Source: a virus. From it: a stretch of DNA of 64,000 nucleotides. The stretch is taken from positions 1 to 64,000 of the IMG/VR virus record IMGVR_UViG_3300030419_004676; one strand, written 5' to 3'. Both the position numbers and the translations under genes were made by a program. Positions 1-64,000 of the stretch are shown here, one piece after another. The stretch's first letter is position 1. Each line of letters starts with the position of its first letter. The notes under the pieces were generated by a model. The model was not told where the DNA came from and made no database searches. It was given only the letters and a program-made list of their open reading frames with translations.

Positions 1-2
1 AA

Positions 3-836
3 GATTTAGATGAGTTAGAGGGTAAGTTAAATGAAAAACAAAGATACCAAGATAACATAACATCTAATATAAACATTACAAAAGAAAAACAAAAGAATAT
101 AACTACACAATTTAATTTAATTAAAAGTGATATGGAAAGAGCCAAGTCACAAGAACAAAATGTTATATTTAATCAACAAGTAGAAGTTGAGATTGATAAA
201 TTACAAAATAATAGTGATGATTTAGATTATCAATTAGATACACTTAATTCTAAAATTACAAATTTACATGGTGAGATTCAAGTATTGAAAACCAAAGAAA
301 AACAAATTAATGATAACATTAATAAAGTAGAAGAACTTGAAGATTCACACCAAGCATATCAATTCTTATTAGAGGCAATCAAACGAGATGGTGTTCCTTA
401 TGATTTAATTAGTAAATCATTACCTACCGTAGAGGGAGCAGTAAATGATATCTTGGCTCAAATAGTTGACTTCAGTATTATTTTTAATATGGATGGTAAA
501 GTTATTGATACTCATATTGTATATGATGACGATAGAGTATGGCCTTTAGAACTATCAAGTGGTATGGAACGATTCATTAGTTCTCTTGCAATAAGAGTTG
601 GTTTAATGAATGTTAGTAATTTACCACGAAGTAACTTTCTTGCTATAGATGAGGGTTGGGGAACAATGGATTCAGACAATCTAAATTCAGTTGCTCAATT
701 ATTCCAATATCTGAAATCAGAGTTTCAATTCTCATTAGTTGTTTCTCACATTGAAACAATGAGAGATTTCGTGGATACCTTATTAGAAATTAAAAAGGTA
801 AATGGAAGTTCATCAGTTAGATTTGCCAGAGGATGA
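3..836 (+). CDS. SbcC/Rad50/T4 gp46-like recombination ATPase, C-terminal part (5' truncated)
   Basis: Frame open from the window start; coiled coil, then ABC signature SSGMERF, Walker B/D-loop LAIDEGWGTMD, H-loop VSH. Confidence 0.9.
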   Translation, partial: DLDELEGKLNEKQRYQDNITSNINITKEKQKNITTQFNLIKSDMERAKSQEQNVIFNQQVEVEIDKLQNNSDDLDYQLDTLNSKITNLHGEIQVLKTKEKQINDNINKVEELEDSHQAYQFLLEAIKRDGVPYDLISKSLPTVEGAVNDILAQIVDFSIIFNMDGKVIDTHIVYDDDRVWPLELSSGMERFISSLAIRVGLMNVSNLPRSNFLAIDEGWGTMDSDNLNSVAQLFQYLKSEFQFSLVVSHIETMRDFVDTLLEIKKVNGSSSVRFARG

Positions 837-998
837 ACGCATAACATTTAATGGTCTAACAGAATTTTCTCTGTAAACTTTATGGATTTGTTGGTTTATA
901 AAAGAGGATAGAGAGACTCTATTTTCTTTACAATATAATTTTAACCAATTTACCAAATCTTCATCTAAGGTAAAGTTATATCTTTTCTTCTTATTCAT
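813..998 (-). CDS. Small ribbon-helix-helix (CopG/Arc-like) DNA-binding protein
   Basis: MNKKKRYNFTLDEDLVNWLKLYCKENRVSLSSFINQQI fits the RHH pattern; ATG at 998 preceded by AGGA on the - strand. Confidence 0.7.
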   Translation of the reverse strand: MNKKKRYNFTLDEDLVNWLKLYCKENRVSLSSFINQQIHKVYRENSVRPLNVMRSSSGKSN

Positions 999-1029
999 AA
1001 ATAATCCTACATATTTTATACACACTTAT

Positions 1030-1045
1030 TACTTATTAATAAGTA
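1030..1045. promoter_or_regulatory. Perfect 16-bp palindrome TACTTATTAATAAGTA between divergent genes (candidate operator)
   Basis: Read directly; lies between the RHH gene start and the tail operon motif. Confidence 0.5.
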
Positions 1046-1063
1046 TATTAATTGGTATGTTTT

Positions 1064-1072
1064 ATATTTATA
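1064..1072 (+). promoter_or_regulatory. Putative late promoter motif ATATTTATA
   Basis: Recurs in 7 intergenic gaps; ATATTTATAGTTGA identical to the 44728 copy. Confidence 0.65.
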
Positions 1073-1102
1073 GTTGAATATATAATATCATTCGGAAACC
1101 TA

Positions 1103-4100
1103 ATGCCTATATTAAAAAGAATAAACAAATATCAAGGATTAAAAGATTTAGATATCCTACAAGAGGAATCTGGATTATCCAGTAAATATTTCAATGTAGT
1201 AGATTTTCCATCTACTATTCCAAAGGGTGCCTCATCTTTTATTATTGCAGGTTCGCACTTTTTAAAGGAAAATGTAGAGTTAAAAATAGAGATTTTAGAT
1301 TCTGCAGGTAATCCTGTTTATACTGAAGCAATACCACATTATCTTGAGGGTAATGCTCGTAGAGTATCAATAGAAGTTTATGATGATACTGCCCCAGGTG
1401 ATGGTTTTCTTTATGTTGTTGGTGAGTTAAAAGATGGATTTGTAGATACAACTACACCAAATAATGAGTTTGGTATTGATTCAATAAATACTACGAGTCC
1501 TTTTGATGACCAATTAAATGCATTAAAACAACAAGCAAAGGCAGGTGTAGATGTACTTAATGAGATACAAGAGTTAGAAGATTTAAAAAATCAAAGAATA
1601 TCCACACTTGGTCAGACATCAATACAATCCATACCACCTGCATTCCAAGGTGTTTATAATGTAAGATATATCAGACCTATTTTTATTAATTCTACTATAC
1701 CTAATACTCAACCAATTATTTTTCATGGTGCCCCACGAGTAACCGTAAAGGAAATTGTTAAGGGTTTTGTTAATAATACTACTGCAGACACTACCGTAAC
1801 AATTACAGGTAGTGCAGATATAGAGAATACTCCAGATGGAACAGAGATATTACCAAAAGATAATGAACCTGTAGATGATTTTCCAGCACAACCAAATATT
1901 GAAGAACTTGATAGTGTTACAAAACAAATTGAAAGATTTAAGAATAATAGAAAGAGTAAAATTGAAGTAATTAGAAGACCACATTTAAGTACTCGTGGAA
2001 GAGTGGTTAGAAGGGCTTCACCTGAAGTTGAAAAGTCTAATATTAAAATTAATGAATTGGAATCTGGAACAGAAAATGATTCAAATAAAGCTTCAAGTGC
2101 ATTAGTAGGTGCAGATGTTACTATAAATAGTCCTGCAGTAGATACAACAAAATTTCCTACCGATGAGTTTACTATTCCTGATACATTTACAACAAAAGTT
2201 AAGAAAGTTAAAAATAGTAGTGTAGTTGAACCAGAAGACCAATTTTTTGTAACAAATAAAACTACAGGTGAAAAACATCCTGCAGATATTTTAGATTGTG
2301 TTGTTACTATGTCATATCAACCAGCACCACAACAATCTATAAGTACAACACACTTTAGGTCATTTGCAGATATTACGGTTGGTAATTTAAGAACATTTAG
2401 TGGTGATGTTTATAAATCAAAAATTTATGCAAGAAGTAAAGGAACACTTGGTGATTTTGAACCAATTTATGAAACACCAATAGAATCACCACAAATGTTA
2501 ATAGACCCATTTAGTACTACTGGGTTTGCAAATACTGGATATTTTTATACACAATCAATTATAGATGATTATTGGTTAATCAATAGTGGAACTAAGACAC
2601 AAAATGATGATTATTTAGTTGATGGTATGTTGGTAAGTGGTAGTAATCGTGGTATTGATGATGTTGTAACTTTAACTTCTTCTCAAAGTATTGAATTGGA
2701 ATATGGTGTTCCTTATACATTACAATTTAATTCATATTATCTAAAGGAAGAAAAATTAACATCAGAAGAAGATGTTAGTAATAGTGCAATATTAAAAGTT
2801 TACTTAAGTGGTTCTGCAATATCTGGAGATGGTGGAGAAGAAGACCATTTCCTTGGTGAAGTAAATATACCACAAAGTTCTGCCGTAGAAGGTAAAATAG
2901 ATAATGTATATAATACATTTATCTCATCAACAACAGGTGACCCAAAAACACAACTTATATTTAAAGTAGAGGCAGGTAGGTTTGTAATATCTGATGTTAT
3001 GTTACGACCTTATAGTGAAACTAATTTTAATCCTGAATTCTTTAGGGCAATTGTACCAATGCCTCATCCAATGCCTAAGAAACCTGATAATTATGATTTC
3101 TTAGTTGAGTTCTTTGATACAGATAGTAATATTGCAGAGACGATTGCAATAACTGAAAATGTTCTGTTTGAGGGTGCTTCATTTAATATTGATGGTGATG
3201 GTAATCTACTTAGTGGTTCTATGTATATGGGTAGTGTTGAGGGTAGTGGTATTGAACTTCATGGTGGTTCTGCATATATGAGGTCACTTGGATATAATGG
3301 ATTTGATAGAACTATTGCAGAAAATAAAGGTGGATTTTTAATCTTTAGTGGTTCAGTTTCCCAATCACTCTCTACAAGTCAAAGTTATGATGGAGTTGGA
3401 TTGGAATTAGTTGATGCACATGGTTCAACTGATAGGTATTTAAGATTTAGAACAAATCCAAGTTTATTTGAAGTAGTAACTGATACATTCTTTCTTGGTA
3501 GTGAGACTGGAGCATTTGTAAGTGGTAGTGGTGGTAATATAGAAATAAGTTCAAGTAATTTTCATTTGACAAATACTGGTGATGTTACTATGAGTGGTGT
3601 TATTACTGCAACTGCTGGTAACATTGGTGATTGGAATATTGTAGATGGTAAATTGAGTGGTAGTAATATCACAATGGATGCAACAACTTCCACAATATAC
3701 AAAACAGACCAAGGCCCTGGTACTGATAGTGCTGCTGCATTTGACCAATTAAGAGATGAGTATTATATAGACTTCACACCAACAACTGAAAATCCAGACA
3801 ACTATTATATTAAGATGGGCCCAATGTTTATGGTGGACAAAGATGGTATCTTGATTGCAAGTGGTGCAACATTTGAGGGAAGTATTACTGCAAGTGCAGG
3901 TATGATAGGTGGATTTCAAACTGATAGTAGTTCATTTCATAGTCAGAATATTTTTATAAGTGGTAGTCCTACACCAACAGGAACATATACACATTTAAAT
4001 CAAGACCAATATATGTTTATCTCTACTTCAAACTTTAATGTAAAAGAAAGTGGTGATGTAACAGGTTCAAATGTATTATTTAGTGGTGGTAGAGTTGCAA

Positions 4101-7100
4101 ATTGGGATATTGATGGTGATACACTTTCAAGTGTCAATGCTTCTGGTAAAGGTATTATACTTGATGCAGATAACTCAACACCAATTATTACAATCAAAGA
4201 GGATAGTAATAATAAGTTAGAATTATATCATACTACTTCTACTAATTGGGGTATTATAGGAAAATCAGGTGGTAGTAATTTATTCCGATTGGGTGATACA
4301 AATCAAATTGCAGGTTGGGAAATAAGTGGAAGTTATATTACTAAGGCACTTAGTGGTCATTCTACAACTGCTACATCCAGAATTTACTTATCAGTTGAGG
4401 CTGATAATCAAGCTCAAAATATTCAACAAGGTTTACATATATACAGAGATGATGATGATACAACCGATGGTCATGTAAAGATAGTTAGAGTTGGTGGATT
4501 GAGTGATACTACTAATTTACACCACAATGATGATTATGGTTTACAAATAATAAAAAAGAATTCATCTAATAATTACTCTAATCTTCTGTATATTGGTAAA
4601 AGTGAACAAAACATTTCAGGTTGGAACTTAACAACTTCTGGATTTCATAATGACGCTGGTACGGTTGAATTATCTTCTACTCAAGCCTCAATGTCTTTGG
4701 GTAGTGGTAATGAAGTTGTTATACGAGGAAATAGTAATAGTCCATTTATAAGTTTACAACCAGCCGAAGCTATTGCAGATAAAACCTATGGTGGAAATGG
4801 AGTATTTCTTGGAGTAGCAAGTGGAGTAACACCATTGTTTTCGGCAGTAACTGGTAGTAATCATTTAAAATTTAATGGTACTGGTATTGAAATAAAAACA
4901 AGTGATTTTCATGTTGATACTTCAACATTTGATGTGAGTACAAATTATGGTGGAAGTATAAAACTTGGTAGTTCACCAAGTATGACAGCCACAGGATTAT
5001 TCATGAGTGGAAGTGGAGAGTTTAATTTCCAACAAGATGCAAAGAATTATATTAGGTTTGATGATGTAAATAAACTTGATGTGAAATCAGAAAAATTTGG
5101 TTTAGATGCAGGTACATTAAAAATAAGTAGTTCATTAAATAATGGTTCTATTGCATTAGGTGTAACACCACCAATTGCATATAATAGTGGAAATGGTTTT
5201 TATGTAGATGGTAATGAAAGATTTTTACTTGGAAGTTCTACTGGTTCAAGAATTCAGTTTGATGGTTCAACATTCACCGTAAGTTCATCCGCATTTGAAT
5301 TAAATACTGATACAATTGATATTAGTTCTGGTAATGAAAGAATACAAGTATTTGATGATAGTGGTAATGAATATGTAAGAATAGGTGAAATAAGTGATTC
5401 TGATGGTAGTGATGATTATGGAATGAAAATCTATGATGGCAGTGGAACTGCAGATGGTAACACTTTAGTTAAGTTTGGTGAAGAGGGTAATAGAATTGCA
5501 GGTTGGTCAATAGATGGTAGTAATATATTTTCAACTAATTTATTTTTAAGAAGTGCAGGAACAATAGAAACTGCAGACTTTGCATCTAATGTAAGAGGTT
5601 GGAGAATATCTGCAGCAGGTAATGGAACTGCAGAGTTTGAAAATGCAAGAATTCGTGGAACATTATCAACTGCAGTATTTGAGAAAGAAACCGTAAATGC
5701 CGTAGGTGGTCAATTATATGTAGCAAACTCAACATCAATAACAGGTTCGGCGGGTGTAACTGCATCACAAGAAACTATGTCGGTTGTAAATGCAACTGGA
5801 TTTACTGGAAGTTATAATAATGATGGTGAAGTTTTATCAATTAAGAAAGTAACAACTACAGGATTCCAAACAGAGTATGTATTGGTTCAAAGTGCATCAA
5901 GAGACTTTCCATCAAGTGAAACTAATTTTGCTGGTAAGTTATATGTGAAGCGTGGATATAGTGGTTCAAGTGCGACTCATAGTGGTAGTGAAGCTGCATT
6001 TGTAGGTGATATACAATCAACACCATCAAATTATGAAGAGGGACAAGTTTTAGTATCTACTGGTAGAAGTGGTAGTGGATATATTAGATTAAATGCAAAT
6101 CCAAATGATACCACAACACCATATATTGATATTGTAGAAAGAACGGGTAGTAACATTTATGATGTAGATTTGAAAGCTCGTGTAGGTGATTTAAGTGGTG
6201 TGAATGTTAGTGAGTTTGCAGAATTTGGTATTTTACCAGCAGATGCAGGATTTGGTATTTATACAAGTAATGGTTACTTTACTGGTGGTATAACTGCAAC
6301 TACAGGTTCTATCACTGGTAAATTATTTGTCCATACAGGAGTTGGTGCAAGTAATAAGATTATAATTGGTACTGATGTTCAAGATGATGGTAGTGGAACT
6401 AATGATGGTATGTGGATTAATACCCACAATTATTGGTATACTACAGGACAATTCAAAGTAGGTTCAGGAACCAATTTCTTATCACATGATGGTAGTGGTG
6501 ATATACAAATACAATCACAAAAATTTGAATTAGATGCAACAGACCTACATATATCATCAACACAAGCATCAATGAGTTTAGGTCATGATTCAGACCCAAG
6601 TAATGATGGTGGAATAAAAATTAAGGGTTCTGCAGGTGGTAGTATTGGATTAGGTGGTGTAATACCAACAACATTATTAAGTAATGGTATTTTTATGAGT
6701 GGAAGTGGAGAATTTAATTTCCAAAGAAACTCTACAAATTATTTAAGATTTGCAAATAATAGATTAGATGTTAGAACATCTGATATAGGAATAAATTCTA
6801 CGGGTCTAAAGATGATTGCATCATCAAGTGGTGAGAATAGTATAGGACTTGGTAGTGCAACCACATTTGGACAGGCTGGAATCTTTATGAGTGGTAGTGG
6901 TGGTATTTCTATATACAAAAACCCAACCAATTACTTAATGATGACTGGTAGTACATTTGATATTGCAGCATCTAACATAACTTTAAGTGGTAGTGGAATT
7001 AATTTACTAACAGAAAACTTTTATTTTGGTAGTGCTACAAATTATATAAGTGGTAGTTCAAGTGGAATTGCAATAAAAACTGGTGAATTTGAAGTAGATG

Positions 7101-9607
7101 CAAGTGGTATTGAAATATCATCTGCACAACAATCCATGTCATTGGGTTCAAGTAACCAAATTAATTTAGATGGAAATGGTGGAACAGGTGGAGTTCCAAA
7201 GATTACTCTACTTGGTGGTGAGATAGAATCAACAGGAAGTGCTGGAAGATTCTTCGTAGATACTGCAGGTGGAATAAGTGCAAGTGCAATATTAATATCA
7301 GACAATTTATCAGTAGATACAAGTCAAGTTTATAACTTTGGGGATGGTAATTATAATTCCTACTTCTTTGGTAGAAATGATGCAATGAGAATTGTAACTG
7401 CAGACTTTAATTTAACCACAAATACATTGATTGTGTCTTCGTCTGATGTTGGAACAATTGCACTTGGTTCTACACCACCACAAAGTGCAGCAAGTGGTAA
7501 TGGTATTTTCTTAAAAGGTGATGGAACATTTTTAGTTGGAAACACAAGTGGTAATTATATAAATTATAGTGGTGGAACATTTACATTAAAACCATCTCAT
7601 ATAGATTTAGAAACAACAGGACCTAATAAAGTAAAATTAGATTCAACAGGAACTTATCCTGAATTTGCATTGGGGGCTACTTTAAATACAAGTGTTGGTG
7701 GAACTAACAAAGGTATTTATATGAATGGTAGTGGTAGTTTCTTAGTTAGAGGAGATGCCAATAATTTACTTAAATTAGATGCCTCATCAAATACTTTACA
7801 ATTAAAATCTGATACATTCCAATTAGACGCCTCAACTATCGTTATGGATAGTGCAACCAATAATGGTAAGATTGCATTAGGACAAACACCACCAACTGCT
7901 TATAATAGTGGTAATGGATTTTATACAGATGGACAAGGTAGATTACTTGTTGGTAGTTCTACAGGTTCAAAAATACAATGGAATGGTTCAACTTTAGTAG
8001 TTAGTTCTTCAGACTTCTATTTAGGTGGTGGTGGACAATTCGTTAGTGGTAGTGGTGGTAATATAGAAATAAGTTCAAGTAACTTCCATCTAACAAATGC
8101 TGGTAATATAACAGCAACAGGAACAATAAATGCCAACACAGGAACATTCGGTGGAACATCAAATGGTTGGACAATTACAACTGGTAAATTACATAATGCA
8201 GGTGCAACTGGAGTAAATGATTATATTGGATTAGTTCATTCATCACAGGCACATGCAGATGTCGGTGTACAAAGTGCATTTTATGCAGGTGCAGATGCAA
8301 ACACTGGTCAAGATGCAAAAATATCCTTTGGTTCGGATGGTAAGATTAGAGGAACTGGTGTTTATGTTAGAAACCAAAAAGAATTTTTAATTAGTGCAGA
8401 AACTATCTTTGGTGGTGGTGAAGATGGAGATTTGAGAGTAGATTCACATGGAGAAAGTGGAACAATGGAAATATGGACTGATGGATTTACATCATCACCA
8501 TCTGCATCCATAACTGATGGTAATCTTGGAAAAATTTATTCACCTGGATATAAAGACCATATAATGACAAAATATGATGCAACCGATGGTCGTTATCTTC
8601 GTTTAGAAAGAGATGTTTATTTAAAACGACTTATATTAGGTGTTGATGATGGTGACCTAAAATTTCATATGAATGGATATAGGTTGTTTGCATCAGAGGG
8701 TATTTTTATTTATTCTGATTCAGGTGGTAGTAGTAATTATGTTCTTTTCTTTGAAAATGCTAGTTCAGGTGGTGTTGGTGGAAATGGTACCGATGGTCTT
8801 TCAGACAGAAATGGAACTGCATATCAAGCACTGGCCAATGCAACTGCAGGAACTGCAGGAACTGGTGGAAGTGGAAGAACAGGTGGAACATTAGTAGGTT
8901 TACAACAAGGTGGTGCAGGTGGTGCAGGTGGTACAGGTGGTGGTGTATCGGTAGATTTGAGTAGTGGTAATCCTGGAACACCATCAGCAAACACACCAGG
9001 AACTGGAACAACACCAGCAACATCATCTCTTGCAACAGATGGATTGAGTACTGTTCATCCAATGATTTCAACATTAACTGGTAGAGCAGGTGTTAAGGGT
9101 GGTAATGGTGGACAATCATCAGAGGGTGGTGGTGGAAACTCATCAGCCGCAGCAGCTTCTTCACCATCAGTAGTTCAGGGAGGTATACAATATTTATCAA
9201 CACCTGCAGATAGTATTATTAAAGTAAGAGCAGAATTTGGTAGTAATGATTATGCCATTAGATTAACCACAAGTCCAACTAATTCTGGTGGAACAGGTGG
9301 TGGTGGTGGTAAAGGTGATTCTGCCGATGAGGGAATAGGTGAAGCTGCATCAAGATATGCAACATTTGCAGGTGGTGCAGGTGGTGGAGGCGGTGGTGCT
9401 GGTTCAAATGGTGGTATCGTTTTAATATCAGCAAAAGTTATTGATTGGTGGAATACGAGTGTATATTCTACAACAATACCAACATTAGGAGTACCAAGTC
9501 CTGGTAGTAATACTGGTGGTCATGGAAGATGTAAATTACAAGCCGTAGGTGGTAATGGTGGTAATGGTGGTAATGGTGGCCAAGGTGGTGGATTAGGATT
9601 ATCATAA
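1103..9607 (+). CDS. Giant modular tail fibre/baseplate-associated structural protein (~2834 aa) with Gly-rich C-terminus
   Basis: Beta-repeat motifs (GNIGDWNI, IAGWEI), internal module duplications, Ser/Gly-rich; likely start ATG 1103 downstream of the promoter motif. Confidence 0.75.
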   Translation: MPILKRINKYQGLKDLDILQEESGLSSKYFNVVDFPSTIPKGASSFIIAGSHFLKENVELKIEILDSAGNPVYTEAIPHYLEGNARRVSIEVYDDTAPGDGFLYVVGELKDGFVDTTTPNNEFGIDSINTTSPFDDQLNALKQQAKAGVDVLNEIQELEDLKNQRISTLGQTSIQSIPPAFQGVYNVRYIRPIFINSTIPNTQPIIFHGAPRVTVKEIVKGFVNNTTADTTVTITGSADIENTPDGTEILPKDNEPVDDFPAQPNIEELDSVTKQIERFKNNRKSKIEVIRRPHLSTRGRVVRRASPEVEKSNIKINELESGTENDSNKASSALVGADVTINSPAVDTTKFPTDEFTIPDTFTTKVKKVKNSSVVEPEDQFFVTNKTTGEKHPADILDCVVTMSYQPAPQQSISTTHFRSFADITVGNLRTFSGDVYKSKIYARSKGTLGDFEPIYETPIESPQMLIDPFSTTGFANTGYFYTQSIIDDYWLINSGTKTQNDDYLVDGMLVSGSNRGIDDVVTLTSSQSIELEYGVPYTLQFNSYYLKEEKLTSEEDVSNSAILKVYLSGSAISGDGGEEDHFLGEVNIPQSSAVEGKIDNVYNTFISSTTGDPKTQLIFKVEAGRFVISDVMLRPYSETNFNPEFFRAIVPMPHPMPKKPDNYDFLVEFFDTDSNIAETIAITENVLFEGASFNIDGDGNLLSGSMYMGSVEGSGIELHGGSAYMRSLGYNGFDRTIAENKGGFLIFSGSVSQSLSTSQSYDGVGLELVDAHGSTDRYLRFRTNPSLFEVVTDTFFLGSETGAFVSGSGGNIEISSSNFHLTNTGDVTMSGVITATAGNIGDWNIVDGKLSGSNITMDATTSTIYKTDQGPGTDSAAAFDQLRDEYYIDFTPTTENPDNYYIKMGPMFMVDKDGILIASGATFEGSITASAGMIGGFQTDSSSFHSQNIFISGSPTPTGTYTHLNQDQYMFISTSNFNVKESGDVTGSNVLFSGGRVANWDIDGDTLSSVNASGKGIILDADNSTPIITIKEDSNNKLELYHTTSTNWGIIGKSGGSNLFRLGDTNQIAGWEISGSYITKALSGHSTTATSRIYLSVEADNQAQNIQQGLHIYRDDDDTTDGHVKIVRVGGLSDTTNLHHNDDYGLQIIKKNSSNNYSNLLYIGKSEQNISGWNLTTSGFHNDAGTVELSSTQASMSLGSGNEVVIRGNSNSPFISLQPAEAIADKTYGGNGVFLGVASGVTPLFSAVTGSNHLKFNGTGIEIKTSDFHVDTSTFDVSTNYGGSIKLGSSPSMTATGLFMSGSGEFNFQQDAKNYIRFDDVNKLDVKSEKFGLDAGTLKISSSLNNGSIALGVTPPIAYNSGNGFYVDGNERFLLGSSTGSRIQFDGSTFTVSSSAFELNTDTIDISSGNERIQVFDDSGNEYVRIGEISDSDGSDDYGMKIYDGSGTADGNTLVKFGEEGNRIAGWSIDGSNIFSTNLFLRSAGTIETADFASNVRGWRISAAGNGTAEFENARIRGTLSTAVFEKETVNAVGGQLYVANSTSITGSAGVTASQETMSVVNATGFTGSYNNDGEVLSIKKVTTTGFQTEYVLVQSASRDFPSSETNFAGKLYVKRGYSGSSATHSGSEAAFVGDIQSTPSNYEEGQVLVSTGRSGSGYIRLNANPNDTTTPYIDIVERTGSNIYDVDLKARVGDLSGVNVSEFAEFGILPADAGFGIYTSNGYFTGGITATTGSITGKLFVHTGVGASNKIIIGTDVQDDGSGTNDGMWINTHNYWYTTGQFKVGSGTNFLSHDGSGDIQIQSQKFELDATDLHISSTQASMSLGHDSDPSNDGGIKIKGSAGGSIGLGGVIPTTLLSNGIFMSGSGEFNFQRNSTNYLRFANNRLDVRTSDIGINSTGLKMIASSSGENSIGLGSATTFGQAGIFMSGSGGISIYKNPTNYLMMTGSTFDIAASNITLSGSGINLLTENFYFGSATNYISGSSSGIAIKTGEFEVDASGIEISSAQQSMSLGSSNQINLDGNGGTGGVPKITLLGGEIESTGSAGRFFVDTAGGISASAILISDNLSVDTSQVYNFGDGNYNSYFFGRNDAMRIVTADFNLTTNTLIVSSSDVGTIALGSTPPQSAASGNGIFLKGDGTFLVGNTSGNYINYSGGTFTLKPSHIDLETTGPNKVKLDSTGTYPEFALGATLNTSVGGTNKGIYMNGSGSFLVRGDANNLLKLDASSNTLQLKSDTFQLDASTIVMDSATNNGKIALGQTPPTAYNSGNGFYTDGQGRLLVGSSTGSKIQWNGSTLVVSSSDFYLGGGGQFVSGSGGNIEISSSNFHLTNAGNITATGTINANTGTFGGTSNGWTITTGKLHNAGATGVNDYIGLVHSSQAHADVGVQSAFYAGADANTGQDAKISFGSDGKIRGTGVYVRNQKEFLISAETIFGGGEDGDLRVDSHGESGTMEIWTDGFTSSPSASITDGNLGKIYSPGYKDHIMTKYDATDGRYLRLERDVYLKRLILGVDDGDLKFHMNGYRLFASEGIFIYSDSGGSSNYVLFFENASSGGVGGNGTDGLSDRNGTAYQALANATAGTAGTGGSGRTGGTLVGLQQGGAGGAGGTGGGVSVDLSSGNPGTPSANTPGTGTTPATSSLATDGLSTVHPMISTLTGRAGVKGGNGGQSSEGGGGNSSAAAASSPSVVQGGIQYLSTPADSIIKVRAEFGSNDYAIRLTTSPTNSGGTGGGGGKGDSADEGIGEAASRYATFAGGAGGGGGGAGSNGGIVLISAKVIDWWNTSVYSTTIPTLGVPSPGSNTGGHGRCKLQAVGGNGGNGGNGGQGGGLGLS

Positions 9608-9618
9608 TAGGAAATAAT

Positions 9619-10032
9619 ATGTTTAATGTTAAAAATGAAATGAGAAAAAAATATCAAGTCAATTGGACTACAAAAACAAGATTTAGAATGGCCTTGCCAA
9701 AACGAAGTGGAGGCGGAGGCGGAGGCGGCGGTGGTGGTGCTGGTGGTAATGGTGGAGTTATTATGTTAGTAACATCCAACTTAACACCGACAGGAAGTAC
9801 ACCACTCGGAACATTTAACCCATCCTACACAATATCAGATGGAACAAATCAAATGGTATTTCAAACATTCACTTCTGCTTCTAATAGTGGATTTGATGCA
9901 ACTGGTGGAACTGGAGGAACTGGTGGAAATTCGGGTAGTGCAGGTGAACTTGGAACTTTGGCTGGTGATGGTGTAAAAGGAAGTGATGGACACGATGGTA
10001 GAGAGGGTGTTGCAGCAGTAATATTTGTATAA
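9619..10032 (+). CDS. Gly-rich small structural protein resembling a continuation of the upstream Gly-rich domain
   Basis: GGGAGGNGGVIMLV vs upstream GGGAGSNGGIVLIS; AGGA upstream of ATG. Confidence 0.6.
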   Translation: MFNVKNEMRKKYQVNWTTKTRFRMALPKRSGGGGGGGGGGAGGNGGVIMLVTSNLTPTGSTPLGTFNPSYTISDGTNQMVFQTFTSASNSGFDATGGTGGTGGNSGSAGELGTLAGDGVKGSDGHDGREGVAAVIFV

Positions 10033-10040
10033 GGAAATAA

Positions 10041-10622
10041 ATGGCAAATTTAGATAAATCAGGAATCACAAGTGGTGCGAGTATCACAAGTACACATGTA
10101 ACAAATTTATATGATGCACTTACAGGTGATACTACATACGACAACATTAACCTAAAGAAGTTTAATTCTCTTGGTATAAATGATGATGCCACATCAACCA
10201 AGATAACTATAACTAATACTGGTTTAGGGATTAATGATGCATCACCTGGTGTTGCATTGGATGTTGATGGTGCAGGTAGATTTACTGGTAATGTAACAGC
10301 CTATTATTCTTCTGATATAAGATTAAAAGATAATATTAGACCTATTGAGAATTCATTATTTAAAATCAGTAAACTACGAGGAGTAGAGTTTGATTGGAAT
10401 GATAATGCAGATATTGTAGAAAGAGAAAAAGGACACGATGTAGGTTTGATTGCTCAAGAAGTAGAAGAAGTTTTACCTGAAATAGTTACTACTCGTAAGG
10501 ATGGTTACAAGGCAATACAATATGAAAAGGTCGTATCATTATTAGTTCAAGGTATAAATGACCAACAAAAACAAATAGAAGATTTGAAAAAAGAATTAGA
10601 TGAAATTAAAAAGAGGTTATAG
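10041..10622 (+). CDS. Short tail fibre protein with C-terminal intramolecular chaperone (peptidase S74)
   Basis: YYSSDIRLKDNI...RGVEFDW...GLIAQEVEEVLPEIV...Y plus C-terminal coiled coil. Confidence 0.9.
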   Translation: MANLDKSGITSGASITSTHVTNLYDALTGDTTYDNINLKKFNSLGINDDATSTKITITNTGLGINDASPGVALDVDGAGRFTGNVTAYYSSDIRLKDNIRPIENSLFKISKLRGVEFDWNDNADIVEREKGHDVGLIAQEVEEVLPEIVTTRKDGYKAIQYEKVVSLLVQGINDQQKQIEDLKKELDEIKKRL

Positions 10623-10624
10623 AA

Positions 10625-11671
10625 GTGGCACTTCAAAGTGGTTGGAAAATACTAAATATTAATATATCTGAGGGTGGTGGTGGATATGGTAATGCCCAAA
10701 CCTATACATTAAGTGTAAGAACTAAATCAAAACATGGACAAAGTTTTGCAGGAACTTGTACAAGTAATAGTTCTGGTAATATCACTTCAACAAATATTAC
10801 TAATAATGGTGAAAACTATTCAAGTGGTTCTACAACATTAGGTATTTTAGATGCACCAGGAAGTGGTGCACTTTTAGTTCCAATCATTGGTCAAAATATA
10901 TCAATGAGTATATCAGATATCAATGTTGAAAAGGGAGTTGCACCAAATGCAGCTAATTCAGATATTCATGATTTATATCAAGACTATTCATCAATTGCAG
11001 GTGAGAATACTGCAGGAGCAACCGTTCATGATGAGACAGATAATAAACCTAATTTTGATTATGACCAAGGAGGCCCCGCAAGTGGTAGTGCACAACACCC
11101 AATACATTTTGATGAATTTTATGGTGCGGACTATGATATTTATGGTGGTGGTGGATGTTTATTGATTGGAACTTCAATAACACTACAAGATGAAAAGGGA
11201 AATACTTTTTATAAAAACATTGAAGATGTTAATGTGGGTGATACTATAGTTGCTTATCATAAAGATAATATTCCATTAGATTTTGATTCCACCGATACTT
11301 GGGGTGAGTGGACTGATGATGATATCTCTGATATGAGAATTGTTACTGGTAGTGTTAAACATCTGTATTTTGATTATTTTGAAAGTTATTATAGAATTAA
11401 TAGTGTAATAAAAACAACTGAAGAACACCCATGGTTAGTAAAATCTGCAATAAGTAGAGGTGAAGAGGGTAGTGGATATATTTATCAGTATAAGAGAACT
11501 GATGAGTTAGTTCAGTATGATGATTATTTAATTAGAGATGATTTAACAGAAGTTCAAATTGTTTCTATTATAAAAGAAGTGGAAGAAGTAGAAGTTGTAA
11601 ATTTAAATTGTGAACCTTATGATGTATATTTTGCACAAGGTTATATGACACATAATGTTCACGATAAATAG
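10625..11671 (+). CDS. Tail-associated protein with C-terminal Hint (intein-like) domain
   Basis: Hint 11156-11656: CLLIGT, IEDVNVGD, TEEHPW, VVNL, THN followed by V. Confidence 0.85.
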   Translation: MALQSGWKILNINISEGGGGYGNAQTYTLSVRTKSKHGQSFAGTCTSNSSGNITSTNITNNGENYSSGSTTLGILDAPGSGALLVPIIGQNISMSISDINVEKGVAPNAANSDIHDLYQDYSSIAGENTAGATVHDETDNKPNFDYDQGGPASGSAQHPIHFDEFYGADYDIYGGGGCLLIGTSITLQDEKGNTFYKNIEDVNVGDTIVAYHKDNIPLDFDSTDTWGEWTDDDISDMRIVTGSVKHLYFDYFESYYRINSVIKTTEEHPWLVKSAISRGEEGSGYIYQYKRTDELVQYDDYLIRDDLTEVQIVSIIKEVEEVEVVNLNCEPYDVYFAQGYMTHNVHDK

Positions 11672-11679
11672 AGGTTAAT

Positions 11680-12687
11680 ATGTTTGATGTTTATTATAGT
11701 ACAGGTGGTGGTTCATTAGTTTATGGTGGTAGTGATGTTTGGGTTAACAAATGGTTAAAGGAAGTTAGTCCACATCTTAAATATCCAAGTAAATTATTGA
11801 TACATCGTAATCGTGTTGATAAATTAAATGTAAAGTTTGATACTGATGTTGAAGTTGTGTGGCAAAGTGATGACCCAGTTAAGTTTGAACAATATATAAA
11901 AGAGTGTAGACGAATAAATATACTTCATGGATATTATACACCACATAAATTAATATCACAACATCGTGATAAAATACATTCTAATGTAGTTCATGTTAGT
12001 TTAGATTTAAGTCTACAGGCTGGGTTTACTTTAGATTTACCAAGATTAATGCATTTTGCTTCATCAAAAGATTGGGAAAGTGATGTATTAAGTTGGGCAA
12101 AACACAAGATTTGGATTGGAGTAGAAAAAACACCATTACATAAAAAGTTTGATTTAATTGATATACCCAATTATTATGAATTTGAAAAAGATAAAGATAT
12201 CGTGATGAATGACACTATCGGTTTTGCCGCCAGAATGGAAACAAGAAAGGCCCCACATTTCTTGTTAGGACATAAATCATTTGCATTCACCGATATCTAT
12301 GATGTTCAAGAATGGGAAAAGAAACTAAAAATTAAATTTTCTGATACAAGATTTTATCAATTTAAGTATCAGTTTTTAAAAAAGTTTTTAGATAGAGATG
12401 ATTGGGGAATAAGTCATTCTGCACATCTTAATGAACCATTTGGATATAGTATTTTTGAAGCAGTTGATTATGGTAAGTTACCAATATTACCACATAATTG
12501 GTGTGATGATATACATTATCCATTTAGGGCAACTACCAAACAAGAATTTGATAAATGTGTAGAGGAGATAAAAACATTATCGGAATCACATAGAAGAACT
12601 TTACTTGAGGGTTTGAGAAAAAATTTAAAAAAATATGATAATAAAGAGGAGTGGGTTGAAAAATATCTACGAATCTACAATGAGTAA
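11680..12687 (+). CDS. Putative GT-B glycosyltransferase (GT4-like)
   Basis: N-terminal GG loop, FAARMETRK, EPFGYSIFEA (EX7E) motif. Confidence 0.75.
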   Translation: MFDVYYSTGGGSLVYGGSDVWVNKWLKEVSPHLKYPSKLLIHRNRVDKLNVKFDTDVEVVWQSDDPVKFEQYIKECRRINILHGYYTPHKLISQHRDKIHSNVVHVSLDLSLQAGFTLDLPRLMHFASSKDWESDVLSWAKHKIWIGVEKTPLHKKFDLIDIPNYYEFEKDKDIVMNDTIGFAARMETRKAPHFLLGHKSFAFTDIYDVQEWEKKLKIKFSDTRFYQFKYQFLKKFLDRDDWGISHSAHLNEPFGYSIFEAVDYGKLPILPHNWCDDIHYPFRATTKQEFDKCVEEIKTLSESHRRTLLEGLRKNLKKYDNKEEWVEKYLRIYNE

Positions 12688-12695
12688 TATTTATA
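12687..12695 (+). promoter_or_regulatory. Putative late promoter motif ATATTTATA
   Basis: Recurrent intergenic motif just upstream of AGGA and ATG 12710. Confidence 0.6.
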
Positions 12696-12709
12696 ATTAG
12701 GAAAATATT

Positions 12710-14191
12710 ATGTCAACAACAGCAGGTCAAAACTTATCATTAGGAAAATTACGAAGAGCAGTTAGTTCGTCTATCTCAAACTATACGACTGCCAATACTT
12801 CACTTACAAGTGCAGGTGGTGGTGGAGAAACGAAGATGTCTGAATTCTCAATTGATAGTGTAGATAATACAATTAATGGTTATGCCTATGTTGATGAACA
12901 AACATCAGAAAATTATAATTTGACATTTCAAAATGCAGGTAGTAAATTTTTAAGTAAGATTGGTTCTCGTAGTGATAATTTTACATGGACAACTAATAAT
13001 AGTGATGCATTTAGTTTATCAACAGATAGTGGTTACCAAAGAACTTTTAGTGCAGGAACTATCTCTGATTTAAAAACAACAATGGCAAGTAATCTTGTTG
13101 GTAATAATAATTTTGCAACTTGGACAAATTCTACTACACCAGGAACTTGGACGAAAGATGGTTCTGGTGTTAATAAACATACCTATAGTGGTGGAACACC
13201 TGGTTCAGACCCGGCGGGAAGTGGTTCAAGTTTTGCTTCACAAATGACTGCAGGTTGTTTAAGACAAACAATTAGTGTTGATGCCTATTCAACATATGAA
13301 ATTCAAGGTAGATTTTATAATACAAGTGCAGGTGAAAGAAATATTAGAGTAGTCTTACAATCTGCCTCTCATACTTTTGGTAGAAATGCTGCAAACAATA
13401 CTGATAATTGGGATTTATTTACTGATAATTATTTTACAAGTGGTTCAACGAGTGTTGAAGTAAGATTAGAATTTACAGGTAGTAGTGGTAATATTTTTGC
13501 AGATTATATTACTTTAAAAAAGTGGGCAGGGCCAGAGTATGATGACCAAACTGTACAGATAAGTGGTAAATATAATGATGATGGTCAAAGTGATGGTTAC
13601 AATGACCATGCAACAAGATATAATACTGCAGTAACAAAAAATGTAGAGATACAAGATACATATGGTGGACAATCAGTAGCATGTTTCTTACCAGGAACTA
13701 AAATTAAAACACCAAATGGTAATAAAAATATAGAAGATTTAAATATAGGTGATGAAGTTTCAACTATGAATATACCAGGTCTTCCTGATGAAGATTTAGG
13801 TTATGAAAAGTGGTCTACTTGGACAACTTCATCAGTTAGTAATTTTACTGAAGAAACTGGTATTATTGATAATTATTATTATGATTATACACCACATTAT
13901 TATGTAGTGTATGCACGAAGTTTACAAACAGGACTTTATACTGAACTTAAAGTAACTGGTGAACATGAACTTTTTATAAAAGATTCTGATAATATATGGA
14001 AATGGATGAAGGCAGGTAATTGTAAGGCTGGACAAAGTTTATTGTCAGATGATTTATCAACAATAGAGATTGAAAGTATTACTAAAATAAATGAAGAGGT
14101 TGAAGTAGTTAATCTTGATGTTGAACCATTTGATGTATATATCGTAAATGGAATTGTTGCACATAATAAAGGAACCAACGACGCACCTTAA
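12710..14191 (+). CDS. Tail-associated protein with CBM-like domain and C-terminal Hint domain
   Basis: NLVGNNNF...LRQTISV...FADYITL carbohydrate-binding-like sandwich; Hint 13682-14167: CFLPGT, IEDLNIGD, TGEHEL, VAHN followed by K. Confidence 0.85.
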   Translation: MSTTAGQNLSLGKLRRAVSSSISNYTTANTSLTSAGGGGETKMSEFSIDSVDNTINGYAYVDEQTSENYNLTFQNAGSKFLSKIGSRSDNFTWTTNNSDAFSLSTDSGYQRTFSAGTISDLKTTMASNLVGNNNFATWTNSTTPGTWTKDGSGVNKHTYSGGTPGSDPAGSGSSFASQMTAGCLRQTISVDAYSTYEIQGRFYNTSAGERNIRVVLQSASHTFGRNAANNTDNWDLFTDNYFTSGSTSVEVRLEFTGSSGNIFADYITLKKWAGPEYDDQTVQISGKYNDDGQSDGYNDHATRYNTAVTKNVEIQDTYGGQSVACFLPGTKIKTPNGNKNIEDLNIGDEVSTMNIPGLPDEDLGYEKWSTWTTSSVSNFTEETGIIDNYYYDYTPHYYVVYARSLQTGLYTELKVTGEHELFIKDSDNIWKWMKAGNCKAGQSLLSDDLSTIEIESITKINEEVEVVNLDVEPFDVYIVNGIVAHNKGTNDAP

Positions 14192-14880
14192 TGAAAAAAA
14201 TAGTTATAAATATAGGAACACCTTGTGGTTTAAATCCACAAAATTTACATGTAATTAGAGATTCAATTTTCAAACAACCATTACTTGAAGATATTTATGA
14301 AGTAAGATGGCATGTTTCAATGGATAAATTAGTGTGTAAAAAATCAGATATAGAATCAAGTCTATTTGATGATATGTATTCATTTACAGAAACAGAATGT
14401 GGTTGTTGGGGAAATCAAGGTAAAAATGCATTAATGGAAAATATTAAAGAGGGATGGGTTTTATTAGTAGATGATGACAATGTATTACATTATGATTTTT
14501 ATACTCGGTTTCGTGAAGCATTAACATCTATTCAAGAGGGTAACCACGAAGAAGTTAAATTTATAGTTTTTGGACATGATACTGGAGAAAAATTTAAAAT
14601 AGAATTAGTAAGGGATACGAGATATTATCATCCACAAATAATTCAAGGTAAAGATAGTAGTAAAATTAAAGAGTCTACATGTGATAGTGGACAAGTAGTA
14701 TTTCATCATTCAGTTTGGAAACCATACCCAACTAAACCAACCAAAGATGATGATTTATATGATGCAGATTATTGGTTTTATCAAAATGCATTTGAAGAAG
14801 ACCAACAAAACTATGGAAATCATGAAAGATTTTTTTTCCACCCAGGCATTGCAACATTTTACAATCGTTTGAGGTGGTAG
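14191..14880 (+). CDS. GT-A (GT2-like) glycosyltransferase
   Basis: WVLLVDDDN DxD motif, D-S-G-Q, ADYWF. Confidence 0.7.
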   Translation: MKKIVINIGTPCGLNPQNLHVIRDSIFKQPLLEDIYEVRWHVSMDKLVCKKSDIESSLFDDMYSFTETECGCWGNQGKNALMENIKEGWVLLVDDDNVLHYDFYTRFREALTSIQEGNHEEVKFIVFGHDTGEKFKIELVRDTRYYHPQIIQGKDSSKIKESTCDSGQVVFHHSVWKPYPTKPTKDDDLYDADYWFYQNAFEEDQQNYGNHERFFFHPGIATFYNRLRW

Positions 14881-14884
14881 GATT

Positions 14885-14893
14885 ATATTTATA
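14885..14893 (+). promoter_or_regulatory. Putative late promoter motif ATATTTATA
   Basis: Recurrent intergenic motif upstream of GAGG RBS. Confidence 0.6.
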
Positions 14894-14919
14894 TATGAAA
14901 GAGTAATGAGGTTATTATT

Positions 14920-15630
14920 ATGGGGTTATTAAATCAAGGATGGATATATGATTCATTATTACACAATGGTGATTCAGATAAACCAGTAAAATATAAAGAA
15001 ACTCATGGAGCAACACACATTTATTTGGGTGGTGGTTTGTTATTTTATTTAATACCATATCTTATGAAATCAAAAACTTGTGTATGTTTAGGTAGTGGTG
15101 GTGGATTTGTTCCACGAATGATGACTGCTGCCCATTGGGATTTGAAAGAATTAGATGTATTCATTGAGGGTCAATATGGAACAACATATGTTGTTGATGC
15201 AAAAAATGGTGTAAATGGTGAGACTGATTGGGATGATAAAAGTTATTTTATAGAAACATTTCAACCAAAGGTAATTGAGGCACTTACAGATGATGCTTAT
15301 TATAATTTCTTTTTAAGAAACAATGTAGAAATTGATTATCTACACATTGATGCAGGACATTCCTTTGAACAAGTAGAGTTAGATTTTGAGTTATATAGTG
15401 AAAGATTAACAGAAAATGGAATTATATCTATTCACGATACCGATGAAAGTTATTTCAAAAGTTTAATTGTACCAAAGGGTGAAAAGTTTGATGATATGTC
15501 AGGTCCAGGTAAATTTATTGAAAAACTTAAAAAAGAAGATAAATGGGAAGTATTTAATTTTTTTGATTTCAAAGAAAAAACAAAACTACCAATGTCTACA
15601 GGAACCACTTTAGTTCAAAGAAAAAAATGA
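14920..15630 (+). CDS. Class I SAM methyltransferase (Methyltransf_24-like)
   Basis: CLGSGGG motif I; IDYLHIDAGHSFEQVELDF...GIISIHD. Confidence 0.8.
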   Translation: MGLLNQGWIYDSLLHNGDSDKPVKYKETHGATHIYLGGGLLFYLIPYLMKSKTCVCLGSGGGFVPRMMTAAHWDLKELDVFIEGQYGTTYVVDAKNGVNGETDWDDKSYFIETFQPKVIEALTDDAYYNFFLRNNVEIDYLHIDAGHSFEQVELDFELYSERLTENGIISIHDTDESYFKSLIVPKGEKFDDMSGPGKFIEKLKKEDKWEVFNFFDFKEKTKLPMSTGTTLVQRKK

Positions 15631-17927
15631 ATAATTTTACACACATAGAAAATAAAAATATTAAAGAGTTTAGACACCTAAACGAATGGCCAGAAAAACA
15701 ATTTGATTATGAAATCAGACAAAAACATCTAACACCTTATATTGAGAAAAGGATGGAGTTATATCGTGCACAAGATAAAGACTTTTTTACAAAACAATAT
15801 GATAAAGAATGTTATTATTTGATTAAATTAGGTGAGTGTGAAAAATATGTAAATGAATATATTGATGAGGAGATAAATAGATATTATAATCATGTTCCTG
15901 ATAGTGCAAAAATTGTTAATATTACACAAGAACTTGAATATAGAATTACAATTAAACAATGTCTTAAACATACTTCACCTGAAGTTGAACTTGAAATAAA
16001 AAAAGTAAAGAATTCAAATAAACTTTTAAGTCCATATCAAGAGTTAGAACAGAGAGTTATTATTATGAATAAAAATAATACTAATAATGACATTTGGTAT
16101 AATAATATGGATGAAGATGTGGAATATGGAAAACAAGAAATTCAAAAAAGAATAAATTTATTATCTGAAGAACTTCGTGAAGATACTATAAATGAATTGG
16201 ATAGAATGAAAAGAGAAAGGAATGATATCAAAAATTCTGATATTATGAAACATATACTTTTCATGGAAATATGTGATGGACTTGACTCAGACTTTGACAC
16301 ATACAAATACCATTTATTAAAACATTCATCACCATATATTGAAGCTGAAATAAAAAGATTAAAAGAAAAGGGTGAATTAAAAAAACCAAGTGAAGAATTA
16401 AAGATGAGAATTCATTTGGAACAATTTGAAATAAAAGATGAAGAGTCAAAAAAAGAAGAAGTTGAAATTGATATTTTTAAAGAAAAAAGTCTTCATGGTT
16501 TAAAAGAAATCAATATTTTAAAAAGAGAGTTAAATAAAGTTGGTAGAGGATTTTGTTTGGCAAAATGGAATCAAGTTTCATTACTTTTACAGAATGGTAT
16601 GACACATAGTTGTCACCATCCTGTTCCACATAAAATACCATTAGAGGAATTGAAAGAAAATAAATCTGCATTACATAACACTAAGTTTAAAAAACTTCAA
16701 CGAAAAATGATGTTAGAGGGTGGAAGACCAAAAGAATGTGATTATTGTTGGAAAGTGGAAGATGCAAATAAAGAGGCATTTAGTGATAGACACATGAAGA
16801 GTGCTGAGGCATGGGCATTACCAGACTTTAGGAAGATTAGAGATTCGGATTGGAGAGAAGATACCAATCCACCTTATGTTGAGATATCATTCAGTAACCA
16901 ATGTAACTTTGCATGTAGTTATTGTGATGTAAAGAGTTCATCAAGATGGCAACAAGAGATAGAAAAACAAGGCCCATATCCAACAAGTGGATTATTCAAT
17001 AACACCGATTGGTTGGAAAGAGCAGATATGATGCCAATACCATATAAAAACTTTAATCCATATGAACAGGCATTTTGGAAATGGTGGCCAGATTTATATC
17101 CTGACCTACACACATTAAGAATTACGGGTGGAGAACCAATACTACACAAAGGAACCTTTAGAGTATTGGATTATATTATTGATAATCCTGATATAAATCC
17201 AGAGTTAGAAATTAGTATTAATTCAAATTTTTGTCCACCTGATAATTTATTTGATGAATTCATTGAAAAATCAAAAATTATATGTGATAATGATTTGGTA
17301 TGGAATTATTCAGTTTATACAAGTATAGAATCTTGGGGAGACCAGGCAGAGTATATTCGTGATGGATTAGACTTTGAAAAGTTTTGGGAAAACATAGATA
17401 GATTTTTAACAGAAGTTCCAAAGGCATCTGTTACAATTATGTCAACTTATAATGCATTAAGTGCACCAAACTTTCATAAATTAATTGAGGGAGTGTTTCA
17501 TTTAAAAAGAAAACATTATAATGGTAAACGATATAGACACTATGCAATTTTATTAGATGTTGCATATTTAAGACAACCATCACACCAATCTTTAAGAATT
17601 TTACCAACAAAATGGATTGATAAAATGAAAGAAGATATTGAGTTGATGAAAAAATATCGTGAAGATAAATATTTACACATTTATGGTCATGGTCATAGTG
17701 GATACTATGATTTTGAAATAGAAAAGTTTAGGAGATTGATTGATTATGCAGAATCACCTTTAGATGATGTTGATTGGTTAATGAAGAATCGTGGAGATTT
17801 CTTTAATTTCTTTAATGAATATGATAATAGAAGAGATAAAGATTTTCTTCAAACATTTCCTGAATTAAAAGACTTTTGGGAAAATTGTAGGAGGGCCAGT
17901 TGGTCAGTAAAAGTTCCAAAAATTTAG
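15627..17927 (+). CDS. Radical SAM protein with N-terminal twitch-like Cys motifs and ~290-aa repeat extension
   Basis: CNFACSYC (CxxxCxxC), TGGEP, FCLAKW/SCHH/CDYCW. Confidence 0.9.
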   Translation: MNNFTHIENKNIKEFRHLNEWPEKQFDYEIRQKHLTPYIEKRMELYRAQDKDFFTKQYDKECYYLIKLGECEKYVNEYIDEEINRYYNHVPDSAKIVNITQELEYRITIKQCLKHTSPEVELEIKKVKNSNKLLSPYQELEQRVIIMNKNNTNNDIWYNNMDEDVEYGKQEIQKRINLLSEELREDTINELDRMKRERNDIKNSDIMKHILFMEICDGLDSDFDTYKYHLLKHSSPYIEAEIKRLKEKGELKKPSEELKMRIHLEQFEIKDEESKKEEVEIDIFKEKSLHGLKEINILKRELNKVGRGFCLAKWNQVSLLLQNGMTHSCHHPVPHKIPLEELKENKSALHNTKFKKLQRKMMLEGGRPKECDYCWKVEDANKEAFSDRHMKSAEAWALPDFRKIRDSDWREDTNPPYVEISFSNQCNFACSYCDVKSSSRWQQEIEKQGPYPTSGLFNNTDWLERADMMPIPYKNFNPYEQAFWKWWPDLYPDLHTLRITGGEPILHKGTFRVLDYIIDNPDINPELEISINSNFCPPDNLFDEFIEKSKIICDNDLVWNYSVYTSIESWGDQAEYIRDGLDFEKFWENIDRFLTEVPKASVTIMSTYNALSAPNFHKLIEGVFHLKRKHYNGKRYRHYAILLDVAYLRQPSHQSLRILPTKWIDKMKEDIELMKKYREDKYLHIYGHGHSGYYDFEIEKFRRLIDYAESPLDDVDWLMKNRGDFFNFFNEYDNRRDKDFLQTFPELKDFWENCRRASWSVKVPKI

Positions 17928-18757
17928 TTACGGTATGTGGTCATAATCCTAATATGTTATTTCATATGATTAATCATTATAAAGATATTGTTGATGATGT
18001 GTTTGTGAATGTGTATGATAATGGTAAGAATAAAAATCTTGTAGGTGAAGTAGAAGATGTTTTAAATCATTATGGTTTAAAAATATATAATGTGAGTAAA
18101 CATCCACCATATGATTGGAATCATGTTACACATTTATATAATGAGACTAAACGAACAAAACCTAATGATTGGTGGGTTATTTCAGATGATGATGAGTTTC
18201 ATGAATATCCAAAACCATTAGAAGAAATAATTAATGATTGTGAAAAGAATGGATGGGACTTTGTTAGTGGTGGATTTATTGATAGGTTAGGTGTAAATGG
18301 AACATTTCCTAAAATCACTAAAGACTCAGATATATGGGAAGAGTTTCCATTGGGTGGATTCTTTAGAGAACCAATATCAAATGCATGTCCTAATAAAGTG
18401 GTGTTAAGTAAAGGATATATTGATGTAACACCAGGTCAACATTATGTAGTAATTAATGGTGAAGATACATATGGTGATAGATGGAATCATCCTAAGAAAT
18501 ATCCTATTGATGAATGTTTTGTACAAGTTCATCACTTAAAATGGGACTTTGATTGTTTTGAACGACTAAGACAAGTAACAATGATAAAACAAGATTATTC
18601 TTATTATTTTGAATATAAAAAAATGTATGAATATCTATTAGAAAATAATTTTAAAATAAATGTAAAAGATTTTATGATAGAGGATTTAAGTGATAATCAC
18701 TTTTATTCACAATGGGAAGATATAAAACAAAAGTGTATTGATTATCGTCATGGATAA
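17900..18757 (+). CDS. GT2-like glycosyltransferase
   Basis: WWVISDDDEF, G.FIDR, PGQH, HHLKW; start uncertain. Confidence 0.7.
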   Translation: MVSKSSKNLVTVCGHNPNMLFHMINHYKDIVDDVFVNVYDNGKNKNLVGEVEDVLNHYGLKIYNVSKHPPYDWNHVTHLYNETKRTKPNDWWVISDDDEFHEYPKPLEEIINDCEKNGWDFVSGGFIDRLGVNGTFPKITKDSDIWEEFPLGGFFREPISNACPNKVVLSKGYIDVTPGQHYVVINGEDTYGDRWNHPKKYPIDECFVQVHHLKWDFDCFERLRQVTMIKQDYSYYFEYKKMYEYLLENNFKINVKDFMIEDLSDNHFYSQWEDIKQKCIDYRHG

Positions 18758-20204
18758 ATTATTAATCGTAACAGATTTTGATGAAAATTATAATGAAAAT
18801 TTTGTCGCACATTTTGATGAATTTATGAAAAATAAAGATATTGATTATCGTATCATTATTGTTGATTTAAAATCAAAGAAAAATTTAAAAAATTATGGTA
18901 AACTATTTAATGTTGGATTTTTAAATGCAGATAAAGTTTTGAATGATATCTACAATATAAATTTTGATTGGAATTATGTTGTGTTTCATCGCACAGACTT
19001 TATACCATTAGATGATGAATGTGATTATTCATTTGATGAAAGACCAAAATGTGTTGTTGGTTCACTTAATGAATTATCATTTGGTATTCATCCTGATTTT
19101 GTGCCAGATGAATATAATTTACCAAATAAATATTTTTTTAATGGTGCATTGATGTTTAGTAGAGAACACTTTAATAATATAGGTGGATTTCATAATAATT
19201 TTTGGGGAGATGGTTATGAAGATTTACACATTTTATATAAAATGAATCTCTTAAATTATCCTACAACACGACATGTTGAAGAATCACGAAGTGTTTTTGG
19301 TGTAGATATTGATTATAATACTTATGGAAAAGTTATAAGTAATAGTCGTTCAATGAAAGATTTGATGAATCAAAGTTTTACAATATCATGTTGGGTTAGG
19401 TTAAATGCTGATATAACTAAAGAGGGTTATGTAGTTAGTAGAGAAGGCTATCATAGTGGTATTAAATTTATAAAGAATGAAAAAAATGAATTAAGATTGT
19501 CTGCAAATTTATGGACATTTAAAAATGAATATGTTAGAGTAGGAGAATGTCCAGCACAAATAGGTGAGTGGTATCATGTTGCACTATCATATAGTAAAGA
19601 TAAAAAAATGGCAAATCTTTATATAGATGGATTATTATACAATAGTGTTCAGTTGAAAAGGTCAACTAAAAAATATACATTTGAAACACCATTTTATATT
19701 GGTATTGGAACTGAAAAAACTAATACAACTCAAGCAAGATGTGATGTATCAATTGGTGATTTAAGTTTTTATGATATATTTTTAAATGAAATTTCAATAA
19801 ATAAAATTTACAAAAATGGTAATTTCAATAATGAATATGTTATTGAATGTCCTACAAGTTATTTTGATTTTACTGCAGGATATAAAAGTATGATTTGGGA
19901 TGAAAGTGGTAATTCTAATAATTTAGTATTTAACTCATCTTTAAAACCTAAAAAAAATGAAGTTAAAGAGGGAGATGAGTTATATTTACCTATAAGAGGA
20001 AGAGGAAGTTTTGGTTATATAGGTTCAGAATATGATAAACTAAATAAAGAAAATTATATAGGTTCTAATTCACAGAAGAATTATAAAATATTAAAAAAAT
20101 TAATCAAAGAAAAACCAAAAAATGATTTAACAGGATGTAGATATCGTGTATTGAGAACAGAACAATACTTTGATAAACATTCTATTTTAACAATACAAGC
20201 CTAA
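18750..20204 (+). CDS. Degenerate GT7-like protein with inserted LamG/ConA-like domain
   Basis: GKLFNVGF, FWGDGYED, LamG FTISCWV/WYHVA/LYIDG; DxD replaced (FHRTD). Confidence 0.75.
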   Translation: MDKLLIVTDFDENYNENFVAHFDEFMKNKDIDYRIIIVDLKSKKNLKNYGKLFNVGFLNADKVLNDIYNINFDWNYVVFHRTDFIPLDDECDYSFDERPKCVVGSLNELSFGIHPDFVPDEYNLPNKYFFNGALMFSREHFNNIGGFHNNFWGDGYEDLHILYKMNLLNYPTTRHVEESRSVFGVDIDYNTYGKVISNSRSMKDLMNQSFTISCWVRLNADITKEGYVVSREGYHSGIKFIKNEKNELRLSANLWTFKNEYVRVGECPAQIGEWYHVALSYSKDKKMANLYIDGLLYNSVQLKRSTKKYTFETPFYIGIGTEKTNTTQARCDVSIGDLSFYDIFLNEISINKIYKNGNFNNEYVIECPTSYFDFTAGYKSMIWDESGNSNNLVFNSSLKPKKNEVKEGDELYLPIRGRGSFGYIGSEYDKLNKENYIGSNSQKNYKILKKLIKEKPKNDLTGCRYRVLRTEQYFDKHSILTIQA

Positions 20205-20214
20205 GGAGAAAACA

Positions 20215-20529
20215 ATGGCAACTAAGAAGAAAACAGAAACAACTGATATAAAAGATGCAAGAGATGCACTTGATAGTGGTCTTACACAAAGTGATAATTT
20301 TGCTCTGTTATTGAAGGCGTTAACAAGTATAGAAGAAAAGTTGGAGGCAATTGATTGGAAGTTATGGGAAATGTATCAAATGGGATTAAACTCAGTTAAT
20401 ACACCAGGACAACAAGTTCAACAACCAGTTCAACCAGTTCAACAACCAGCACAACCACAAGTTCAACAGAACCAATCAAATGAAAATGAGGGTGGAGTTT
20501 TAAAGAGTATATTTGGTAGTAAAAAATAA
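20215..20529 (+). CDS. Hypothetical protein with Gln/Pro-rich linker
   Basis: AAGGAG RBS; IDWKLW motif; QQPVQPVQQPAQPQ. Confidence 0.7.
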   Translation: MATKKKTETTDIKDARDALDSGLTQSDNFALLLKALTSIEEKLEAIDWKLWEMYQMGLNSVNTPGQQVQQPVQPVQQPAQPQVQQNQSNENEGGVLKSIFGSKK

Positions 20530-21983
20530 TGGCAAAACTTGGTATAGTAGTACCATATAGGGATAGAGAGGAACATTTATCAAGATTTATACCATCAATT
20601 AAAAAACATCTCAAAGATATTAATATTGATGATTATGAAATATTTGTTGTTAATCAAGATAATGATTTACCTTTCAATCGTGGATGGTTGTGTAATATAG
20701 GATTTACCTTAGCTGAAAATTCTAAGTGTGATTATGTGTGCTTTCATGATGTTGATATGTTACCTGAAGATAATTCATGTGATTACTCATGGGTAGATAG
20801 ACCAACACAATTGTCAACACGATTATCTAATAATAAATATAAATTACCATATCCAGAATATTTTGGTGGAGTAACACTTTTTCCTATTCAACATTTTAAA
20901 GTGATTAATGGTTATTCCAATGAATATTGGGGTTGGGGATTTGAAGACGATGATTTGTTATATAGATGTAGAACTGCAGGACTACCATTAGATGAGGATA
21001 TTGTATCCACACAACAATTAACAAACCCATGGGTAAAGTCTATGGATTTTAAACAAGGTGATTATATTGATGTTGATATTTCACCTTTGTGGCAAAAACT
21101 ACTTACACGAGGTTCTTATTCATTTGAAGTATGGTTACAACCATCAGATTTATTAAAGATTGATGATTCAAAATCATATGATGAATTTCATGTGTTTACT
21201 CAACCAGGTTACCATACAGGTCTTTGTTGGACAAGTGCACAACAATATAAATATGGTGTGTGGAATATGAATCACGATGAGTTTATGGTGGTTAGTCATA
21301 AAATGTCAGAACAATGGAATCATATAGTGGTGTGTGTTGATGCACCAACTAAAACATTAACGATGTATATTAATGGAGAAGAAGTTCAAAATTCACCAAC
21401 ATCTTATTTTGGTAATTTAAGAGAGATAAAAACTAAAGGTTTTTATTTAGGGTGTTCAGACCCACATACAAAAAGAGATAATAATTGGTATGAGGGTAAG
21501 ATTGCACAATTTAGTATGTGGAGAAGAACCGTAGATAGAAGAGCGGTTAGACAATTATTCAATGATGGTGTTCCATGGGATGTAACAAAACCAAAAAATG
21601 AATATTCTTTTGTAGAGGATTTATTTTGTTCATATGATTTTGAAAATATACAAAATGAAAAAGTTATAGATAAATCAAAGTATAATCATAATGGTCAGAT
21701 TATAGGTGCAATACGAAAAAAACAAGAACTTATATTGGGTGAGAAAAAATCATTACCAAGAAGAAGAGATGGTAAGTTCATTTGTTTAGAACACGAAGAA
21801 AATGGTTGGTCAAAAACAAAATTTAAAGACTGGCGTTCAAGAAATAATCAGATAAGATATTTTAATTTCGTTAGAACGGGTATAGATGATTATAAAGAAG
21901 ATGGATTATCTACATTAAAATATACAATAAAAAAACAAGAAAGTCAAGAAAAAATAAACTTTGTGAGTATAAGTAATGAGTAA
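20529..21983 (+). CDS. GT7 (beta-1,4-galactosyltransferase-like) with inserted LamG domain
   Basis: VPYRDR, FNRG, FHDVD, YFGGV, YWGWGFEDDD; LamG WNHIV/MYING. Confidence 0.9.
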   Translation: MAKLGIVVPYRDREEHLSRFIPSIKKHLKDINIDDYEIFVVNQDNDLPFNRGWLCNIGFTLAENSKCDYVCFHDVDMLPEDNSCDYSWVDRPTQLSTRLSNNKYKLPYPEYFGGVTLFPIQHFKVINGYSNEYWGWGFEDDDLLYRCRTAGLPLDEDIVSTQQLTNPWVKSMDFKQGDYIDVDISPLWQKLLTRGSYSFEVWLQPSDLLKIDDSKSYDEFHVFTQPGYHTGLCWTSAQQYKYGVWNMNHDEFMVVSHKMSEQWNHIVVCVDAPTKTLTMYINGEEVQNSPTSYFGNLREIKTKGFYLGCSDPHTKRDNNWYEGKIAQFSMWRRTVDRRAVRQLFNDGVPWDVTKPKNEYSFVEDLFCSYDFENIQNEKVIDKSKYNHNGQIIGAIRKKQELILGEKKSLPRRRDGKFICLEHEENGWSKTKFKDWRSRNNQIRYFNFVRTGIDDYKEDGLSTLKYTIKKQESQEKINFVSISNE

Positions 21984-23472
21984 AAAATTAGCAATATGTG
22001 TTCCACATTATAGAAGAAAAGAACATTTGGATGAGTTTATTCCACATATGGAAGATTTTATGAAAAAATATCATTCAGATATAGAATTTAAAATTTTTGT
22101 AGCAAATCAAATAGAACCTGATACCGTATTACGATTCAATCGTGGAACTGCAAAAAATATTGCATTTACAGAGGCAGTAAAACAAGGTTATGATTATTTT
22201 TGTTTTCACGATATAGACATGTTACCAGAAGATGAAACTTGTGATTATAGTTATCCTGAAGATAAACCACAACATATGGCAGTTCATATAAGTCAGTTTG
22301 ATTATATGTTACCATCTATTCAATATTTTGGTGGTGCAATTCTTTTTACTAAAGAACAATTTGAAAATATCAATGGATATTCTAATGATTATTGGAATTG
22401 GGGTATGGAAGATGATGATTTATTGTGGAGATGTCAACAAGAAGATTATGTAATAAATGACAAATTAGAAAAAAGTGATACAACTATTAATTCAATTGAA
22501 TTTGATGGTATCAGTTCTTATGTTGAAATCCCACCATCCGAAACTTTAAGAGATTTAACTACAGGTGATTTTACTTGGAGTATTTTGGTAAATGCATATG
22601 ATAATTTTGATATCCCTATGTATTTAATTGGTGATTTACAGAATAGAAAATATTTACACAATTATATTTTAGGAAGACCTGGTTATCAAATGGGTTTTGC
22701 ATATGATAATTCAAGAGCCTTTTCCTTTTCAATGTATGATTTTAAAAATAATCATAACTATATGTGGTTAAAAAGAAATCCTGACATATGGAGTCATCTA
22801 ATGGTAACACATGACTCTACAAATAATTCATTGAGGTTTTATCTTAATGGTCAAGAAAGTGATGCAAGATTTGGACATGGTGTTGAATCACCATTGATAA
22901 TGAAAGGTAATGCAAAAAGATATGGTGGTGTTCCATATTATTTAGGTGTAAAGAATCCAAATGAAGATAATTACTTTTATGGTAAAGTTGCACAAGTTGG
23001 TATGTGGAATCGTGTCCTTAGTGATGAAGAGATAGAAAGTTTTTATAGTAAAGATATTAGTAATTGTAATGATTTTGATGGATGTGTTTTAAATTATGAT
23101 TTTTCAAATGTAGATGAAAACTATGTATATGATATTAGTGGTAATAATAATCATGGACACAATCACGAGTGTGAAATTACAAATGAAGAATTAGACGATG
23201 TTTCACATACAATAGTTCCTTATCGTAGAAATGGTAGATTTAAATCATTGAAACATCCAATTAATGGTATTGTTAATAATAGATTTGTATTTCAAGAAGA
23301 TACAAGTAGAAATGAAAAAAGATTTTTTACTGAAGTTCAATATGGACTTTGGGATACGAAAAAAGATGGATTAACCGATTTAAAATATGAAGTTGATTCA
23401 GTTGATAAATTAGGGCGTCATGATTTTATTAATTTCAAATGTAAACATGATAATATACCAGAATGGCAGTAA
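21976..23472 (+). CDS. GT7 glycosyltransferase with inserted LamG domain
   Basis: FNRG, FHDID, YFGGA, YWNWGMEDDD; LamG WSHLM/FYLNG. Confidence 0.9.
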   Translation: MSKKLAICVPHYRRKEHLDEFIPHMEDFMKKYHSDIEFKIFVANQIEPDTVLRFNRGTAKNIAFTEAVKQGYDYFCFHDIDMLPEDETCDYSYPEDKPQHMAVHISQFDYMLPSIQYFGGAILFTKEQFENINGYSNDYWNWGMEDDDLLWRCQQEDYVINDKLEKSDTTINSIEFDGISSYVEIPPSETLRDLTTGDFTWSILVNAYDNFDIPMYLIGDLQNRKYLHNYILGRPGYQMGFAYDNSRAFSFSMYDFKNNHNYMWLKRNPDIWSHLMVTHDSTNNSLRFYLNGQESDARFGHGVESPLIMKGNAKRYGGVPYYLGVKNPNEDNYFYGKVAQVGMWNRVLSDEEIESFYSKDISNCNDFDGCVLNYDFSNVDENYVYDISGNNNHGHNHECEITNEELDDVSHTIVPYRRNGRFKSLKHPINGIVNNRFVFQEDTSRNEKRFFTEVQYGLWDTKKDGLTDLKYEVDSVDKLGRHDFINFKCKHDNIPEWQ

Positions 23473-24917
23473 CACAAGCACAGAAAGATATTGACCAACT
23501 AACAAAAACCAAGGGAAAGTTAAGTTCAGTTGGTTGTGGTATGTGTGTTGCAAAATGGATGCAAGTTACTATTCATCTACAAAATGGACATACACATTCT
23601 TGTCATCATCCAAGAACACATAAGATTCCATTAGAAGAGATAAAAGAAAATCCATCTGCATTACATAATACTTGGTATAAAAAACACGCTCGTAAACAAA
23701 TGTTAACTGATGAGAGACCTGATGAATGTGATTATTGTTGGAATGTTGAGGATAATAGTGATATATTTAGTGATAGAATTTTAAAGAGTAATGAACCTTG
23801 GGCAAAACCATTTTTTTCTGAAATTAAAAAAACTATAAATGGTCAAGATTATTTAATTGATTGGAGACAAAATGTAAATCCAAAATATGTAGAAGTGGTA
23901 TTTTCAAATGCATGTAATTTTAAATGTAGTTATTGTGCACCACATATATCTACACAATGGATGGAAGAAATCAAAAGACATGGTGGTTATCCAACTACTA
24001 CAAAATTTAATTCATTGGGTGGACTAAAATCATTAGATTTATTACCCATACCACAAAGAGAACCAAATCCATATGTAGAAGCATTTTGGAAATGGTGGCC
24101 AGAATTATATCAAGGATTACATACATTTAGAATTACAGGTGGAGAACCATTATTATCAAGAGATACATTTAAGGTATTGGATTATATTATAGAAACAGAT
24201 AAACCAAATAAAAACCTTGTGTTATCAGTTAATACTAATATGGGTGCACCAGACGAGTTGATGGATAAGTTTATTAAAAAAGTAAAGATTATTACAGAAA
24301 AAGGATTGGTTAAAGATTTTCAAATATTTACAAGTATTGATGGTTGGGGAAGAAAGGCAGAATATATTAGACATGGTTTAGATTATAGAAAGTTTTGGGA
24401 TAATTGTGAAAGGGCATTAACTGAATTAAAAAAACCATCATTAACATTTATGGTTACTTATAATGCATTATCTGTATTTAATTTTGATATATTTATAGAA
24501 CAACTCTATTTATTAAAAGAGAAATATAATTCGGAAAAAAGATATACACCAAATGCAGTTGTTGCAGATATTTCTTATTTACGACATCCATCGCATCAAA
24601 GTGTTAGAATTTTACCGAAAAGGTTTCAAGAATTGATAAAAAAACAAGTTTTATTAATGAGAAAAATTCATGATAAAGGATTTGAATCTAAACCTGATGA
24701 TGTATTTTCACATATGGAAATGGAAAAGTTACAAAGAATTTATGATTGGTGTCAAGGAAAAATAGATAGTAAAAAATTAAAAAGAGATAGATATGATTTT
24801 TATAAATTTTTCTACAATCATGATAAGAGAAGAAATACAAATATTTTAGGAGTATTTCCTGAACTGAAAGAGTTTTGGGAAGAGTGTTCAAAAATCAAAA
24901 AAGGTGATGTTATATGA
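23463..24917 (+). CDS. Radical SAM protein (twitch-like), paralog of 15627-17927
   Basis: CNFKCSYC, TGGEP, CVAKW/SCHH/CDYCW, shared AFWKWWP. Confidence 0.9.
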   Translation: MAVTQAQKDIDQLTKTKGKLSSVGCGMCVAKWMQVTIHLQNGHTHSCHHPRTHKIPLEEIKENPSALHNTWYKKHARKQMLTDERPDECDYCWNVEDNSDIFSDRILKSNEPWAKPFFSEIKKTINGQDYLIDWRQNVNPKYVEVVFSNACNFKCSYCAPHISTQWMEEIKRHGGYPTTTKFNSLGGLKSLDLLPIPQREPNPYVEAFWKWWPELYQGLHTFRITGGEPLLSRDTFKVLDYIIETDKPNKNLVLSVNTNMGAPDELMDKFIKKVKIITEKGLVKDFQIFTSIDGWGRKAEYIRHGLDYRKFWDNCERALTELKKPSLTFMVTYNALSVFNFDIFIEQLYLLKEKYNSEKRYTPNAVVADISYLRHPSHQSVRILPKRFQELIKKQVLLMRKIHDKGFESKPDDVFSHMEMEKLQRIYDWCQGKIDSKKLKRDRYDFYKFFYNHDKRRNTNILGVFPELKEFWEECSKIKKGDVI

Positions 24918-25018
24918 TAAAAATAATAAAAAAATATTACAATAAAATTAAACGATGGTATCTTTTTAAGAAGAGACTTCGTGAAATAAAAAAAAGAGAC
25001 CCGTTTATTTATAAATGA
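24914..25018 (+). CDS. 34-aa basic peptide MIKIIKKYYNKIKRWYLFKKRLREIKKRDPFIYK (missing from ORF track)
   Basis: Fills the gap exactly with ATGA overlaps at both ends; AAGGTG upstream. Confidence 0.7.
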   Translation: MIKIIKKYYNKIKRWYLFKKRLREIKKRDPFIYK

Positions 25019-26469
25019 AAATATTAGGAATTAACGCACTAAATCATGATGCATGTATCACTTTACTTGATGGTAAAGAAATATTATTTGCTGGTCATGC
25101 AGAAAGATATAGTGGTATAAAAAATGACGAATTGTTAAATCAACAATTAATCTCAGATGCAAAAAGATATGGTAAGTGGGATAAAGTTGTTTGGTTTGAA
25201 AAACCTTGGTTAAAGAAATCAAGACAATTATATGCAGGACAATATAATGAAACATTTCAGTTTCAAAATATTCCATCACAATATGTTAAACAATTTGGTA
25301 TAGATAAAATTGACCATTATGTAGGTCACCACGAATCACATGCAGCCGCCAGTTATTATTCAAGTCCATATGATGAGGCTTGTATTGTTTGTATTGATGC
25401 GATTGGTGAGTGGGATACAATGAGTATTTGGTATGCTTGGGGAAGTCACTTGGAAAAGAGATGGTCTATGTCTTATCCAAACTCACTTGGTCTTTGGTAT
25501 AGTGCCATGACACAACGACTTGGACTAAAACCACAAGAGGATGAATATATCTTAATGGGTATGGCAGCTTGGGGAAACGAAAACAAAGAACTACAAAGAG
25601 AATTACGAGAATTATTAAAAGTAAATTTACATCGTGGTTGTTTAAGTTGGGATAGTAAAGTATATCCCGATGATGATAGTGAACAATGGAAGTTTGATGT
25701 TGCACACAATGTTCAAATAATATGTGAAGAGGAAATATTAAAGATATTTGAAAAGGCAAAAGAGTTAGTCCCTGAAACAGATAACTATTGTTATGGTGGT
25801 GGTGTTGCATTAAATTGTGTTGCAAATAGTTTGATAGTAGAAAAGTATCCTAACTTATGGATACTACCAAATCCTGGTGATGGTGGTAGTTCATTAGGGT
25901 GTGCATCTTCAATTTTGGGTGAACATATAAATTTTAATAATTGTTTTTTAGGATATGATATTAAGGGTGAGTATCCTATTACTCAAGTGAGTAACGAACT
26001 ACTCAAGGGTAATATAGTTGGTGTTGCAAATGGTAGAGCAGAGTTTGGGCCAAGAGCATTGGGTAATCGTAGTTTATTGGGAGACCCACGAGGGAAAAAT
26101 ATAAAAGACCAAATGAACGAGATTAAAAACAGACAGAAGTTCAGACCATTCGCACCAAGTGTATTAGAGGAACATGCACACGAGATATTTGAAATGCCTA
26201 CAAAGAAATCTCAGTTTATGCAGTATGTTGCAAAGTGTAAGTATCCTGATAAGTATCCTGCAATATGTCATGTGGATGGGACATCAAGAGTTCAAACCGT
26301 AAGTAAAGATGATAACATTGGTTACTATAATTTAATAAAAGAGTTTTACAAAAAAACAGGTTGTCCTATGGTGTTGAATACATCATTGAATATCAAAGGT
26401 CAACCTATTGTTAATTCACATTTAGGTTCAGTTGCCTTTGAAAAAAAATATAAAGTAAAGGTTTTTTAA
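25015..26469 (+). CDS. O-carbamoyltransferase (NodU/CmcH family)
   Basis: HDAC, ERYS, HHESHAA, DAIGE, GGVALNC, EFGPRALGNRSL, RPFAP, NTSLN. Confidence 0.95.
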   Translation: MKILGINALNHDACITLLDGKEILFAGHAERYSGIKNDELLNQQLISDAKRYGKWDKVVWFEKPWLKKSRQLYAGQYNETFQFQNIPSQYVKQFGIDKIDHYVGHHESHAAASYYSSPYDEACIVCIDAIGEWDTMSIWYAWGSHLEKRWSMSYPNSLGLWYSAMTQRLGLKPQEDEYILMGMAAWGNENKELQRELRELLKVNLHRGCLSWDSKVYPDDDSEQWKFDVAHNVQIICEEEILKIFEKAKELVPETDNYCYGGGVALNCVANSLIVEKYPNLWILPNPGDGGSSLGCASSILGEHINFNNCFLGYDIKGEYPITQVSNELLKGNIVGVANGRAEFGPRALGNRSLLGDPRGKNIKDQMNEIKNRQKFRPFAPSVLEEHAHEIFEMPTKKSQFMQYVAKCKYPDKYPAICHVDGTSRVQTVSKDDNIGYYNLIKEFYKKTGCPMVLNTSLNIKGQPIVNSHLGSVAFEKKYKVKVF

Positions 26470-27263
26470 TGATATATTTTACAATTAAAATTGATGTCGC
26501 TCCTGATAAACATGATAATCATCAAGAAGTAGGTTCTCATATAAATTCCATAATAATGGTTTCTAATAAGGCGGGGTCTACTTTTGTTAGTGAGTGTGTA
26601 AAATGGTGTTATCATGACCAACACTTTATGTTAGATTCTCGGTCAGCGGTGAATGCATGGTTGTTCAGTTCAATGAAAAGGGAAGTTTATGATAATGCTA
26701 CTAAATTATTTGTAAAAAGAAATCCATATGAAAGGTTTTTATCGGTTTGGACATTTGGACACAAAAATGACCCATCTTCTGGTACTAACTATAATGACCC
26801 TGGTAAGAGAATGTGGGAAACTCACAAAGAATATAACAAATATAAACCAAGTGAATTGAAACCCAACATGAATCTATTATCTATGACAAAAAAGGATTGG
26901 CAAAAAAGTTTTGAAGAGTTTTGTGTCTCATGGGATAAGGGTGAAATTTATGATGCACATGCACATTTAATGTCAAAAGATTTACATTTATTTCCAGAAG
27001 ACACTTTTGAATTTGTAGAAATTTCTGAATTATATAATTCAAAAATATATAACAAATTATTTATGGAAGATGCACATAGGCCAGTAGACGAGTATATTAG
27101 TCACCCAGGTGATGATGGTATTACTGATATCACTCGTAATATAAATCCATCAAACAGATATTTATCAAATTGGAAAGATTATTATAATGATAATACAAAA
27201 GAATTAGTATATAAATTTATGAAACAAGACTTTGAAAACTTAAATTATAGTGAAGATTTTTAA
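26469..27263 (+). CDS. Sulfotransferase (Sulfotransfer_2-like)
   Basis: 5'-PSB NKAGST, 3'-PB RNPYERFLS, C-terminal DFENLNY. Confidence 0.75.
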   Translation: MIYFTIKIDVAPDKHDNHQEVGSHINSIIMVSNKAGSTFVSECVKWCYHDQHFMLDSRSAVNAWLFSSMKREVYDNATKLFVKRNPYERFLSVWTFGHKNDPSSGTNYNDPGKRMWETHKEYNKYKPSELKPNMNLLSMTKKDWQKSFEEFCVSWDKGEIYDAHAHLMSKDLHLFPEDTFEFVEISELYNSKIYNKLFMEDAHRPVDEYISHPGDDGITDITRNINPSNRYLSNWKDYYNDNTKELVYKFMKQDFENLNYSEDF

Positions 27264-27272
27264 ACCTTTTTT

Positions 27273-27281
27273 ATATTTATA
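27273..27281 (+). promoter_or_regulatory. Putative late promoter motif ATATTTATA
   Basis: Recurrent motif immediately upstream of the structured leader. Confidence 0.6.
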
Positions 27282-27285
27282 TATA

Positions 27286-27406
27286 AGTCAGGTAGTGCTA
27301 ACACTCTTCGGAGAAAGTCCTAACCCACTACTTTAGACTATAAAACAAGGGTGGCATTTAAATAGTTTTACTATTATAGATGCCTCTAATTATTGGAGGC
27401 TTTTTT
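27286..27406 (+). ncRNA. Structured 5' leader RNA (attenuator/riboswitch-like, family not recognised)
   Basis: Stems AGTC/GACT, GTAGTG/CACTAC, CTC-TTCG-GAG; 14-bp hairpin 27353-27384 overlapping a terminator-like hairpin. Confidence 0.55.
27382..27406 (+). terminator. Intrinsic terminator-like hairpin that also sequesters the GGAGG SD
   Basis: GCCTCTAA-TTA-TTGGAGGC then TTTTTT, directly followed by ATG 27407. Confidence 0.6.
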
Positions 27407-28372
27407 ATGCGAATATTAATTACAGGTGGAGCTGGATATTTAGGTTCAGTAATCACAAGACAATTATTGTTACATCATACGGTAACCGTAATAGACAATT
27501 TGATGTATAATCAAACATCATTATTAGATTTATTTGGTAAACCAGGTTTTAAGTTTATCTATGGGGATGTTCGTGATACAAATTTATTACTTAAACAAGT
27601 AAAAGAACATGATGTAATAATTCCACTTGCAGCCATTGTCGGATTTCCAAGTTGTGAAAAAGATAAACAACTTGCAACTGATATCAATTTTAATCAAATC
27701 AAAAATATTGTAGATAATTTATCAAAACATCAACGAATACTATATCCAAATACCAATAGTGGTTATGGTAGTAGAACTAATAAAGGTGAAGTAGATGAAA
27801 CAAATTCACTAACACCAATCAGTCATTATGGTATTACAAAGTGTGATTCAGAAAATTATATAAAAGATAATAGTAATGGAATAACATTTAGATTAGCTAC
27901 CGTGTTTGGTGTATCAAGTCGTATGAGATTAGATTTATTAGTTAATGAATTTGTATATAAATTATTAACAGATAAATATATTACTATTTTTGAAAAAGAG
28001 TTTGTTCGTAATTTTATTCACATTCAAGATGTTGCATCGGTATTTAATTATATGTGTATAAAATATGATGAGTATCATAATCAAATATTTAATGTGGGAT
28101 TATCAGACACTAATATAAATAAAAAACAATTAGTAGAAAGAATACAAAAATATATCCCTGATACATCAGTAACTTATTCAGATTATTTTGTAGACCCTGA
28201 TAAAAGAGATTATATTGTAAGTAATAAAAAAATAGAGTCAACAGGTTGGTCACCTAACTTTAGTTTAGATGATGGTATACAAGAATTAATAAAGGCATAT
28301 CAAATGATTGTTCCACATGAAAGTTCACATTATAGAAATGCATTCCCACTAAGTTATGGTGCATCATTATGA
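27407..28372 (+). CDS. NAD-dependent nucleotide-sugar epimerase/dehydratase
   Basis: TGGAGYLG, YGITK (YxxxK), RLATVFG. Confidence 0.9.
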   Translation: MRILITGGAGYLGSVITRQLLLHHTVTVIDNLMYNQTSLLDLFGKPGFKFIYGDVRDTNLLLKQVKEHDVIIPLAAIVGFPSCEKDKQLATDINFNQIKNIVDNLSKHQRILYPNTNSGYGSRTNKGEVDETNSLTPISHYGITKCDSENYIKDNSNGITFRLATVFGVSSRMRLDLLVNEFVYKLLTDKYITIFEKEFVRNFIHIQDVASVFNYMCIKYDEYHNQIFNVGLSDTNINKKQLVERIQKYIPDTSVTYSDYFVDPDKRDYIVSNKKIESTGWSPNFSLDDGIQELIKAYQMIVPHESSHYRNAFPLSYGASL

Positions 28373-28875
28373 CATTTCCATACGATAGAATTGAATCAGA
28401 TATTTTACCAGAAGTAATAATGTTTAAACCAACACCACATATGGACTATCGTGGTGAAATGTGGACATATTGGGAAAATACATATGAAACACCAAAAGAA
28501 AAAATATCTAAATTTACTCGTTCAAGAAAAAATGTATTAAGAGGTTTACATGGGGACAGAGAAACTTGGAAACACATTACTTGTGTTTATGGTGAAATAT
28601 ATTTAGTGGTTGTAGATTATAGAGAAGATAGTGTAAATTATCTAACTTGGGAGAGTTATTTGATATCAGATAGAAATCATTTAAGTGTATTAGTTCCACC
28701 AGGTTTTCTAAATGGACATTTATGTTTATCAGACGAGTGTGTATTTCACTATACACAATCTTATCCAAACGAGTATGTAGATACCAATGAACAAATTAGT
28801 CTTAAATGGAATGACCCAATGTTAAAAATTCAATGGCCAATAAATAATCCAATATTATATGGGAGAGATAAATGA
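28369..28875 (+). CDS. rmlC: dTDP-4-dehydrorhamnose 3,5-epimerase-like cupin
   Basis: DYRG, VLRGLH, VVVD.R, VPPGFLNGH, WNDP...WP. Confidence 0.85.
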   Translation: MTFPYDRIESDILPEVIMFKPTPHMDYRGEMWTYWENTYETPKEKISKFTRSRKNVLRGLHGDRETWKHITCVYGEIYLVVVDYREDSVNYLTWESYLISDRNHLSVLVPPGFLNGHLCLSDECVFHYTQSYPNEYVDTNEQISLKWNDPMLKIQWPINNPILYGRDK

Positions 28876-29567
28876 GTGTAAAAATACCAAAACATATTTT
28901 AGATGGTGGAGTTATTAGAGAAATAACTTTAACTAAACAAGATTTAATTGATTTTGAAAAAGAAGTTGCAGATTCGTATAATGATGGTGAAATAACAGCA
29001 CCTGTTCATCTTGCATCAAATAATGAAGAACAATTAATAGAGGTTTTTCAGTATGTAAGTGAAATGGATTGGGTATTTTGTAGTTGGAGAAATCATTATC
29101 ATGCACTATTACATGGTATAGATAAAGATAATCTAATGAGACAGATTAAGAATGGTAAGAGTATGAGTGTTAATCATTTTTATTCTGAAGATATGAGTTC
29201 ACATCCAATTACAAGACAATGGAAATTTTATTCTTCATCTATTGTTGGTGGAACTTTACCAATTGCATTAGGAGTTGCATTATCTATAAAAAGAGACAAT
29301 AAAGAACATCGTGAAAATAAATTACCTAAAGTTTGGTGTTTTGTTGGAGATATGACTTTTGAAAGTGGTATCTTTCATGAAGTATATAAATATGCTCGTA
29401 ATAATGATTTACCATTGGAGTTTGTAGTTGAGGATAATAATCTCTCTACAAATACACCTACTGATGAAACTTGGGGAAAGAAACAAGATGTTCCTGATGA
29501 TGTGATTTATTATAAATATAAAAGTGATTACCCACACCACGGAACTGGCACTTGGGTTATGTTTTAG
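28872..29567 (+). CDS. TPP-dependent dehydrogenase E1 alpha-like subunit (short)
   Basis: PVHL, SWRNHYH, SSIVGG, GDMTFESG...EDN TPP motif. Confidence 0.85.
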   Translation: MSVKIPKHILDGGVIREITLTKQDLIDFEKEVADSYNDGEITAPVHLASNNEEQLIEVFQYVSEMDWVFCSWRNHYHALLHGIDKDNLMRQIKNGKSMSVNHFYSEDMSSHPITRQWKFYSSSIVGGTLPIALGVALSIKRDNKEHRENKLPKVWCFVGDMTFESGIFHEVYKYARNNDLPLEFVVEDNNLSTNTPTDETWGKKQDVPDDVIYYKYKSDYPHHGTGTWVMF

Positions 29568-29575
29568 GAGAAATT

Positions 29576-31084
29576 ATGTTAGATATATTACCATTTAAAT
29601 ACTCATCACAAAAACTTGAATTAAAGGAATTCCATCATGGGAAAAAACCAAGAACAAGAGATGAGTTAAATTCATACTATGATACAAAAGATTATCTATA
29701 TGAAGTTACTCGTGAAGACCAATATGGAAATGCATTATCACAAATGTATTATTATTATGATGGTGGTCGTGGTAAATTTAAAGTTCATCATACAGAACAT
29801 TTTTTAGGAAAAAATAAACCTTATTTGATTTATGTTGAATATCAACCTGACTCTTCTTCTCCAGGCCCATCAAGACAAATGAAATTTGTTTTATCTAAAG
29901 CACTTGGAAAACAACATATTGATAATATAAAAAGTGGTAGAGCAAAAATATGGTTTGATTGTACACCTGAAGAGAGAGTTCACGCAGAAGAAATTAACGA
30001 TGATAATATATCCAAATTAATGAAATTTCTTGATAAAAATAAAATTCCACAAGAATCAATATTATATACAGATGGTGATTTACTTGTAGATGAGTTATTT
30101 GAAAAATATGGAAAAGTAAATACAAAAGTTTTACCATTACATATGAATAATGCATGGGAATCTTTTGAAAGATTTGCAAAAGATAATATGTGGTCAAGGT
30201 TAATTGTAAATCAAGAATACTTTTTAAGACCTAAACATTTTATGTTTAATAATTTTATGCCAAGAACTGCAAGAACTATATTAATGTCAAAATTAGTTAA
30301 ATCTGGAATATACAAAAAAGGATTCTGTTCATTTCAGGATATTGGAAAAGATGGTAATATATTTTTTCCATCCATGGGTGATGCATCATTTGATGATAGG
30401 TCATTTAACATATATCAGATATGTCGGACTGGAGATGTAAAAGGTTTTGATAAATACTTAGATATTTTAAGACCTGTATTACCTTTATCACATGATATGG
30501 TGGGTATAAAACAAGAAGATACTTTAGATAATTTAGATTATACTACTGCACGAATTGATGATGCAATGACATTGGTTCATTCATATGATAGTGCATTAGA
30601 AGATAAGGGTAAAAGAGTATTAACACATTATGATAGTACTTATGGGCCGTATTATAATCCTATTTCATATCTTAATGTTTATTTTGATGTATGTGCAGAA
30701 ACATTTTCAGGTGGATTTGGTGATTATGATATTGAACCATTAGGGCCTGTATTTACAGAAAAAATATGGAGACCACTTGCACTTGGTACACCATTTATTC
30801 CTATTGCAGAACCAGGTAGTGTTAGAGCTTTAAAAAAACTTGGATTTAAATTGTATGATAAGATGTTTGATTATTCATTTGATGACGAAAAAGATGGACA
30901 TAAGAGAATTGAAATGATTTATGATAATATAAAAAGATTAACCGATATGTCAAGAGATGAATTACATAAATTAACTTATCAACATAAAAAAGACATGGTA
31001 TACAACCATGAATATTTTATTAATGATTTTTATCACAATGTATATAATAATCATTTAGAATTTTTAAATGGATGGGTAAAATGA
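29576..31084 (+). CDS. 'TEK' family putative glycosyltransferase (GT10-like C-terminus)
   Basis: VCAET...FTEKIWRP...PFI...LGFK...FDYSFD; AGGAG before ATG 29576. Confidence 0.6.
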   Translation: MLDILPFKYSSQKLELKEFHHGKKPRTRDELNSYYDTKDYLYEVTREDQYGNALSQMYYYYDGGRGKFKVHHTEHFLGKNKPYLIYVEYQPDSSSPGPSRQMKFVLSKALGKQHIDNIKSGRAKIWFDCTPEERVHAEEINDDNISKLMKFLDKNKIPQESILYTDGDLLVDELFEKYGKVNTKVLPLHMNNAWESFERFAKDNMWSRLIVNQEYFLRPKHFMFNNFMPRTARTILMSKLVKSGIYKKGFCSFQDIGKDGNIFFPSMGDASFDDRSFNIYQICRTGDVKGFDKYLDILRPVLPLSHDMVGIKQEDTLDNLDYTTARIDDAMTLVHSYDSALEDKGKRVLTHYDSTYGPYYNPISYLNVYFDVCAETFSGGFGDYDIEPLGPVFTEKIWRPLALGTPFIPIAEPGSVRALKKLGFKLYDKMFDYSFDDEKDGHKRIEMIYDNIKRLTDMSRDELHKLTYQHKKDMVYNHEYFINDFYHNVYNNHLEFLNGWVK

Positions 31085-31875
31085 TAGGACATAGTGGTGT
31101 TTATTGGACAGCATCTTTAGTAAATTTATTTGGTAAAGAAAATATCAGAGTAGTTCAGATTGGTGCATGGAATGGTCATGAAACAAATCAGATTGCATCT
31201 ATGGTTAGACAATGGGATGGTGAGTTAATTGTAATTGATTGGTTTAAGGGTAACATATCTGTAACTGATGATAGTGATATAAAATATGATGAAGACCATG
31301 TTGAAGAAAATAAAAAATTATTTTGGAGTAATATAGAACCTAAAAATAAAAAAGTTATTGATTTAAGAGTTGGTAATTCAAATGATTTAATTAAAGATAT
31401 TGAAGACGATTCTATTGATATATTTCATATTGATGGTGCACATGAGTATTCTATAGTTAAAAAGGATATTGAACTTGGATATCCAAAAGTAAAAGTAAAT
31501 GGATTTATGTGTGGTGATGACTATTCAGGTGATTATCATATAAATAGAGTTGGTGAACTTAATAAAAAGTATTTAGAAGTAGATACAATTAATGGATATG
31601 GATATGAACATATAAATGGTGATATCATACCTAATATACATGCAGGTGTTATTAAGGCAGTCTATGAATATTTTGATAAAGGAGATATAATGTTTAATCT
31701 ACCACAGGCGAAGTGGTTACATTGGAAGAAACCTAACTCTGAAGTAGGTTATAATATGGAATCATTTACAAAGGGATTGAGATATGAAGGCAGTATATTG
31801 GATGAGTTTAATCCTGATGAAGAAATAGAAGAAATAAAAAATACACCTGCTTTTGGAAGTGAGTTTAATAAATGA
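31072..31875 (+). CDS. Class I SAM methyltransferase
   Basis: VQIGAWNG, IDWF, FHIDGAHEY, CGDDY. Confidence 0.8.
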   Translation: MGKMIGHSGVYWTASLVNLFGKENIRVVQIGAWNGHETNQIASMVRQWDGELIVIDWFKGNISVTDDSDIKYDEDHVEENKKLFWSNIEPKNKKVIDLRVGNSNDLIKDIEDDSIDIFHIDGAHEYSIVKKDIELGYPKVKVNGFMCGDDYSGDYHINRVGELNKKYLEVDTINGYGYEHINGDIIPNIHAGVIKAVYEYFDKGDIMFNLPQAKWLHWKKPNSEVGYNMESFTKGLRYEGSILDEFNPDEEIEEIKNTPAFGSEFNK

Positions 31876-32513
31876 AATATATCGGTAATAGAGAACATCC
31901 AATAAACACAATTACAAGATATTATGCAGGTGATAATTCACATGATGTAGATTATTTTTTCAATGAGTATGGATATAGATACGATGGTTCAGATAAATGG
32001 TATGATAATAATTTAGTTGTTATTGGTGATAGTTTTACTTTTGGATTGGGTTTAAATATAGAGGATACTTGGTCACATAAATTATCAGAAAAGCTGAATT
32101 GTAATTTAATTAATTTATCTCAAGGGTCATGTTCAAATGAATATATTTATAATACTTTGAAAAGAGAATTACCAAAAATTAAAAATGTAAAATGTGTAAT
32201 TGTTTATTTTACATATCATCATCGTTTTGATTTCATAGAAGAACCAGGAGGCCCATGGAATTCTAAATGGAAAAAGTTAATTACTTTAATTGGAGAAGAA
32301 AAATTAAAAAGTATGAGTGAAAATTTTATTGAATCTACAAAAATATTATTAAAAGATATACCAAATTTTTTATATTCAGTTGAAGATTCAAAACATTTAG
32401 ATAATAAAATAAGACTAACTTATGATGATTATTCAAATAATAAAACTCATCCAGGTAAAGAATCAAATGATATTTTTTTTAAAAAAATTTATGAGGTAAT
32501 AAAGAATGTATAA
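31872..32513 (+). CDS. SGNH-like hydrolase/acyltransferase
   Basis: GDSFTFG, NLSQG, THPG. Confidence 0.75.
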   Translation: MKYIGNREHPINTITRYYAGDNSHDVDYFFNEYGYRYDGSDKWYDNNLVVIGDSFTFGLGLNIEDTWSHKLSEKLNCNLINLSQGSCSNEYIYNTLKRELPKIKNVKCVIVYFTYHHRFDFIEEPGGPWNSKWKKLITLIGEEKLKSMSENFIESTKILLKDIPNFLYSVEDSKHLDNKIRLTYDDYSNNKTHPGKESNDIFFKKIYEVIKNV

Positions 32514-33165
32514 TAAAATTTATGTAAATGGAGCAAGTTGGGTTCAAGGTATGGGAGTTGAAAGAAATGAAGTTTTTAGTTATCATTTGGCAAAACTTTT
32601 AGAGTGTGAAGAACTAAACATTGCAGAGGGTGGTGCATCCAATGATTGGGTAATTAGACAAACCATAGATTATGTTTTGGAAAATAATCCAAAGAATCAC
32701 TTATTTGTATTAGGTTTTGCAGGTTATTTTAGATGGGATATTTGGGATGATATAAAGAAAAAATGGGAAAAGGGACACCCAATGAGTTTTTTAGAAAAAT
32801 CTTTATTTGATAAAGAAGTAAAAGATAATGGTTTAGAGTATGCAAAACATTGGAAATATTTTGTAGAAAATTTTTATAATGAAAAAATAATGAGAGATAA
32901 ATTTGTTAGAGATATACATTTGTTAGAATCATTTTTTGAGGTTAGAAATATTGATTACATTTTATTTGATACAACATCAGGTATATTGAAAGAGGTTCCA
33001 AATACTTTTAAAAATTTTGTTGATTTAAGTTGGGAAGATTTTTGTGGTGGAAGACATAGATTTGATTCAGGTGAGTATATTAGTTCAGAAGATGGCCATC
33101 CAAATTCTAACAACCATAAAAAGTGGTCAAAATATTTGTATGATATTATAAAGGAGAAAAAATGA
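32506..33165 (+). CDS. SGNH-like hydrolase/acyltransferase
   Basis: NGASWVQG, GGASN, DGHPN. Confidence 0.75.
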   Translation: MYNKIYVNGASWVQGMGVERNEVFSYHLAKLLECEELNIAEGGASNDWVIRQTIDYVLENNPKNHLFVLGFAGYFRWDIWDDIKKKWEKGHPMSFLEKSLFDKEVKDNGLEYAKHWKYFVENFYNEKIMRDKFVRDIHLLESFFEVRNIDYILFDTTSGILKEVPNTFKNFVDLSWEDFCGGRHRFDSGEYISSEDGHPNSNNHKKWSKYLYDIIKEKK

Positions 33166-34076
33166 AAGCTTTAATAATAGGTGGTAGAGGAATGGTTGGA
33201 AGACAACTTGTTGAGTTGTGTTCTAAAGTTTATGATGAAGTTTGTGTTGCAGATATAGGTTATAGTATTCCACAAGATTTACCAGATAATGTTGATTATG
33301 AACCTTGTGATATGACCTTTAAAACTAATGCAAGTATCGTTGCAGATTATAATCATGTTTATCACTTGGCAGGAATTAAAGGTTCACCATTAAGAGTAAA
33401 GGAATCACCTGCCGATTATTTACCTATGTTACAATTTGATACCAATGTTATACAGGCAATTGGTCAATGGAAACCAGATTGGTTTCTTTACACAAGTTCA
33501 ATTGGTGTTTATCCACCAAGTGAATTTTATAATGAAGATGATGTGTGGGATAAAGTTCCAAGTCCAAATGATAAAATCCCTGCATACATAAAACGAATGG
33601 GAGAGTTAAGTTGTGAGGCTATTAGTATTACAGACGATTATAAAAATATATCCATTGTTAGACCAGCAAACATATACGGCCCTTTTGATAATTTTGGTGA
33701 TGAATCTACCGTGATTGCATCAATGATTAAAAAAGGTTATCATGATGATGTTATAAATGTTTGGGGAGATGGAACACCAATACGAGATTTCATATATTCA
33801 AAAGATGTAGCTCGTGGTATGTTACATATGGTTCAGAATAAAGTAAATGATGTAGTGAATCTTGGTAGTGGTGAAGAAGTTAGAATATCAGATATCGCCA
33901 GTGTGATTGGGACATACTTTGGAACAGAGATAGAGTATGATTTGACAAAACCAAATGGTGATATGAGAAGACAAATGAATACAGATAGAATGAAATCATA
34001 TGGGTTTGAAAGAGAATATACATTACAAATGGGTTTAACAGAAACAATAGAATATTATGAGGAGTTACAAAAATGA
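33162..34076 (+). CDS. NAD-dependent epimerase/reductase (GDP-fucose synthase-like SDR)
   Basis: GGRGMVG, YIKR, RPANIYGP, VWGDGTPIRDF. Confidence 0.9.
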   Translation: MKALIIGGRGMVGRQLVELCSKVYDEVCVADIGYSIPQDLPDNVDYEPCDMTFKTNASIVADYNHVYHLAGIKGSPLRVKESPADYLPMLQFDTNVIQAIGQWKPDWFLYTSSIGVYPPSEFYNEDDVWDKVPSPNDKIPAYIKRMGELSCEAISITDDYKNISIVRPANIYGPFDNFGDESTVIASMIKKGYHDDVINVWGDGTPIRDFIYSKDVARGMLHMVQNKVNDVVNLGSGEEVRISDIASVIGTYFGTEIEYDLTKPNGDMRRQMNTDRMKSYGFEREYTLQMGLTETIEYYEELQK

Positions 34077-35113
34077 TTTACATATTAGATAATGGAGATA
34101 TGTTTCCTAAGTTATTGAAAACAATAACAAAATGGTTAGATTATGAAGTAAAAGAAATACCAGACCTTAAGTTTGAATATCAAAAAAGTGATATATTAAT
34201 ATTAAATGGTGAACATTTTACAGAATTATATCATAAAAGTAAAGATGAGTTATGGGAAAAATTTAAAAAAATACAAATACCAATTATAATAATAATTGAT
34301 GATTCTGCATTGGGTTGGGGCCCAACTAAAATGCATGTTGTTGATAATAGACCTATTTATATTTTAACACCATCAATTGGAACAGATATACCTAAGTTTG
34401 GAGTTCAACCAAATGATGATAATTTTAATTATTTATTAACACATATAATAGAAAATAGTGACGAAAATGTTACCGAACAATTACTTGAAAGTGGTAAAAG
34501 TTTTTTAAGAAGTAAATACTTTCTTTCTTTAAATAGAGAACCAAAACCACATAGAGATTTTTTATATAATTTTATTGATACAAATAATCTATATTCAAAA
34601 TTTTATTATTCTTATACTAAAAAGAAAAACCCTATATTTTTAGATGGTGATAAAGACTGGGGTAGATATTCAATATTAGACCCAACAGATATAAATTATG
34701 TTAAACATTATGATTCATACTTTAGTGTTATTACTTTACCAGAATATGAAAAAGGACATTTTCATTTTATTGATGAAAAAATGTGGAAACCTATATTAAG
34801 TCATCAACCATTTATTCTTTTGGGTGCACCTTTTTATTTAAAAACTTTAAAATCGTTTGGATTTCAAACTTTTTATGATTTGATTGATGAGTCATATGAT
34901 AATATGATTAATGATAAACAAAGATGGAACAGAGCGTGTGTAGAAATTAAAAAACTTTCAAAAACACCTATAAGTAAAATCCATGAATGGTATTATAGTT
35001 CTGATACACAATCAAAATTAAAACATAATTATAATGTTGCAAAAAAAATGTCTTGGCAACAAAGAGAAAAAATTTCAACTTTAATAGAAGATTTACAAGA
35101 TTACGATGTATAA
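34073..35113 (+). CDS. 'TEK' family putative glycosyltransferase
   Basis: FLSLNREPKPHR, SYFSVI, IDEKMWKP, PFI, GFQTF, DESYD. Confidence 0.6.
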   Translation: MIYILDNGDMFPKLLKTITKWLDYEVKEIPDLKFEYQKSDILILNGEHFTELYHKSKDELWEKFKKIQIPIIIIIDDSALGWGPTKMHVVDNRPIYILTPSIGTDIPKFGVQPNDDNFNYLLTHIIENSDENVTEQLLESGKSFLRSKYFLSLNREPKPHRDFLYNFIDTNNLYSKFYYSYTKKKNPIFLDGDKDWGRYSILDPTDINYVKHYDSYFSVITLPEYEKGHFHFIDEKMWKPILSHQPFILLGAPFYLKTLKSFGFQTFYDLIDESYDNMINDKQRWNRACVEIKKLSKTPISKIHEWYYSSDTQSKLKHNYNVAKKMSWQQREKISTLIEDLQDYDV

Positions 35114-36233
35114 CGGATATCATTTTGATAAATTAATAATTAATCACTTGCAAGATTATAAAATACATTTTATGACCTTTGAAGATGTCTATGCCGATAA
35201 AAACATTGAGGTAGATTCTTTTGATTATATTATTTTGTCACATGAATTTGAAGTATCAAATACTAAATTATTTGAAGACTTACATAACTATTTTGATAAA
35301 AAATTAATAGAGTTGGATAAAGTTATTTTAGTTATGGGTGACTTTTCTTTAGAAGAAAAATATAATAATTTTTGTAATAATAATAACTTTTACAAGTATA
35401 AACCTAAACTTAATATGTTGAGTGCATTTTTTATGGAAATTTGTATTAGAGATAATTTTGAAATCTCTTGGTATCTTGAATATAAAAAGAATATCTTAAA
35501 CGACCTTAATAATATTCGTAAATCTTACCAATTAAAGCCTAAAAGATTCTTATCAATGAATGGTACATTAAAACCACATCGTGAAAAGTTTATATCATAT
35601 ATAAAAAAACATCAGTTAACAGATTATATAGATTATTCAGAGTTACAATCAGGTATGCCTGTAGATAAATATAATTTTAACGATAAAAAAATAAAAAGAT
35701 TTATTGAACAACAGGAAAAACAAATTGATACAAGAGTTGATATACAAGATATGAATAAAGATATAGATAAAACTTTTCATTTAAATTATGTTTATGGAGA
35801 TAGTCAATGGAAGATTCCTGGACAAGAAAATCTATATCAATTGTATAAGAATTATAATATAGATATTATTTCAGAGAGTGAAGCTAATCATGATGATAGT
35901 TTATTTTTTACTGAAAAAACTTTACGACCTTTATATTTTGGATTACCATTTTTAATGATTGGTAATAAAAATATGTTAAGTAATTTACAAGAAATGGGAT
36001 ATGCAACTTATGATAATATATTTGATGAATCTTATGATAAACTTGATTCTTGGAGAGATAGACTTGAACATGTATCATCTGAAGTAAATAGATTTTGTAG
36101 TATGAATCAATCTGAATTTACTTTACAAATGCACAAAGCTACTGATAATATATTACATAATGTTCATCATTTTTTTCAAAATGATTATGAATTAAAAAGA
36201 ATTGAAAGAAAACTTGGAGAGATAGTCTCATGA
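35106..36233 (+). CDS. 'TEK' family putative glycosyltransferase
   Basis: FLSMN...PHR, IISES, FTEKTLRP, PFL, DESYD. Confidence 0.6.
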   Translation: MYNGYHFDKLIINHLQDYKIHFMTFEDVYADKNIEVDSFDYIILSHEFEVSNTKLFEDLHNYFDKKLIELDKVILVMGDFSLEEKYNNFCNNNNFYKYKPKLNMLSAFFMEICIRDNFEISWYLEYKKNILNDLNNIRKSYQLKPKRFLSMNGTLKPHREKFISYIKKHQLTDYIDYSELQSGMPVDKYNFNDKKIKRFIEQQEKQIDTRVDIQDMNKDIDKTFHLNYVYGDSQWKIPGQENLYQLYKNYNIDIISESEANHDDSLFFTEKTLRPLYFGLPFLMIGNKNMLSNLQEMGYATYDNIFDESYDKLDSWRDRLEHVSSEVNRFCSMNQSEFTLQMHKATDNILHNVHHFFQNDYELKRIERKLGEIVS

Positions 36234-37591
36234 AAGTATTAATATTTGATGGATACACCGATAATTTATTTAGAATCTTTTTTAATCATGATTCAAGACT
36301 AAATGTGAAGACTCACTACCAACAAAGAGAGGATTCAGATGGTTCTCAAATCTATAATGAAAAAGATTGGGATATTTTAGTAATGTCATTGTTTGATGTA
36401 GATAACCATTTTTCACAAGAAAATTCTACAGAAAACATTAAAAATATGAAACGATTAATTAATAACTCAAATTCTCAATTTAAAATATTCATAGATGGTT
36501 TAGGTGAGGGTTGTGACATCGGAAGGAGATGGGGCCAATTATTTGATTTTTGTGATAACTTAGATATTGACCCAAATACAATTAATTTATTTTTAACAAC
36601 TATGAATGTTGAAGAAAGTTATAATGAATGGAAAAAGTCGGACACCTTAAGAAATTTAAAATTTGCGAAAAATTTTATTTATAATGAAAAAATACCATTC
36701 AACTGGTATGATAATGACTTTTTATCATTTGTATATTTTAGTGTTAATAGGTTTATAAATAAAGATAATAAAGTTACCACTATGGGTGGAGAATATAATA
36801 AATTATATGAAAAGGATGGATTGTTTTTAAAACCTAATCGTCAATTAAGAGATTATAAAATTCTATCACTTGTTGCAAATCCAATGACACATAGGGTTAT
36901 TGTTCAGAATCATTTACTAAAAAATCAATATGACAAACAAGGATTAATTAGTTTTAATGATAATTTACAAAATATTGTGAATAGTCGGGGTCAAAAAATA
37001 GACCATGTTGTTTGTGATACAAGAGTTTTGAAAGAATTTAATTTATTGGAGTATTTTAATAAAGAATTTTTAAATAGAATACCAATTAGAATAGATTGGG
37101 AAGAATTTAATAATTCACAATCCTTTCTTGGTCGTTATAGTCCTAATTATGATTTTTATAACAACTCATACTTTAGTGTTGTATGTGAGACAAATTATGA
37201 GATGGAGTTTGACAATGACACTTATTCATATCATTTACCAATATTCTTAACAGAAAAAACTTTAAATGCATTATGGTCATATCATCCATTCATTATAGTG
37301 AATCACAAACATAGTTTAAAGAAATTAAGAGAATTGGGATTTGAAACTTTTCCAGAATTATTTGATGAAAGTTATGATGAGGAGTTTGACCCACAAAAAA
37401 GATTAAAAATGGTTTTATCAGAAATAGATAGAGTGATGAAACTTGATAAAAAAGAATTACATAAAATTTATTGGAGTATGGAAGATAAATTTATACATAA
37501 TAGAAATGTTATACTTGATATAGTGTTGAATCAAACACCAAATGTATATGAAGACTTAAACAAAATATTAGGAATCGGGGATACGGTATGA
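36230..37591 (+). CDS. 'TEK' family putative glycosyltransferase
   Basis: THR, SYFSVVCET, LTEKT, HPFI, GFETF, DESYD. Confidence 0.6.
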   Translation: MKVLIFDGYTDNLFRIFFNHDSRLNVKTHYQQREDSDGSQIYNEKDWDILVMSLFDVDNHFSQENSTENIKNMKRLINNSNSQFKIFIDGLGEGCDIGRRWGQLFDFCDNLDIDPNTINLFLTTMNVEESYNEWKKSDTLRNLKFAKNFIYNEKIPFNWYDNDFLSFVYFSVNRFINKDNKVTTMGGEYNKLYEKDGLFLKPNRQLRDYKILSLVANPMTHRVIVQNHLLKNQYDKQGLISFNDNLQNIVNSRGQKIDHVVCDTRVLKEFNLLEYFNKEFLNRIPIRIDWEEFNNSQSFLGRYSPNYDFYNNSYFSVVCETNYEMEFDNDTYSYHLPIFLTEKTLNALWSYHPFIIVNHKHSLKKLRELGFETFPELFDESYDEEFDPQKRLKMVLSEIDRVMKLDKKELHKIYWSMEDKFIHNRNVILDIVLNQTPNVYEDLNKILGIGDTV

Positions 37592-38538
37592 AAATTTTAG
37601 TAACAGGAACATCAGGACTAATAGGATATAATCTTGTAGAAAGATTATTAAAAGATGGACACGAAGTATTTGGAACAATACATAAAAACAATAAAAGAGT
37701 AAAAGGTGTAGAATACTTTTATGGTGATTTACGAGATATGGAATTTTGTAAAGAAATCACAGAGGGTATGGATATAGTTGTTAATTGTTCTGCAAATACT
37801 TCAAATGCAGTTGATACCGTAAAGTCACCTTTAGTTCATGTTACACCGAATGTTATAGTAAACACACAATTGATAGAGGCTACATATTTCAATAAAGTAA
37901 AGAAGTATGTATTTATCAGTAGTTCAACCGTATATCCACCAAGTGGTGAAGATTTAGTTGATGAAACTTGGAATATATTTGAAGAACCATATCCTGTATA
38001 TCATGCAGTAGGTTGGATGAAAAGATATGGTGAAGTGTTGTGTGATTTATATGCAAATCAATTATCACCAAATATGGATTGTTTAGTGGTGAGACCTGCA
38101 AATTGTTATGGGCCCCATGATAAATGGGACTTTGATAAGTGTCATGTCACACCTGCAACAATTAGAAAAGTAATTGACAAACATAATCCAATTCAAGTTT
38201 GGGGTGATGGTGAGGATGTTAGAGATGTTATATACATAGAAGATTTTATAGATGGTTTAGTGAATGTCATGGAGAATTCTAAAGACAAATATGAAGTAGT
38301 TAATATTGGTTCTAATACAAGTTATAGTGTTAATGAGATATTAGATACTTGTATGGAAGTTGATAATTACAACGCACCAATTGAATATATTAGTGGCAAA
38401 CCATCTATGATACCAATCAGAAAAATAAGTTCTGATAAGATGAAAAATAAATACCAATGGGAAGCAAAAACTTCATTGTCAGAGGGAATAAGAAAGACAA
38501 TAGATTGGTATAAACAGGAGTACGGAAATGACGAATAA
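37588..38538 (+). CDS. NAD-dependent epimerase/reductase (GDP-fucose synthase-like)
   Basis: TGTSGLIG, SSSTVYP, RPANCYGP, VWGDGEDVRD. Confidence 0.9.
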   Translation: MKILVTGTSGLIGYNLVERLLKDGHEVFGTIHKNNKRVKGVEYFYGDLRDMEFCKEITEGMDIVVNCSANTSNAVDTVKSPLVHVTPNVIVNTQLIEATYFNKVKKYVFISSSTVYPPSGEDLVDETWNIFEEPYPVYHAVGWMKRYGEVLCDLYANQLSPNMDCLVVRPANCYGPHDKWDFDKCHVTPATIRKVIDKHNPIQVWGDGEDVRDVIYIEDFIDGLVNVMENSKDKYEVVNIGSNTSYSVNEILDTCMEVDNYNAPIEYISGKPSMIPIRKISSDKMKNKYQWEAKTSLSEGIRKTIDWYKQEYGNDE

Positions 38539-39268
38539 TGAAATACTTTCTTTTTACAAAGAGAATGGTTACTATGTAGAAAATATTTTCTCTACAGAAG
38601 TAATGGATGAGTATAGAGAAGAGGGTAATAGATTGATTGAATTGAGGAAAACTTCAGAAGAAGATGATAACACAAGACCATATGCATATACACATAGAGA
38701 TTCAGAGTTATTTGATAAGTTGTGGAGACACCCACGAACTTTAGAAATACTTGAAACACTAATTGGTGGTAAAGTTGATGGATTACAAACTTGGATGTAT
38801 TTTAAACCACCAGGTGAGTTGGGTAGAGATGTTCACCAAAACATTTTTTACTCTCATGCAAACCGAGGTGACATTATAAATGCATCTTGTGCCATTGATG
38901 ATAGTGATGAAGAGAATGGATGTCTATATGTTTATCCTGGTTCACAAGTGGAATCATGTCTACCAATCAATATTGATGAGGATAGACTATTAACAAATCC
39001 AGACGATTGGAGAAATGAACGAGGTAAACCTTGTCACATACCAGGAGAATGGGTTGATGGTGTTTGGACAGATAGATATGAAAAAATATATCTACCAATG
39101 AATTCAGGTGATGTTATATTTTTACATTCACATGTAATTCATGGTTCAGAGACTAATAAATCAGAGACTAAATGGAGAAGAGCTGCACTTGGTAGTTATC
39201 TTAGACAAGATGCACACTTTAATCCAGGTGGTCAAATGAAAAGAGAAAGAATAAATCTTTATGATTAA
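38528..39268 (+). CDS. PhyH-family Fe(II)/2-oxoglutarate dioxygenase-like protein
   Basis: Y.ENGY, FKPPG, HQN, ENGCL.V.PGS, HGS..N, RRA. Confidence 0.85.
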   Translation: MTNNEILSFYKENGYYVENIFSTEVMDEYREEGNRLIELRKTSEEDDNTRPYAYTHRDSELFDKLWRHPRTLEILETLIGGKVDGLQTWMYFKPPGELGRDVHQNIFYSHANRGDIINASCAIDDSDEENGCLYVYPGSQVESCLPINIDEDRLLTNPDDWRNERGKPCHIPGEWVDGVWTDRYEKIYLPMNSGDVIFLHSHVIHGSETNKSETKWRRAALGSYLRQDAHFNPGGQMKRERINLYD

Positions 39269-40601
39269 AGACTATACAAAAGGATATTATTGGCAAGACA
39301 ATTATTATCCTGATATAAATCATGTTTATAAAAATAAAGATTATAAATATGATATTGATGTTAGATTAATTGATGGGTGTGGTGATTCAGTTTCACAACA
39401 AAGACTTGAAAAAAGTATTGAAGTACTAAAAGAGTTTGAGGAGAAATTACCTTTTAGAAGTTTTGCTATTGTTTCACCACTTGTACCACCATATCCATGT
39501 GAAGAACACAATTGGATTGAATTGAAAGGTACTATGGACTATCATGATTATGGAGAGTTTGTATTAAAATATCTACATAAATATTTTGATGCACCACATG
39601 TATTATTGATTCAATGGGATTGTTTTATAACCAATATTGATAAATGGAAAGATGAGTTTCTTGATTATGACTTAGTATACACAATATCTGATGGGTGTCA
39701 AAATGATGATTCTGAATTTATAGAAGACATTGGACATTTCAATGGTGGACTAACATTAAGGTCTAAAAAGTTTTGTAAATCTACATCTGATTATTTTACT
39801 AATGCAAAGAGTAAAAATGGAATCATTTATAGATTTGATGAATCAAGTGGTATGGTATTTAAACAAAATGAAGATTTATTGATACATGAGAACTATGAAG
39901 AATTAAAAAAATATGATTTAAAGTTTGCATCACCAAGTTTAACAAGTGAGTTTTCTTTAGGTAATCATACAACATCTATTCTTCCACATAGAAAACAAAC
40001 TGCATTTGGATTTCACGATATGAGTATGAAGTTTCAAATAGTAGAAGATGATAATGGAGAACCAATTATTATGAATTATAAAGATGAATTAAATCGTTCT
40101 ATGAAATGGTTAAGTGATAAAGAGGATACTATTTTTATGGGACAATCAGTTAAGTATAGTGGTAATTCTATTTATGGAACATTACAAGATATTGATGATG
40201 AGAAGAGATTAGAATTACCTGTGTTTGAAGAAATACAAATGGGAATGAGTACAGGTATGGCACTAAATGGACATGTTCCAATTAGTTGTTTTCCAAGAAT
40301 GGACTTCCTACTTAGATGTATGGATAGTTTAGTAAACCATTTAGATAAGATTCAAGATATGACTAATGGTCAAATGAAACCAAAAGTTATAATACGAACT
40401 GCAGTTGGTTCTCGTGAACCACTAAATGGTGGAGTACAACATACTCAGAATTATATTAAACAACTAAAAGAGATGTTAACTGAAGTCAAAATTGTTGAGC
40501 TTGATAAAACAGAAGATATATTTAATGAGTTTACAAAAGCATACAATAGAGATGGTTCAACAATTTTAGTAGAATATGGGGATTATTACAATGACAGATA
40601 A
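39261..40601 (+). CDS. Fusion: GT-A-like (DUF5672-like) domain + TPP E1 beta/transketolase pyrimidine-binding domain
   Basis: LLIQWD, NGGLTLRSK, NED, FGFH; from 40071: GQSV, ELPVFEE, PRMDF, NHLDK, QHTQ. Confidence 0.8.
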   Translation: MIKDYTKGYYWQDNYYPDINHVYKNKDYKYDIDVRLIDGCGDSVSQQRLEKSIEVLKEFEEKLPFRSFAIVSPLVPPYPCEEHNWIELKGTMDYHDYGEFVLKYLHKYFDAPHVLLIQWDCFITNIDKWKDEFLDYDLVYTISDGCQNDDSEFIEDIGHFNGGLTLRSKKFCKSTSDYFTNAKSKNGIIYRFDESSGMVFKQNEDLLIHENYEELKKYDLKFASPSLTSEFSLGNHTTSILPHRKQTAFGFHDMSMKFQIVEDDNGEPIIMNYKDELNRSMKWLSDKEDTIFMGQSVKYSGNSIYGTLQDIDDEKRLELPVFEEIQMGMSTGMALNGHVPISCFPRMDFLLRCMDSLVNHLDKIQDMTNGQMKPKVIIRTAVGSREPLNGGVQHTQNYIKQLKEMLTEVKIVELDKTEDIFNEFTKAYNRDGSTILVEYGDYYNDR

Positions 40602-41418
40602 CCAATATAGAATTATTACGGGTGGTTGTAGTTTTTCAAAGAAAGCTGATGTACCTATAATGAAAGAAAAAGAAAAAACTTGGACAAATGCAATAGAAGA
40701 ATATTTTGATTTTCCATTTTATTATCATACAGGTGAACCTGCATCTGGTAATTCTTTGATATCAAGAAGAGTTATTTATACACTATCTAATGTTTTAAAA
40801 ATACCTAATATAAAAAAAGAAGATATTTTAGTTTCAGTTATGTGGAGTGACCCAATACGAACTGATTTATTTGGTTCATTAGAGGAAACTTATAAATGGC
40901 CAGGATTAACTAAACACAAGGGTAATACTGAACCTTTAAGATTAGGAGAAGGAATGAATACCGCCTATAATAAAGAAAATAGAAATTGGGGATATTTTAG
41001 AAGTGGTGGATTTCCAAATAAAGATGGATATGCATTTAAAGAATATACAGATTGGTTTACTAATTATTATGAAAATTATTATACTACAGAATATTCTTTC
41101 ATTAATACTTTTGAGTCTATTTTAAGAGTACAATATTTTTGTAAATTACATAAAATAAAATATGTATTTCATACTATGAAAAATATATTTACTAATAAAG
41201 ATGGAGAGTTTCTACATAAACAATATAAAGAGACTGAACATTTATTTGAACAAATTGATTTTGAAAATTTTGTTTTTTCAAATGATTATGATGGTTTATA
41301 TGAATATGCAAAAGAACATGACTTACCATTCTGGGATGATAATCTACATGTAGAATGGGATGGACATAAGACATATTTTAACAAAATTATAAAACCAGAA
41401 ATATTGGAGTTAATATGA
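40576..41418 (+). CDS. SGNH-like hydrolase/acyltransferase
   Basis: GGCSFS, SGN, VMWS, DNLH; true start may be the ATG at 40591. Confidence 0.7.
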   Translation: MGIITMTDNQYRIITGGCSFSKKADVPIMKEKEKTWTNAIEEYFDFPFYYHTGEPASGNSLISRRVIYTLSNVLKIPNIKKEDILVSVMWSDPIRTDLFGSLEETYKWPGLTKHKGNTEPLRLGEGMNTAYNKENRNWGYFRSGGFPNKDGYAFKEYTDWFTNYYENYYTTEYSFINTFESILRVQYFCKLHKIKYVFHTMKNIFTNKDGEFLHKQYKETEHLFEQIDFENFVFSNDYDGLYEYAKEHDLPFWDDNLHVEWDGHKTYFNKIIKPEILELI

Positions 41419-42818
41419 AAATAGTATTTGACCAAAATGTACCATATCTGATACCTAATGCATGTCACCTTGAAATTAAAAGGTATGTTATGAATGAACA
41501 TAATGGATTCTACGACCATACAGAAGTTTCGGTTAGAGAAAAATTTGGGGAACCTTGGCATGTTTATAATTCAAGTTTTAGGAATTATTATGAAGATATG
41601 ATAACAAACATAAAAGATGTTAAACCAGAAGATACTTGGGTATATCCTGTAGAAATTTTTGGAGATTTTCAAAAATCATTTGGTATAAATCAAGAAAAGG
41701 GTTCATTATATGATGGTTGGAATTTTACACAGGCAATTCCACCTACTACAATGAGTAAGTTAAAACAATCAAATGGTTATATATTAATTACAATGGTTCA
41801 TGAGGGTTTAGTAGTTGATGTATTTTTTGAAAGATTGGCACAGATTTGTGAAGCAAATAATTTACCAATGAAAAAGATAATTATATTAACAAGTGGTAAC
41901 CATGGTATAAAAAAACAACATCACACTTGGCACCAAAAGAATATGCAAACTACAGACAGATTTAATGTTATGAACTATCACTACTTTTTATACGAAAAAG
42001 GACATGAGTATAATATAGGTATTGATAAGTTTGAATCTAAGGAGACTAAAGGAAAACTTAGTTCTGTATCATTAGGTGATTTTAAAAATAGTTTAGGTAA
42101 AAAAAGAGATAATAAGTTTTTGTGTTTTAATAGAAGAATGCATCCACATCGTGTAATGTTGGTTGCAGAATTACATAGATTGGGTATTTTAGATAAGAAT
42201 TTAGTTAGTTTTCAATTTACATTAGATGGTGATTTTAGATTTCCAACAAGAATTGATACCTACATTGAAGAATACAAGATGATTTATGATGATGAGCAAA
42301 CCTATAGAGAAAAATTTGAAAAGTATATCAAACAAGTTATTAAAATGAAAAAAAGAATGATTGACCATGAAGACTTATCCAAAATTCATGGATTTCGTGG
42401 AGATGTTAAAAAACCTTGGTTAAATACTTATTATAGTGTAGTAACAGAATCTAATTTTTTTAGAAGAAGTGATTATATAACAGAAAAGACTTGGAAATGT
42501 GTTGGTAATTTCCATCCTTTTATAGTATTTGGAAGACCAAATACAATTGGTGAATTAAAAAGACTTGGATTTAAAACTTTTCATCCATTTATTGATGAAT
42601 CATATGATAGAGTAGTTGATAATAAAAAAAGATACAATATGATTCTTGATGAAATAGTAAGATTGCAAAATATACCTGAAGAAGAAATGGTAAAATGGTA
42701 TTCTGATATGAAAGATATTCTAATTCACAATTATAATCATTTTATGAAATTAGGTAGTGAAAGAAATAAACAATTTAATAATTTATTCAAAGAGATAGAA
42801 GAAAAATGTACAAAATAA
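41415..42818 (+). CDS. 'TEK' family putative glycosyltransferase
   Basis: FLCFNRRMHPHR, YYSVVTES, ITEKTWK, HPFI, GFKTF, DESYD. Confidence 0.6.
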   Translation: MKIVFDQNVPYLIPNACHLEIKRYVMNEHNGFYDHTEVSVREKFGEPWHVYNSSFRNYYEDMITNIKDVKPEDTWVYPVEIFGDFQKSFGINQEKGSLYDGWNFTQAIPPTTMSKLKQSNGYILITMVHEGLVVDVFFERLAQICEANNLPMKKIIILTSGNHGIKKQHHTWHQKNMQTTDRFNVMNYHYFLYEKGHEYNIGIDKFESKETKGKLSSVSLGDFKNSLGKKRDNKFLCFNRRMHPHRVMLVAELHRLGILDKNLVSFQFTLDGDFRFPTRIDTYIEEYKMIYDDEQTYREKFEKYIKQVIKMKKRMIDHEDLSKIHGFRGDVKKPWLNTYYSVVTESNFFRRSDYITEKTWKCVGNFHPFIVFGRPNTIGELKRLGFKTFHPFIDESYDRVVDNKKRYNMILDEIVRLQNIPEEEMVKWYSDMKDILIHNYNHFMKLGSERNKQFNNLFKEIEEKCTK

Positions 42819-44728
42819 GTTTCCTTGAGTTATCAGATATTACCGCAAATCAAGTAAAATTACCATATTCTACTGGTTTGATATGGGGATATTGCAAACT
42901 TAATCCACTTATAGAAAAAAATTATTCTTTCAATATGGAAGATTGGATATATTATCGTCAAGACGAAAATAAGATTATAAATCAAATAAAAGATTCTGAT
43001 ATAATCGGTGTTTCAAATTTTGTATGGAATTCAATCGTTAATACTTCAATCATAAAAAAAATAAAAAAAATAAATCCTAATTGTTTAGTTATATTTGGTG
43101 GACAAGGAACACCAAAAGGTGATAGGTGTAAACAATTTTGTAAAGATAATCCAGGTATTGATATATTGGTTCATGGTGAGGGTGAGTTAACATTTGAAGA
43201 TATATTATTACGATATCTTATAGATAAAGATTGGACAAAAGTAAATGGTGTTACAATTAATCCACCATTAGGCGAACTAATCACAACACCACCAAGAGAA
43301 AGATTAAAAGATATTGATTCAATGCCAAGTCCTTACTTGGATGGGTTATTTGATGATTTAGTAAAAATTAAAGACCATGACTATGCATTTGAGGGTACAA
43401 TAGAAAGTGTTCGTGGTTGTCCTTATCAATGCACATTTTGTGAAATAGGTGATAAATATTTTCAGAAGATTGCAAGACAAACAAATGAAAAAGTATTTAA
43501 AGAATTGGATTGGTTGTCTAAAAACAAAGTAGAATTTTTCTATAATGCAGATTCTAATTTTGGTTTATTGAAAGAACACCTTGATATTGTAAAGTATATG
43601 ACAAAGTTAAAAAAAGAAACTGGATATCCTGATAATATTCGTGTAGATTGGGCAAAGTCAAAGGCAGATAAGGTTGTTGAATATGCCTATTTACTTACAG
43701 AAGCAGGTATGATGAAAGGTATTACAATTGCATTACAATCTATGAATCCTGATGTATTAAAGGCAATTAGAAGAAAAAATGTTGATAGTGGAAAATTACA
43801 AGAATTTTTTGATTTATATAAAGATAAAGAATTGATAAGTTATGTGGAATTAATTTTGGGATTACCAAAAGAAACAATTGAATCATTTAAAGAAGGTATA
43901 TTTCAAATAATGGATATGGAATTTCATGATTATGTTGGAGTGTATCCAATGACTGCATTACCTAATACACCATTTTTTGAACCAAGTTATGTAAAAGAAT
44001 ATGGTATTGATGTTGTTGAGACCACACCTGCATTTTTCCATCATGATTATCCTGAAATGTTAAAAAAAGAAAAAGAATTTATGGTAGTTGGTAGTGAAAC
44101 AATGAATAGAGAGGAATATATAGAGGCCTCTATTTGGAGATGGATGTTTATGTTTAGTCATTTTTTAGGATTTACACAACACATTTCAAGAGTATTAAGT
44201 TCAACACATGATATATCTTATAAAGAATTTTATACTAAGTTTTATAATTGGATGAAAAAGAATCCTGATACTTTCTTAGGAAAAGAAATGAATACTACTA
44301 AAGATACCTTAACAAAAGTTTTAAAAAAAGAAACACTTTGGGGTAGAAAAATAGAAGAAACTACAGGAGAATATTATTGGGATTATGAAGAGGCAACATC
44401 TATCAGAATCGTGACTAATCGTGAAGAATTTGATAAGAATCTTAGAAGTTTTTTATTTAGTGAGTTTAAAAAAGTAGATGTATCTTTACTTGAAGACTTA
44501 CTTTTGTTCCAAAAAATGATTTGTACTAATCCATTTGAACAATATCCAAAGAAAGTTCCATTTAATTTTAATATCAAAGAGGTTATTTTTGAAAATAAAC
44601 CTATCAAAAATGGTGGTCATACCTATGAATTCAATTCTGAAAACTATAATTCAGATGTAAAGAAGTGGTGCACTATAAATATGTGGTGGGGAAGAAGAAA
44701 CAGAGGATACGAAACTTCCGTAACTTAA
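42806..44728 (+). CDS. Cobalamin-binding (class B-like) radical SAM protein
   Basis: N-terminal B12-binding-like domain (FGG, GEGE), RGCPYQCTFC, DSNFG, ELILGLP. Confidence 0.9.
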   Translation: MYKISFLELSDITANQVKLPYSTGLIWGYCKLNPLIEKNYSFNMEDWIYYRQDENKIINQIKDSDIIGVSNFVWNSIVNTSIIKKIKKINPNCLVIFGGQGTPKGDRCKQFCKDNPGIDILVHGEGELTFEDILLRYLIDKDWTKVNGVTINPPLGELITTPPRERLKDIDSMPSPYLDGLFDDLVKIKDHDYAFEGTIESVRGCPYQCTFCEIGDKYFQKIARQTNEKVFKELDWLSKNKVEFFYNADSNFGLLKEHLDIVKYMTKLKKETGYPDNIRVDWAKSKADKVVEYAYLLTEAGMMKGITIALQSMNPDVLKAIRRKNVDSGKLQEFFDLYKDKELISYVELILGLPKETIESFKEGIFQIMDMEFHDYVGVYPMTALPNTPFFEPSYVKEYGIDVVETTPAFFHHDYPEMLKKEKEFMVVGSETMNREEYIEASIWRWMFMFSHFLGFTQHISRVLSSTHDISYKEFYTKFYNWMKKNPDTFLGKEMNTTKDTLTKVLKKETLWGRKIEETTGEYYWDYEEATSIRIVTNREEFDKNLRSFLFSEFKKVDVSLLEDLLLFQKMICTNPFEQYPKKVPFNFNIKEVIFENKPIKNGGHTYEFNSENYNSDVKKWCTINMWWGRRNRGYETSVT

Positions 44729-44736
44729 TATTTATA
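44728..44736 (+). promoter_or_regulatory. Putative late promoter motif ATATTTATA
   Basis: ATATTTATAGTTGA identical to the 1064 copy; opens the head-region block. Confidence 0.65.
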
Positions 44737-44763
44737 GTTGATAAACTACATTTGGAGTTTTAA

Positions 44764-45630
44764 ATGATTAAACTAAAAGATTTATTAGAATCAAATATAA
44801 CAGGAAAGAGTGCAAATTCTGAATCCTATGGTGGATATAAAGGATTTGTAAAACCTGAAGATTATGATGCCTATAAAAAAGATTTGGCAAAAAAACTTAA
44901 AGTAATGATTGCAGAGGGTATTCAAGACAAAGGTATTTTTAAGGCAGTCTTTCTTGCAGGTGGGCCAGGTAGTGGTAAAACTTATGTTGCGAAAAAAATA
45001 TTTGGTATACCTGATAAGTTTAATATTAGTATGAGTGGTATGAAAATGGTAAACTCAGATAAAGAGTTGAAACACTTATTACATAAATTTGGATTCGGTA
45101 CTGATTTAGACAAAATGCCAGATGAAGTATTTAATCAACTTACAAATCCAGATGATGATGATTATAGTGGATTCAGAGGATTTTCAAAAGAACTTACTGC
45201 ACAAAGAATGAAATTATATAGAAAAGGTAAGTTAGGAATGATTATAGATGGAACTGGACATAAATTTGGTAAAATTAGTTCTTTGAAAAAAGAATTAGAA
45301 GATGAGGGATACGATACCTATATGGTAATGGTTAACACATCATTAGAGGTGGCACAAAAAAGAAATCAAGAAAGAGATAGAATATTACCACCAAAATTAT
45401 TAGAAAAGAGTTGGAAAGATGTTCAGAAGAATATTGGTTCTTTTCAAGCATTATTTAAAAACAACTTCGTGATAGTGGATAATTCAAAACACTTAAACGA
45501 CAAACAAGCGGAGGCAAAATTTGTTCCATTGGTTACTAAAGTTATTAGAAAATTTGTTAACAAACCTATCAAAAACAAACTTGGAAAAATGTGGGTTGAA
45601 AAACAAAAACTACTTAATAGGAGAAAATAA
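44764..45630 (+). CDS. P-loop kinase (zeta/PNK-like) with N-terminal MIKLKDLLE tag
   Basis: Walker A GGPGSGKT, VNSD, IIDGTG, RNQER lid motif. Confidence 0.85.
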   Translation: MIKLKDLLESNITGKSANSESYGGYKGFVKPEDYDAYKKDLAKKLKVMIAEGIQDKGIFKAVFLAGGPGSGKTYVAKKIFGIPDKFNISMSGMKMVNSDKELKHLLHKFGFGTDLDKMPDEVFNQLTNPDDDDYSGFRGFSKELTAQRMKLYRKGKLGMIIDGTGHKFGKISSLKKELEDEGYDTYMVMVNTSLEVAQKRNQERDRILPPKLLEKSWKDVQKNIGSFQALFKNNFVIVDNSKHLNDKQAEAKFVPLVTKVIRKFVNKPIKNKLGKMWVEKQKLLNRRK

Positions 45631-45631
45631 T

Positions 45632-46114
45632 ATGTTAACGACATTTGATGAAATTATAGAAGTTACTTTACATCACGAAGGCGGATATGTTCATGACCCA
45701 AATGATTTAGGTGGTGAAACTAATTTTGGAATAGCAAAGAGATTCTATCCTGATGTGGATATCAAGAACCTTACAGAAGAGGGTGCAAAAGAAATTTACA
45801 AAAAAGATTATTGGGATAAGAATAAGGTAGATGAACTTGATGAACAATTAAAACATATATTCTTTGATATGTGTGTGAATCAAGGTAGAGGAACAGCAGT
45901 AAAGATTTTACAACGAGCTTGTAATGCAAAGGGTGCAGACCTTGCAGTAGATGGTGGATTTGGGCCAGGAACTAAAGGTGCACTTGAAACTTACAAACCA
46001 TCATTGGAAAGAGTTCGTTGTTATAGACTAAAACATTATTATGATTTAGTAAACAGAAAACCAGAACAAGAAAGATTTTTGTTTGGTTGGTTTAAAAGAG
46101 CACTTTCAGTATAG
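45632..46114 (+). CDS. Glycoside hydrolase family 108 lysozyme (endolysin)
   Basis: HEGGYVHDPNDLGGETNFGI, FD..VNQG, VDG.FGP.T, F..GW..R; AGGAG RBS. Confidence 0.9.
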   Translation: MLTTFDEIIEVTLHHEGGYVHDPNDLGGETNFGIAKRFYPDVDIKNLTEEGAKEIYKKDYWDKNKVDELDEQLKHIFFDMCVNQGRGTAVKILQRACNAKGADLAVDGGFGPGTKGALETYKPSLERVRCYRLKHYYDLVNRKPEQERFLFGWFKRALSV

Positions 46115-46123
46115 GAGAAAATA

Positions 46124-46417
46124 ATGGCAGCATTAGGAGGCAACCCATCAGATGTAGGTGGAATTGTAAGTAGAACTAAAAGTTCAGATAGAATAGGTCA
46201 ATATACAGCGACTTATGAAGTACCGGCATCAACAACTTATGAACCAACAGGTTCATTTAAAAATACTGCATTCATGATTGAATCAGGAACTAATTACACA
46301 TTGACAGCAGTTGATGGTGGTGATTTGACTGCAGGTTTGGTAAATGGTCAAGTATATCGTGTGGCATTGAAAAAAGTTGTTAATGGTGGAACTACCGTAG
46401 TTAAATTATTGAAGTAA
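46124..46417 (+). CDS. Hypothetical small beta-rich protein
   Basis: AGGAG RBS; coupled to the next gene. Confidence 0.65.
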   Translation: MAALGGNPSDVGGIVSRTKSSDRIGQYTATYEVPASTTYEPTGSFKNTAFMIESGTNYTLTAVDGGDLTAGLVNGQVYRVALKKVVNGGTTVVKLLK

Positions 46418-46731
46418 TGGCAAAAGGAGATTGTTACTCGGCAAATGGTAGATGGATGATTGGTAAAGATGACTCTTACCGATTAGTTCATGGTGTGGCA
46501 ATCTTAGCAAGTGATGGAAAACCATTTGGTCATTGTTGGATTGAAAAAGGTAGTCAAGTATTAGATTTCAGTAATGGTAAAAATATAAAAATAAGTAAAA
46601 AGAAGTATTATGAATTAGGTGGAATACCAGTGAAACCTTACAAACTTTATAAATACAAATCCTTAGAAATGGCAAAACTAATGGTCAAACACGAACATTG
46701 GGGGCCATGGGATTTAAAACCACCGAGATGA
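46417..46731 (+). CDS. Minimal transglutaminase/papain-like fold protein
   Basis: GDCY...LVHG...GHCWIE...LDFS suggests a Cys-His-Asp/Glu triad. Confidence 0.55.
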   Translation: MAKGDCYSANGRWMIGKDDSYRLVHGVAILASDGKPFGHCWIEKGSQVLDFSNGKNIKISKKKYYELGGIPVKPYKLYKYKSLEMAKLMVKHEHWGPWDLKPPR

Positions 46732-46734
46732 GAT

Positions 46735-47019
46735 ATGGCATATATAATAGCAGAACCTTGTGTTGGAACATGTGATACGGCATGTGTGGATGTATGTCCA
46801 GTAGATTGTATTCATGGGCCAATAGATAAAGATGGAGCAGGAGCGGAAGTTCCTGGATTAGATACATTAGATGGGAAACAATTATACATAGACCCTGATG
46901 AATGTATTGATTGTGGTGCATGTGAACCAGAGTGTCCAGTAGAAGCAATTTATGATGAAGATGAATTACCTGAAGAATGGGTAAAATATATTAATATTAA
47001 TAAGGAGTTCTTTCAATGA
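46735..47019 (+). CDS. Dicluster ferredoxin (FdxA-like)
   Basis: [17 protein letters not shown] and [12 protein letters not shown]. Confidence 0.95.
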
Positions 47020-47672
47020 AAAATATAACAGAATTTGGAAAACATTTAGATGAACCAAGTGAAATTGGTAAGAAAAAACAACGATTATCAAAAAAAGATA
47101 AATTGTTATTAAAAAAAGATTTAGAAGAAAGGCTTGAAGAGAAAAAGAATAAAGGTCTTTGGCACAATATTCACGCAAAAAGAAAAAGAGGTGAAAAACC
47201 TGCAAAACCTGGTGAAAAGGGATATCCAAAAACTTTAAAGATTGAGAAAAAAGATGGAGACCCATGTTGGGTAGGATACAAACAAATAGGAATGAAAGAT
47301 AAAGATGGAAAAAAAGTTCCTAATTGTGTAAAAGAAGTTACAGAAATATATTATGAAGTTGATGGTAAAGGACATGGATATACCTTTGAATATATTAGAA
47401 CCAAAGATTTGAACGAGGCAGAATATCAAGGAAGAAAAGTAAAACTTGGTAAACCAACTACTGGTGATGTAAAGAAGTTCAAAGTATATGTAAAGAATCC
47501 AAAGGGTAATGTAGTCAAGGTTAATTTTGGACATAAAGGTAAGGGTGGTGAAAAAACTATGAGAATCAAAAAATCTAACCCTGATGCCCGTAAGTCATTT
47601 AGAGCAAGACATAATTGTGAAAATCCTGGCCCAAGACATAAAGCTCGTTATTGGTCTTGTAGAAAATGGTAG
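47016..47672 (+). CDS. Basic modular protein with C-terminal DUF6321-like domain
   Basis: Modules [22 protein letters not shown]...[13 protein letters not shown]...VNFG...[10 protein letters not shown]...ARYWSC. Confidence 0.65.
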
Positions 47673-47678
47673 GAGTTA

Positions 47679-50600
47679 ATGAGTAATAAACTTACAGAAT
47701 GGTTAGTTAAACCTTTATTAGAAGATATAAAAATTCCTGTAGAGATTGGGGATACTATCTTAATGGGCCGTTTTAAGAATAAAAAAGTAAAAGTTAAATC
47801 AATAGGTTATAATGAAAAAGGTGATTTACTTATTAATAATAGGACTGCATTAAAGTTTAGAATAGTAAAGACAGACAAAAAACTACTACCACATAAAACT
47901 ACTGATAAAGATTCAGTATCACCTGATGGTGATATGAGAGGAGTAAAGAAGTTTGAAGTCACAGAAAATAAAGTTAGTTTAAATGTTCCTGGTGATGTAA
48001 AACGATTACATCAATTATTCAAAAAAAATAAAAAACAATTATATATCGTAGGTGGTGCAGTTCGTGATGCGATACTTGGTAAGAAACCAAAAGATTTTGA
48101 TATGGCAACTGATGCAAAACCAGATGAAGTATTAAAGATTGCAAAGAGTGGTGGATTTAAAACATATTCAGTTGGTAAAAAGTTTGGTGTGGTAATTGTG
48201 GGTGGACATGAGATTGCAACATTTAGAAAAGATATAGGTAAAGGTAGAAGACCTAAAGCAGTAGATTTTTCAGATATTCAAGGTGATGTAAAAAGAAGAG
48301 ATTTGACAATTAATTCTTTATTCTTTGATATTGGTAGAGGTGAAGTGGTTGACTTGACAGGTGGATTAGAAGATTTAAAAAATAAGTTAATTAGAACGGT
48401 AGGAAGTGCAAAAAGAAGATTTGATGAAGACCCATTGAGAAAACTAAGAGCACTTAGATTTCAAGCAGTGGTTGGTGGTAAGATGGATAAAGAAACAGAA
48501 AAGGCTTTATTAATCAATCCAAGTTTGAAAGGTGTTAGTGCAGAAAGAATTAGAGATGAGTTTATAAAAGGAATTAAAAAAGGAAAATCATCTAAATTAT
48601 TTATGGAGGCACTTGATAAGTTTAGATTTACAAAACAAATTTTCCCACAATTAAATATACAAAAACCTTATCCAAATGTCAAGGATTATATTTTGTTCCT
48701 TGCAACTATTTTTAGAAAAAATGATGTCACTAAATTACCAAAAATTTTAAACAAATTAAAGTATAGTTCTAAAGAGTCAAATAATATAACATTTTTAGTT
48801 TATTTGAATAACTTTAACCCAAAGAATATCTATAATGTTAAAAAGGCACAAGAGAAAACTACATTAACACCAAAACAAATCCAAGAGTATGGTAAATTAA
48901 TTGGTAAAGATTTTAAAAAATTATCAACATTTCAATTATCAGTAAAGGGTGGTGGAACAGAATTTGTAGGATTAAAAGGTAAAGAAATTGGTGATAAGAT
49001 AAAAGATATAGAAATGAAATTATATATGAATGAAAATATATTAAATGAACGAAAGGCAGGATTTGATTCAGTTCATACTAAAAGTGCATTCAGTTCATTG
49101 TTTGGTGGTCATTATGCAAAACATGTTCCACTAACTACTAAATTTATGCAAAGTATTTTGGGTAGAGAAAGAGTAAGTGTATTTCATGTTAGTAGTGTGG
49201 AAGGTGCAGAAAAAATTGGAAGAATCATTGGTAAGAAAAGTGCATTATCTACATTTACCAAAGTAGATAAAGGTGAGAAACTTGCAAAAGGACGAGGAAT
49301 ACAAACACAAGGTGGTGTTGTATTTCAATTAGAGGGTAGTTTGTTAGTAGCGAGCACAAGAGATATGCAAACTCACCCAGACAAAACAGGTCGTAGATGG
49401 GTTTCACCATTATATTTAGCAGGTAAAGTTGCTGGTGGTAAGATGTATAAAGAAATACAAAATGGTATCAAGAAATTAAAAATAGATTATGATACTTGGT
49501 ATGTTATTGAAAGAGATTTAAGAGATAAAATTGGTGAAAGACCAGAACTTCAATTTACAGATAGTGATGGAAAACCCGATGGAACACCGAAATATGATTT
49601 AGTCCAACCAATATATGAAAAAGAATTAAATAAAATAAAGGCAAAGTGGATTAAAAAATATATTGATATGTGTTACAAAGTAATAAGAAAGTATAAACCA
49701 CAAATCAAACGACACATATTAAGTCAAAAAGATAAACCATCAGAATATGGTTGGAATGAAATCATTGTAAATCAAATTCATGTTCAAGATGTTTTTCTAA
49801 TAGATAGTTTGATGTATAAAAATCCAGGTTATAGAGACCCATTTATAAAAAAAATGGAAAAGATTGCAAAAGGAAAAGTAACCGTAGGTAAACCTGGACA
49901 ATTTAGAAAATGGTTTAATGAACGAGGTGGTGTAATTAATGAAGAGTTTGGTGCACCAGCTGGAGTTATACCATCACCAAGTAGAAAAGGTGTAAAGAAA
50001 AATAAAACAGATAAACAGAGTGGATATAAAAAAGTAACTGAAGAAAAGTCAAAAATCAAAAAAGTAATTGGTATTTATGGTGGTAGATTCCAACCATTCG
50101 GCCCACATCATTATAAGACTTATAAGTGGTTAGAATCACAAGTAGATGAGGCCTACATAACAACAAGTGATATTAAAAAACCACCAAGACACCCAATGAA
50201 CTTTACAGAAAAAGTTCGTCACATGGTAAAAATTGGTGTTCCAAAGAATAGAATTGTAAAAGAAAAAACACCATATGTGGCAAATAATACATTAAAAAAG
50301 TTTGACCCAGAAACTACTGCAGTTGTTTATATTTTTGGTAAGAAAGATGCAGGAAGATTAAAGGGTGGAAAGAAAAAAAGTGGTGGAAAAACTTATTATC
50401 AAGATTACAAAAAGAATAAGAAAAATTTAGTAGGATATGAAGAACATGGATATATACTAACTGCCCCACACCAATCTATAAAAGTGGGTGGTCAAGAGGT
50501 AAGTGGAACCGTAATGAGAAATTTATTAGGTTCACCTAAAATAGATGATAAAGATAGACCTAAATTATTTAAACAGGCCTTTGGATATTTTGATAAAGGT

Positions 50601-52451
50601 GTTTATAATATGATGACTAATAAGTTTAGAAAATTATTTGAAGTGTTTGATAATTTTATTATTCATAATGATTTAACAGATATATTAAAAGAAAATTCAA
50701 CTACTAATCAATTTCCAATTGATGACGGCCCACCAACATTTTACGATGGATTTGGTGATTATAAAAAACATTCAAAAAAATGGATTAAAAGTATGTATTC
50801 ATCTGATGATGGTCTTGGTTGGGAATTAGTTAGTTATATTTTAAGTAAAAATGCAAATGACCCTGGTTTGGATTTTACAACAAGAATGGATAAAGTCCCT
50901 ACGGTTGCATATGGTAGAAGAGGTGCAGGGCCATATGGTGAAAGATTTCCAAGTGAAGACCCAGTTAAAGCATATAAAAAATGGTTAGAAAAAGTAGTTA
51001 GTGGATTAGAATTTGAAATTGTAAAATGGTTTGGACTAACAGATAATGAAAGAGATGTTACAGGTGTTCCTGTTGAAGCTCCTGCACTACCAGGTGTTCA
51101 AACACAAGACCAAAATACACAAAGGGCAATTGAACTTGATTTAGCTCCAGGTGATGATTCTATGGGTGATGCAATTGATGATATACAAGAGTCATTTATG
51201 AAAGATATTGAATTATTGATTGAGGGTGGAGCATATGGACATATGGCACATCCATTTGATGATAATAATTTGACATTTTCAGATTTGAAACAGATAGTTA
51301 TTAATGGTATCGGTGGAAAGTTAGATAGAGAAGATGGAGTTACAGAGAAACTTGATGGACAAAATCTAATGGTGAGTTGGATTGATGGGAAGTTAAAGGC
51401 AGCTCGTAACAAAGGACACTTAAAGAATTTTGGTAAAACTGCACCAGATACAAAGGGAATTGCATCTATCTTTAAAGGTAGAGGAGAAATCAAGAAAGCT
51501 TTTGTAGGTGCAATGAAAGATTTAGAAAAAGCAATCGGTTCATTATCCGATAAACAAAAAGAAAAAGTATTTGGTAATGGAAAGAGATGGATGAATTTAG
51601 AGGTTATGTATCCACAAACAGCAAATGTAATAGATTATGATGTGGCAGAAATAGTATTTCATGGAACATTAGAATATGATGATAGTGGAAGACCAGTAGG
51701 TCAACCTAAAGATAGTGCTCGTATGTTGGCAGGTATGATTAAACAAGTAAATCAGAATGTTCAGAAGACATTTAAAATAGGTAAACCAAACTTTTTGAAA
51801 GTACCAAAACATCAAAATTTTGATAAATTAAAAACAATGTATATGAATAGAATTAAAAAACTACAATCAGAATATGCATTAAGTGATAAAGATACATTGG
51901 GTATGTATCATGAATCATATTGGAGAGAATATATTTATAATGCATCAAAACAATTTAAAGTAAAGTTAAAACCTACACAATTTGCAAAGTTAGTAAAGAG
52001 ATGGGCATACTTTGATAAGAGTTATAAGATACAACAAATTAAAAAAGATTTTGGTGATAATGAAAAATTTTTAGATTGGATATTAAAAACAGATAAATTT
52101 GACCATAATAAAATTTTTAAAGATAATATTAAACCATTTGAAGTGTTGTTCTTTGATGTGGGTGCACAAATATTAAAAAACATAAGTGGATTTATGGCTG
52201 CAAATCCTGATATGGCAGTTCAAAAAGTTCGTAAAGAAATGAATAAGGCCTATATGGATTTAAGTAAAAAAGGTAACATAGAGAAACTAAAAAAATTAAA
52301 AACACAAATTCAAAAACTAAATGCAATTGGTGGATTAAAATCAATTGTTCCAAGTGAGGGTATAGTGTTCAAATACAAAGGTAAAGTTTATAAATTTACA
52401 GGAGCATTTGCACCAATCAATCAAATACTTGGTAGTTTGAAATTTGGATAG
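47679..52451 (+). CDS. Multidomain polyprotein: CCA-adding enzyme, ART-like domain, HIGH-type nucleotidyltransferase, unknown domain, RNA-ligase-like (DUF6267-like) domain
   Basis: VGGAVRD/DFD/RRDLTIN/EDPLR; GGRFQPFGPHH/SGT; TEKLDG/EGIVF/YKF. Confidence 0.85.
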   Translation: MSNKLTEWLVKPLLEDIKIPVEIGDTILMGRFKNKKVKVKSIGYNEKGDLLINNRTALKFRIVKTDKKLLPHKTTDKDSVSPDGDMRGVKKFEVTENKVSLNVPGDVKRLHQLFKKNKKQLYIVGGAVRDAILGKKPKDFDMATDAKPDEVLKIAKSGGFKTYSVGKKFGVVIVGGHEIATFRKDIGKGRRPKAVDFSDIQGDVKRRDLTINSLFFDIGRGEVVDLTGGLEDLKNKLIRTVGSAKRRFDEDPLRKLRALRFQAVVGGKMDKETEKALLINPSLKGVSAERIRDEFIKGIKKGKSSKLFMEALDKFRFTKQIFPQLNIQKPYPNVKDYILFLATIFRKNDVTKLPKILNKLKYSSKESNNITFLVYLNNFNPKNIYNVKKAQEKTTLTPKQIQEYGKLIGKDFKKLSTFQLSVKGGGTEFVGLKGKEIGDKIKDIEMKLYMNENILNERKAGFDSVHTKSAFSSLFGGHYAKHVPLTTKFMQSILGRERVSVFHVSSVEGAEKIGRIIGKKSALSTFTKVDKGEKLAKGRGIQTQGGVVFQLEGSLLVASTRDMQTHPDKTGRRWVSPLYLAGKVAGGKMYKEIQNGIKKLKIDYDTWYVIERDLRDKIGERPELQFTDSDGKPDGTPKYDLVQPIYEKELNKIKAKWIKKYIDMCYKVIRKYKPQIKRHILSQKDKPSEYGWNEIIVNQIHVQDVFLIDSLMYKNPGYRDPFIKKMEKIAKGKVTVGKPGQFRKWFNERGGVINEEFGAPAGVIPSPSRKGVKKNKTDKQSGYKKVTEEKSKIKKVIGIYGGRFQPFGPHHYKTYKWLESQVDEAYITTSDIKKPPRHPMNFTEKVRHMVKIGVPKNRIVKEKTPYVANNTLKKFDPETTAVVYIFGKKDAGRLKGGKKKSGGKTYYQDYKKNKKNLVGYEEHGYILTAPHQSIKVGGQEVSGTVMRNLLGSPKIDDKDRPKLFKQAFGYFDKGVYNMMTNKFRKLFEVFDNFIIHNDLTDILKENSTTNQFPIDDGPPTFYDGFGDYKKHSKKWIKSMYSSDDGLGWELVSYILSKNANDPGLDFTTRMDKVPTVAYGRRGAGPYGERFPSEDPVKAYKKWLEKVVSGLEFEIVKWFGLTDNERDVTGVPVEAPALPGVQTQDQNTQRAIELDLAPGDDSMGDAIDDIQESFMKDIELLIEGGAYGHMAHPFDDNNLTFSDLKQIVINGIGGKLDREDGVTEKLDGQNLMVSWIDGKLKAARNKGHLKNFGKTAPDTKGIASIFKGRGEIKKAFVGAMKDLEKAIGSLSDKQKEKVFGNGKRWMNLEVMYPQTANVIDYDVAEIVFHGTLEYDDSGRPVGQPKDSARMLAGMIKQVNQNVQKTFKIGKPNFLKVPKHQNFDKLKTMYMNRIKKLQSEYALSDKDTLGMYHESYWREYIYNASKQFKVKLKPTQFAKLVKRWAYFDKSYKIQQIKKDFGDNEKFLDWILKTDKFDHNKIFKDNIKPFEVLFFDVGAQILKNISGFMAANPDMAVQKVRKEMNKAYMDLSKKGNIEKLKKLKTQIQKLNAIGGLKSIVPSEGIVFKYKGKVYKFTGAFAPINQILGSLKFG

Positions 52452-52459
52452 GAGTTATA

Positions 52460-53026
52460 ATGGCAGGATATAGTAAAGAAGCAGAAAGACAAAATAAGGC
52501 ATTAAAAGATTTAATGTCAGGAAAAGAACATACAAAAGATTATATACAAGTAGGATACGAGGGTAAACAAGAAAATCAAGGTGGTAAAACTCGTGAGAGT
52601 AAAATGACAGATATTATGAAATCTGTCAGAATGCCTTGGTTTTGTCCATCATGTAAAAAGGCAATGAAGAAAAAACTTGATAGAAAGTTTTGGAGAACAA
52701 AGGGTCATTGCTTTGATTGTCAGATAGAAATTGAAAATAAGATGAAAATCAATGGTGAATTTGAAAAATATGCAGAGACAATAAAATTAGAAAATCAAAA
52801 AGCATATTTAGTAGATTTGGAACAAAGTATTGATGAATTTGAAAAATCTGGTGGTAAAAAAGAATGGTTGAATAATGTTGGTGTCAACACTCCAGAACTT
52901 GAAAAAGAGAAATGGGAAATGGGTGAGGCACAATTTGAAGAAACCATTAAAGAAGCACGAGAATTTATTCAAAATGCAAAAGAAAAAATTGAAGAATTTG
53001 AACAACAACTACAAGGAGATGAATAA
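52460..53026 (+). CDS. Hypothetical protein with CxxC...CxxC zinc-binding motif
   Basis: FCPSC, HCFDC; AGGAG RBS. Confidence 0.75.
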   Translation: MAGYSKEAERQNKALKDLMSGKEHTKDYIQVGYEGKQENQGGKTRESKMTDIMKSVRMPWFCPSCKKAMKKKLDRKFWRTKGHCFDCQIEIENKMKINGEFEKYAETIKLENQKAYLVDLEQSIDEFEKSGGKKEWLNNVGVNTPELEKEKWEMGEAQFEETIKEAREFIQNAKEKIEEFEQQLQGDE

Positions 53027-53307
53027 TGGGTATCATTGAATTCATAATGAATCTATTTTTTGGCGGAAAGAAAAAAGAAGAAGTCAAGAAATTAGATAAG
53101 GCAATTGAGAAGAAAAACGAAGAAGTAAAATCACTTGAAAAAGAAGTGGTTAAACTTGAAAAGAAGAAAAAAGTAAACAAAAAAGAAGTTGCTAATCTTA
53201 AAAGAAAAGTGACTAATACTAAGAAACAAATATTAAAGGCTGAGGAAGCATCTAAAACTAACGATGTTGATGAAGCTGTAAAATTTTTGAAGAAATTTAG
53301 TAAGTAA
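53026..53307 (+). CDS. Basic coiled-coil protein with hydrophobic N-terminus
   Basis: MGIIEFIMNLFFGG then Lys/Glu heptads. Confidence 0.65.
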   Translation: MGIIEFIMNLFFGGKKKEEVKKLDKAIEKKNEEVKSLEKEVVKLEKKKKVNKKEVANLKRKVTNTKKQILKAEEASKTNDVDEAVKFLKKFSK

Positions 53308-53310
53308 TAT

Positions 53311-53319
53311 ATATTTATA
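53311..53319 (+). promoter_or_regulatory. Putative late promoter motif ATATTTATA
   Basis: Recurrent motif, 3 nt before ATG 53323. Confidence 0.5.
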
Positions 53320-53322
53320 TAT

Positions 53323-53700
53323 ATGAGATATTTAATTTACATATTATTCATTGGTTTGTTATTTGGGCAAGATAAGAAAACCTTTACTTTTTCAGAGGAA
53401 GAAGTTCTTAATTTTACTAATAAAATCAAAGAATTAGAGTTAAAAGATAGTTTGAATGTATCTTTAGTAATGGATTTGGAAAAACAAATCTCATTATTAG
53501 AGGAAAATTCAAAATCTGATTCATTGATTATTGATTTTAGAACACAACAACTTCAATTACAAGAAGAAACTATTAATCTTTATAAGGAAAAAGTTAAAGT
53601 TGTTAGACCTAAGTGGCACGAAAACAAATGGTTATGGTTTGTTTATGGTGTTGGGGCTACGGCAATTTCAGTTAATCTTGCAGGACAATTAGCAGACTAA
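53323..53700 (+). CDS. Exported coiled-coil membrane protein (possible lysis accessory)
   Basis: Signal peptide MRYLIYILFIGLLFG-Q, coiled coil, C-terminal hydrophobic segment. Confidence 0.65.
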   Translation: MRYLIYILFIGLLFGQDKKTFTFSEEEVLNFTNKIKELELKDSLNVSLVMDLEKQISLLEENSKSDSLIIDFRTQQLQLQEETINLYKEKVKVVRPKWHENKWLWFVYGVGATAISVNLAGQLAD

Positions 53701-55271
53701 TGGCAGAACAATTAAAAGATGTAATTAAACAAGAGTATATTAAGTCTGCAAAAGACCCTGCATACTTCTTAAAAAAGTATTGTGTAATTCAACATCCAAT
53801 TCATGGTAAAGTTCCATTTGATTTATATGACTTTCAAGAAAAAACAATTGAAGAGTTTGAAGATAATCGTATGAACATTATTTTGAAAGCTCGTCAGTTA
53901 GGTATATCTACATTGACAGCAGGATATTCATTATGGATGATGACCTTTCATCAAGATAAAAATATATTGGTAATTGCAACTAAACAAGATGTTGCAAAGA
54001 ATTTAGTTACAAAGGTTCGTGTTATGCACGCAAATCTACCAAGTTGGTTAAAACAACGATGTGTTGAGGATAATAAATTATCATTACGATATGTTAATGG
54101 TTCACAGATAAAGGCAGTTGCATCAGGACCTGAAGCAGCTCGTTCTGAAGCTCTATCATTATTAATATTGGACGAGGCAGCATTCATTGATAAGATTGAT
54201 GATATATGGACTGCATCTCAGGCAACTTTAACCACTGGTGGTCAATGTATTGCACTCTCAACACCAAATGGAGTTGGTAATTGGTTTCATAAAACTTGGG
54301 TAGAAGCCGAAGAAGGACGAGGTATGTTCAACTTCATTAAATTACATTGGTCAGTTCACCCAGAAAGAGATGATGAATGGAGAAGAGAACAAGATGTTTT
54401 ATTAGGGCCAAGTGGTGCATCACAAGAGTGTGATTGTGACTTCTTGACATCTGGTACTGGTGTGATTGATGCAGTATTATTAGAAAATTTAAGAAAGAAA
54501 GAATGTAAAGACCCATTAGAAAAAAGAGGTATTGATAATAATTGTTGGATTTGGGAACCACCAAATTATACAAAGAATTATGTAGTATGTGCAGATGTTG
54601 GTCGTGGAGATAGTGCTGATTATAGTGCTTTTCATGTTATTGATATTGATAGTGTTGAACAAGTTGCAGAATACAAAGGTAGAATAAATACTAAAGATTT
54701 TGGTAATATGTTAGTGAGTATTGCAACAGAATATAACGATGCCTTACTAATTATAGAAAACAATAATATTGGTTGGGCAACCATCCAACAAGTAATAGAT
54801 AGGGATTATCCTAATCTATTTTATACAAGTAAAGATTTACGATATGTTGATGTTCAACATCAGTTGACAAACAAATATAGAACAACTGAGAGAAATATGG
54901 TGGCAGGATTTACTACCACTATGAAAACAAGACCATTAATTATTGCAAAACTTGAGGAATATTTTAGAGACGAATCAGTTTTGGTTCGTTCTAATAGATT
55001 AATAGATGAATTATTGACATTTGTATATGTTAATAACAGAGCCGAAGCAATGGTAGGATATAATGATGATTTAGTTATGTCATTTGCAATCGGTTTATGG
55101 GTTCGTGATACTGCATTAAGATTACGAACAGAGGGAATTGAATTAACAAAAAAAACCTTGACTATGATGAACCAAGAGGGTGTTTATACACCACAAGATA
55201 CGACAAATGATTATTGGGATTGGGACTTAGGAAAGGATAAAGAAAAAGAGTCACTAAATTGGCTCTTGTAA
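53700..55271 (+). CDS. terL: Large terminase subunit (T4 gp17-like)
   Basis: KARQLGIST, LLILDEAAF, STPNG, nuclease ADVGRG..DYS and NDDLVMS. Confidence 0.95.
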   Translation: MAEQLKDVIKQEYIKSAKDPAYFLKKYCVIQHPIHGKVPFDLYDFQEKTIEEFEDNRMNIILKARQLGISTLTAGYSLWMMTFHQDKNILVIATKQDVAKNLVTKVRVMHANLPSWLKQRCVEDNKLSLRYVNGSQIKAVASGPEAARSEALSLLILDEAAFIDKIDDIWTASQATLTTGGQCIALSTPNGVGNWFHKTWVEAEEGRGMFNFIKLHWSVHPERDDEWRREQDVLLGPSGASQECDCDFLTSGTGVIDAVLLENLRKKECKDPLEKRGIDNNCWIWEPPNYTKNYVVCADVGRGDSADYSAFHVIDIDSVEQVAEYKGRINTKDFGNMLVSIATEYNDALLIIENNNIGWATIQQVIDRDYPNLFYTSKDLRYVDVQHQLTNKYRTTERNMVAGFTTTMKTRPLIIAKLEEYFRDESVLVRSNRLIDELLTFVYVNNRAEAMVGYNDDLVMSFAIGLWVRDTALRLRTEGIELTKKTLTMMNQEGVYTPQDTTNDYWDWDLGKDKEKESLNWLL

Positions 55272-55283
55272 GTGAGGTAAAAA

Positions 55284-57149
55284 ATGGCAGATACAACATT
55301 ATTTGGAAGACTGAGACGATTATTTAGTACAAATGTAATCGTAAGAAATGTCGGTGGTCGTAAATTAAAGATTGCTGATACAGACCAAATACAAACACAA
55401 GTTAAGTCACATCTTGTTGACAGATATTCAAAGTTACATAGTAATTTGGATTTAGTTGGAACTGGATATTCCACCGTCCATCAAGTTATGGCTGCAAGAC
55501 TTGCACTATTCAAAGATTATGAATCAATGGATAGTGATAGTATCATATCAAGTGCATTAGATATATACTCTGATGAATCAACGATGAAATCAGAATATGG
55601 TGATGTATTAGAAATTAAATCAGACAATGAAAACATAAAAGAGATATTACATAATTTATTTTATGATATTATGAATATTGAGTTCACCTTATGGCCTTGG
55701 GTTCGTAATATGTGTAAGTATGGTGACTTTTACCTTTATTTAGATGTTAGTGAAAAGTATGGTATTACAAATGTTATTCCATTGTCACCTTATGAAGTCG
55801 TAAGAGCAGAGGGAGAAGACCCAGAAAATCCTTATTATACTAAGTTCTTCTTAGAAAGTATTGAGGGAGCACATCCTTATCTTGGTCAACATAATAAACA
55901 AAGTCAAGGAAAAAGTATTGAGTTTGAAAATTTCCAAATTGCACACTTTAGATTAACTAATGATAGTAATTTCTTACCATATGGTAAAAGTATGATGGAG
56001 GCAGCTCGTAAGACATGGAAACAATTAACTCTTATGGAAGATGCGATGTTAATTCATAGAATTATGAGAGCACCATCAAAAAGAGTTTATAAAATAGATA
56101 TTGGAAACATACCACCAAACGAAGTTGACAATTATATGCAAAGAATTATCAACAAAATGAAAAAGACACCATTTATGGATGAAAATACTGGTGAGTATAA
56201 TTTAAAATATAATATACAAAACTTAACCGAAGATTTCTTTATGCCTGTTCGTGGTGGAGATAGTGGAACAGAAGTTTCAGAATTAGGTGGATTAGATTAT
56301 GATTCAACTGATGATATTGAATATTTAAAAAATAAAATGTTAGCAGCATTAAGAGTTCCAAAAGCATTCTTAGGATTTGATGAAAATGTCGGTGGTAAAG
56401 CAACACTTGCAGCAGAAGATGTAAGATTTGCCAGAACCATAGAAAGAATACAAAGAATTGTTATTTCTGAATTGACAAAAATTGCAGTTGTTCACTTATA
56501 TTCACAAGGATACACCGATGAAGAATTGGTAAACTTTGATTTGGAACTAACCAATCCATCTACAATGTATGACCAAGAAAAAGTAGAATTATGGGGACAA
56601 AAAGTTGGATTAGCTCGTGATATGATTGGTGATAAGATTTTACCTACTGAATGGGTATATGATAATGTGTTCAATTTTTCAAATGAAGAAAAAGAAGAAA
56701 TCAAAAAACAAATAATAGAAGACCAAAAACAGAAGTTCAGACATGACCAAATAGAACAAGAGGGTAATGACCCAGCTCAAAGTGGTGATTCAGTTGGAAC
56801 ACCAAGTGATATGCAATCAGGTGGATATGATGAAGATAGTTCATCTGGTTCAGTATTCCAAGATGATGGTGGTTCACCAGAAGGCGGATGGGATGGTGCT
56901 GGTAGACCAAAGGAAATGAATAAATATTCCAAAGAAACTGGAGCAAGAGGTCGTGACCCATTAGGACATGAGAACTTAAAAAGAACTAAAAAAAGTAAGT
57001 TCCAATCACCATTAGCTTTAGCACATTATGATGCAGTTGTTAAATCTATGGGTAATAAGAAAGCAAAAGATATAATCTCAGAGGATAAAAAAATAGATGA
57101 GATTAGTAAAGAATATGATGAATATAAATCAAAAAATAGTGTAGATTAA
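55284..57149 (+). CDS. Portal protein (T4 gp20-like)
   Basis: QLTLMEDAMLIHRIMRAPSKRVYKIDIGN, EDFFMPVRG, ALRVPK. Confidence 0.95.
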   Translation: MADTTLFGRLRRLFSTNVIVRNVGGRKLKIADTDQIQTQVKSHLVDRYSKLHSNLDLVGTGYSTVHQVMAARLALFKDYESMDSDSIISSALDIYSDESTMKSEYGDVLEIKSDNENIKEILHNLFYDIMNIEFTLWPWVRNMCKYGDFYLYLDVSEKYGITNVIPLSPYEVVRAEGEDPENPYYTKFFLESIEGAHPYLGQHNKQSQGKSIEFENFQIAHFRLTNDSNFLPYGKSMMEAARKTWKQLTLMEDAMLIHRIMRAPSKRVYKIDIGNIPPNEVDNYMQRIINKMKKTPFMDENTGEYNLKYNIQNLTEDFFMPVRGGDSGTEVSELGGLDYDSTDDIEYLKNKMLAALRVPKAFLGFDENVGGKATLAAEDVRFARTIERIQRIVISELTKIAVVHLYSQGYTDEELVNFDLELTNPSTMYDQEKVELWGQKVGLARDMIGDKILPTEWVYDNVFNFSNEEKEEIKKQIIEDQKQKFRHDQIEQEGNDPAQSGDSVGTPSDMQSGGYDEDSSSGSVFQDDGGSPEGGWDGAGRPKEMNKYSKETGARGRDPLGHENLKRTKKSKFQSPLALAHYDAVVKSMGNKKAKDIISEDKKIDEISKEYDEYKSKNSVD

Positions 57150-57171
57150 ATACACATTTCTTGAAAGTTTT

Positions 57172-57180
57172 ATATTTATT
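57172..57180 (+). promoter_or_regulatory. Putative late promoter motif ATATTTATT
   Basis: Variant of the recurrent motif in the gap after the portal gene. Confidence 0.55.
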
Positions 57181-57209
57181 AAAGTAGTATAAAGGATATT
57201 GGAGCAAGT

Positions 57210-58082
57210 ATGTCTATTTCAAATGTAAAACATAATAAAATAAAGAATACGGCGATATTATATGAATTATTAAGTCGTCAAATCACGGTGGATGTCCTAA
57301 ATGACACGAAAAATTCACCCGCGGTTAAGATTTTTAAAGAATTTTTTAATAAAAATACTGAATTGGGTAAAGAATATGAACTTTATCGTATTTTAAGTGA
57401 GAAAAAATATTCAAAAGAGTCTCATGCAGTAAAATTAATTGAGGCAGTTGTTACAAATCGCCAAAGATTATCTAATCGTAGATTAAATAACGAAAAATAT
57501 AATCTTATCAAAACAATAAAAGAAAGCTACAATGTAAAGGACTTTTTCAATACACGATTACCAAACTTTAAAGTATTTGCTTCAATATATAAAGTGTTTG
57601 GTATATCAGAAAATCCAAATCCTATTGAAACTACAGATAGTACAATCACATTGATAGAACACATTACATCTATACAAAGTAATGAGGTTAAAAAGTCTGA
57701 AATCTTGGAAACATATACAGAAGAAGATAAAGATTTGAGATTATTGGCATATGAGTTGTTAGTTGATAAATTTAATAAAAAATATAAATCTTTAAATGAA
57801 AATCAAAAAGATTTATTAAAAGAATATATTAATAATTTATCAAATACTAATTCTCTTACTGAATTTGTTAATAGTGAAGTTGTTAAAATCAAAAAAAATC
57901 TTAAAAAGTATGTGAAAAAAGTGGATGATGATATTACTCGTATTAAATTAGAAGAGGCAATTAACCACATTGACACATTGGTTCCATCAAAAGTAGTTAA
58001 AGATAAAAATATAATATCATTAATGAGATATTATGAGCTAATTAAGGAATTACAAGATGTCACTATCAAAAAAGCAAATTAA
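57210..58082 (+). CDS. Helical hypothetical protein downstream of portal (possible prohead core component)
   Basis: Position between portal and protease; GGAG RBS. Confidence 0.55.
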   Translation: MSISNVKHNKIKNTAILYELLSRQITVDVLNDTKNSPAVKIFKEFFNKNTELGKEYELYRILSEKKYSKESHAVKLIEAVVTNRQRLSNRRLNNEKYNLIKTIKESYNVKDFFNTRLPNFKVFASIYKVFGISENPNPIETTDSTITLIEHITSIQSNEVKKSEILETYTEEDKDLRLLAYELLVDKFNKKYKSLNENQKDLLKEYINNLSNTNSLTEFVNSEVVKIKKNLKKYVKKVDDDITRIKLEEAINHIDTLVPSKVVKDKNIISLMRYYELIKELQDVTIKKAN

Positions 58083-58701
58083 AGAACTTTTTAAAAGATT
58101 AATTCGTAAAGAACTTAAAGAAAGAGAACTTGGAGAGTCAAGTACTACTGCATCTGCAGGTATTGGTGGTGCAGGAACAGGTCACTACGATACACCAAAA
58201 GCTTTTTCTAAAAAGAAAGATGGACATAAAGACCCAGAAGAGGGTGGATATAAAAAAGTAAATGAAGTTAAATGGGCAGTAACTATTGATATGGGTCAAT
58301 TAGGTCAAGGTAAAGTTCTTGTAGATGCAGGTTCAAAGGGTGCTGCAACAACAATGGTTGCTAAGAAATTAAAACAAGGAAGAAATGGGATTATAAGTGT
58401 ATCTCGTGTCCAACCATCAATTGGTAAACAAGTTGATAAAAAGATTGAAAATGTTAATGAGGGTCGTTACCACGATTGGAGAAACGATGAATCATTATCA
58501 CCGAAACAAAAAATTGGCCGTTCAATGAGAGAAGTTAAAAATGCCTTGAACACATTATCTAAACAGATTGATTTTAATGTTCGTTTAAAGAATGAGTTAA
58601 ATGTTGATACAAAGTCTTATTGGAAAACTACACATAAAGCATTAAATCAAATTTCAGAAAGATTAGTTAAATTAGCAAACAAAGTCGGAAAACTACAATG
58701 A
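58057..58701 (+). CDS. Modular hypothetical head-region protein
   Basis: Segments bounded by LKE, LGE, VNE, VNE. Confidence 0.6.
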   Translation: MSLSKKQIKELFKRLIRKELKERELGESSTTASAGIGGAGTGHYDTPKAFSKKKDGHKDPEEGGYKKVNEVKWAVTIDMGQLGQGKVLVDAGSKGAATTMVAKKLKQGRNGIISVSRVQPSIGKQVDKKIENVNEGRYHDWRNDESLSPKQKIGRSMREVKNALNTLSKQIDFNVRLKNELNVDTKSYWKTTHKALNQISERLVKLANKVGKLQ

Positions 58702-60074
58702 TTAAACTAACAAATTTACTAATCAAAGAAGAAGAGCCAGTTATAAGGAAAAAGAAATTCCATATAGGTGGTGGTGTTTATGTAGATAACGAAAAGGATA
58801 AAGATAATCCTAAAGCTCAACGATATAGTAAAGATGATTCTGGTAAATATATACCAATAGATGATGATAGTGGTAAGAAAAAATCTAAAAATGTTCCAAA
58901 TATTTTTGATAAACCTAAAGATGATGGCCCAAATCCAACAAGTAAAGATAAACCTTTAGTTAAAAAAGAAAAAAGTCCAACATCAACATTTGATGCTCCA
59001 ATAGAACCACATCAAATAGACCCTAATGAAGTTCAACAGGCAATAGACCACATTAAAGAAACTAATCCAGAACTGGCTGATGAATTAGAAGGTCATTTAG
59101 AAGACATAAAGTGGTATGGTAATTGGAGTGATGAAGATAATGAATTTTTTGATGATGATTTTTCAGACCCAGAACATGGAGAAGATGCAGAAAGAGCTGG
59201 ATGGCATATATTAAATAAAATAAGAAATTTTAATAAGAAAAATGCTGGTAGTGATAAGAAAGAACCTAAAAATGTTCCAGCAGCATCAAGTGATAAGAAA
59301 AAAATAAAATCAGTTCAAAAAAATACAATAATTAAAAAGAAAGCGTTACAGAAACTTGTTCTTCAAGACCTTGCAAAAGAATATGAGGAAGCAAAAGATA
59401 CGGATGATACAGAAAAACTGGAAAAAATAAAATCACAACATTTTATACACAAAATGCATTTTGAAGCTCAAAAGTTAGCTCTTGATGTCATTGAAACACA
59501 AGGTGATTTTAATATAGATAAAGTAAAGGAAGTTGTAGCTGGAGACCCTGAGAAATATACACAAGAAGATATAGATGAAGCCTTGACTGAAATAGATGAA
59601 TTAATTGATGATATAAAATCAGATGGTGACTATGATAGAAGTGAAGTTAAACAATTAGCTCAATTAAGAACAAGATTAAAAGAAGTTGGAAAAGAAAAGT
59701 ATTATTGGATGCCTCTAAGAAAAGAGAATCAGAACGAAAATTATAATCCAAGTGAAAAATATTTAACAGAAAGTATAGATTTATTAGAAAGAGAATTTGG
59801 TCAACCATTACCAACACTATCAAGTGTAATGGAAAAACATCAACAAAATGTTAAAGAAGGCCCAGATGATGTAAAAAAAGCCAAAAAACAATTACAGATG
59901 TTGATTAAACAAGAGGGTGCATTCAGAAAAAGAATGATAAAAATTGAACAAATATTTCTTGATGACCCAAGACCTGAAAACAAAAAATTAGCAAAAGATA
60001 TTAAAAAGTCCTACAAAGATAATATAACTAAATTTATGAGAGAAGTTGTAGGAATGTTGAAGAGGATGAAATAA
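58698..60074 (+). CDS. Charged modular protein with MIKLTNLLIKE tag (candidate internal head protein)
   Basis: N-terminal tag; LTE, LLE, VKE junctions. Confidence 0.6.
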   Translation: MIKLTNLLIKEEEPVIRKKKFHIGGGVYVDNEKDKDNPKAQRYSKDDSGKYIPIDDDSGKKKSKNVPNIFDKPKDDGPNPTSKDKPLVKKEKSPTSTFDAPIEPHQIDPNEVQQAIDHIKETNPELADELEGHLEDIKWYGNWSDEDNEFFDDDFSDPEHGEDAERAGWHILNKIRNFNKKNAGSDKKEPKNVPAASSDKKKIKSVQKNTIIKKKALQKLVLQDLAKEYEEAKDTDDTEKLEKIKSQHFIHKMHFEAQKLALDVIETQGDFNIDKVKEVVAGDPEKYTQEDIDEALTEIDELIDDIKSDGDYDRSEVKQLAQLRTRLKEVGKEKYYWMPLRKENQNENYNPSEKYLTESIDLLEREFGQPLPTLSSVMEKHQQNVKEGPDDVKKAKKQLQMLIKQEGAFRKRMIKIEQIFLDDPRPENKKLAKDIKKSYKDNITKFMREVVGMLKRMK

Positions 60075-60697
60075 TGAGAAACTTAATTGTAGATTATATA
60101 CCATTTGAATTATCACCACAACAAATCCAAGAGTCTTTAAAAGAGAACAATGGTAAGTTAGTGGTTAAGGGTGTATTACAAAGAGCAGATGCGAAAAACC
60201 AAAACGGAAGAGTATATCCAAGAGAGATATTGGTTCGTGAAGCTAAGAAGTATGATGAAAATTTTATTAAACAAAGTAGAGCATTAGGTGAATTAGACCA
60301 CCCAGACTCTTCAGTAGTGAATTTACAAAATGTATCACATAATATCAAGGGTATGCATTTTGAAGGTGATAATCTTTTAGGAACCGTAGAGGTTTTAACC
60401 ACACCAAGTGGTAATATCTTAAGAGAATTATTTAAGAATGGTATCAAATTAGGTATCAGTTCTCGTGGAATGGGAAGTGTTGAAGCAGTTAATGAAGATA
60501 ATGGAGACCAAACATTAAAAGTTGGTGATGATTTTGAATTAATTGCATTTGACTTTGTTTCTAATCCATCAACACATGGAGCTTTTATGTATCCAATGAA
60601 TGAGAGTGTTGACCCAACACAAAAAACACAAGGAAGAACTTGTGGTGATTGGTGTAAAGCTGAAGATATCATAAACAAAATAATCCGAGGCGAATAA
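60074..60697 (+). CDS. Prohead protease (T4 gp21-like)
   Basis: GVLQRADAKNQNGRVYP, ALGELDHP, VSH, GISSRGMGS, DFVSNPS. Confidence 0.95.
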   Translation: MRNLIVDYIPFELSPQQIQESLKENNGKLVVKGVLQRADAKNQNGRVYPREILVREAKKYDENFIKQSRALGELDHPDSSVVNLQNVSHNIKGMHFEGDNLLGTVEVLTTPSGNILRELFKNGIKLGISSRGMGSVEAVNEDNGDQTLKVGDDFELIAFDFVSNPSTHGAFMYPMNESVDPTQKTQGRTCGDWCKAEDIINKIIRGE

Positions 60698-60698
60698 A

Positions 60699-62561
60699 AT
60701 GCCAGCCAAATCCAAAGCACAACAAAAATTCATGGGTTTGGTTCATGCCTATAAGAAAGGTGATATTCCTGCAAGTAAAGTAAATAAATCTGTTAAAGAT
60801 GCTGCAAAATCAATGAGTACAAAAGATATTAAAGATTTTGCTAATACTGATAGAAAAGGATTACCAAATAAAGTTAGTAAGAAAGAATTCATAAACAAAT
60901 TTACAGAATTATTAGATGCAGAAATGGAATCTTGTGGTTATGTTTTTTCTGCAAAAGACCCATCTTATAAATTAAAATCACCTGGTGGAACTGGTGAAGA
61001 GGATAAAAAATTAAAAGAAAAAAAGGATTGGGGAGATACAACAATTAATTATAAAAAAGATACACCAAGGTCTTTAAAGAAAAGTAGATTTAAACAATTA
61101 GATGCACTTGTTCCAAAAGGTAGAGTTAATTGGGTAATAAATACATTAAAAAAAGAAATTAGAGGAATTAAAATAAACCACGAAGAAGTTGATTCATACA
61201 CAAAAGATGGATTGATACTTTCTAAATTTAAAAAAGATGACATAAATAAAATTCTGGCAATCGTTGACCATTCAGGTGGTTTATTTGAAAGTAAAAAAAT
61301 AATGAATGAAATAAACTCTTATAAACAATTTGTAAAGTATATGAATGATTTCTATGGGCCAAAAGGTGTTTATCCAGATAAAAAGAAAAGAACTTTAAAG
61401 ATGAAAGACATTGGATTGGCATATTCAGTATTATTAAAGAAGAAACCTGATTTTGAAATCGGATATGATTCTACAGATAGAGAGATGTTAAGAGATATTT
61501 TAATCAAGTTAAGAAAACTTGACCCTGATTATTCACAAAAAGAATCAATAAGTGAAGATGTATACATTGGATATTATAAAAATAAAAAAGTAAAAGTCAC
61601 TGCTAAATCATCTAAAGAAGCTCAAAGACAAATAGCTAAAAAATTAAGAGTTCCAAAAAAAGATTATGATATAGCTTCAATCCAAAATCTTACTAAAACT
61701 AAACAAAATAAACACAAGTTTGAATATAGTGGAATGAGTAAATGGCAACGAGACAGACTTGACCAACTCTCAAAAGAAAAAGGAAAGAAACCTAAAAAAG
61801 TTAGTAGAGCAGTAAAGAAAAAACAAGATGCATGGGCAAAAAAATATTATACAAAGGGTGGTGGAATTAATATAGCAAAATGGAAAAAAGATGGTTCACC
61901 AGGATTTCCAAAAGAATCCGTAAATGAAGTTGAAAGAGATTACAAGGCAGAATATAGAAAATTTCAGTCATCTACTAAGGCAAAGAAGTATAGAGCAGAA
62001 TTAAATAAGTATAATAGAAAAAAAGGAACTTATGGAAATGGTGATGGTAAAGATGCATCACACAAAGGTGGAAAAATTGTAGGATTTGAAGCACAATCTA
62101 AAAACAGAGGAAGAGCCGAAAAGAGTCGTTTAAAGAAAGAATCAGTAATAGGTGAAGATGTATTCGCTATCGTAGATAAGTTCAATCAAAGAAAACAAGA
62201 TTACGACCAAGTATATTACAAGGATAATAACTTGAATAAAGTTAAGAAACACATGAAAAAGATGGGTAAGAAATATGGAAAAATGAATCTTATAAAAGTC
62301 AAACCTAATGGTAAGATGAGTATGGTTGAAGAAGTTACTAAAGGAAAAGGTGTTCAAAAGATTTTTGATATACATAAAAATGGTTATGGAAAACTTGGTG
62401 GTAGAATGTTAGATAGTTTAAGTGCAGGATTATTTGTACAACTATATGATAAAGCACCAGATAATATAAAAGAAAAGATGAACAAAATGAACGAAAAAAG
62501 ACTCTACATTGTAATTGGTAAAATGTGGGATAAGTTCGGTAAAGGTGTGAAATTATCATGA
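60699..62561 (+). CDS. Basic modular polyprotein (DUF3008-like N-terminus, HNH-like module)
   Basis: MPAKSKAQQKFMG; RDYKAEY...KDASH...NRGR; junctions LKE, LFE, MNE, ISE, VNE, IGE, MVE. Confidence 0.65.
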   Translation: MPAKSKAQQKFMGLVHAYKKGDIPASKVNKSVKDAAKSMSTKDIKDFANTDRKGLPNKVSKKEFINKFTELLDAEMESCGYVFSAKDPSYKLKSPGGTGEEDKKLKEKKDWGDTTINYKKDTPRSLKKSRFKQLDALVPKGRVNWVINTLKKEIRGIKINHEEVDSYTKDGLILSKFKKDDINKILAIVDHSGGLFESKKIMNEINSYKQFVKYMNDFYGPKGVYPDKKKRTLKMKDIGLAYSVLLKKKPDFEIGYDSTDREMLRDILIKLRKLDPDYSQKESISEDVYIGYYKNKKVKVTAKSSKEAQRQIAKKLRVPKKDYDIASIQNLTKTKQNKHKFEYSGMSKWQRDRLDQLSKEKGKKPKKVSRAVKKKQDAWAKKYYTKGGGINIAKWKKDGSPGFPKESVNEVERDYKAEYRKFQSSTKAKKYRAELNKYNRKKGTYGNGDGKDASHKGGKIVGFEAQSKNRGRAEKSRLKKESVIGEDVFAIVDKFNQRKQDYDQVYYKDNNLNKVKKHMKKMGKKYGKMNLIKVKPNGKMSMVEEVTKGKGVQKIFDIHKNGYGKLGGRMLDSLSAGLFVQLYDKAPDNIKEKMNKMNEKRLYIVIGKMWDKFGKGVKLS

Positions 62562-62824
62562 TAAAATTAAAAGATTTAATAAAAGAAGAACATTGTGAAT
62601 GTGGTGGTGGATGTTGTTCTACTAAAGAACAAATTAATGAAGGTAACATAAAAGTAATCAAATCCAAAAAGATTGATAGTAGAACTTGGAGACAAATGAA
62701 GTATGATTTAAGAGACCAGTTTGATGAATTAGTAAAAGTTGGTGAAGATTATGGTGTTTTTCAAAATGCACAAGGTACACATAAAATGTTAAAACAAATT
62801 AAACGACTTATGGATAAAATCTAA
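62558..62824 (+). CDS. Small protein with MIKLKDLIKE tag and CECGGGCC linker
   Basis: N-terminal tag; INE junction. Confidence 0.7.
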   Translation: MIKLKDLIKEEHCECGGGCCSTKEQINEGNIKVIKSKKIDSRTWRQMKYDLRDQFDELVKVGEDYGVFQNAQGTHKMLKQIKRLMDKI

Positions 62825-63813
62825 TGATTAAATTAAAAGATATAATAAAAGAATCAAAAGTTTCTTATATAACAGAATCCTTTAAAAGTAAATTACTTAG
62901 AAAATTTTCATCAAAACAAAATTGGCAATTAGATAGGGATTTATATAGTTGGTTAGCAAAATTAGGTGTTAAGGCAAGTGAAATTGAAGACCATCAAATT
63001 AATAGAAATGTTAAACCATTGAAAAAAGGTATTGAGATTGCAGTTAGTGGTAAAAAAATCACTTTACTTGCAAAAGGTAATAGATATTGGGAATATGACC
63101 AAGAAATACCTAAAGATACCGTTGTTAATGTATTTAAAGATGGAAAACCAGTTTGGTATACAAAAGGTTGGAGACAAAAAGATATTTCAGTAAGTTCACC
63201 AAGTAAATGGGGTGCTGAAAATATGAAAACCTTTGGTTTACAAAAATATGGATATCAAAGTTTAAGTTCAATTCTAAAAATACCTGGTTTAGTTTATTAT
63301 CAAATTTTACTTGATGAAGATATGCCTTACATGGGTGCTGAAAAAATTAGAAAATTAAGATATGATATTCAAGATGGTTCTTGGAGATGGAGAGACAATA
63401 CTGACTTTCAACAAGAAAATGAAAGAAGATATAAAGATGCATTAAAGAGAATTTATTCAGACCCTGCAAAGGTAAAGGGTTTAATTAAGAAGGCAAAAGA
63501 TTATGCTAATAAGTTAATTCTTGGATTAGTTGGTGGTAAACCAAATGCAATATCTGATAAGGTGATTAGTCAAAGTAAGGTAGATGTTACTGATGAGGGT
63601 GAAGTCATGAGAGTGTTGAGTGATATTACAACCGCAATGAAGAAATTATATGAAAAGGTTGATTGGTATTCAAATGATTTAGAAAGAGATATCCAAAATA
63701 AAGAAGAAAACCCAGATTGGACAGGAACTTATGATAGTGCACCAAGGCGTGGTAAAGAAATTGCAGAAATGGTTGGTAAGATAACTAAAGGTAAATTTTC
63801 AGGGATTTGGTAA
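62824..63813 (+). CDS. Hypothetical protein with MIKLKDIIKE tag
   Basis: N-terminal tag followed by ITE. Confidence 0.7.
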   Translation: MIKLKDIIKESKVSYITESFKSKLLRKFSSKQNWQLDRDLYSWLAKLGVKASEIEDHQINRNVKPLKKGIEIAVSGKKITLLAKGNRYWEYDQEIPKDTVVNVFKDGKPVWYTKGWRQKDISVSSPSKWGAENMKTFGLQKYGYQSLSSILKIPGLVYYQILLDEDMPYMGAEKIRKLRYDIQDGSWRWRDNTDFQQENERRYKDALKRIYSDPAKVKGLIKKAKDYANKLILGLVGGKPNAISDKVISQSKVDVTDEGEVMRVLSDITTAMKKLYEKVDWYSNDLERDIQNKEENPDWTGTYDSAPRRGKEIAEMVGKITKGKFSGIW

Positions 63814-63814
63814 A

Positions 63815-64000
63815 ATGATTAAATTAAAAGATATAATAACAGAGGCAAAAGAATTACCACAAAAAGATATTGATTACATTGCCAAGATGACTGATTATAA
63901 TAATCACAATCAAGCAAGATTACATTTGGCTCAAGTAATGAAAAACAGACATTTAGAAAAAGCATATCAGGCAATCATTACATTACATATCATGTTTAAC
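63815..64000 (+). CDS. Hypothetical protein with MIKLKDIITE tag (3' truncated)
   Basis: ATG 63815, open to the window end: MIKLKDIITEAKELPQKDIDY... Confidence 0.7.
   Translation, partial: MIKLKDIITEAKELPQKDIDYIAKMTDYNNHNQARLHLAQVMKNRHLEKAYQAIITLHIMFN

Follow-up and report, generated by a model that had tools for sequence, protein, structure and literature searches.

A Conserved Leader RNA with Riboswitch-Like Architecture Ahead of a Nucleotide-Sugar Gene Block in a T4-Like Phage

Genomic Context of the Leader

The DNA analyzed here comprises positions 1–64,000 of the IMG/VR record IMGVR_UViG_3300030419_004676 (hereafter, the 64-kb window), in which T4-like terminase and portal matches are present. 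A 17.3-kb block of 17 co-oriented ORFs extends from 27407 to 44728 with no inter-ORF gap longer than 20 nt, and it is preceded by a gap of 143 nt that contains the leader (Table 1). This gap had been taken for the longest non-coding one in the window, a rank that actually belongs to the gap at 837–1051, which spans 215 nt and lacks any + strand ORF of at least 25 aa; the leader gap comes second. On the other hand, sequence inspection located every pairing and motif proposed in the initial annotation at its assigned position. The first gene of the block starts at 27407 and not at the in-frame ATG 27380, since one relative (L004) has 1-nt indels between both ATGs.

The leader is always found ahead of a nucleotide-sugar or glycan gene, and the identity of this first gene varies by lineage while staying within the glycan island. 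Five families occupy this position, namely PF01370 (SDR), PF16363 (GDP-mannose dehydratase), PF00908 (RmlC-like), a weak Transket_pyr match and DUF6071, with the remaining copies judged from N-termini by eye. All five belong to the phage glycan island, and the leader is thus associated with one coherent gene set, as is expected of a riboswitch.

Table 1. Features of the leader and its first downstream gene (positions in the 64-kb window).
Feature	Position	Strand	Remarks
Promoter-like motif TATTTATATA	27274..27283	+	core TAYTTATA, 3–7 nt ahead of first helix
Domain 1	27286..27339	+	helices P1, P2 and P3 plus conserved internal-loop strands
P1	AGUC 27286–89 with GACU 27336–39	+	invariant in 19/19 distinct sequences
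P2	GUAGU 27292–96 with ACUAC 27327–31	+	compensatory changes at 4/5 pairs
P3	CUC-UUCG-GAG 27304–13	+	compensatory changes at 3/5 pairs
Internal-loop strands of domain 1, conserved	UAAC 27299–302; GAAAGNCCNANC 27313–24	+	
Predicted pseudoknot P4, 5' strand CCC	27324..27326	+	partner GGG 27349–51
A-rich linker AUAAAACAA	27340..27348	+	between P1 and P4
Predicted pseudoknot P4, 3' strand GGG	27349..27351	+	one base ahead of H2
H2	27353..27384	+	14 bp, one bulged A (27376); candidate antiterminator/anti-sequestrator
H3 GCCUCUAA/UUGGAGGC	27382..27400	+	terminator-like; contains Shine–Dalgarno GGAGG 27395–99
U6 tract	27401..27406	+	immediately 5' of ATG 27407
NAD-dependent sugar epimerase/dehydratase (SDR) gene	27407..28372	+	Pfam PF01370, E = 1.9e-27; first of block

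Conservation between relatives starts exactly at the promoter-like motif, whose TAYTTATA form lies upstream of the leader in every copy found. Of the 15 + strand copies of the shorter TATTTATA in the window, 6 fall within the small number of short gaps that separate genes, immediately ahead of a gene start, a placement that backs the earlier description of the gap as directly following a promoter motif. The T4 late promoter is TATAAATA, located at about −10. The motif of the leader resembles it as a short AT-only motif close upstream of late-type virion/glycan genes in a T4-like phage, but its sequence here is TATTTATA, and the + strand copies of TATAAATA in the window (11 of 11) lie within ORFs. 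Transcription would begin a few bases past TATTTATA, which would place the 5' end of the RNA at helix P1.

Domain 1 and a Predicted Pseudoknot

The helix that closes domain 1 and the UUCG hairpin inside it are both present as initially described, and the helices of the domain covary in relatives. Regarding the helix proposed between GTAGTG (27292–97) and CACTAC (27326–31), the five outer pairs stand, whereas G27297–C27326 is better replaced by the pair C27326–G27349 of P4. The length and loop of P3 are variable in relatives, with UUCG, GAAA and loops of 7–8 nt, and one copy (L094) carries a 22-nt insert. The core UAUAA of the A-rich linker is identical in 22/22 aligned sequences, and this linker may bind a groove. 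The conserved loops of domain 1 read UAAC and GAAAGNCC.

Sequence comparison further reveals a 3-bp pseudoknot, P4, which links domain 1 to the downstream hairpins and was overlooked in the initial annotation. Covariation is found at two of its three pairs: the pair 27326–27349 is C–G in 13 sequences, G–C in 4 and U–A in 1, and the pair 27325–27350 is C–G in 18 and U–A in 1. Naturally compensated forms of P4 occur in L065, L078 and L110. P4 consists of only 3 bp, one of which is an A–C mismatch in L104. Other pairings in this region were considered and set aside. Pairing of CCACU 27325–29 with GGUGG 27350–54 as a switch helix is disrupted by changes in L065 that preserve P4, and an A27323–U27352 pair is unpaired in 2 of 9 cells, with A at 27352 in several sequences.

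The folding energy of the whole gap lies below that of shuffled sequences (z = −2.66), and its minimum-free-energy fold does not recover domain 1. Since domain 1 alone does not differ significantly from shuffles (z = −0.98), the support for this domain comes from covariation in relatives and not from folding energy.

Competing Hairpins Upstream of the Start Codon

In contrast to domain 1, both downstream hairpins are far more stable than expected by chance, with z = −4.9 for H2 and z = −3.8 for H3 and none of 200 shuffles as good in either case. The arms of H3 (GCCTCTAA/TTGGAGGC at 27382–27400 by sequence inspection) include the GGAGG element, and a terminator scan detects the hairpin together with the T6 stretch that follows it. 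H3 thus has the form of an intrinsic terminator, that is, a G+C-rich hairpin followed by a U tract, and termination is predicted at this site. Of the 19 distinct sequences, 18 have a U run 3' of H3; only L080 lacks it, and this copy, which retains the Shine–Dalgarno hairpin, fits translational gating within a continuous mRNA. In relatives, the stem of H2 ranges from 6 to 15 bp and its inner sequence is unconstrained; its six basal pairs are standard in 114/114 cells, including U–A to C–G changes, and the basal pairs of H3 are standard in 113/114.

The 14-bp hairpin and the terminator-like hairpin had been described as sharing GCC and competing for it, and both points are borne out. The overlap of 3 nt (GCC 27382–84 in the window) occurs in 19/19 sequences, a count that leaves out the tandem variants L061, L068 and L094. 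Where the shared middle C is changed to U, both pairings are retained: this U forms G–U in H2, and its partner in H3 is A in 6 sequences and G in 1. Moreover, the H2-closed and H3-closed states lie at most 1.6 kcal/mol apart in 18/18 sequences and at most 0.2 kcal/mol apart in 9 of them. Such mutually exclusive structures constitute the kind of expression platform that is characteristic of riboswitches. An extension of H2 via G27350/G27351 with C27386/U27387 was rejected, as it is not conserved and gives A–C in L078.

Another view of the leader would be that of a constitutive structured 5' UTR that protects the mRNA end or fixes a low level of read-through and translation with nothing being sensed, the hairpin and U run mainly insulating the block from upstream transcription. 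The predicted 5' end at the base of a stable helix, the generic terminator shape of H3 and the lack of a known effector are in accordance with this view. Nevertheless, the alignment reveals about 25 unpaired bases kept across lineages whose helices changed sequence, and these, together with the covarying P4 and the compensated H2/H3 overlap, indicate more constraint than a stabilizer needs, so that we regard this explanation as quite unlikely.

Distribution, Conservation, and Covariation

The leader was found in 23 IMG/VR phage contigs (including its own), 12 metagenome contigs and 1 MAG contig through pattern scans and covariance-model searches, the metagenome matches being positive in 12 of 12 cases. 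It occurs once per record: the window contains a single match, and every positive record a single strong one. The stretch from TATTTATA to the ATG is nearly invariant in relatives with differing flanking genes. The alignment comprises 22 of roughly 36 copies, identical or near-identical ones being left out (L043, L063, L066, L068–L073, L077, L079, L105 and L107), and L066 is cut by a contig end. Among 34 further relatives' records, 30 gave no covariance-model match at E ≤ 0.001, including all five near-complete genomes, many of these records being fragments; furthermore, a blastn search of phage GenBank records at a distant setting gave no match to 26400–28400, and a tRNA/tmRNA scan found none.

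Several candidate copies were discarded. The pattern-scan match L054 falls inside a coding region of a phage unrelated to this one; 6 of 10 stretches from a later pattern scan (L054–L059) are chance matches without flanking helices; and L081 (23.5 bits with the covariance model) was judged false, as its sequence is coding-like, lacks the promoter motif and contains non-standard pairs.

Across the 19 distinct sequences, 97.7% of 301 pair cells are standard versus 82.1% in shuffles, and compensatory changes occur at 9 of 17 pairs, a number reached by 0 of 500 shuffles, with the proviso that the sequences are related and shuffle controls overstate significance. In slid-register controls, 36–47% of cells are paired. 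Conservation and covariation in relatives had been chosen beforehand as the check that could overturn the reading, and both are present, so the no-conservation outcome clearly fails. The upstream part of the leader is, therefore, a conserved structured domain with covariation of the kind found in riboswitch sensors.

The element is a genuine conserved RNA encoded on the + strand. The G–U pairs (9 of them at one P3 pair) and the C-to-U change in L004 fit the + strand only and would be C–A mismatches on the minus strand. An origin other than a + strand RNA, whether a minus-strand RNA, a coding extension from ATG 27380 or chance pairing in AT-rich DNA, could draw on the larger number of pairs in a minus-strand domain 1 (−15.3 vs. 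−11.9 kcal/mol) and on the in-frame position of that ATG. However, in addition to the strand-specific pairs, the L004 indels between 27380 and 27407 and a level of covariation that none of 500 shuffles and no slid register attains make such an origin extremely improbable.

RNA-Derived Contigs

Eight RNA-labelled runs contained 4–13% of sampled words, and contigs of 4 of them were compared with the locus. The resulting contigs have depths of 3–4 and hold no information on ends, strand or level; DNA carry-over is possible and uncovered parts are uninformative. Run X1 gave one contig of 156 nt on 27266–27412 (of 1001 nt examined) with a depth of 3.7. Run X3 gave contigs on 27301–27440, 27301–27410 and 27393–27537, the first of which derives from an oligo-dT RNA run and bridges H3 into the gene, and runs X2 and X4 gave pieces of relatives' coding sequence only. 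The only metatranscriptome contig covering the leader also includes the 20 nt that precede the proposed start, which counts against the mechanism proposed below.

These contigs bear on the notion that the element is a stand-alone, trans-acting small RNA, about 120 nt long and transcribed as a unit of its own between promoter and terminator. The overlap of this terminator with the ribosome binding site of the next gene would then be due only to a compact genome. The flanking promoter-like motif and terminator-like hairpin, the tandem terminators of three variants and the confinement of the thin 156-nt contig to the leader would suit such an RNA. Against it stand the 17 downstream genes without any other promoter site, the absence of the U run in L080, the constant position of the element at the start of the sugar block, whichever of the five families supplies the first gene, and the oligo-dT contig that runs through H3 into the gene. 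Thus, a small RNA appears very unlikely to us. Since the ATG directly follows the U tract and no later promoter site is found, all 17 genes depend on read-through of H3.

Proposed Mechanism

On balance, the leader probably acts in cis, as an attenuator of riboswitch-like type that also gates translation, for the 17-gene block. A cis leader of this type is the best reading because of the near-invariance of the element, the five gene families that follow it, its covarying helices and the competition for GCC in 19/19 sequences. As to the initial proposal of a switch tuning glycan synthesis, the conserved and covarying cis leader ahead of sugar genes is confirmed, whereas switching and the existence of an effector are what we infer from this architecture.

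In the mechanism that we propose, the first ~66 nt would form a compact sensor domain (P1, P2 and P3), the loop CCC would pair with the downstream GGG to create the H-type pseudoknot P4, and the A-rich linker would run back along P1/P2. P4 ends one base 5' of H2, and H2 and H3 vie for GCC. A fully formed H3 would act as an intrinsic terminator ending just 5' of the ATG and would bury the Shine–Dalgarno sequence, while full closure of H2 would leave H3 without its three G–C pairs. In this manner, the state of the sensor, set by an effector, would govern the transcription and translation entering the nucleotide-sugar/glycan block. We think that this effector is more likely a metabolite and less likely a protein. 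Regarding polarity, thermodynamics does not favor either direction, the states being about equal. The GGGNGGC strand mimics the Shine–Dalgarno strand and could hold anti-Shine–Dalgarno bases when P4 is open, which leans weakly towards an arrangement in which the formed pseudoknot means off. The tandem terminator-like hairpins of L061/L068 and L094 speak against a simple two-state logic, which leaves a second Shine–Dalgarno hairpin formed in either state.

A more specific version of this mechanism, that of a new riboswitch class with a pseudoknotted aptamer binding a nucleotide-sugar or keto-sugar intermediate of the downstream pathway, is conceivable and rather unlikely. If true, the phage would meter its own virion glycan synthesis by the sugar-nucleotide pool of the host. 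To our knowledge, an NDP-sugar riboswitch would be the first of its kind, and it would be found only in viruses.

The tandem terminators are explained more easily by processive antitermination of the HK022 put or Bacillus eps-associated RNA type, in which the nascent RNA would bind its own RNA polymerase and confer resistance to H3 and later terminators, so that only transcription from the promoter of the leader would enter the long glycan operon and no ligand would be sensed. The placement of the leader, directly 3' of the promoter-like motif, directly 5' of one terminator-like hairpin (two in the tandem variants) and at the head of a 17.3-kb block without internal gaps, fits this type of element, and putRNA is reported to act alone on polymerase (PMC9378689). 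However, placement is the one aspect that fits: antitermination leaves unexplained both the three-base sharing between H2 and H3 (19/19, with both pairings kept and near-equal energies) and the Shine–Dalgarno hairpin without a U run in L080, a consensus scan of the block turned up no other convincing terminator, and no Rfam family of that kind matched. Accordingly, we hold antitermination to be unlikely, and the riboswitch-like attenuator is retained as the preferred reading.

Comparison with Known Systems

The RNA family had not been recognized at first, and the Rfam scan agrees with this, as no Rfam 15 family matches. Among classical riboswitches, SAM-II/SAM-V and preQ1-II combine an aptamer built on an H-type pseudoknot with a terminator or Shine–Dalgarno platform. 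The leader is like them in that its 5' domain is predicted to be compact and pseudoknotted, includes an A-rich strand and is followed by termination/Shine–Dalgarno hairpins that exclude each other. Unlike them, it resembles no Rfam family in sequence or by model and precedes nucleotide-sugar tailoring genes, for which we know of no validated riboswitch class.

HK022 put (PMC9378689) and the epsC motif (PMC2864571) are, like the leader, structured RNAs that lie close to a promoter, precede terminators and open a long operon; epsC, the Bacillus eps-associated RNA, likewise stands before polysaccharide genes (PMC2864571). In contrast, put and epsC are not known to need an alternative pairing with a terminator, whereas the leader keeps the H2/H3 overlap and matches neither model.

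The closest setting is that of wcaG (RF01761) and manA (RF01745), which are presented by Weinberg et al. (2010; PMC2864571) as orphan riboswitch candidates without a known ligand, almost exclusively from marine metagenomes and T4-like phages, where genes for exopolysaccharides or sugar metabolism carry them in their 5' UTRs. The Rfam covariance models of both gave no match in the window at the gathering score, none at E ≤ 10 in the 501 nt around the leader (27100–27600) and none at E ≤ 1 in the divergent copies L075, L077, L078, L080 and L065. No description of the leader motif was located in a literature search outside supplementary files, where the motif alignments of PMC2864571 are placed. 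The likeness to wcaG is one of setting (a 5' UTR, the sugar genes PF01370/PF16363/PF00908 and a T4-like phage) and not of fold, and the T4-like phages here are not known to be cyanophages. Compared with wcaG and manA, the leader has a separate fold, another pseudoknot and a strictly conserved terminator/Shine–Dalgarno platform.

While wcaG and manA have been without ligands since 2010, the architecture of the leader is unusually clean and testable, combining a small domain with a predicted pseudoknot, a three-base toggle, a terminator ending at the start codon and a dependent 17-gene glycan operon. Binding of a metabolite would add a new ligand class and would mean that phages adjust the glycosylation of their own surface by sensing, whereas action on polymerase would make the leader a new element of the put type. 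In both cases, it offers a handle on the control of a large auxiliary pathway in uncultured T4-like phages. The leader is a further RNA fold, unrelated to wcaG and manA, that occupies the same setting in uncultured marine T4-like phages.

Genomic setting and candidate promoter

The source record, from an uncultured virus, is a fragment of 72 kb (completeness about 29%). Its terminase and portal genes are of T4-like type, and all ORFs of at least 100 aa in its gene chain lie on the + strand. The leader (Table) precedes the gene for a NAD-dependent sugar epimerase/dehydratase (SDR), the first of 17 consecutive ORFs (27407-44728) separated by gaps of at most 20 nt; since no longer gap interrupts this block, it would be fed solely by read-through of hairpin H3. 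The initial annotation took the leader gap for the longest in the window, which is instead 837-1051 (215 nt, without a + strand ORF of at least 25 aa). In this longest gap, a T-rich run comes after a short hairpin (ATAGAG..CTCTAT), and the 14-nt palindrome ACTTATTAATAAGT lies immediately 5' of a 2851-aa ORF. Elsewhere in the window, two neighbouring paralogues (20529-23472) combine a Laminin_G_3 lectin-like domain with domains of glycosyltransferase family 7, a mainly eukaryotic family of the beta-1,4-galactosyltransferase type, and three repeated stretches (239, 159 and 41 nt; 71-77% identity) about 7 kb apart (16525-17376 and 23515-24387) connect the radical-SAM-containing ORFs 15627-17927 and 23463-24917.

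Table. Coordinates of the leader, its neighbours and related features, with folding-energy z-scores against shuffles.
Feature	Position	Remarks
Sulfotransferase-like gene	26469-27263	upstream neighbour of the leader gap
Leader gap	27264-27406	143 nt, between sulfotransferase-like and SDR genes; z = -2.66
Domain 1 (helices P1, P2, P3)	27286-27339	z = -0.98
Pseudoknot P4	CCC 27324-26 with GGG 27349-51	
H2	27353-84	z = -4.9
H3	27382-27400	z = -3.8
SDR gene	start = ATG 27407	downstream neighbour of the leader gap
TATTTATA in pre-gene gaps	12688, 14886, 25006, 27274, 44729, 53312	+ strand
Tandem leader, contig L061	2703-2858	
Tandem leader, contig L068	10367-10522	
Tandem leader, contig L094	1325-1503	
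Leader copy, contig L073 (NZZP01000015.1)	6009-6133	

A TAYTTATA motif lies 3-7 nt 5' of P1 in all leader copies read, its version in the metagenome copy L065 being TATTTATT. The window motif, TATTTATA, has 15 + strand copies in the window, six of them in short gaps ahead of genes, and is a candidate phage promoter motif that differs from the T4 consensus TATAAATA, whose copies in the window are confined to ORFs. Only 2-4 nt separate TATTTATA from the ATG at 25006 and 53312, and these starts would thus be leaderless or differently spaced. The 97-nt gap 24918-25014, ahead of a carbamoyltransferase gene, has AGAGACCCGTTTATTTATAA at its 3' end; in L036, a distant relative, the SDR gene has the similar GAGAGACCCTTTTATTTATAA ahead of it (upstream of 3001).

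Distribution and downstream genes

Among 49 related IMG/VR loci of the SDR gene, only four (80-93% protein identity) carry the leader directly upstream, almost invariant from TATTTATA to the ATG whereas the flanking codons vary; in the other 45, the gene adjoins its neighbour directly. A covariance model of the leader, R1, applied to 36 whole records of SDR relatives, identified another six strong copies, with E from 1e-13 to 1e-9, located elsewhere in those genomes, and looser patterns together with a second model, R2, added eight contigs. R2 also found four additional, quite divergent copies in 34 further records, and no match in five near-complete genomes of more distant relatives. A metagenome pattern scan with the stems left free matched 12 contigs, all 12 true copies, including L065, with altered stems, and L061 and L068, in which an RmlC-like gene follows the leader. 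In total, the leader was found in 23 IMG/VR contigs (the window's own counted), 12 metagenome contigs and one MAG contig. The latter, L073, has a length of 14.7 kb, carries phage-like glycan genes and is binned with a gammaproteobacterial MAG, a placement that either hints weakly at the host or is an artefact of binning. One copy was seen per record: the window gave a single match, and every positive record of the R1 set a single strong one.

The first gene after the leader in the 22 aligned copies encodes an SDR of the window's type (seven), a GDP-mannose-dehydratase-type SDR (five), an RmlC-like cupin (five), a DUF6071 protein (four) or a weak Transket_pyr match (one), ten of these genes being assigned by Pfam and the remainder from their N-termini.

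A covarying, pseudoknotted domain

By folding energy alone, the leader appears only partly beyond chance, and, when the whole gap is folded, the minimum-free-energy structure does not recover domain 1. The decisive evidence comes from relatives. The 22 copies aligned to the model gave 19 distinct rows, in which, counting pairs on a hand-written structure, 97.7% of 301 cells hold standard pairs, compared with 82.1% in shuffles and 36-47% with slid partners. Both-sided changes occur at nine of 17 pairs, a number reached by none of 500 shuffles, so the helices of the initial annotation do covary among relatives. P1 (AGUC/GACU) shows no variation across the aligned copies, while P2 has compensatory changes at four of its five pairs, UAUGAU/AUCAUA replacing GUAGUG/CACUAC in L112 and L113, and P3 differs between copies in both length and loop (UUCG in the window; elsewhere GAAA, loops of 7-8 nt or an inserted hairpin of 22 nt). 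Where helices have changed, some 25 unpaired bases (UAAC, GAAAGNCCNANC, the linker and GGNGGCA) are constant. The G-U pairs and a C-to-U change in the copy L004 are compatible with the + strand only. Coding from ATG 27380 is excluded by one-base indels.

Every pairing listed in the initial annotation is present where it was placed, and the pseudoknot P4 had been overlooked. Its pair 27326-27349 is C-G in 13 copies, G-C in four and U-A in one, and 27325-27350 is C-G in 18 and U-A in one; the pseudoknot columns lie outside the models and, thus, the alignment was not fitted to these pairs. Five of the six pairs originally proposed for P2 hold, the sixth being given up because C27326 pairs with 27349 across copies, with covariation. 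The 5' strand of P4 continues directly into the 3' strand of P2, indicating an H-type pseudoknot, in which the linker AUAAAACAA would have to run back along P1 and P2; its core, UAUAA, is identical in 22 of 22 aligned copies, and the linker may be groove-binding.

Competing hairpins and proposed mechanism

With H2 and H3 anchored at their ends in 19 distinct single-module copies, the six basal pairs are standard in 114/114 cells for H2 and 113/114 for H3, and the two hairpins have three bases in common in all 19. The middle shared base is U, not C, in seven copies, where the H2 pairing becomes G-U and the H3 partner is A in six and still G in one. Both pairings of this base are thus maintained, as a toggle needs, which bears out the competition first proposed. 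With one helix or the other forced closed, the energies lie no more than 1.6 kcal/mol apart in any of the 18 sequences, and no more than 0.2 apart in nine of them. H3 contains the Shine-Dalgarno (SD) sequence in all copies and is followed by a U run in 18 of 19 (L080 keeps the SD hairpin and lacks the run), with the start codon 0-7 nt further on. In the tandem leaders, the GCC of H2 is also part of a pure terminator, beyond which come a second H2-arm-like stretch and an SD hairpin with its U run; we cannot fit this layout to a simple two-state logic.

The best-supported reading is that of a cis-acting leader whose pseudoknotted domain would tilt the balance of H2 and H3 at their three-base toggle, and in this way set both how far transcription ends at the U tract and how accessible the SD is. 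The data establish its fold, its conservation, the rivalry of the two hairpins and the link to sugar genes; its transcription start site, switching, effector and polarity are all putative. A put-like antitermination RNA and a passive structured UTR remain as rival explanations. So does a stand-alone small RNA: the sole contig on 26900-27900 in the marine metatranscriptome run X1 is 156 nt long, covers no more than the leader (27266-27412), is identical to the window and has a depth of 3.7, only a hint that leader RNA outlasts its mRNA, and the hints from RNA-library contigs are thin as a whole. For the cis-acting toggle, polarity leans weakly towards a pseudoknot that, when formed, turns expression off, because GGGNGGC is similar to the SD strand and, with P4 open, is able to pair with part of the anti-SD; the extension of this pairing is not conserved, and the energies of the alternative states are too close to decide.

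Comparison with known RNAs

The initial annotation did not recognise the RNA family, and no Rfam 15 family matches the window at gathering score, the region around the leader at E up to 10, or five divergent copies at E up to 1. The searched literature, with supplements outside its scope, held no description of the motif. The wcaG and manA motifs, two orphan riboswitch candidates, occur in marine T4-like phages, where they head genes for exopolysaccharide or sugar metabolism (PMC2864571, PMC9602691). They are the nearest known to the leader, with which they share the setting but not the fold.
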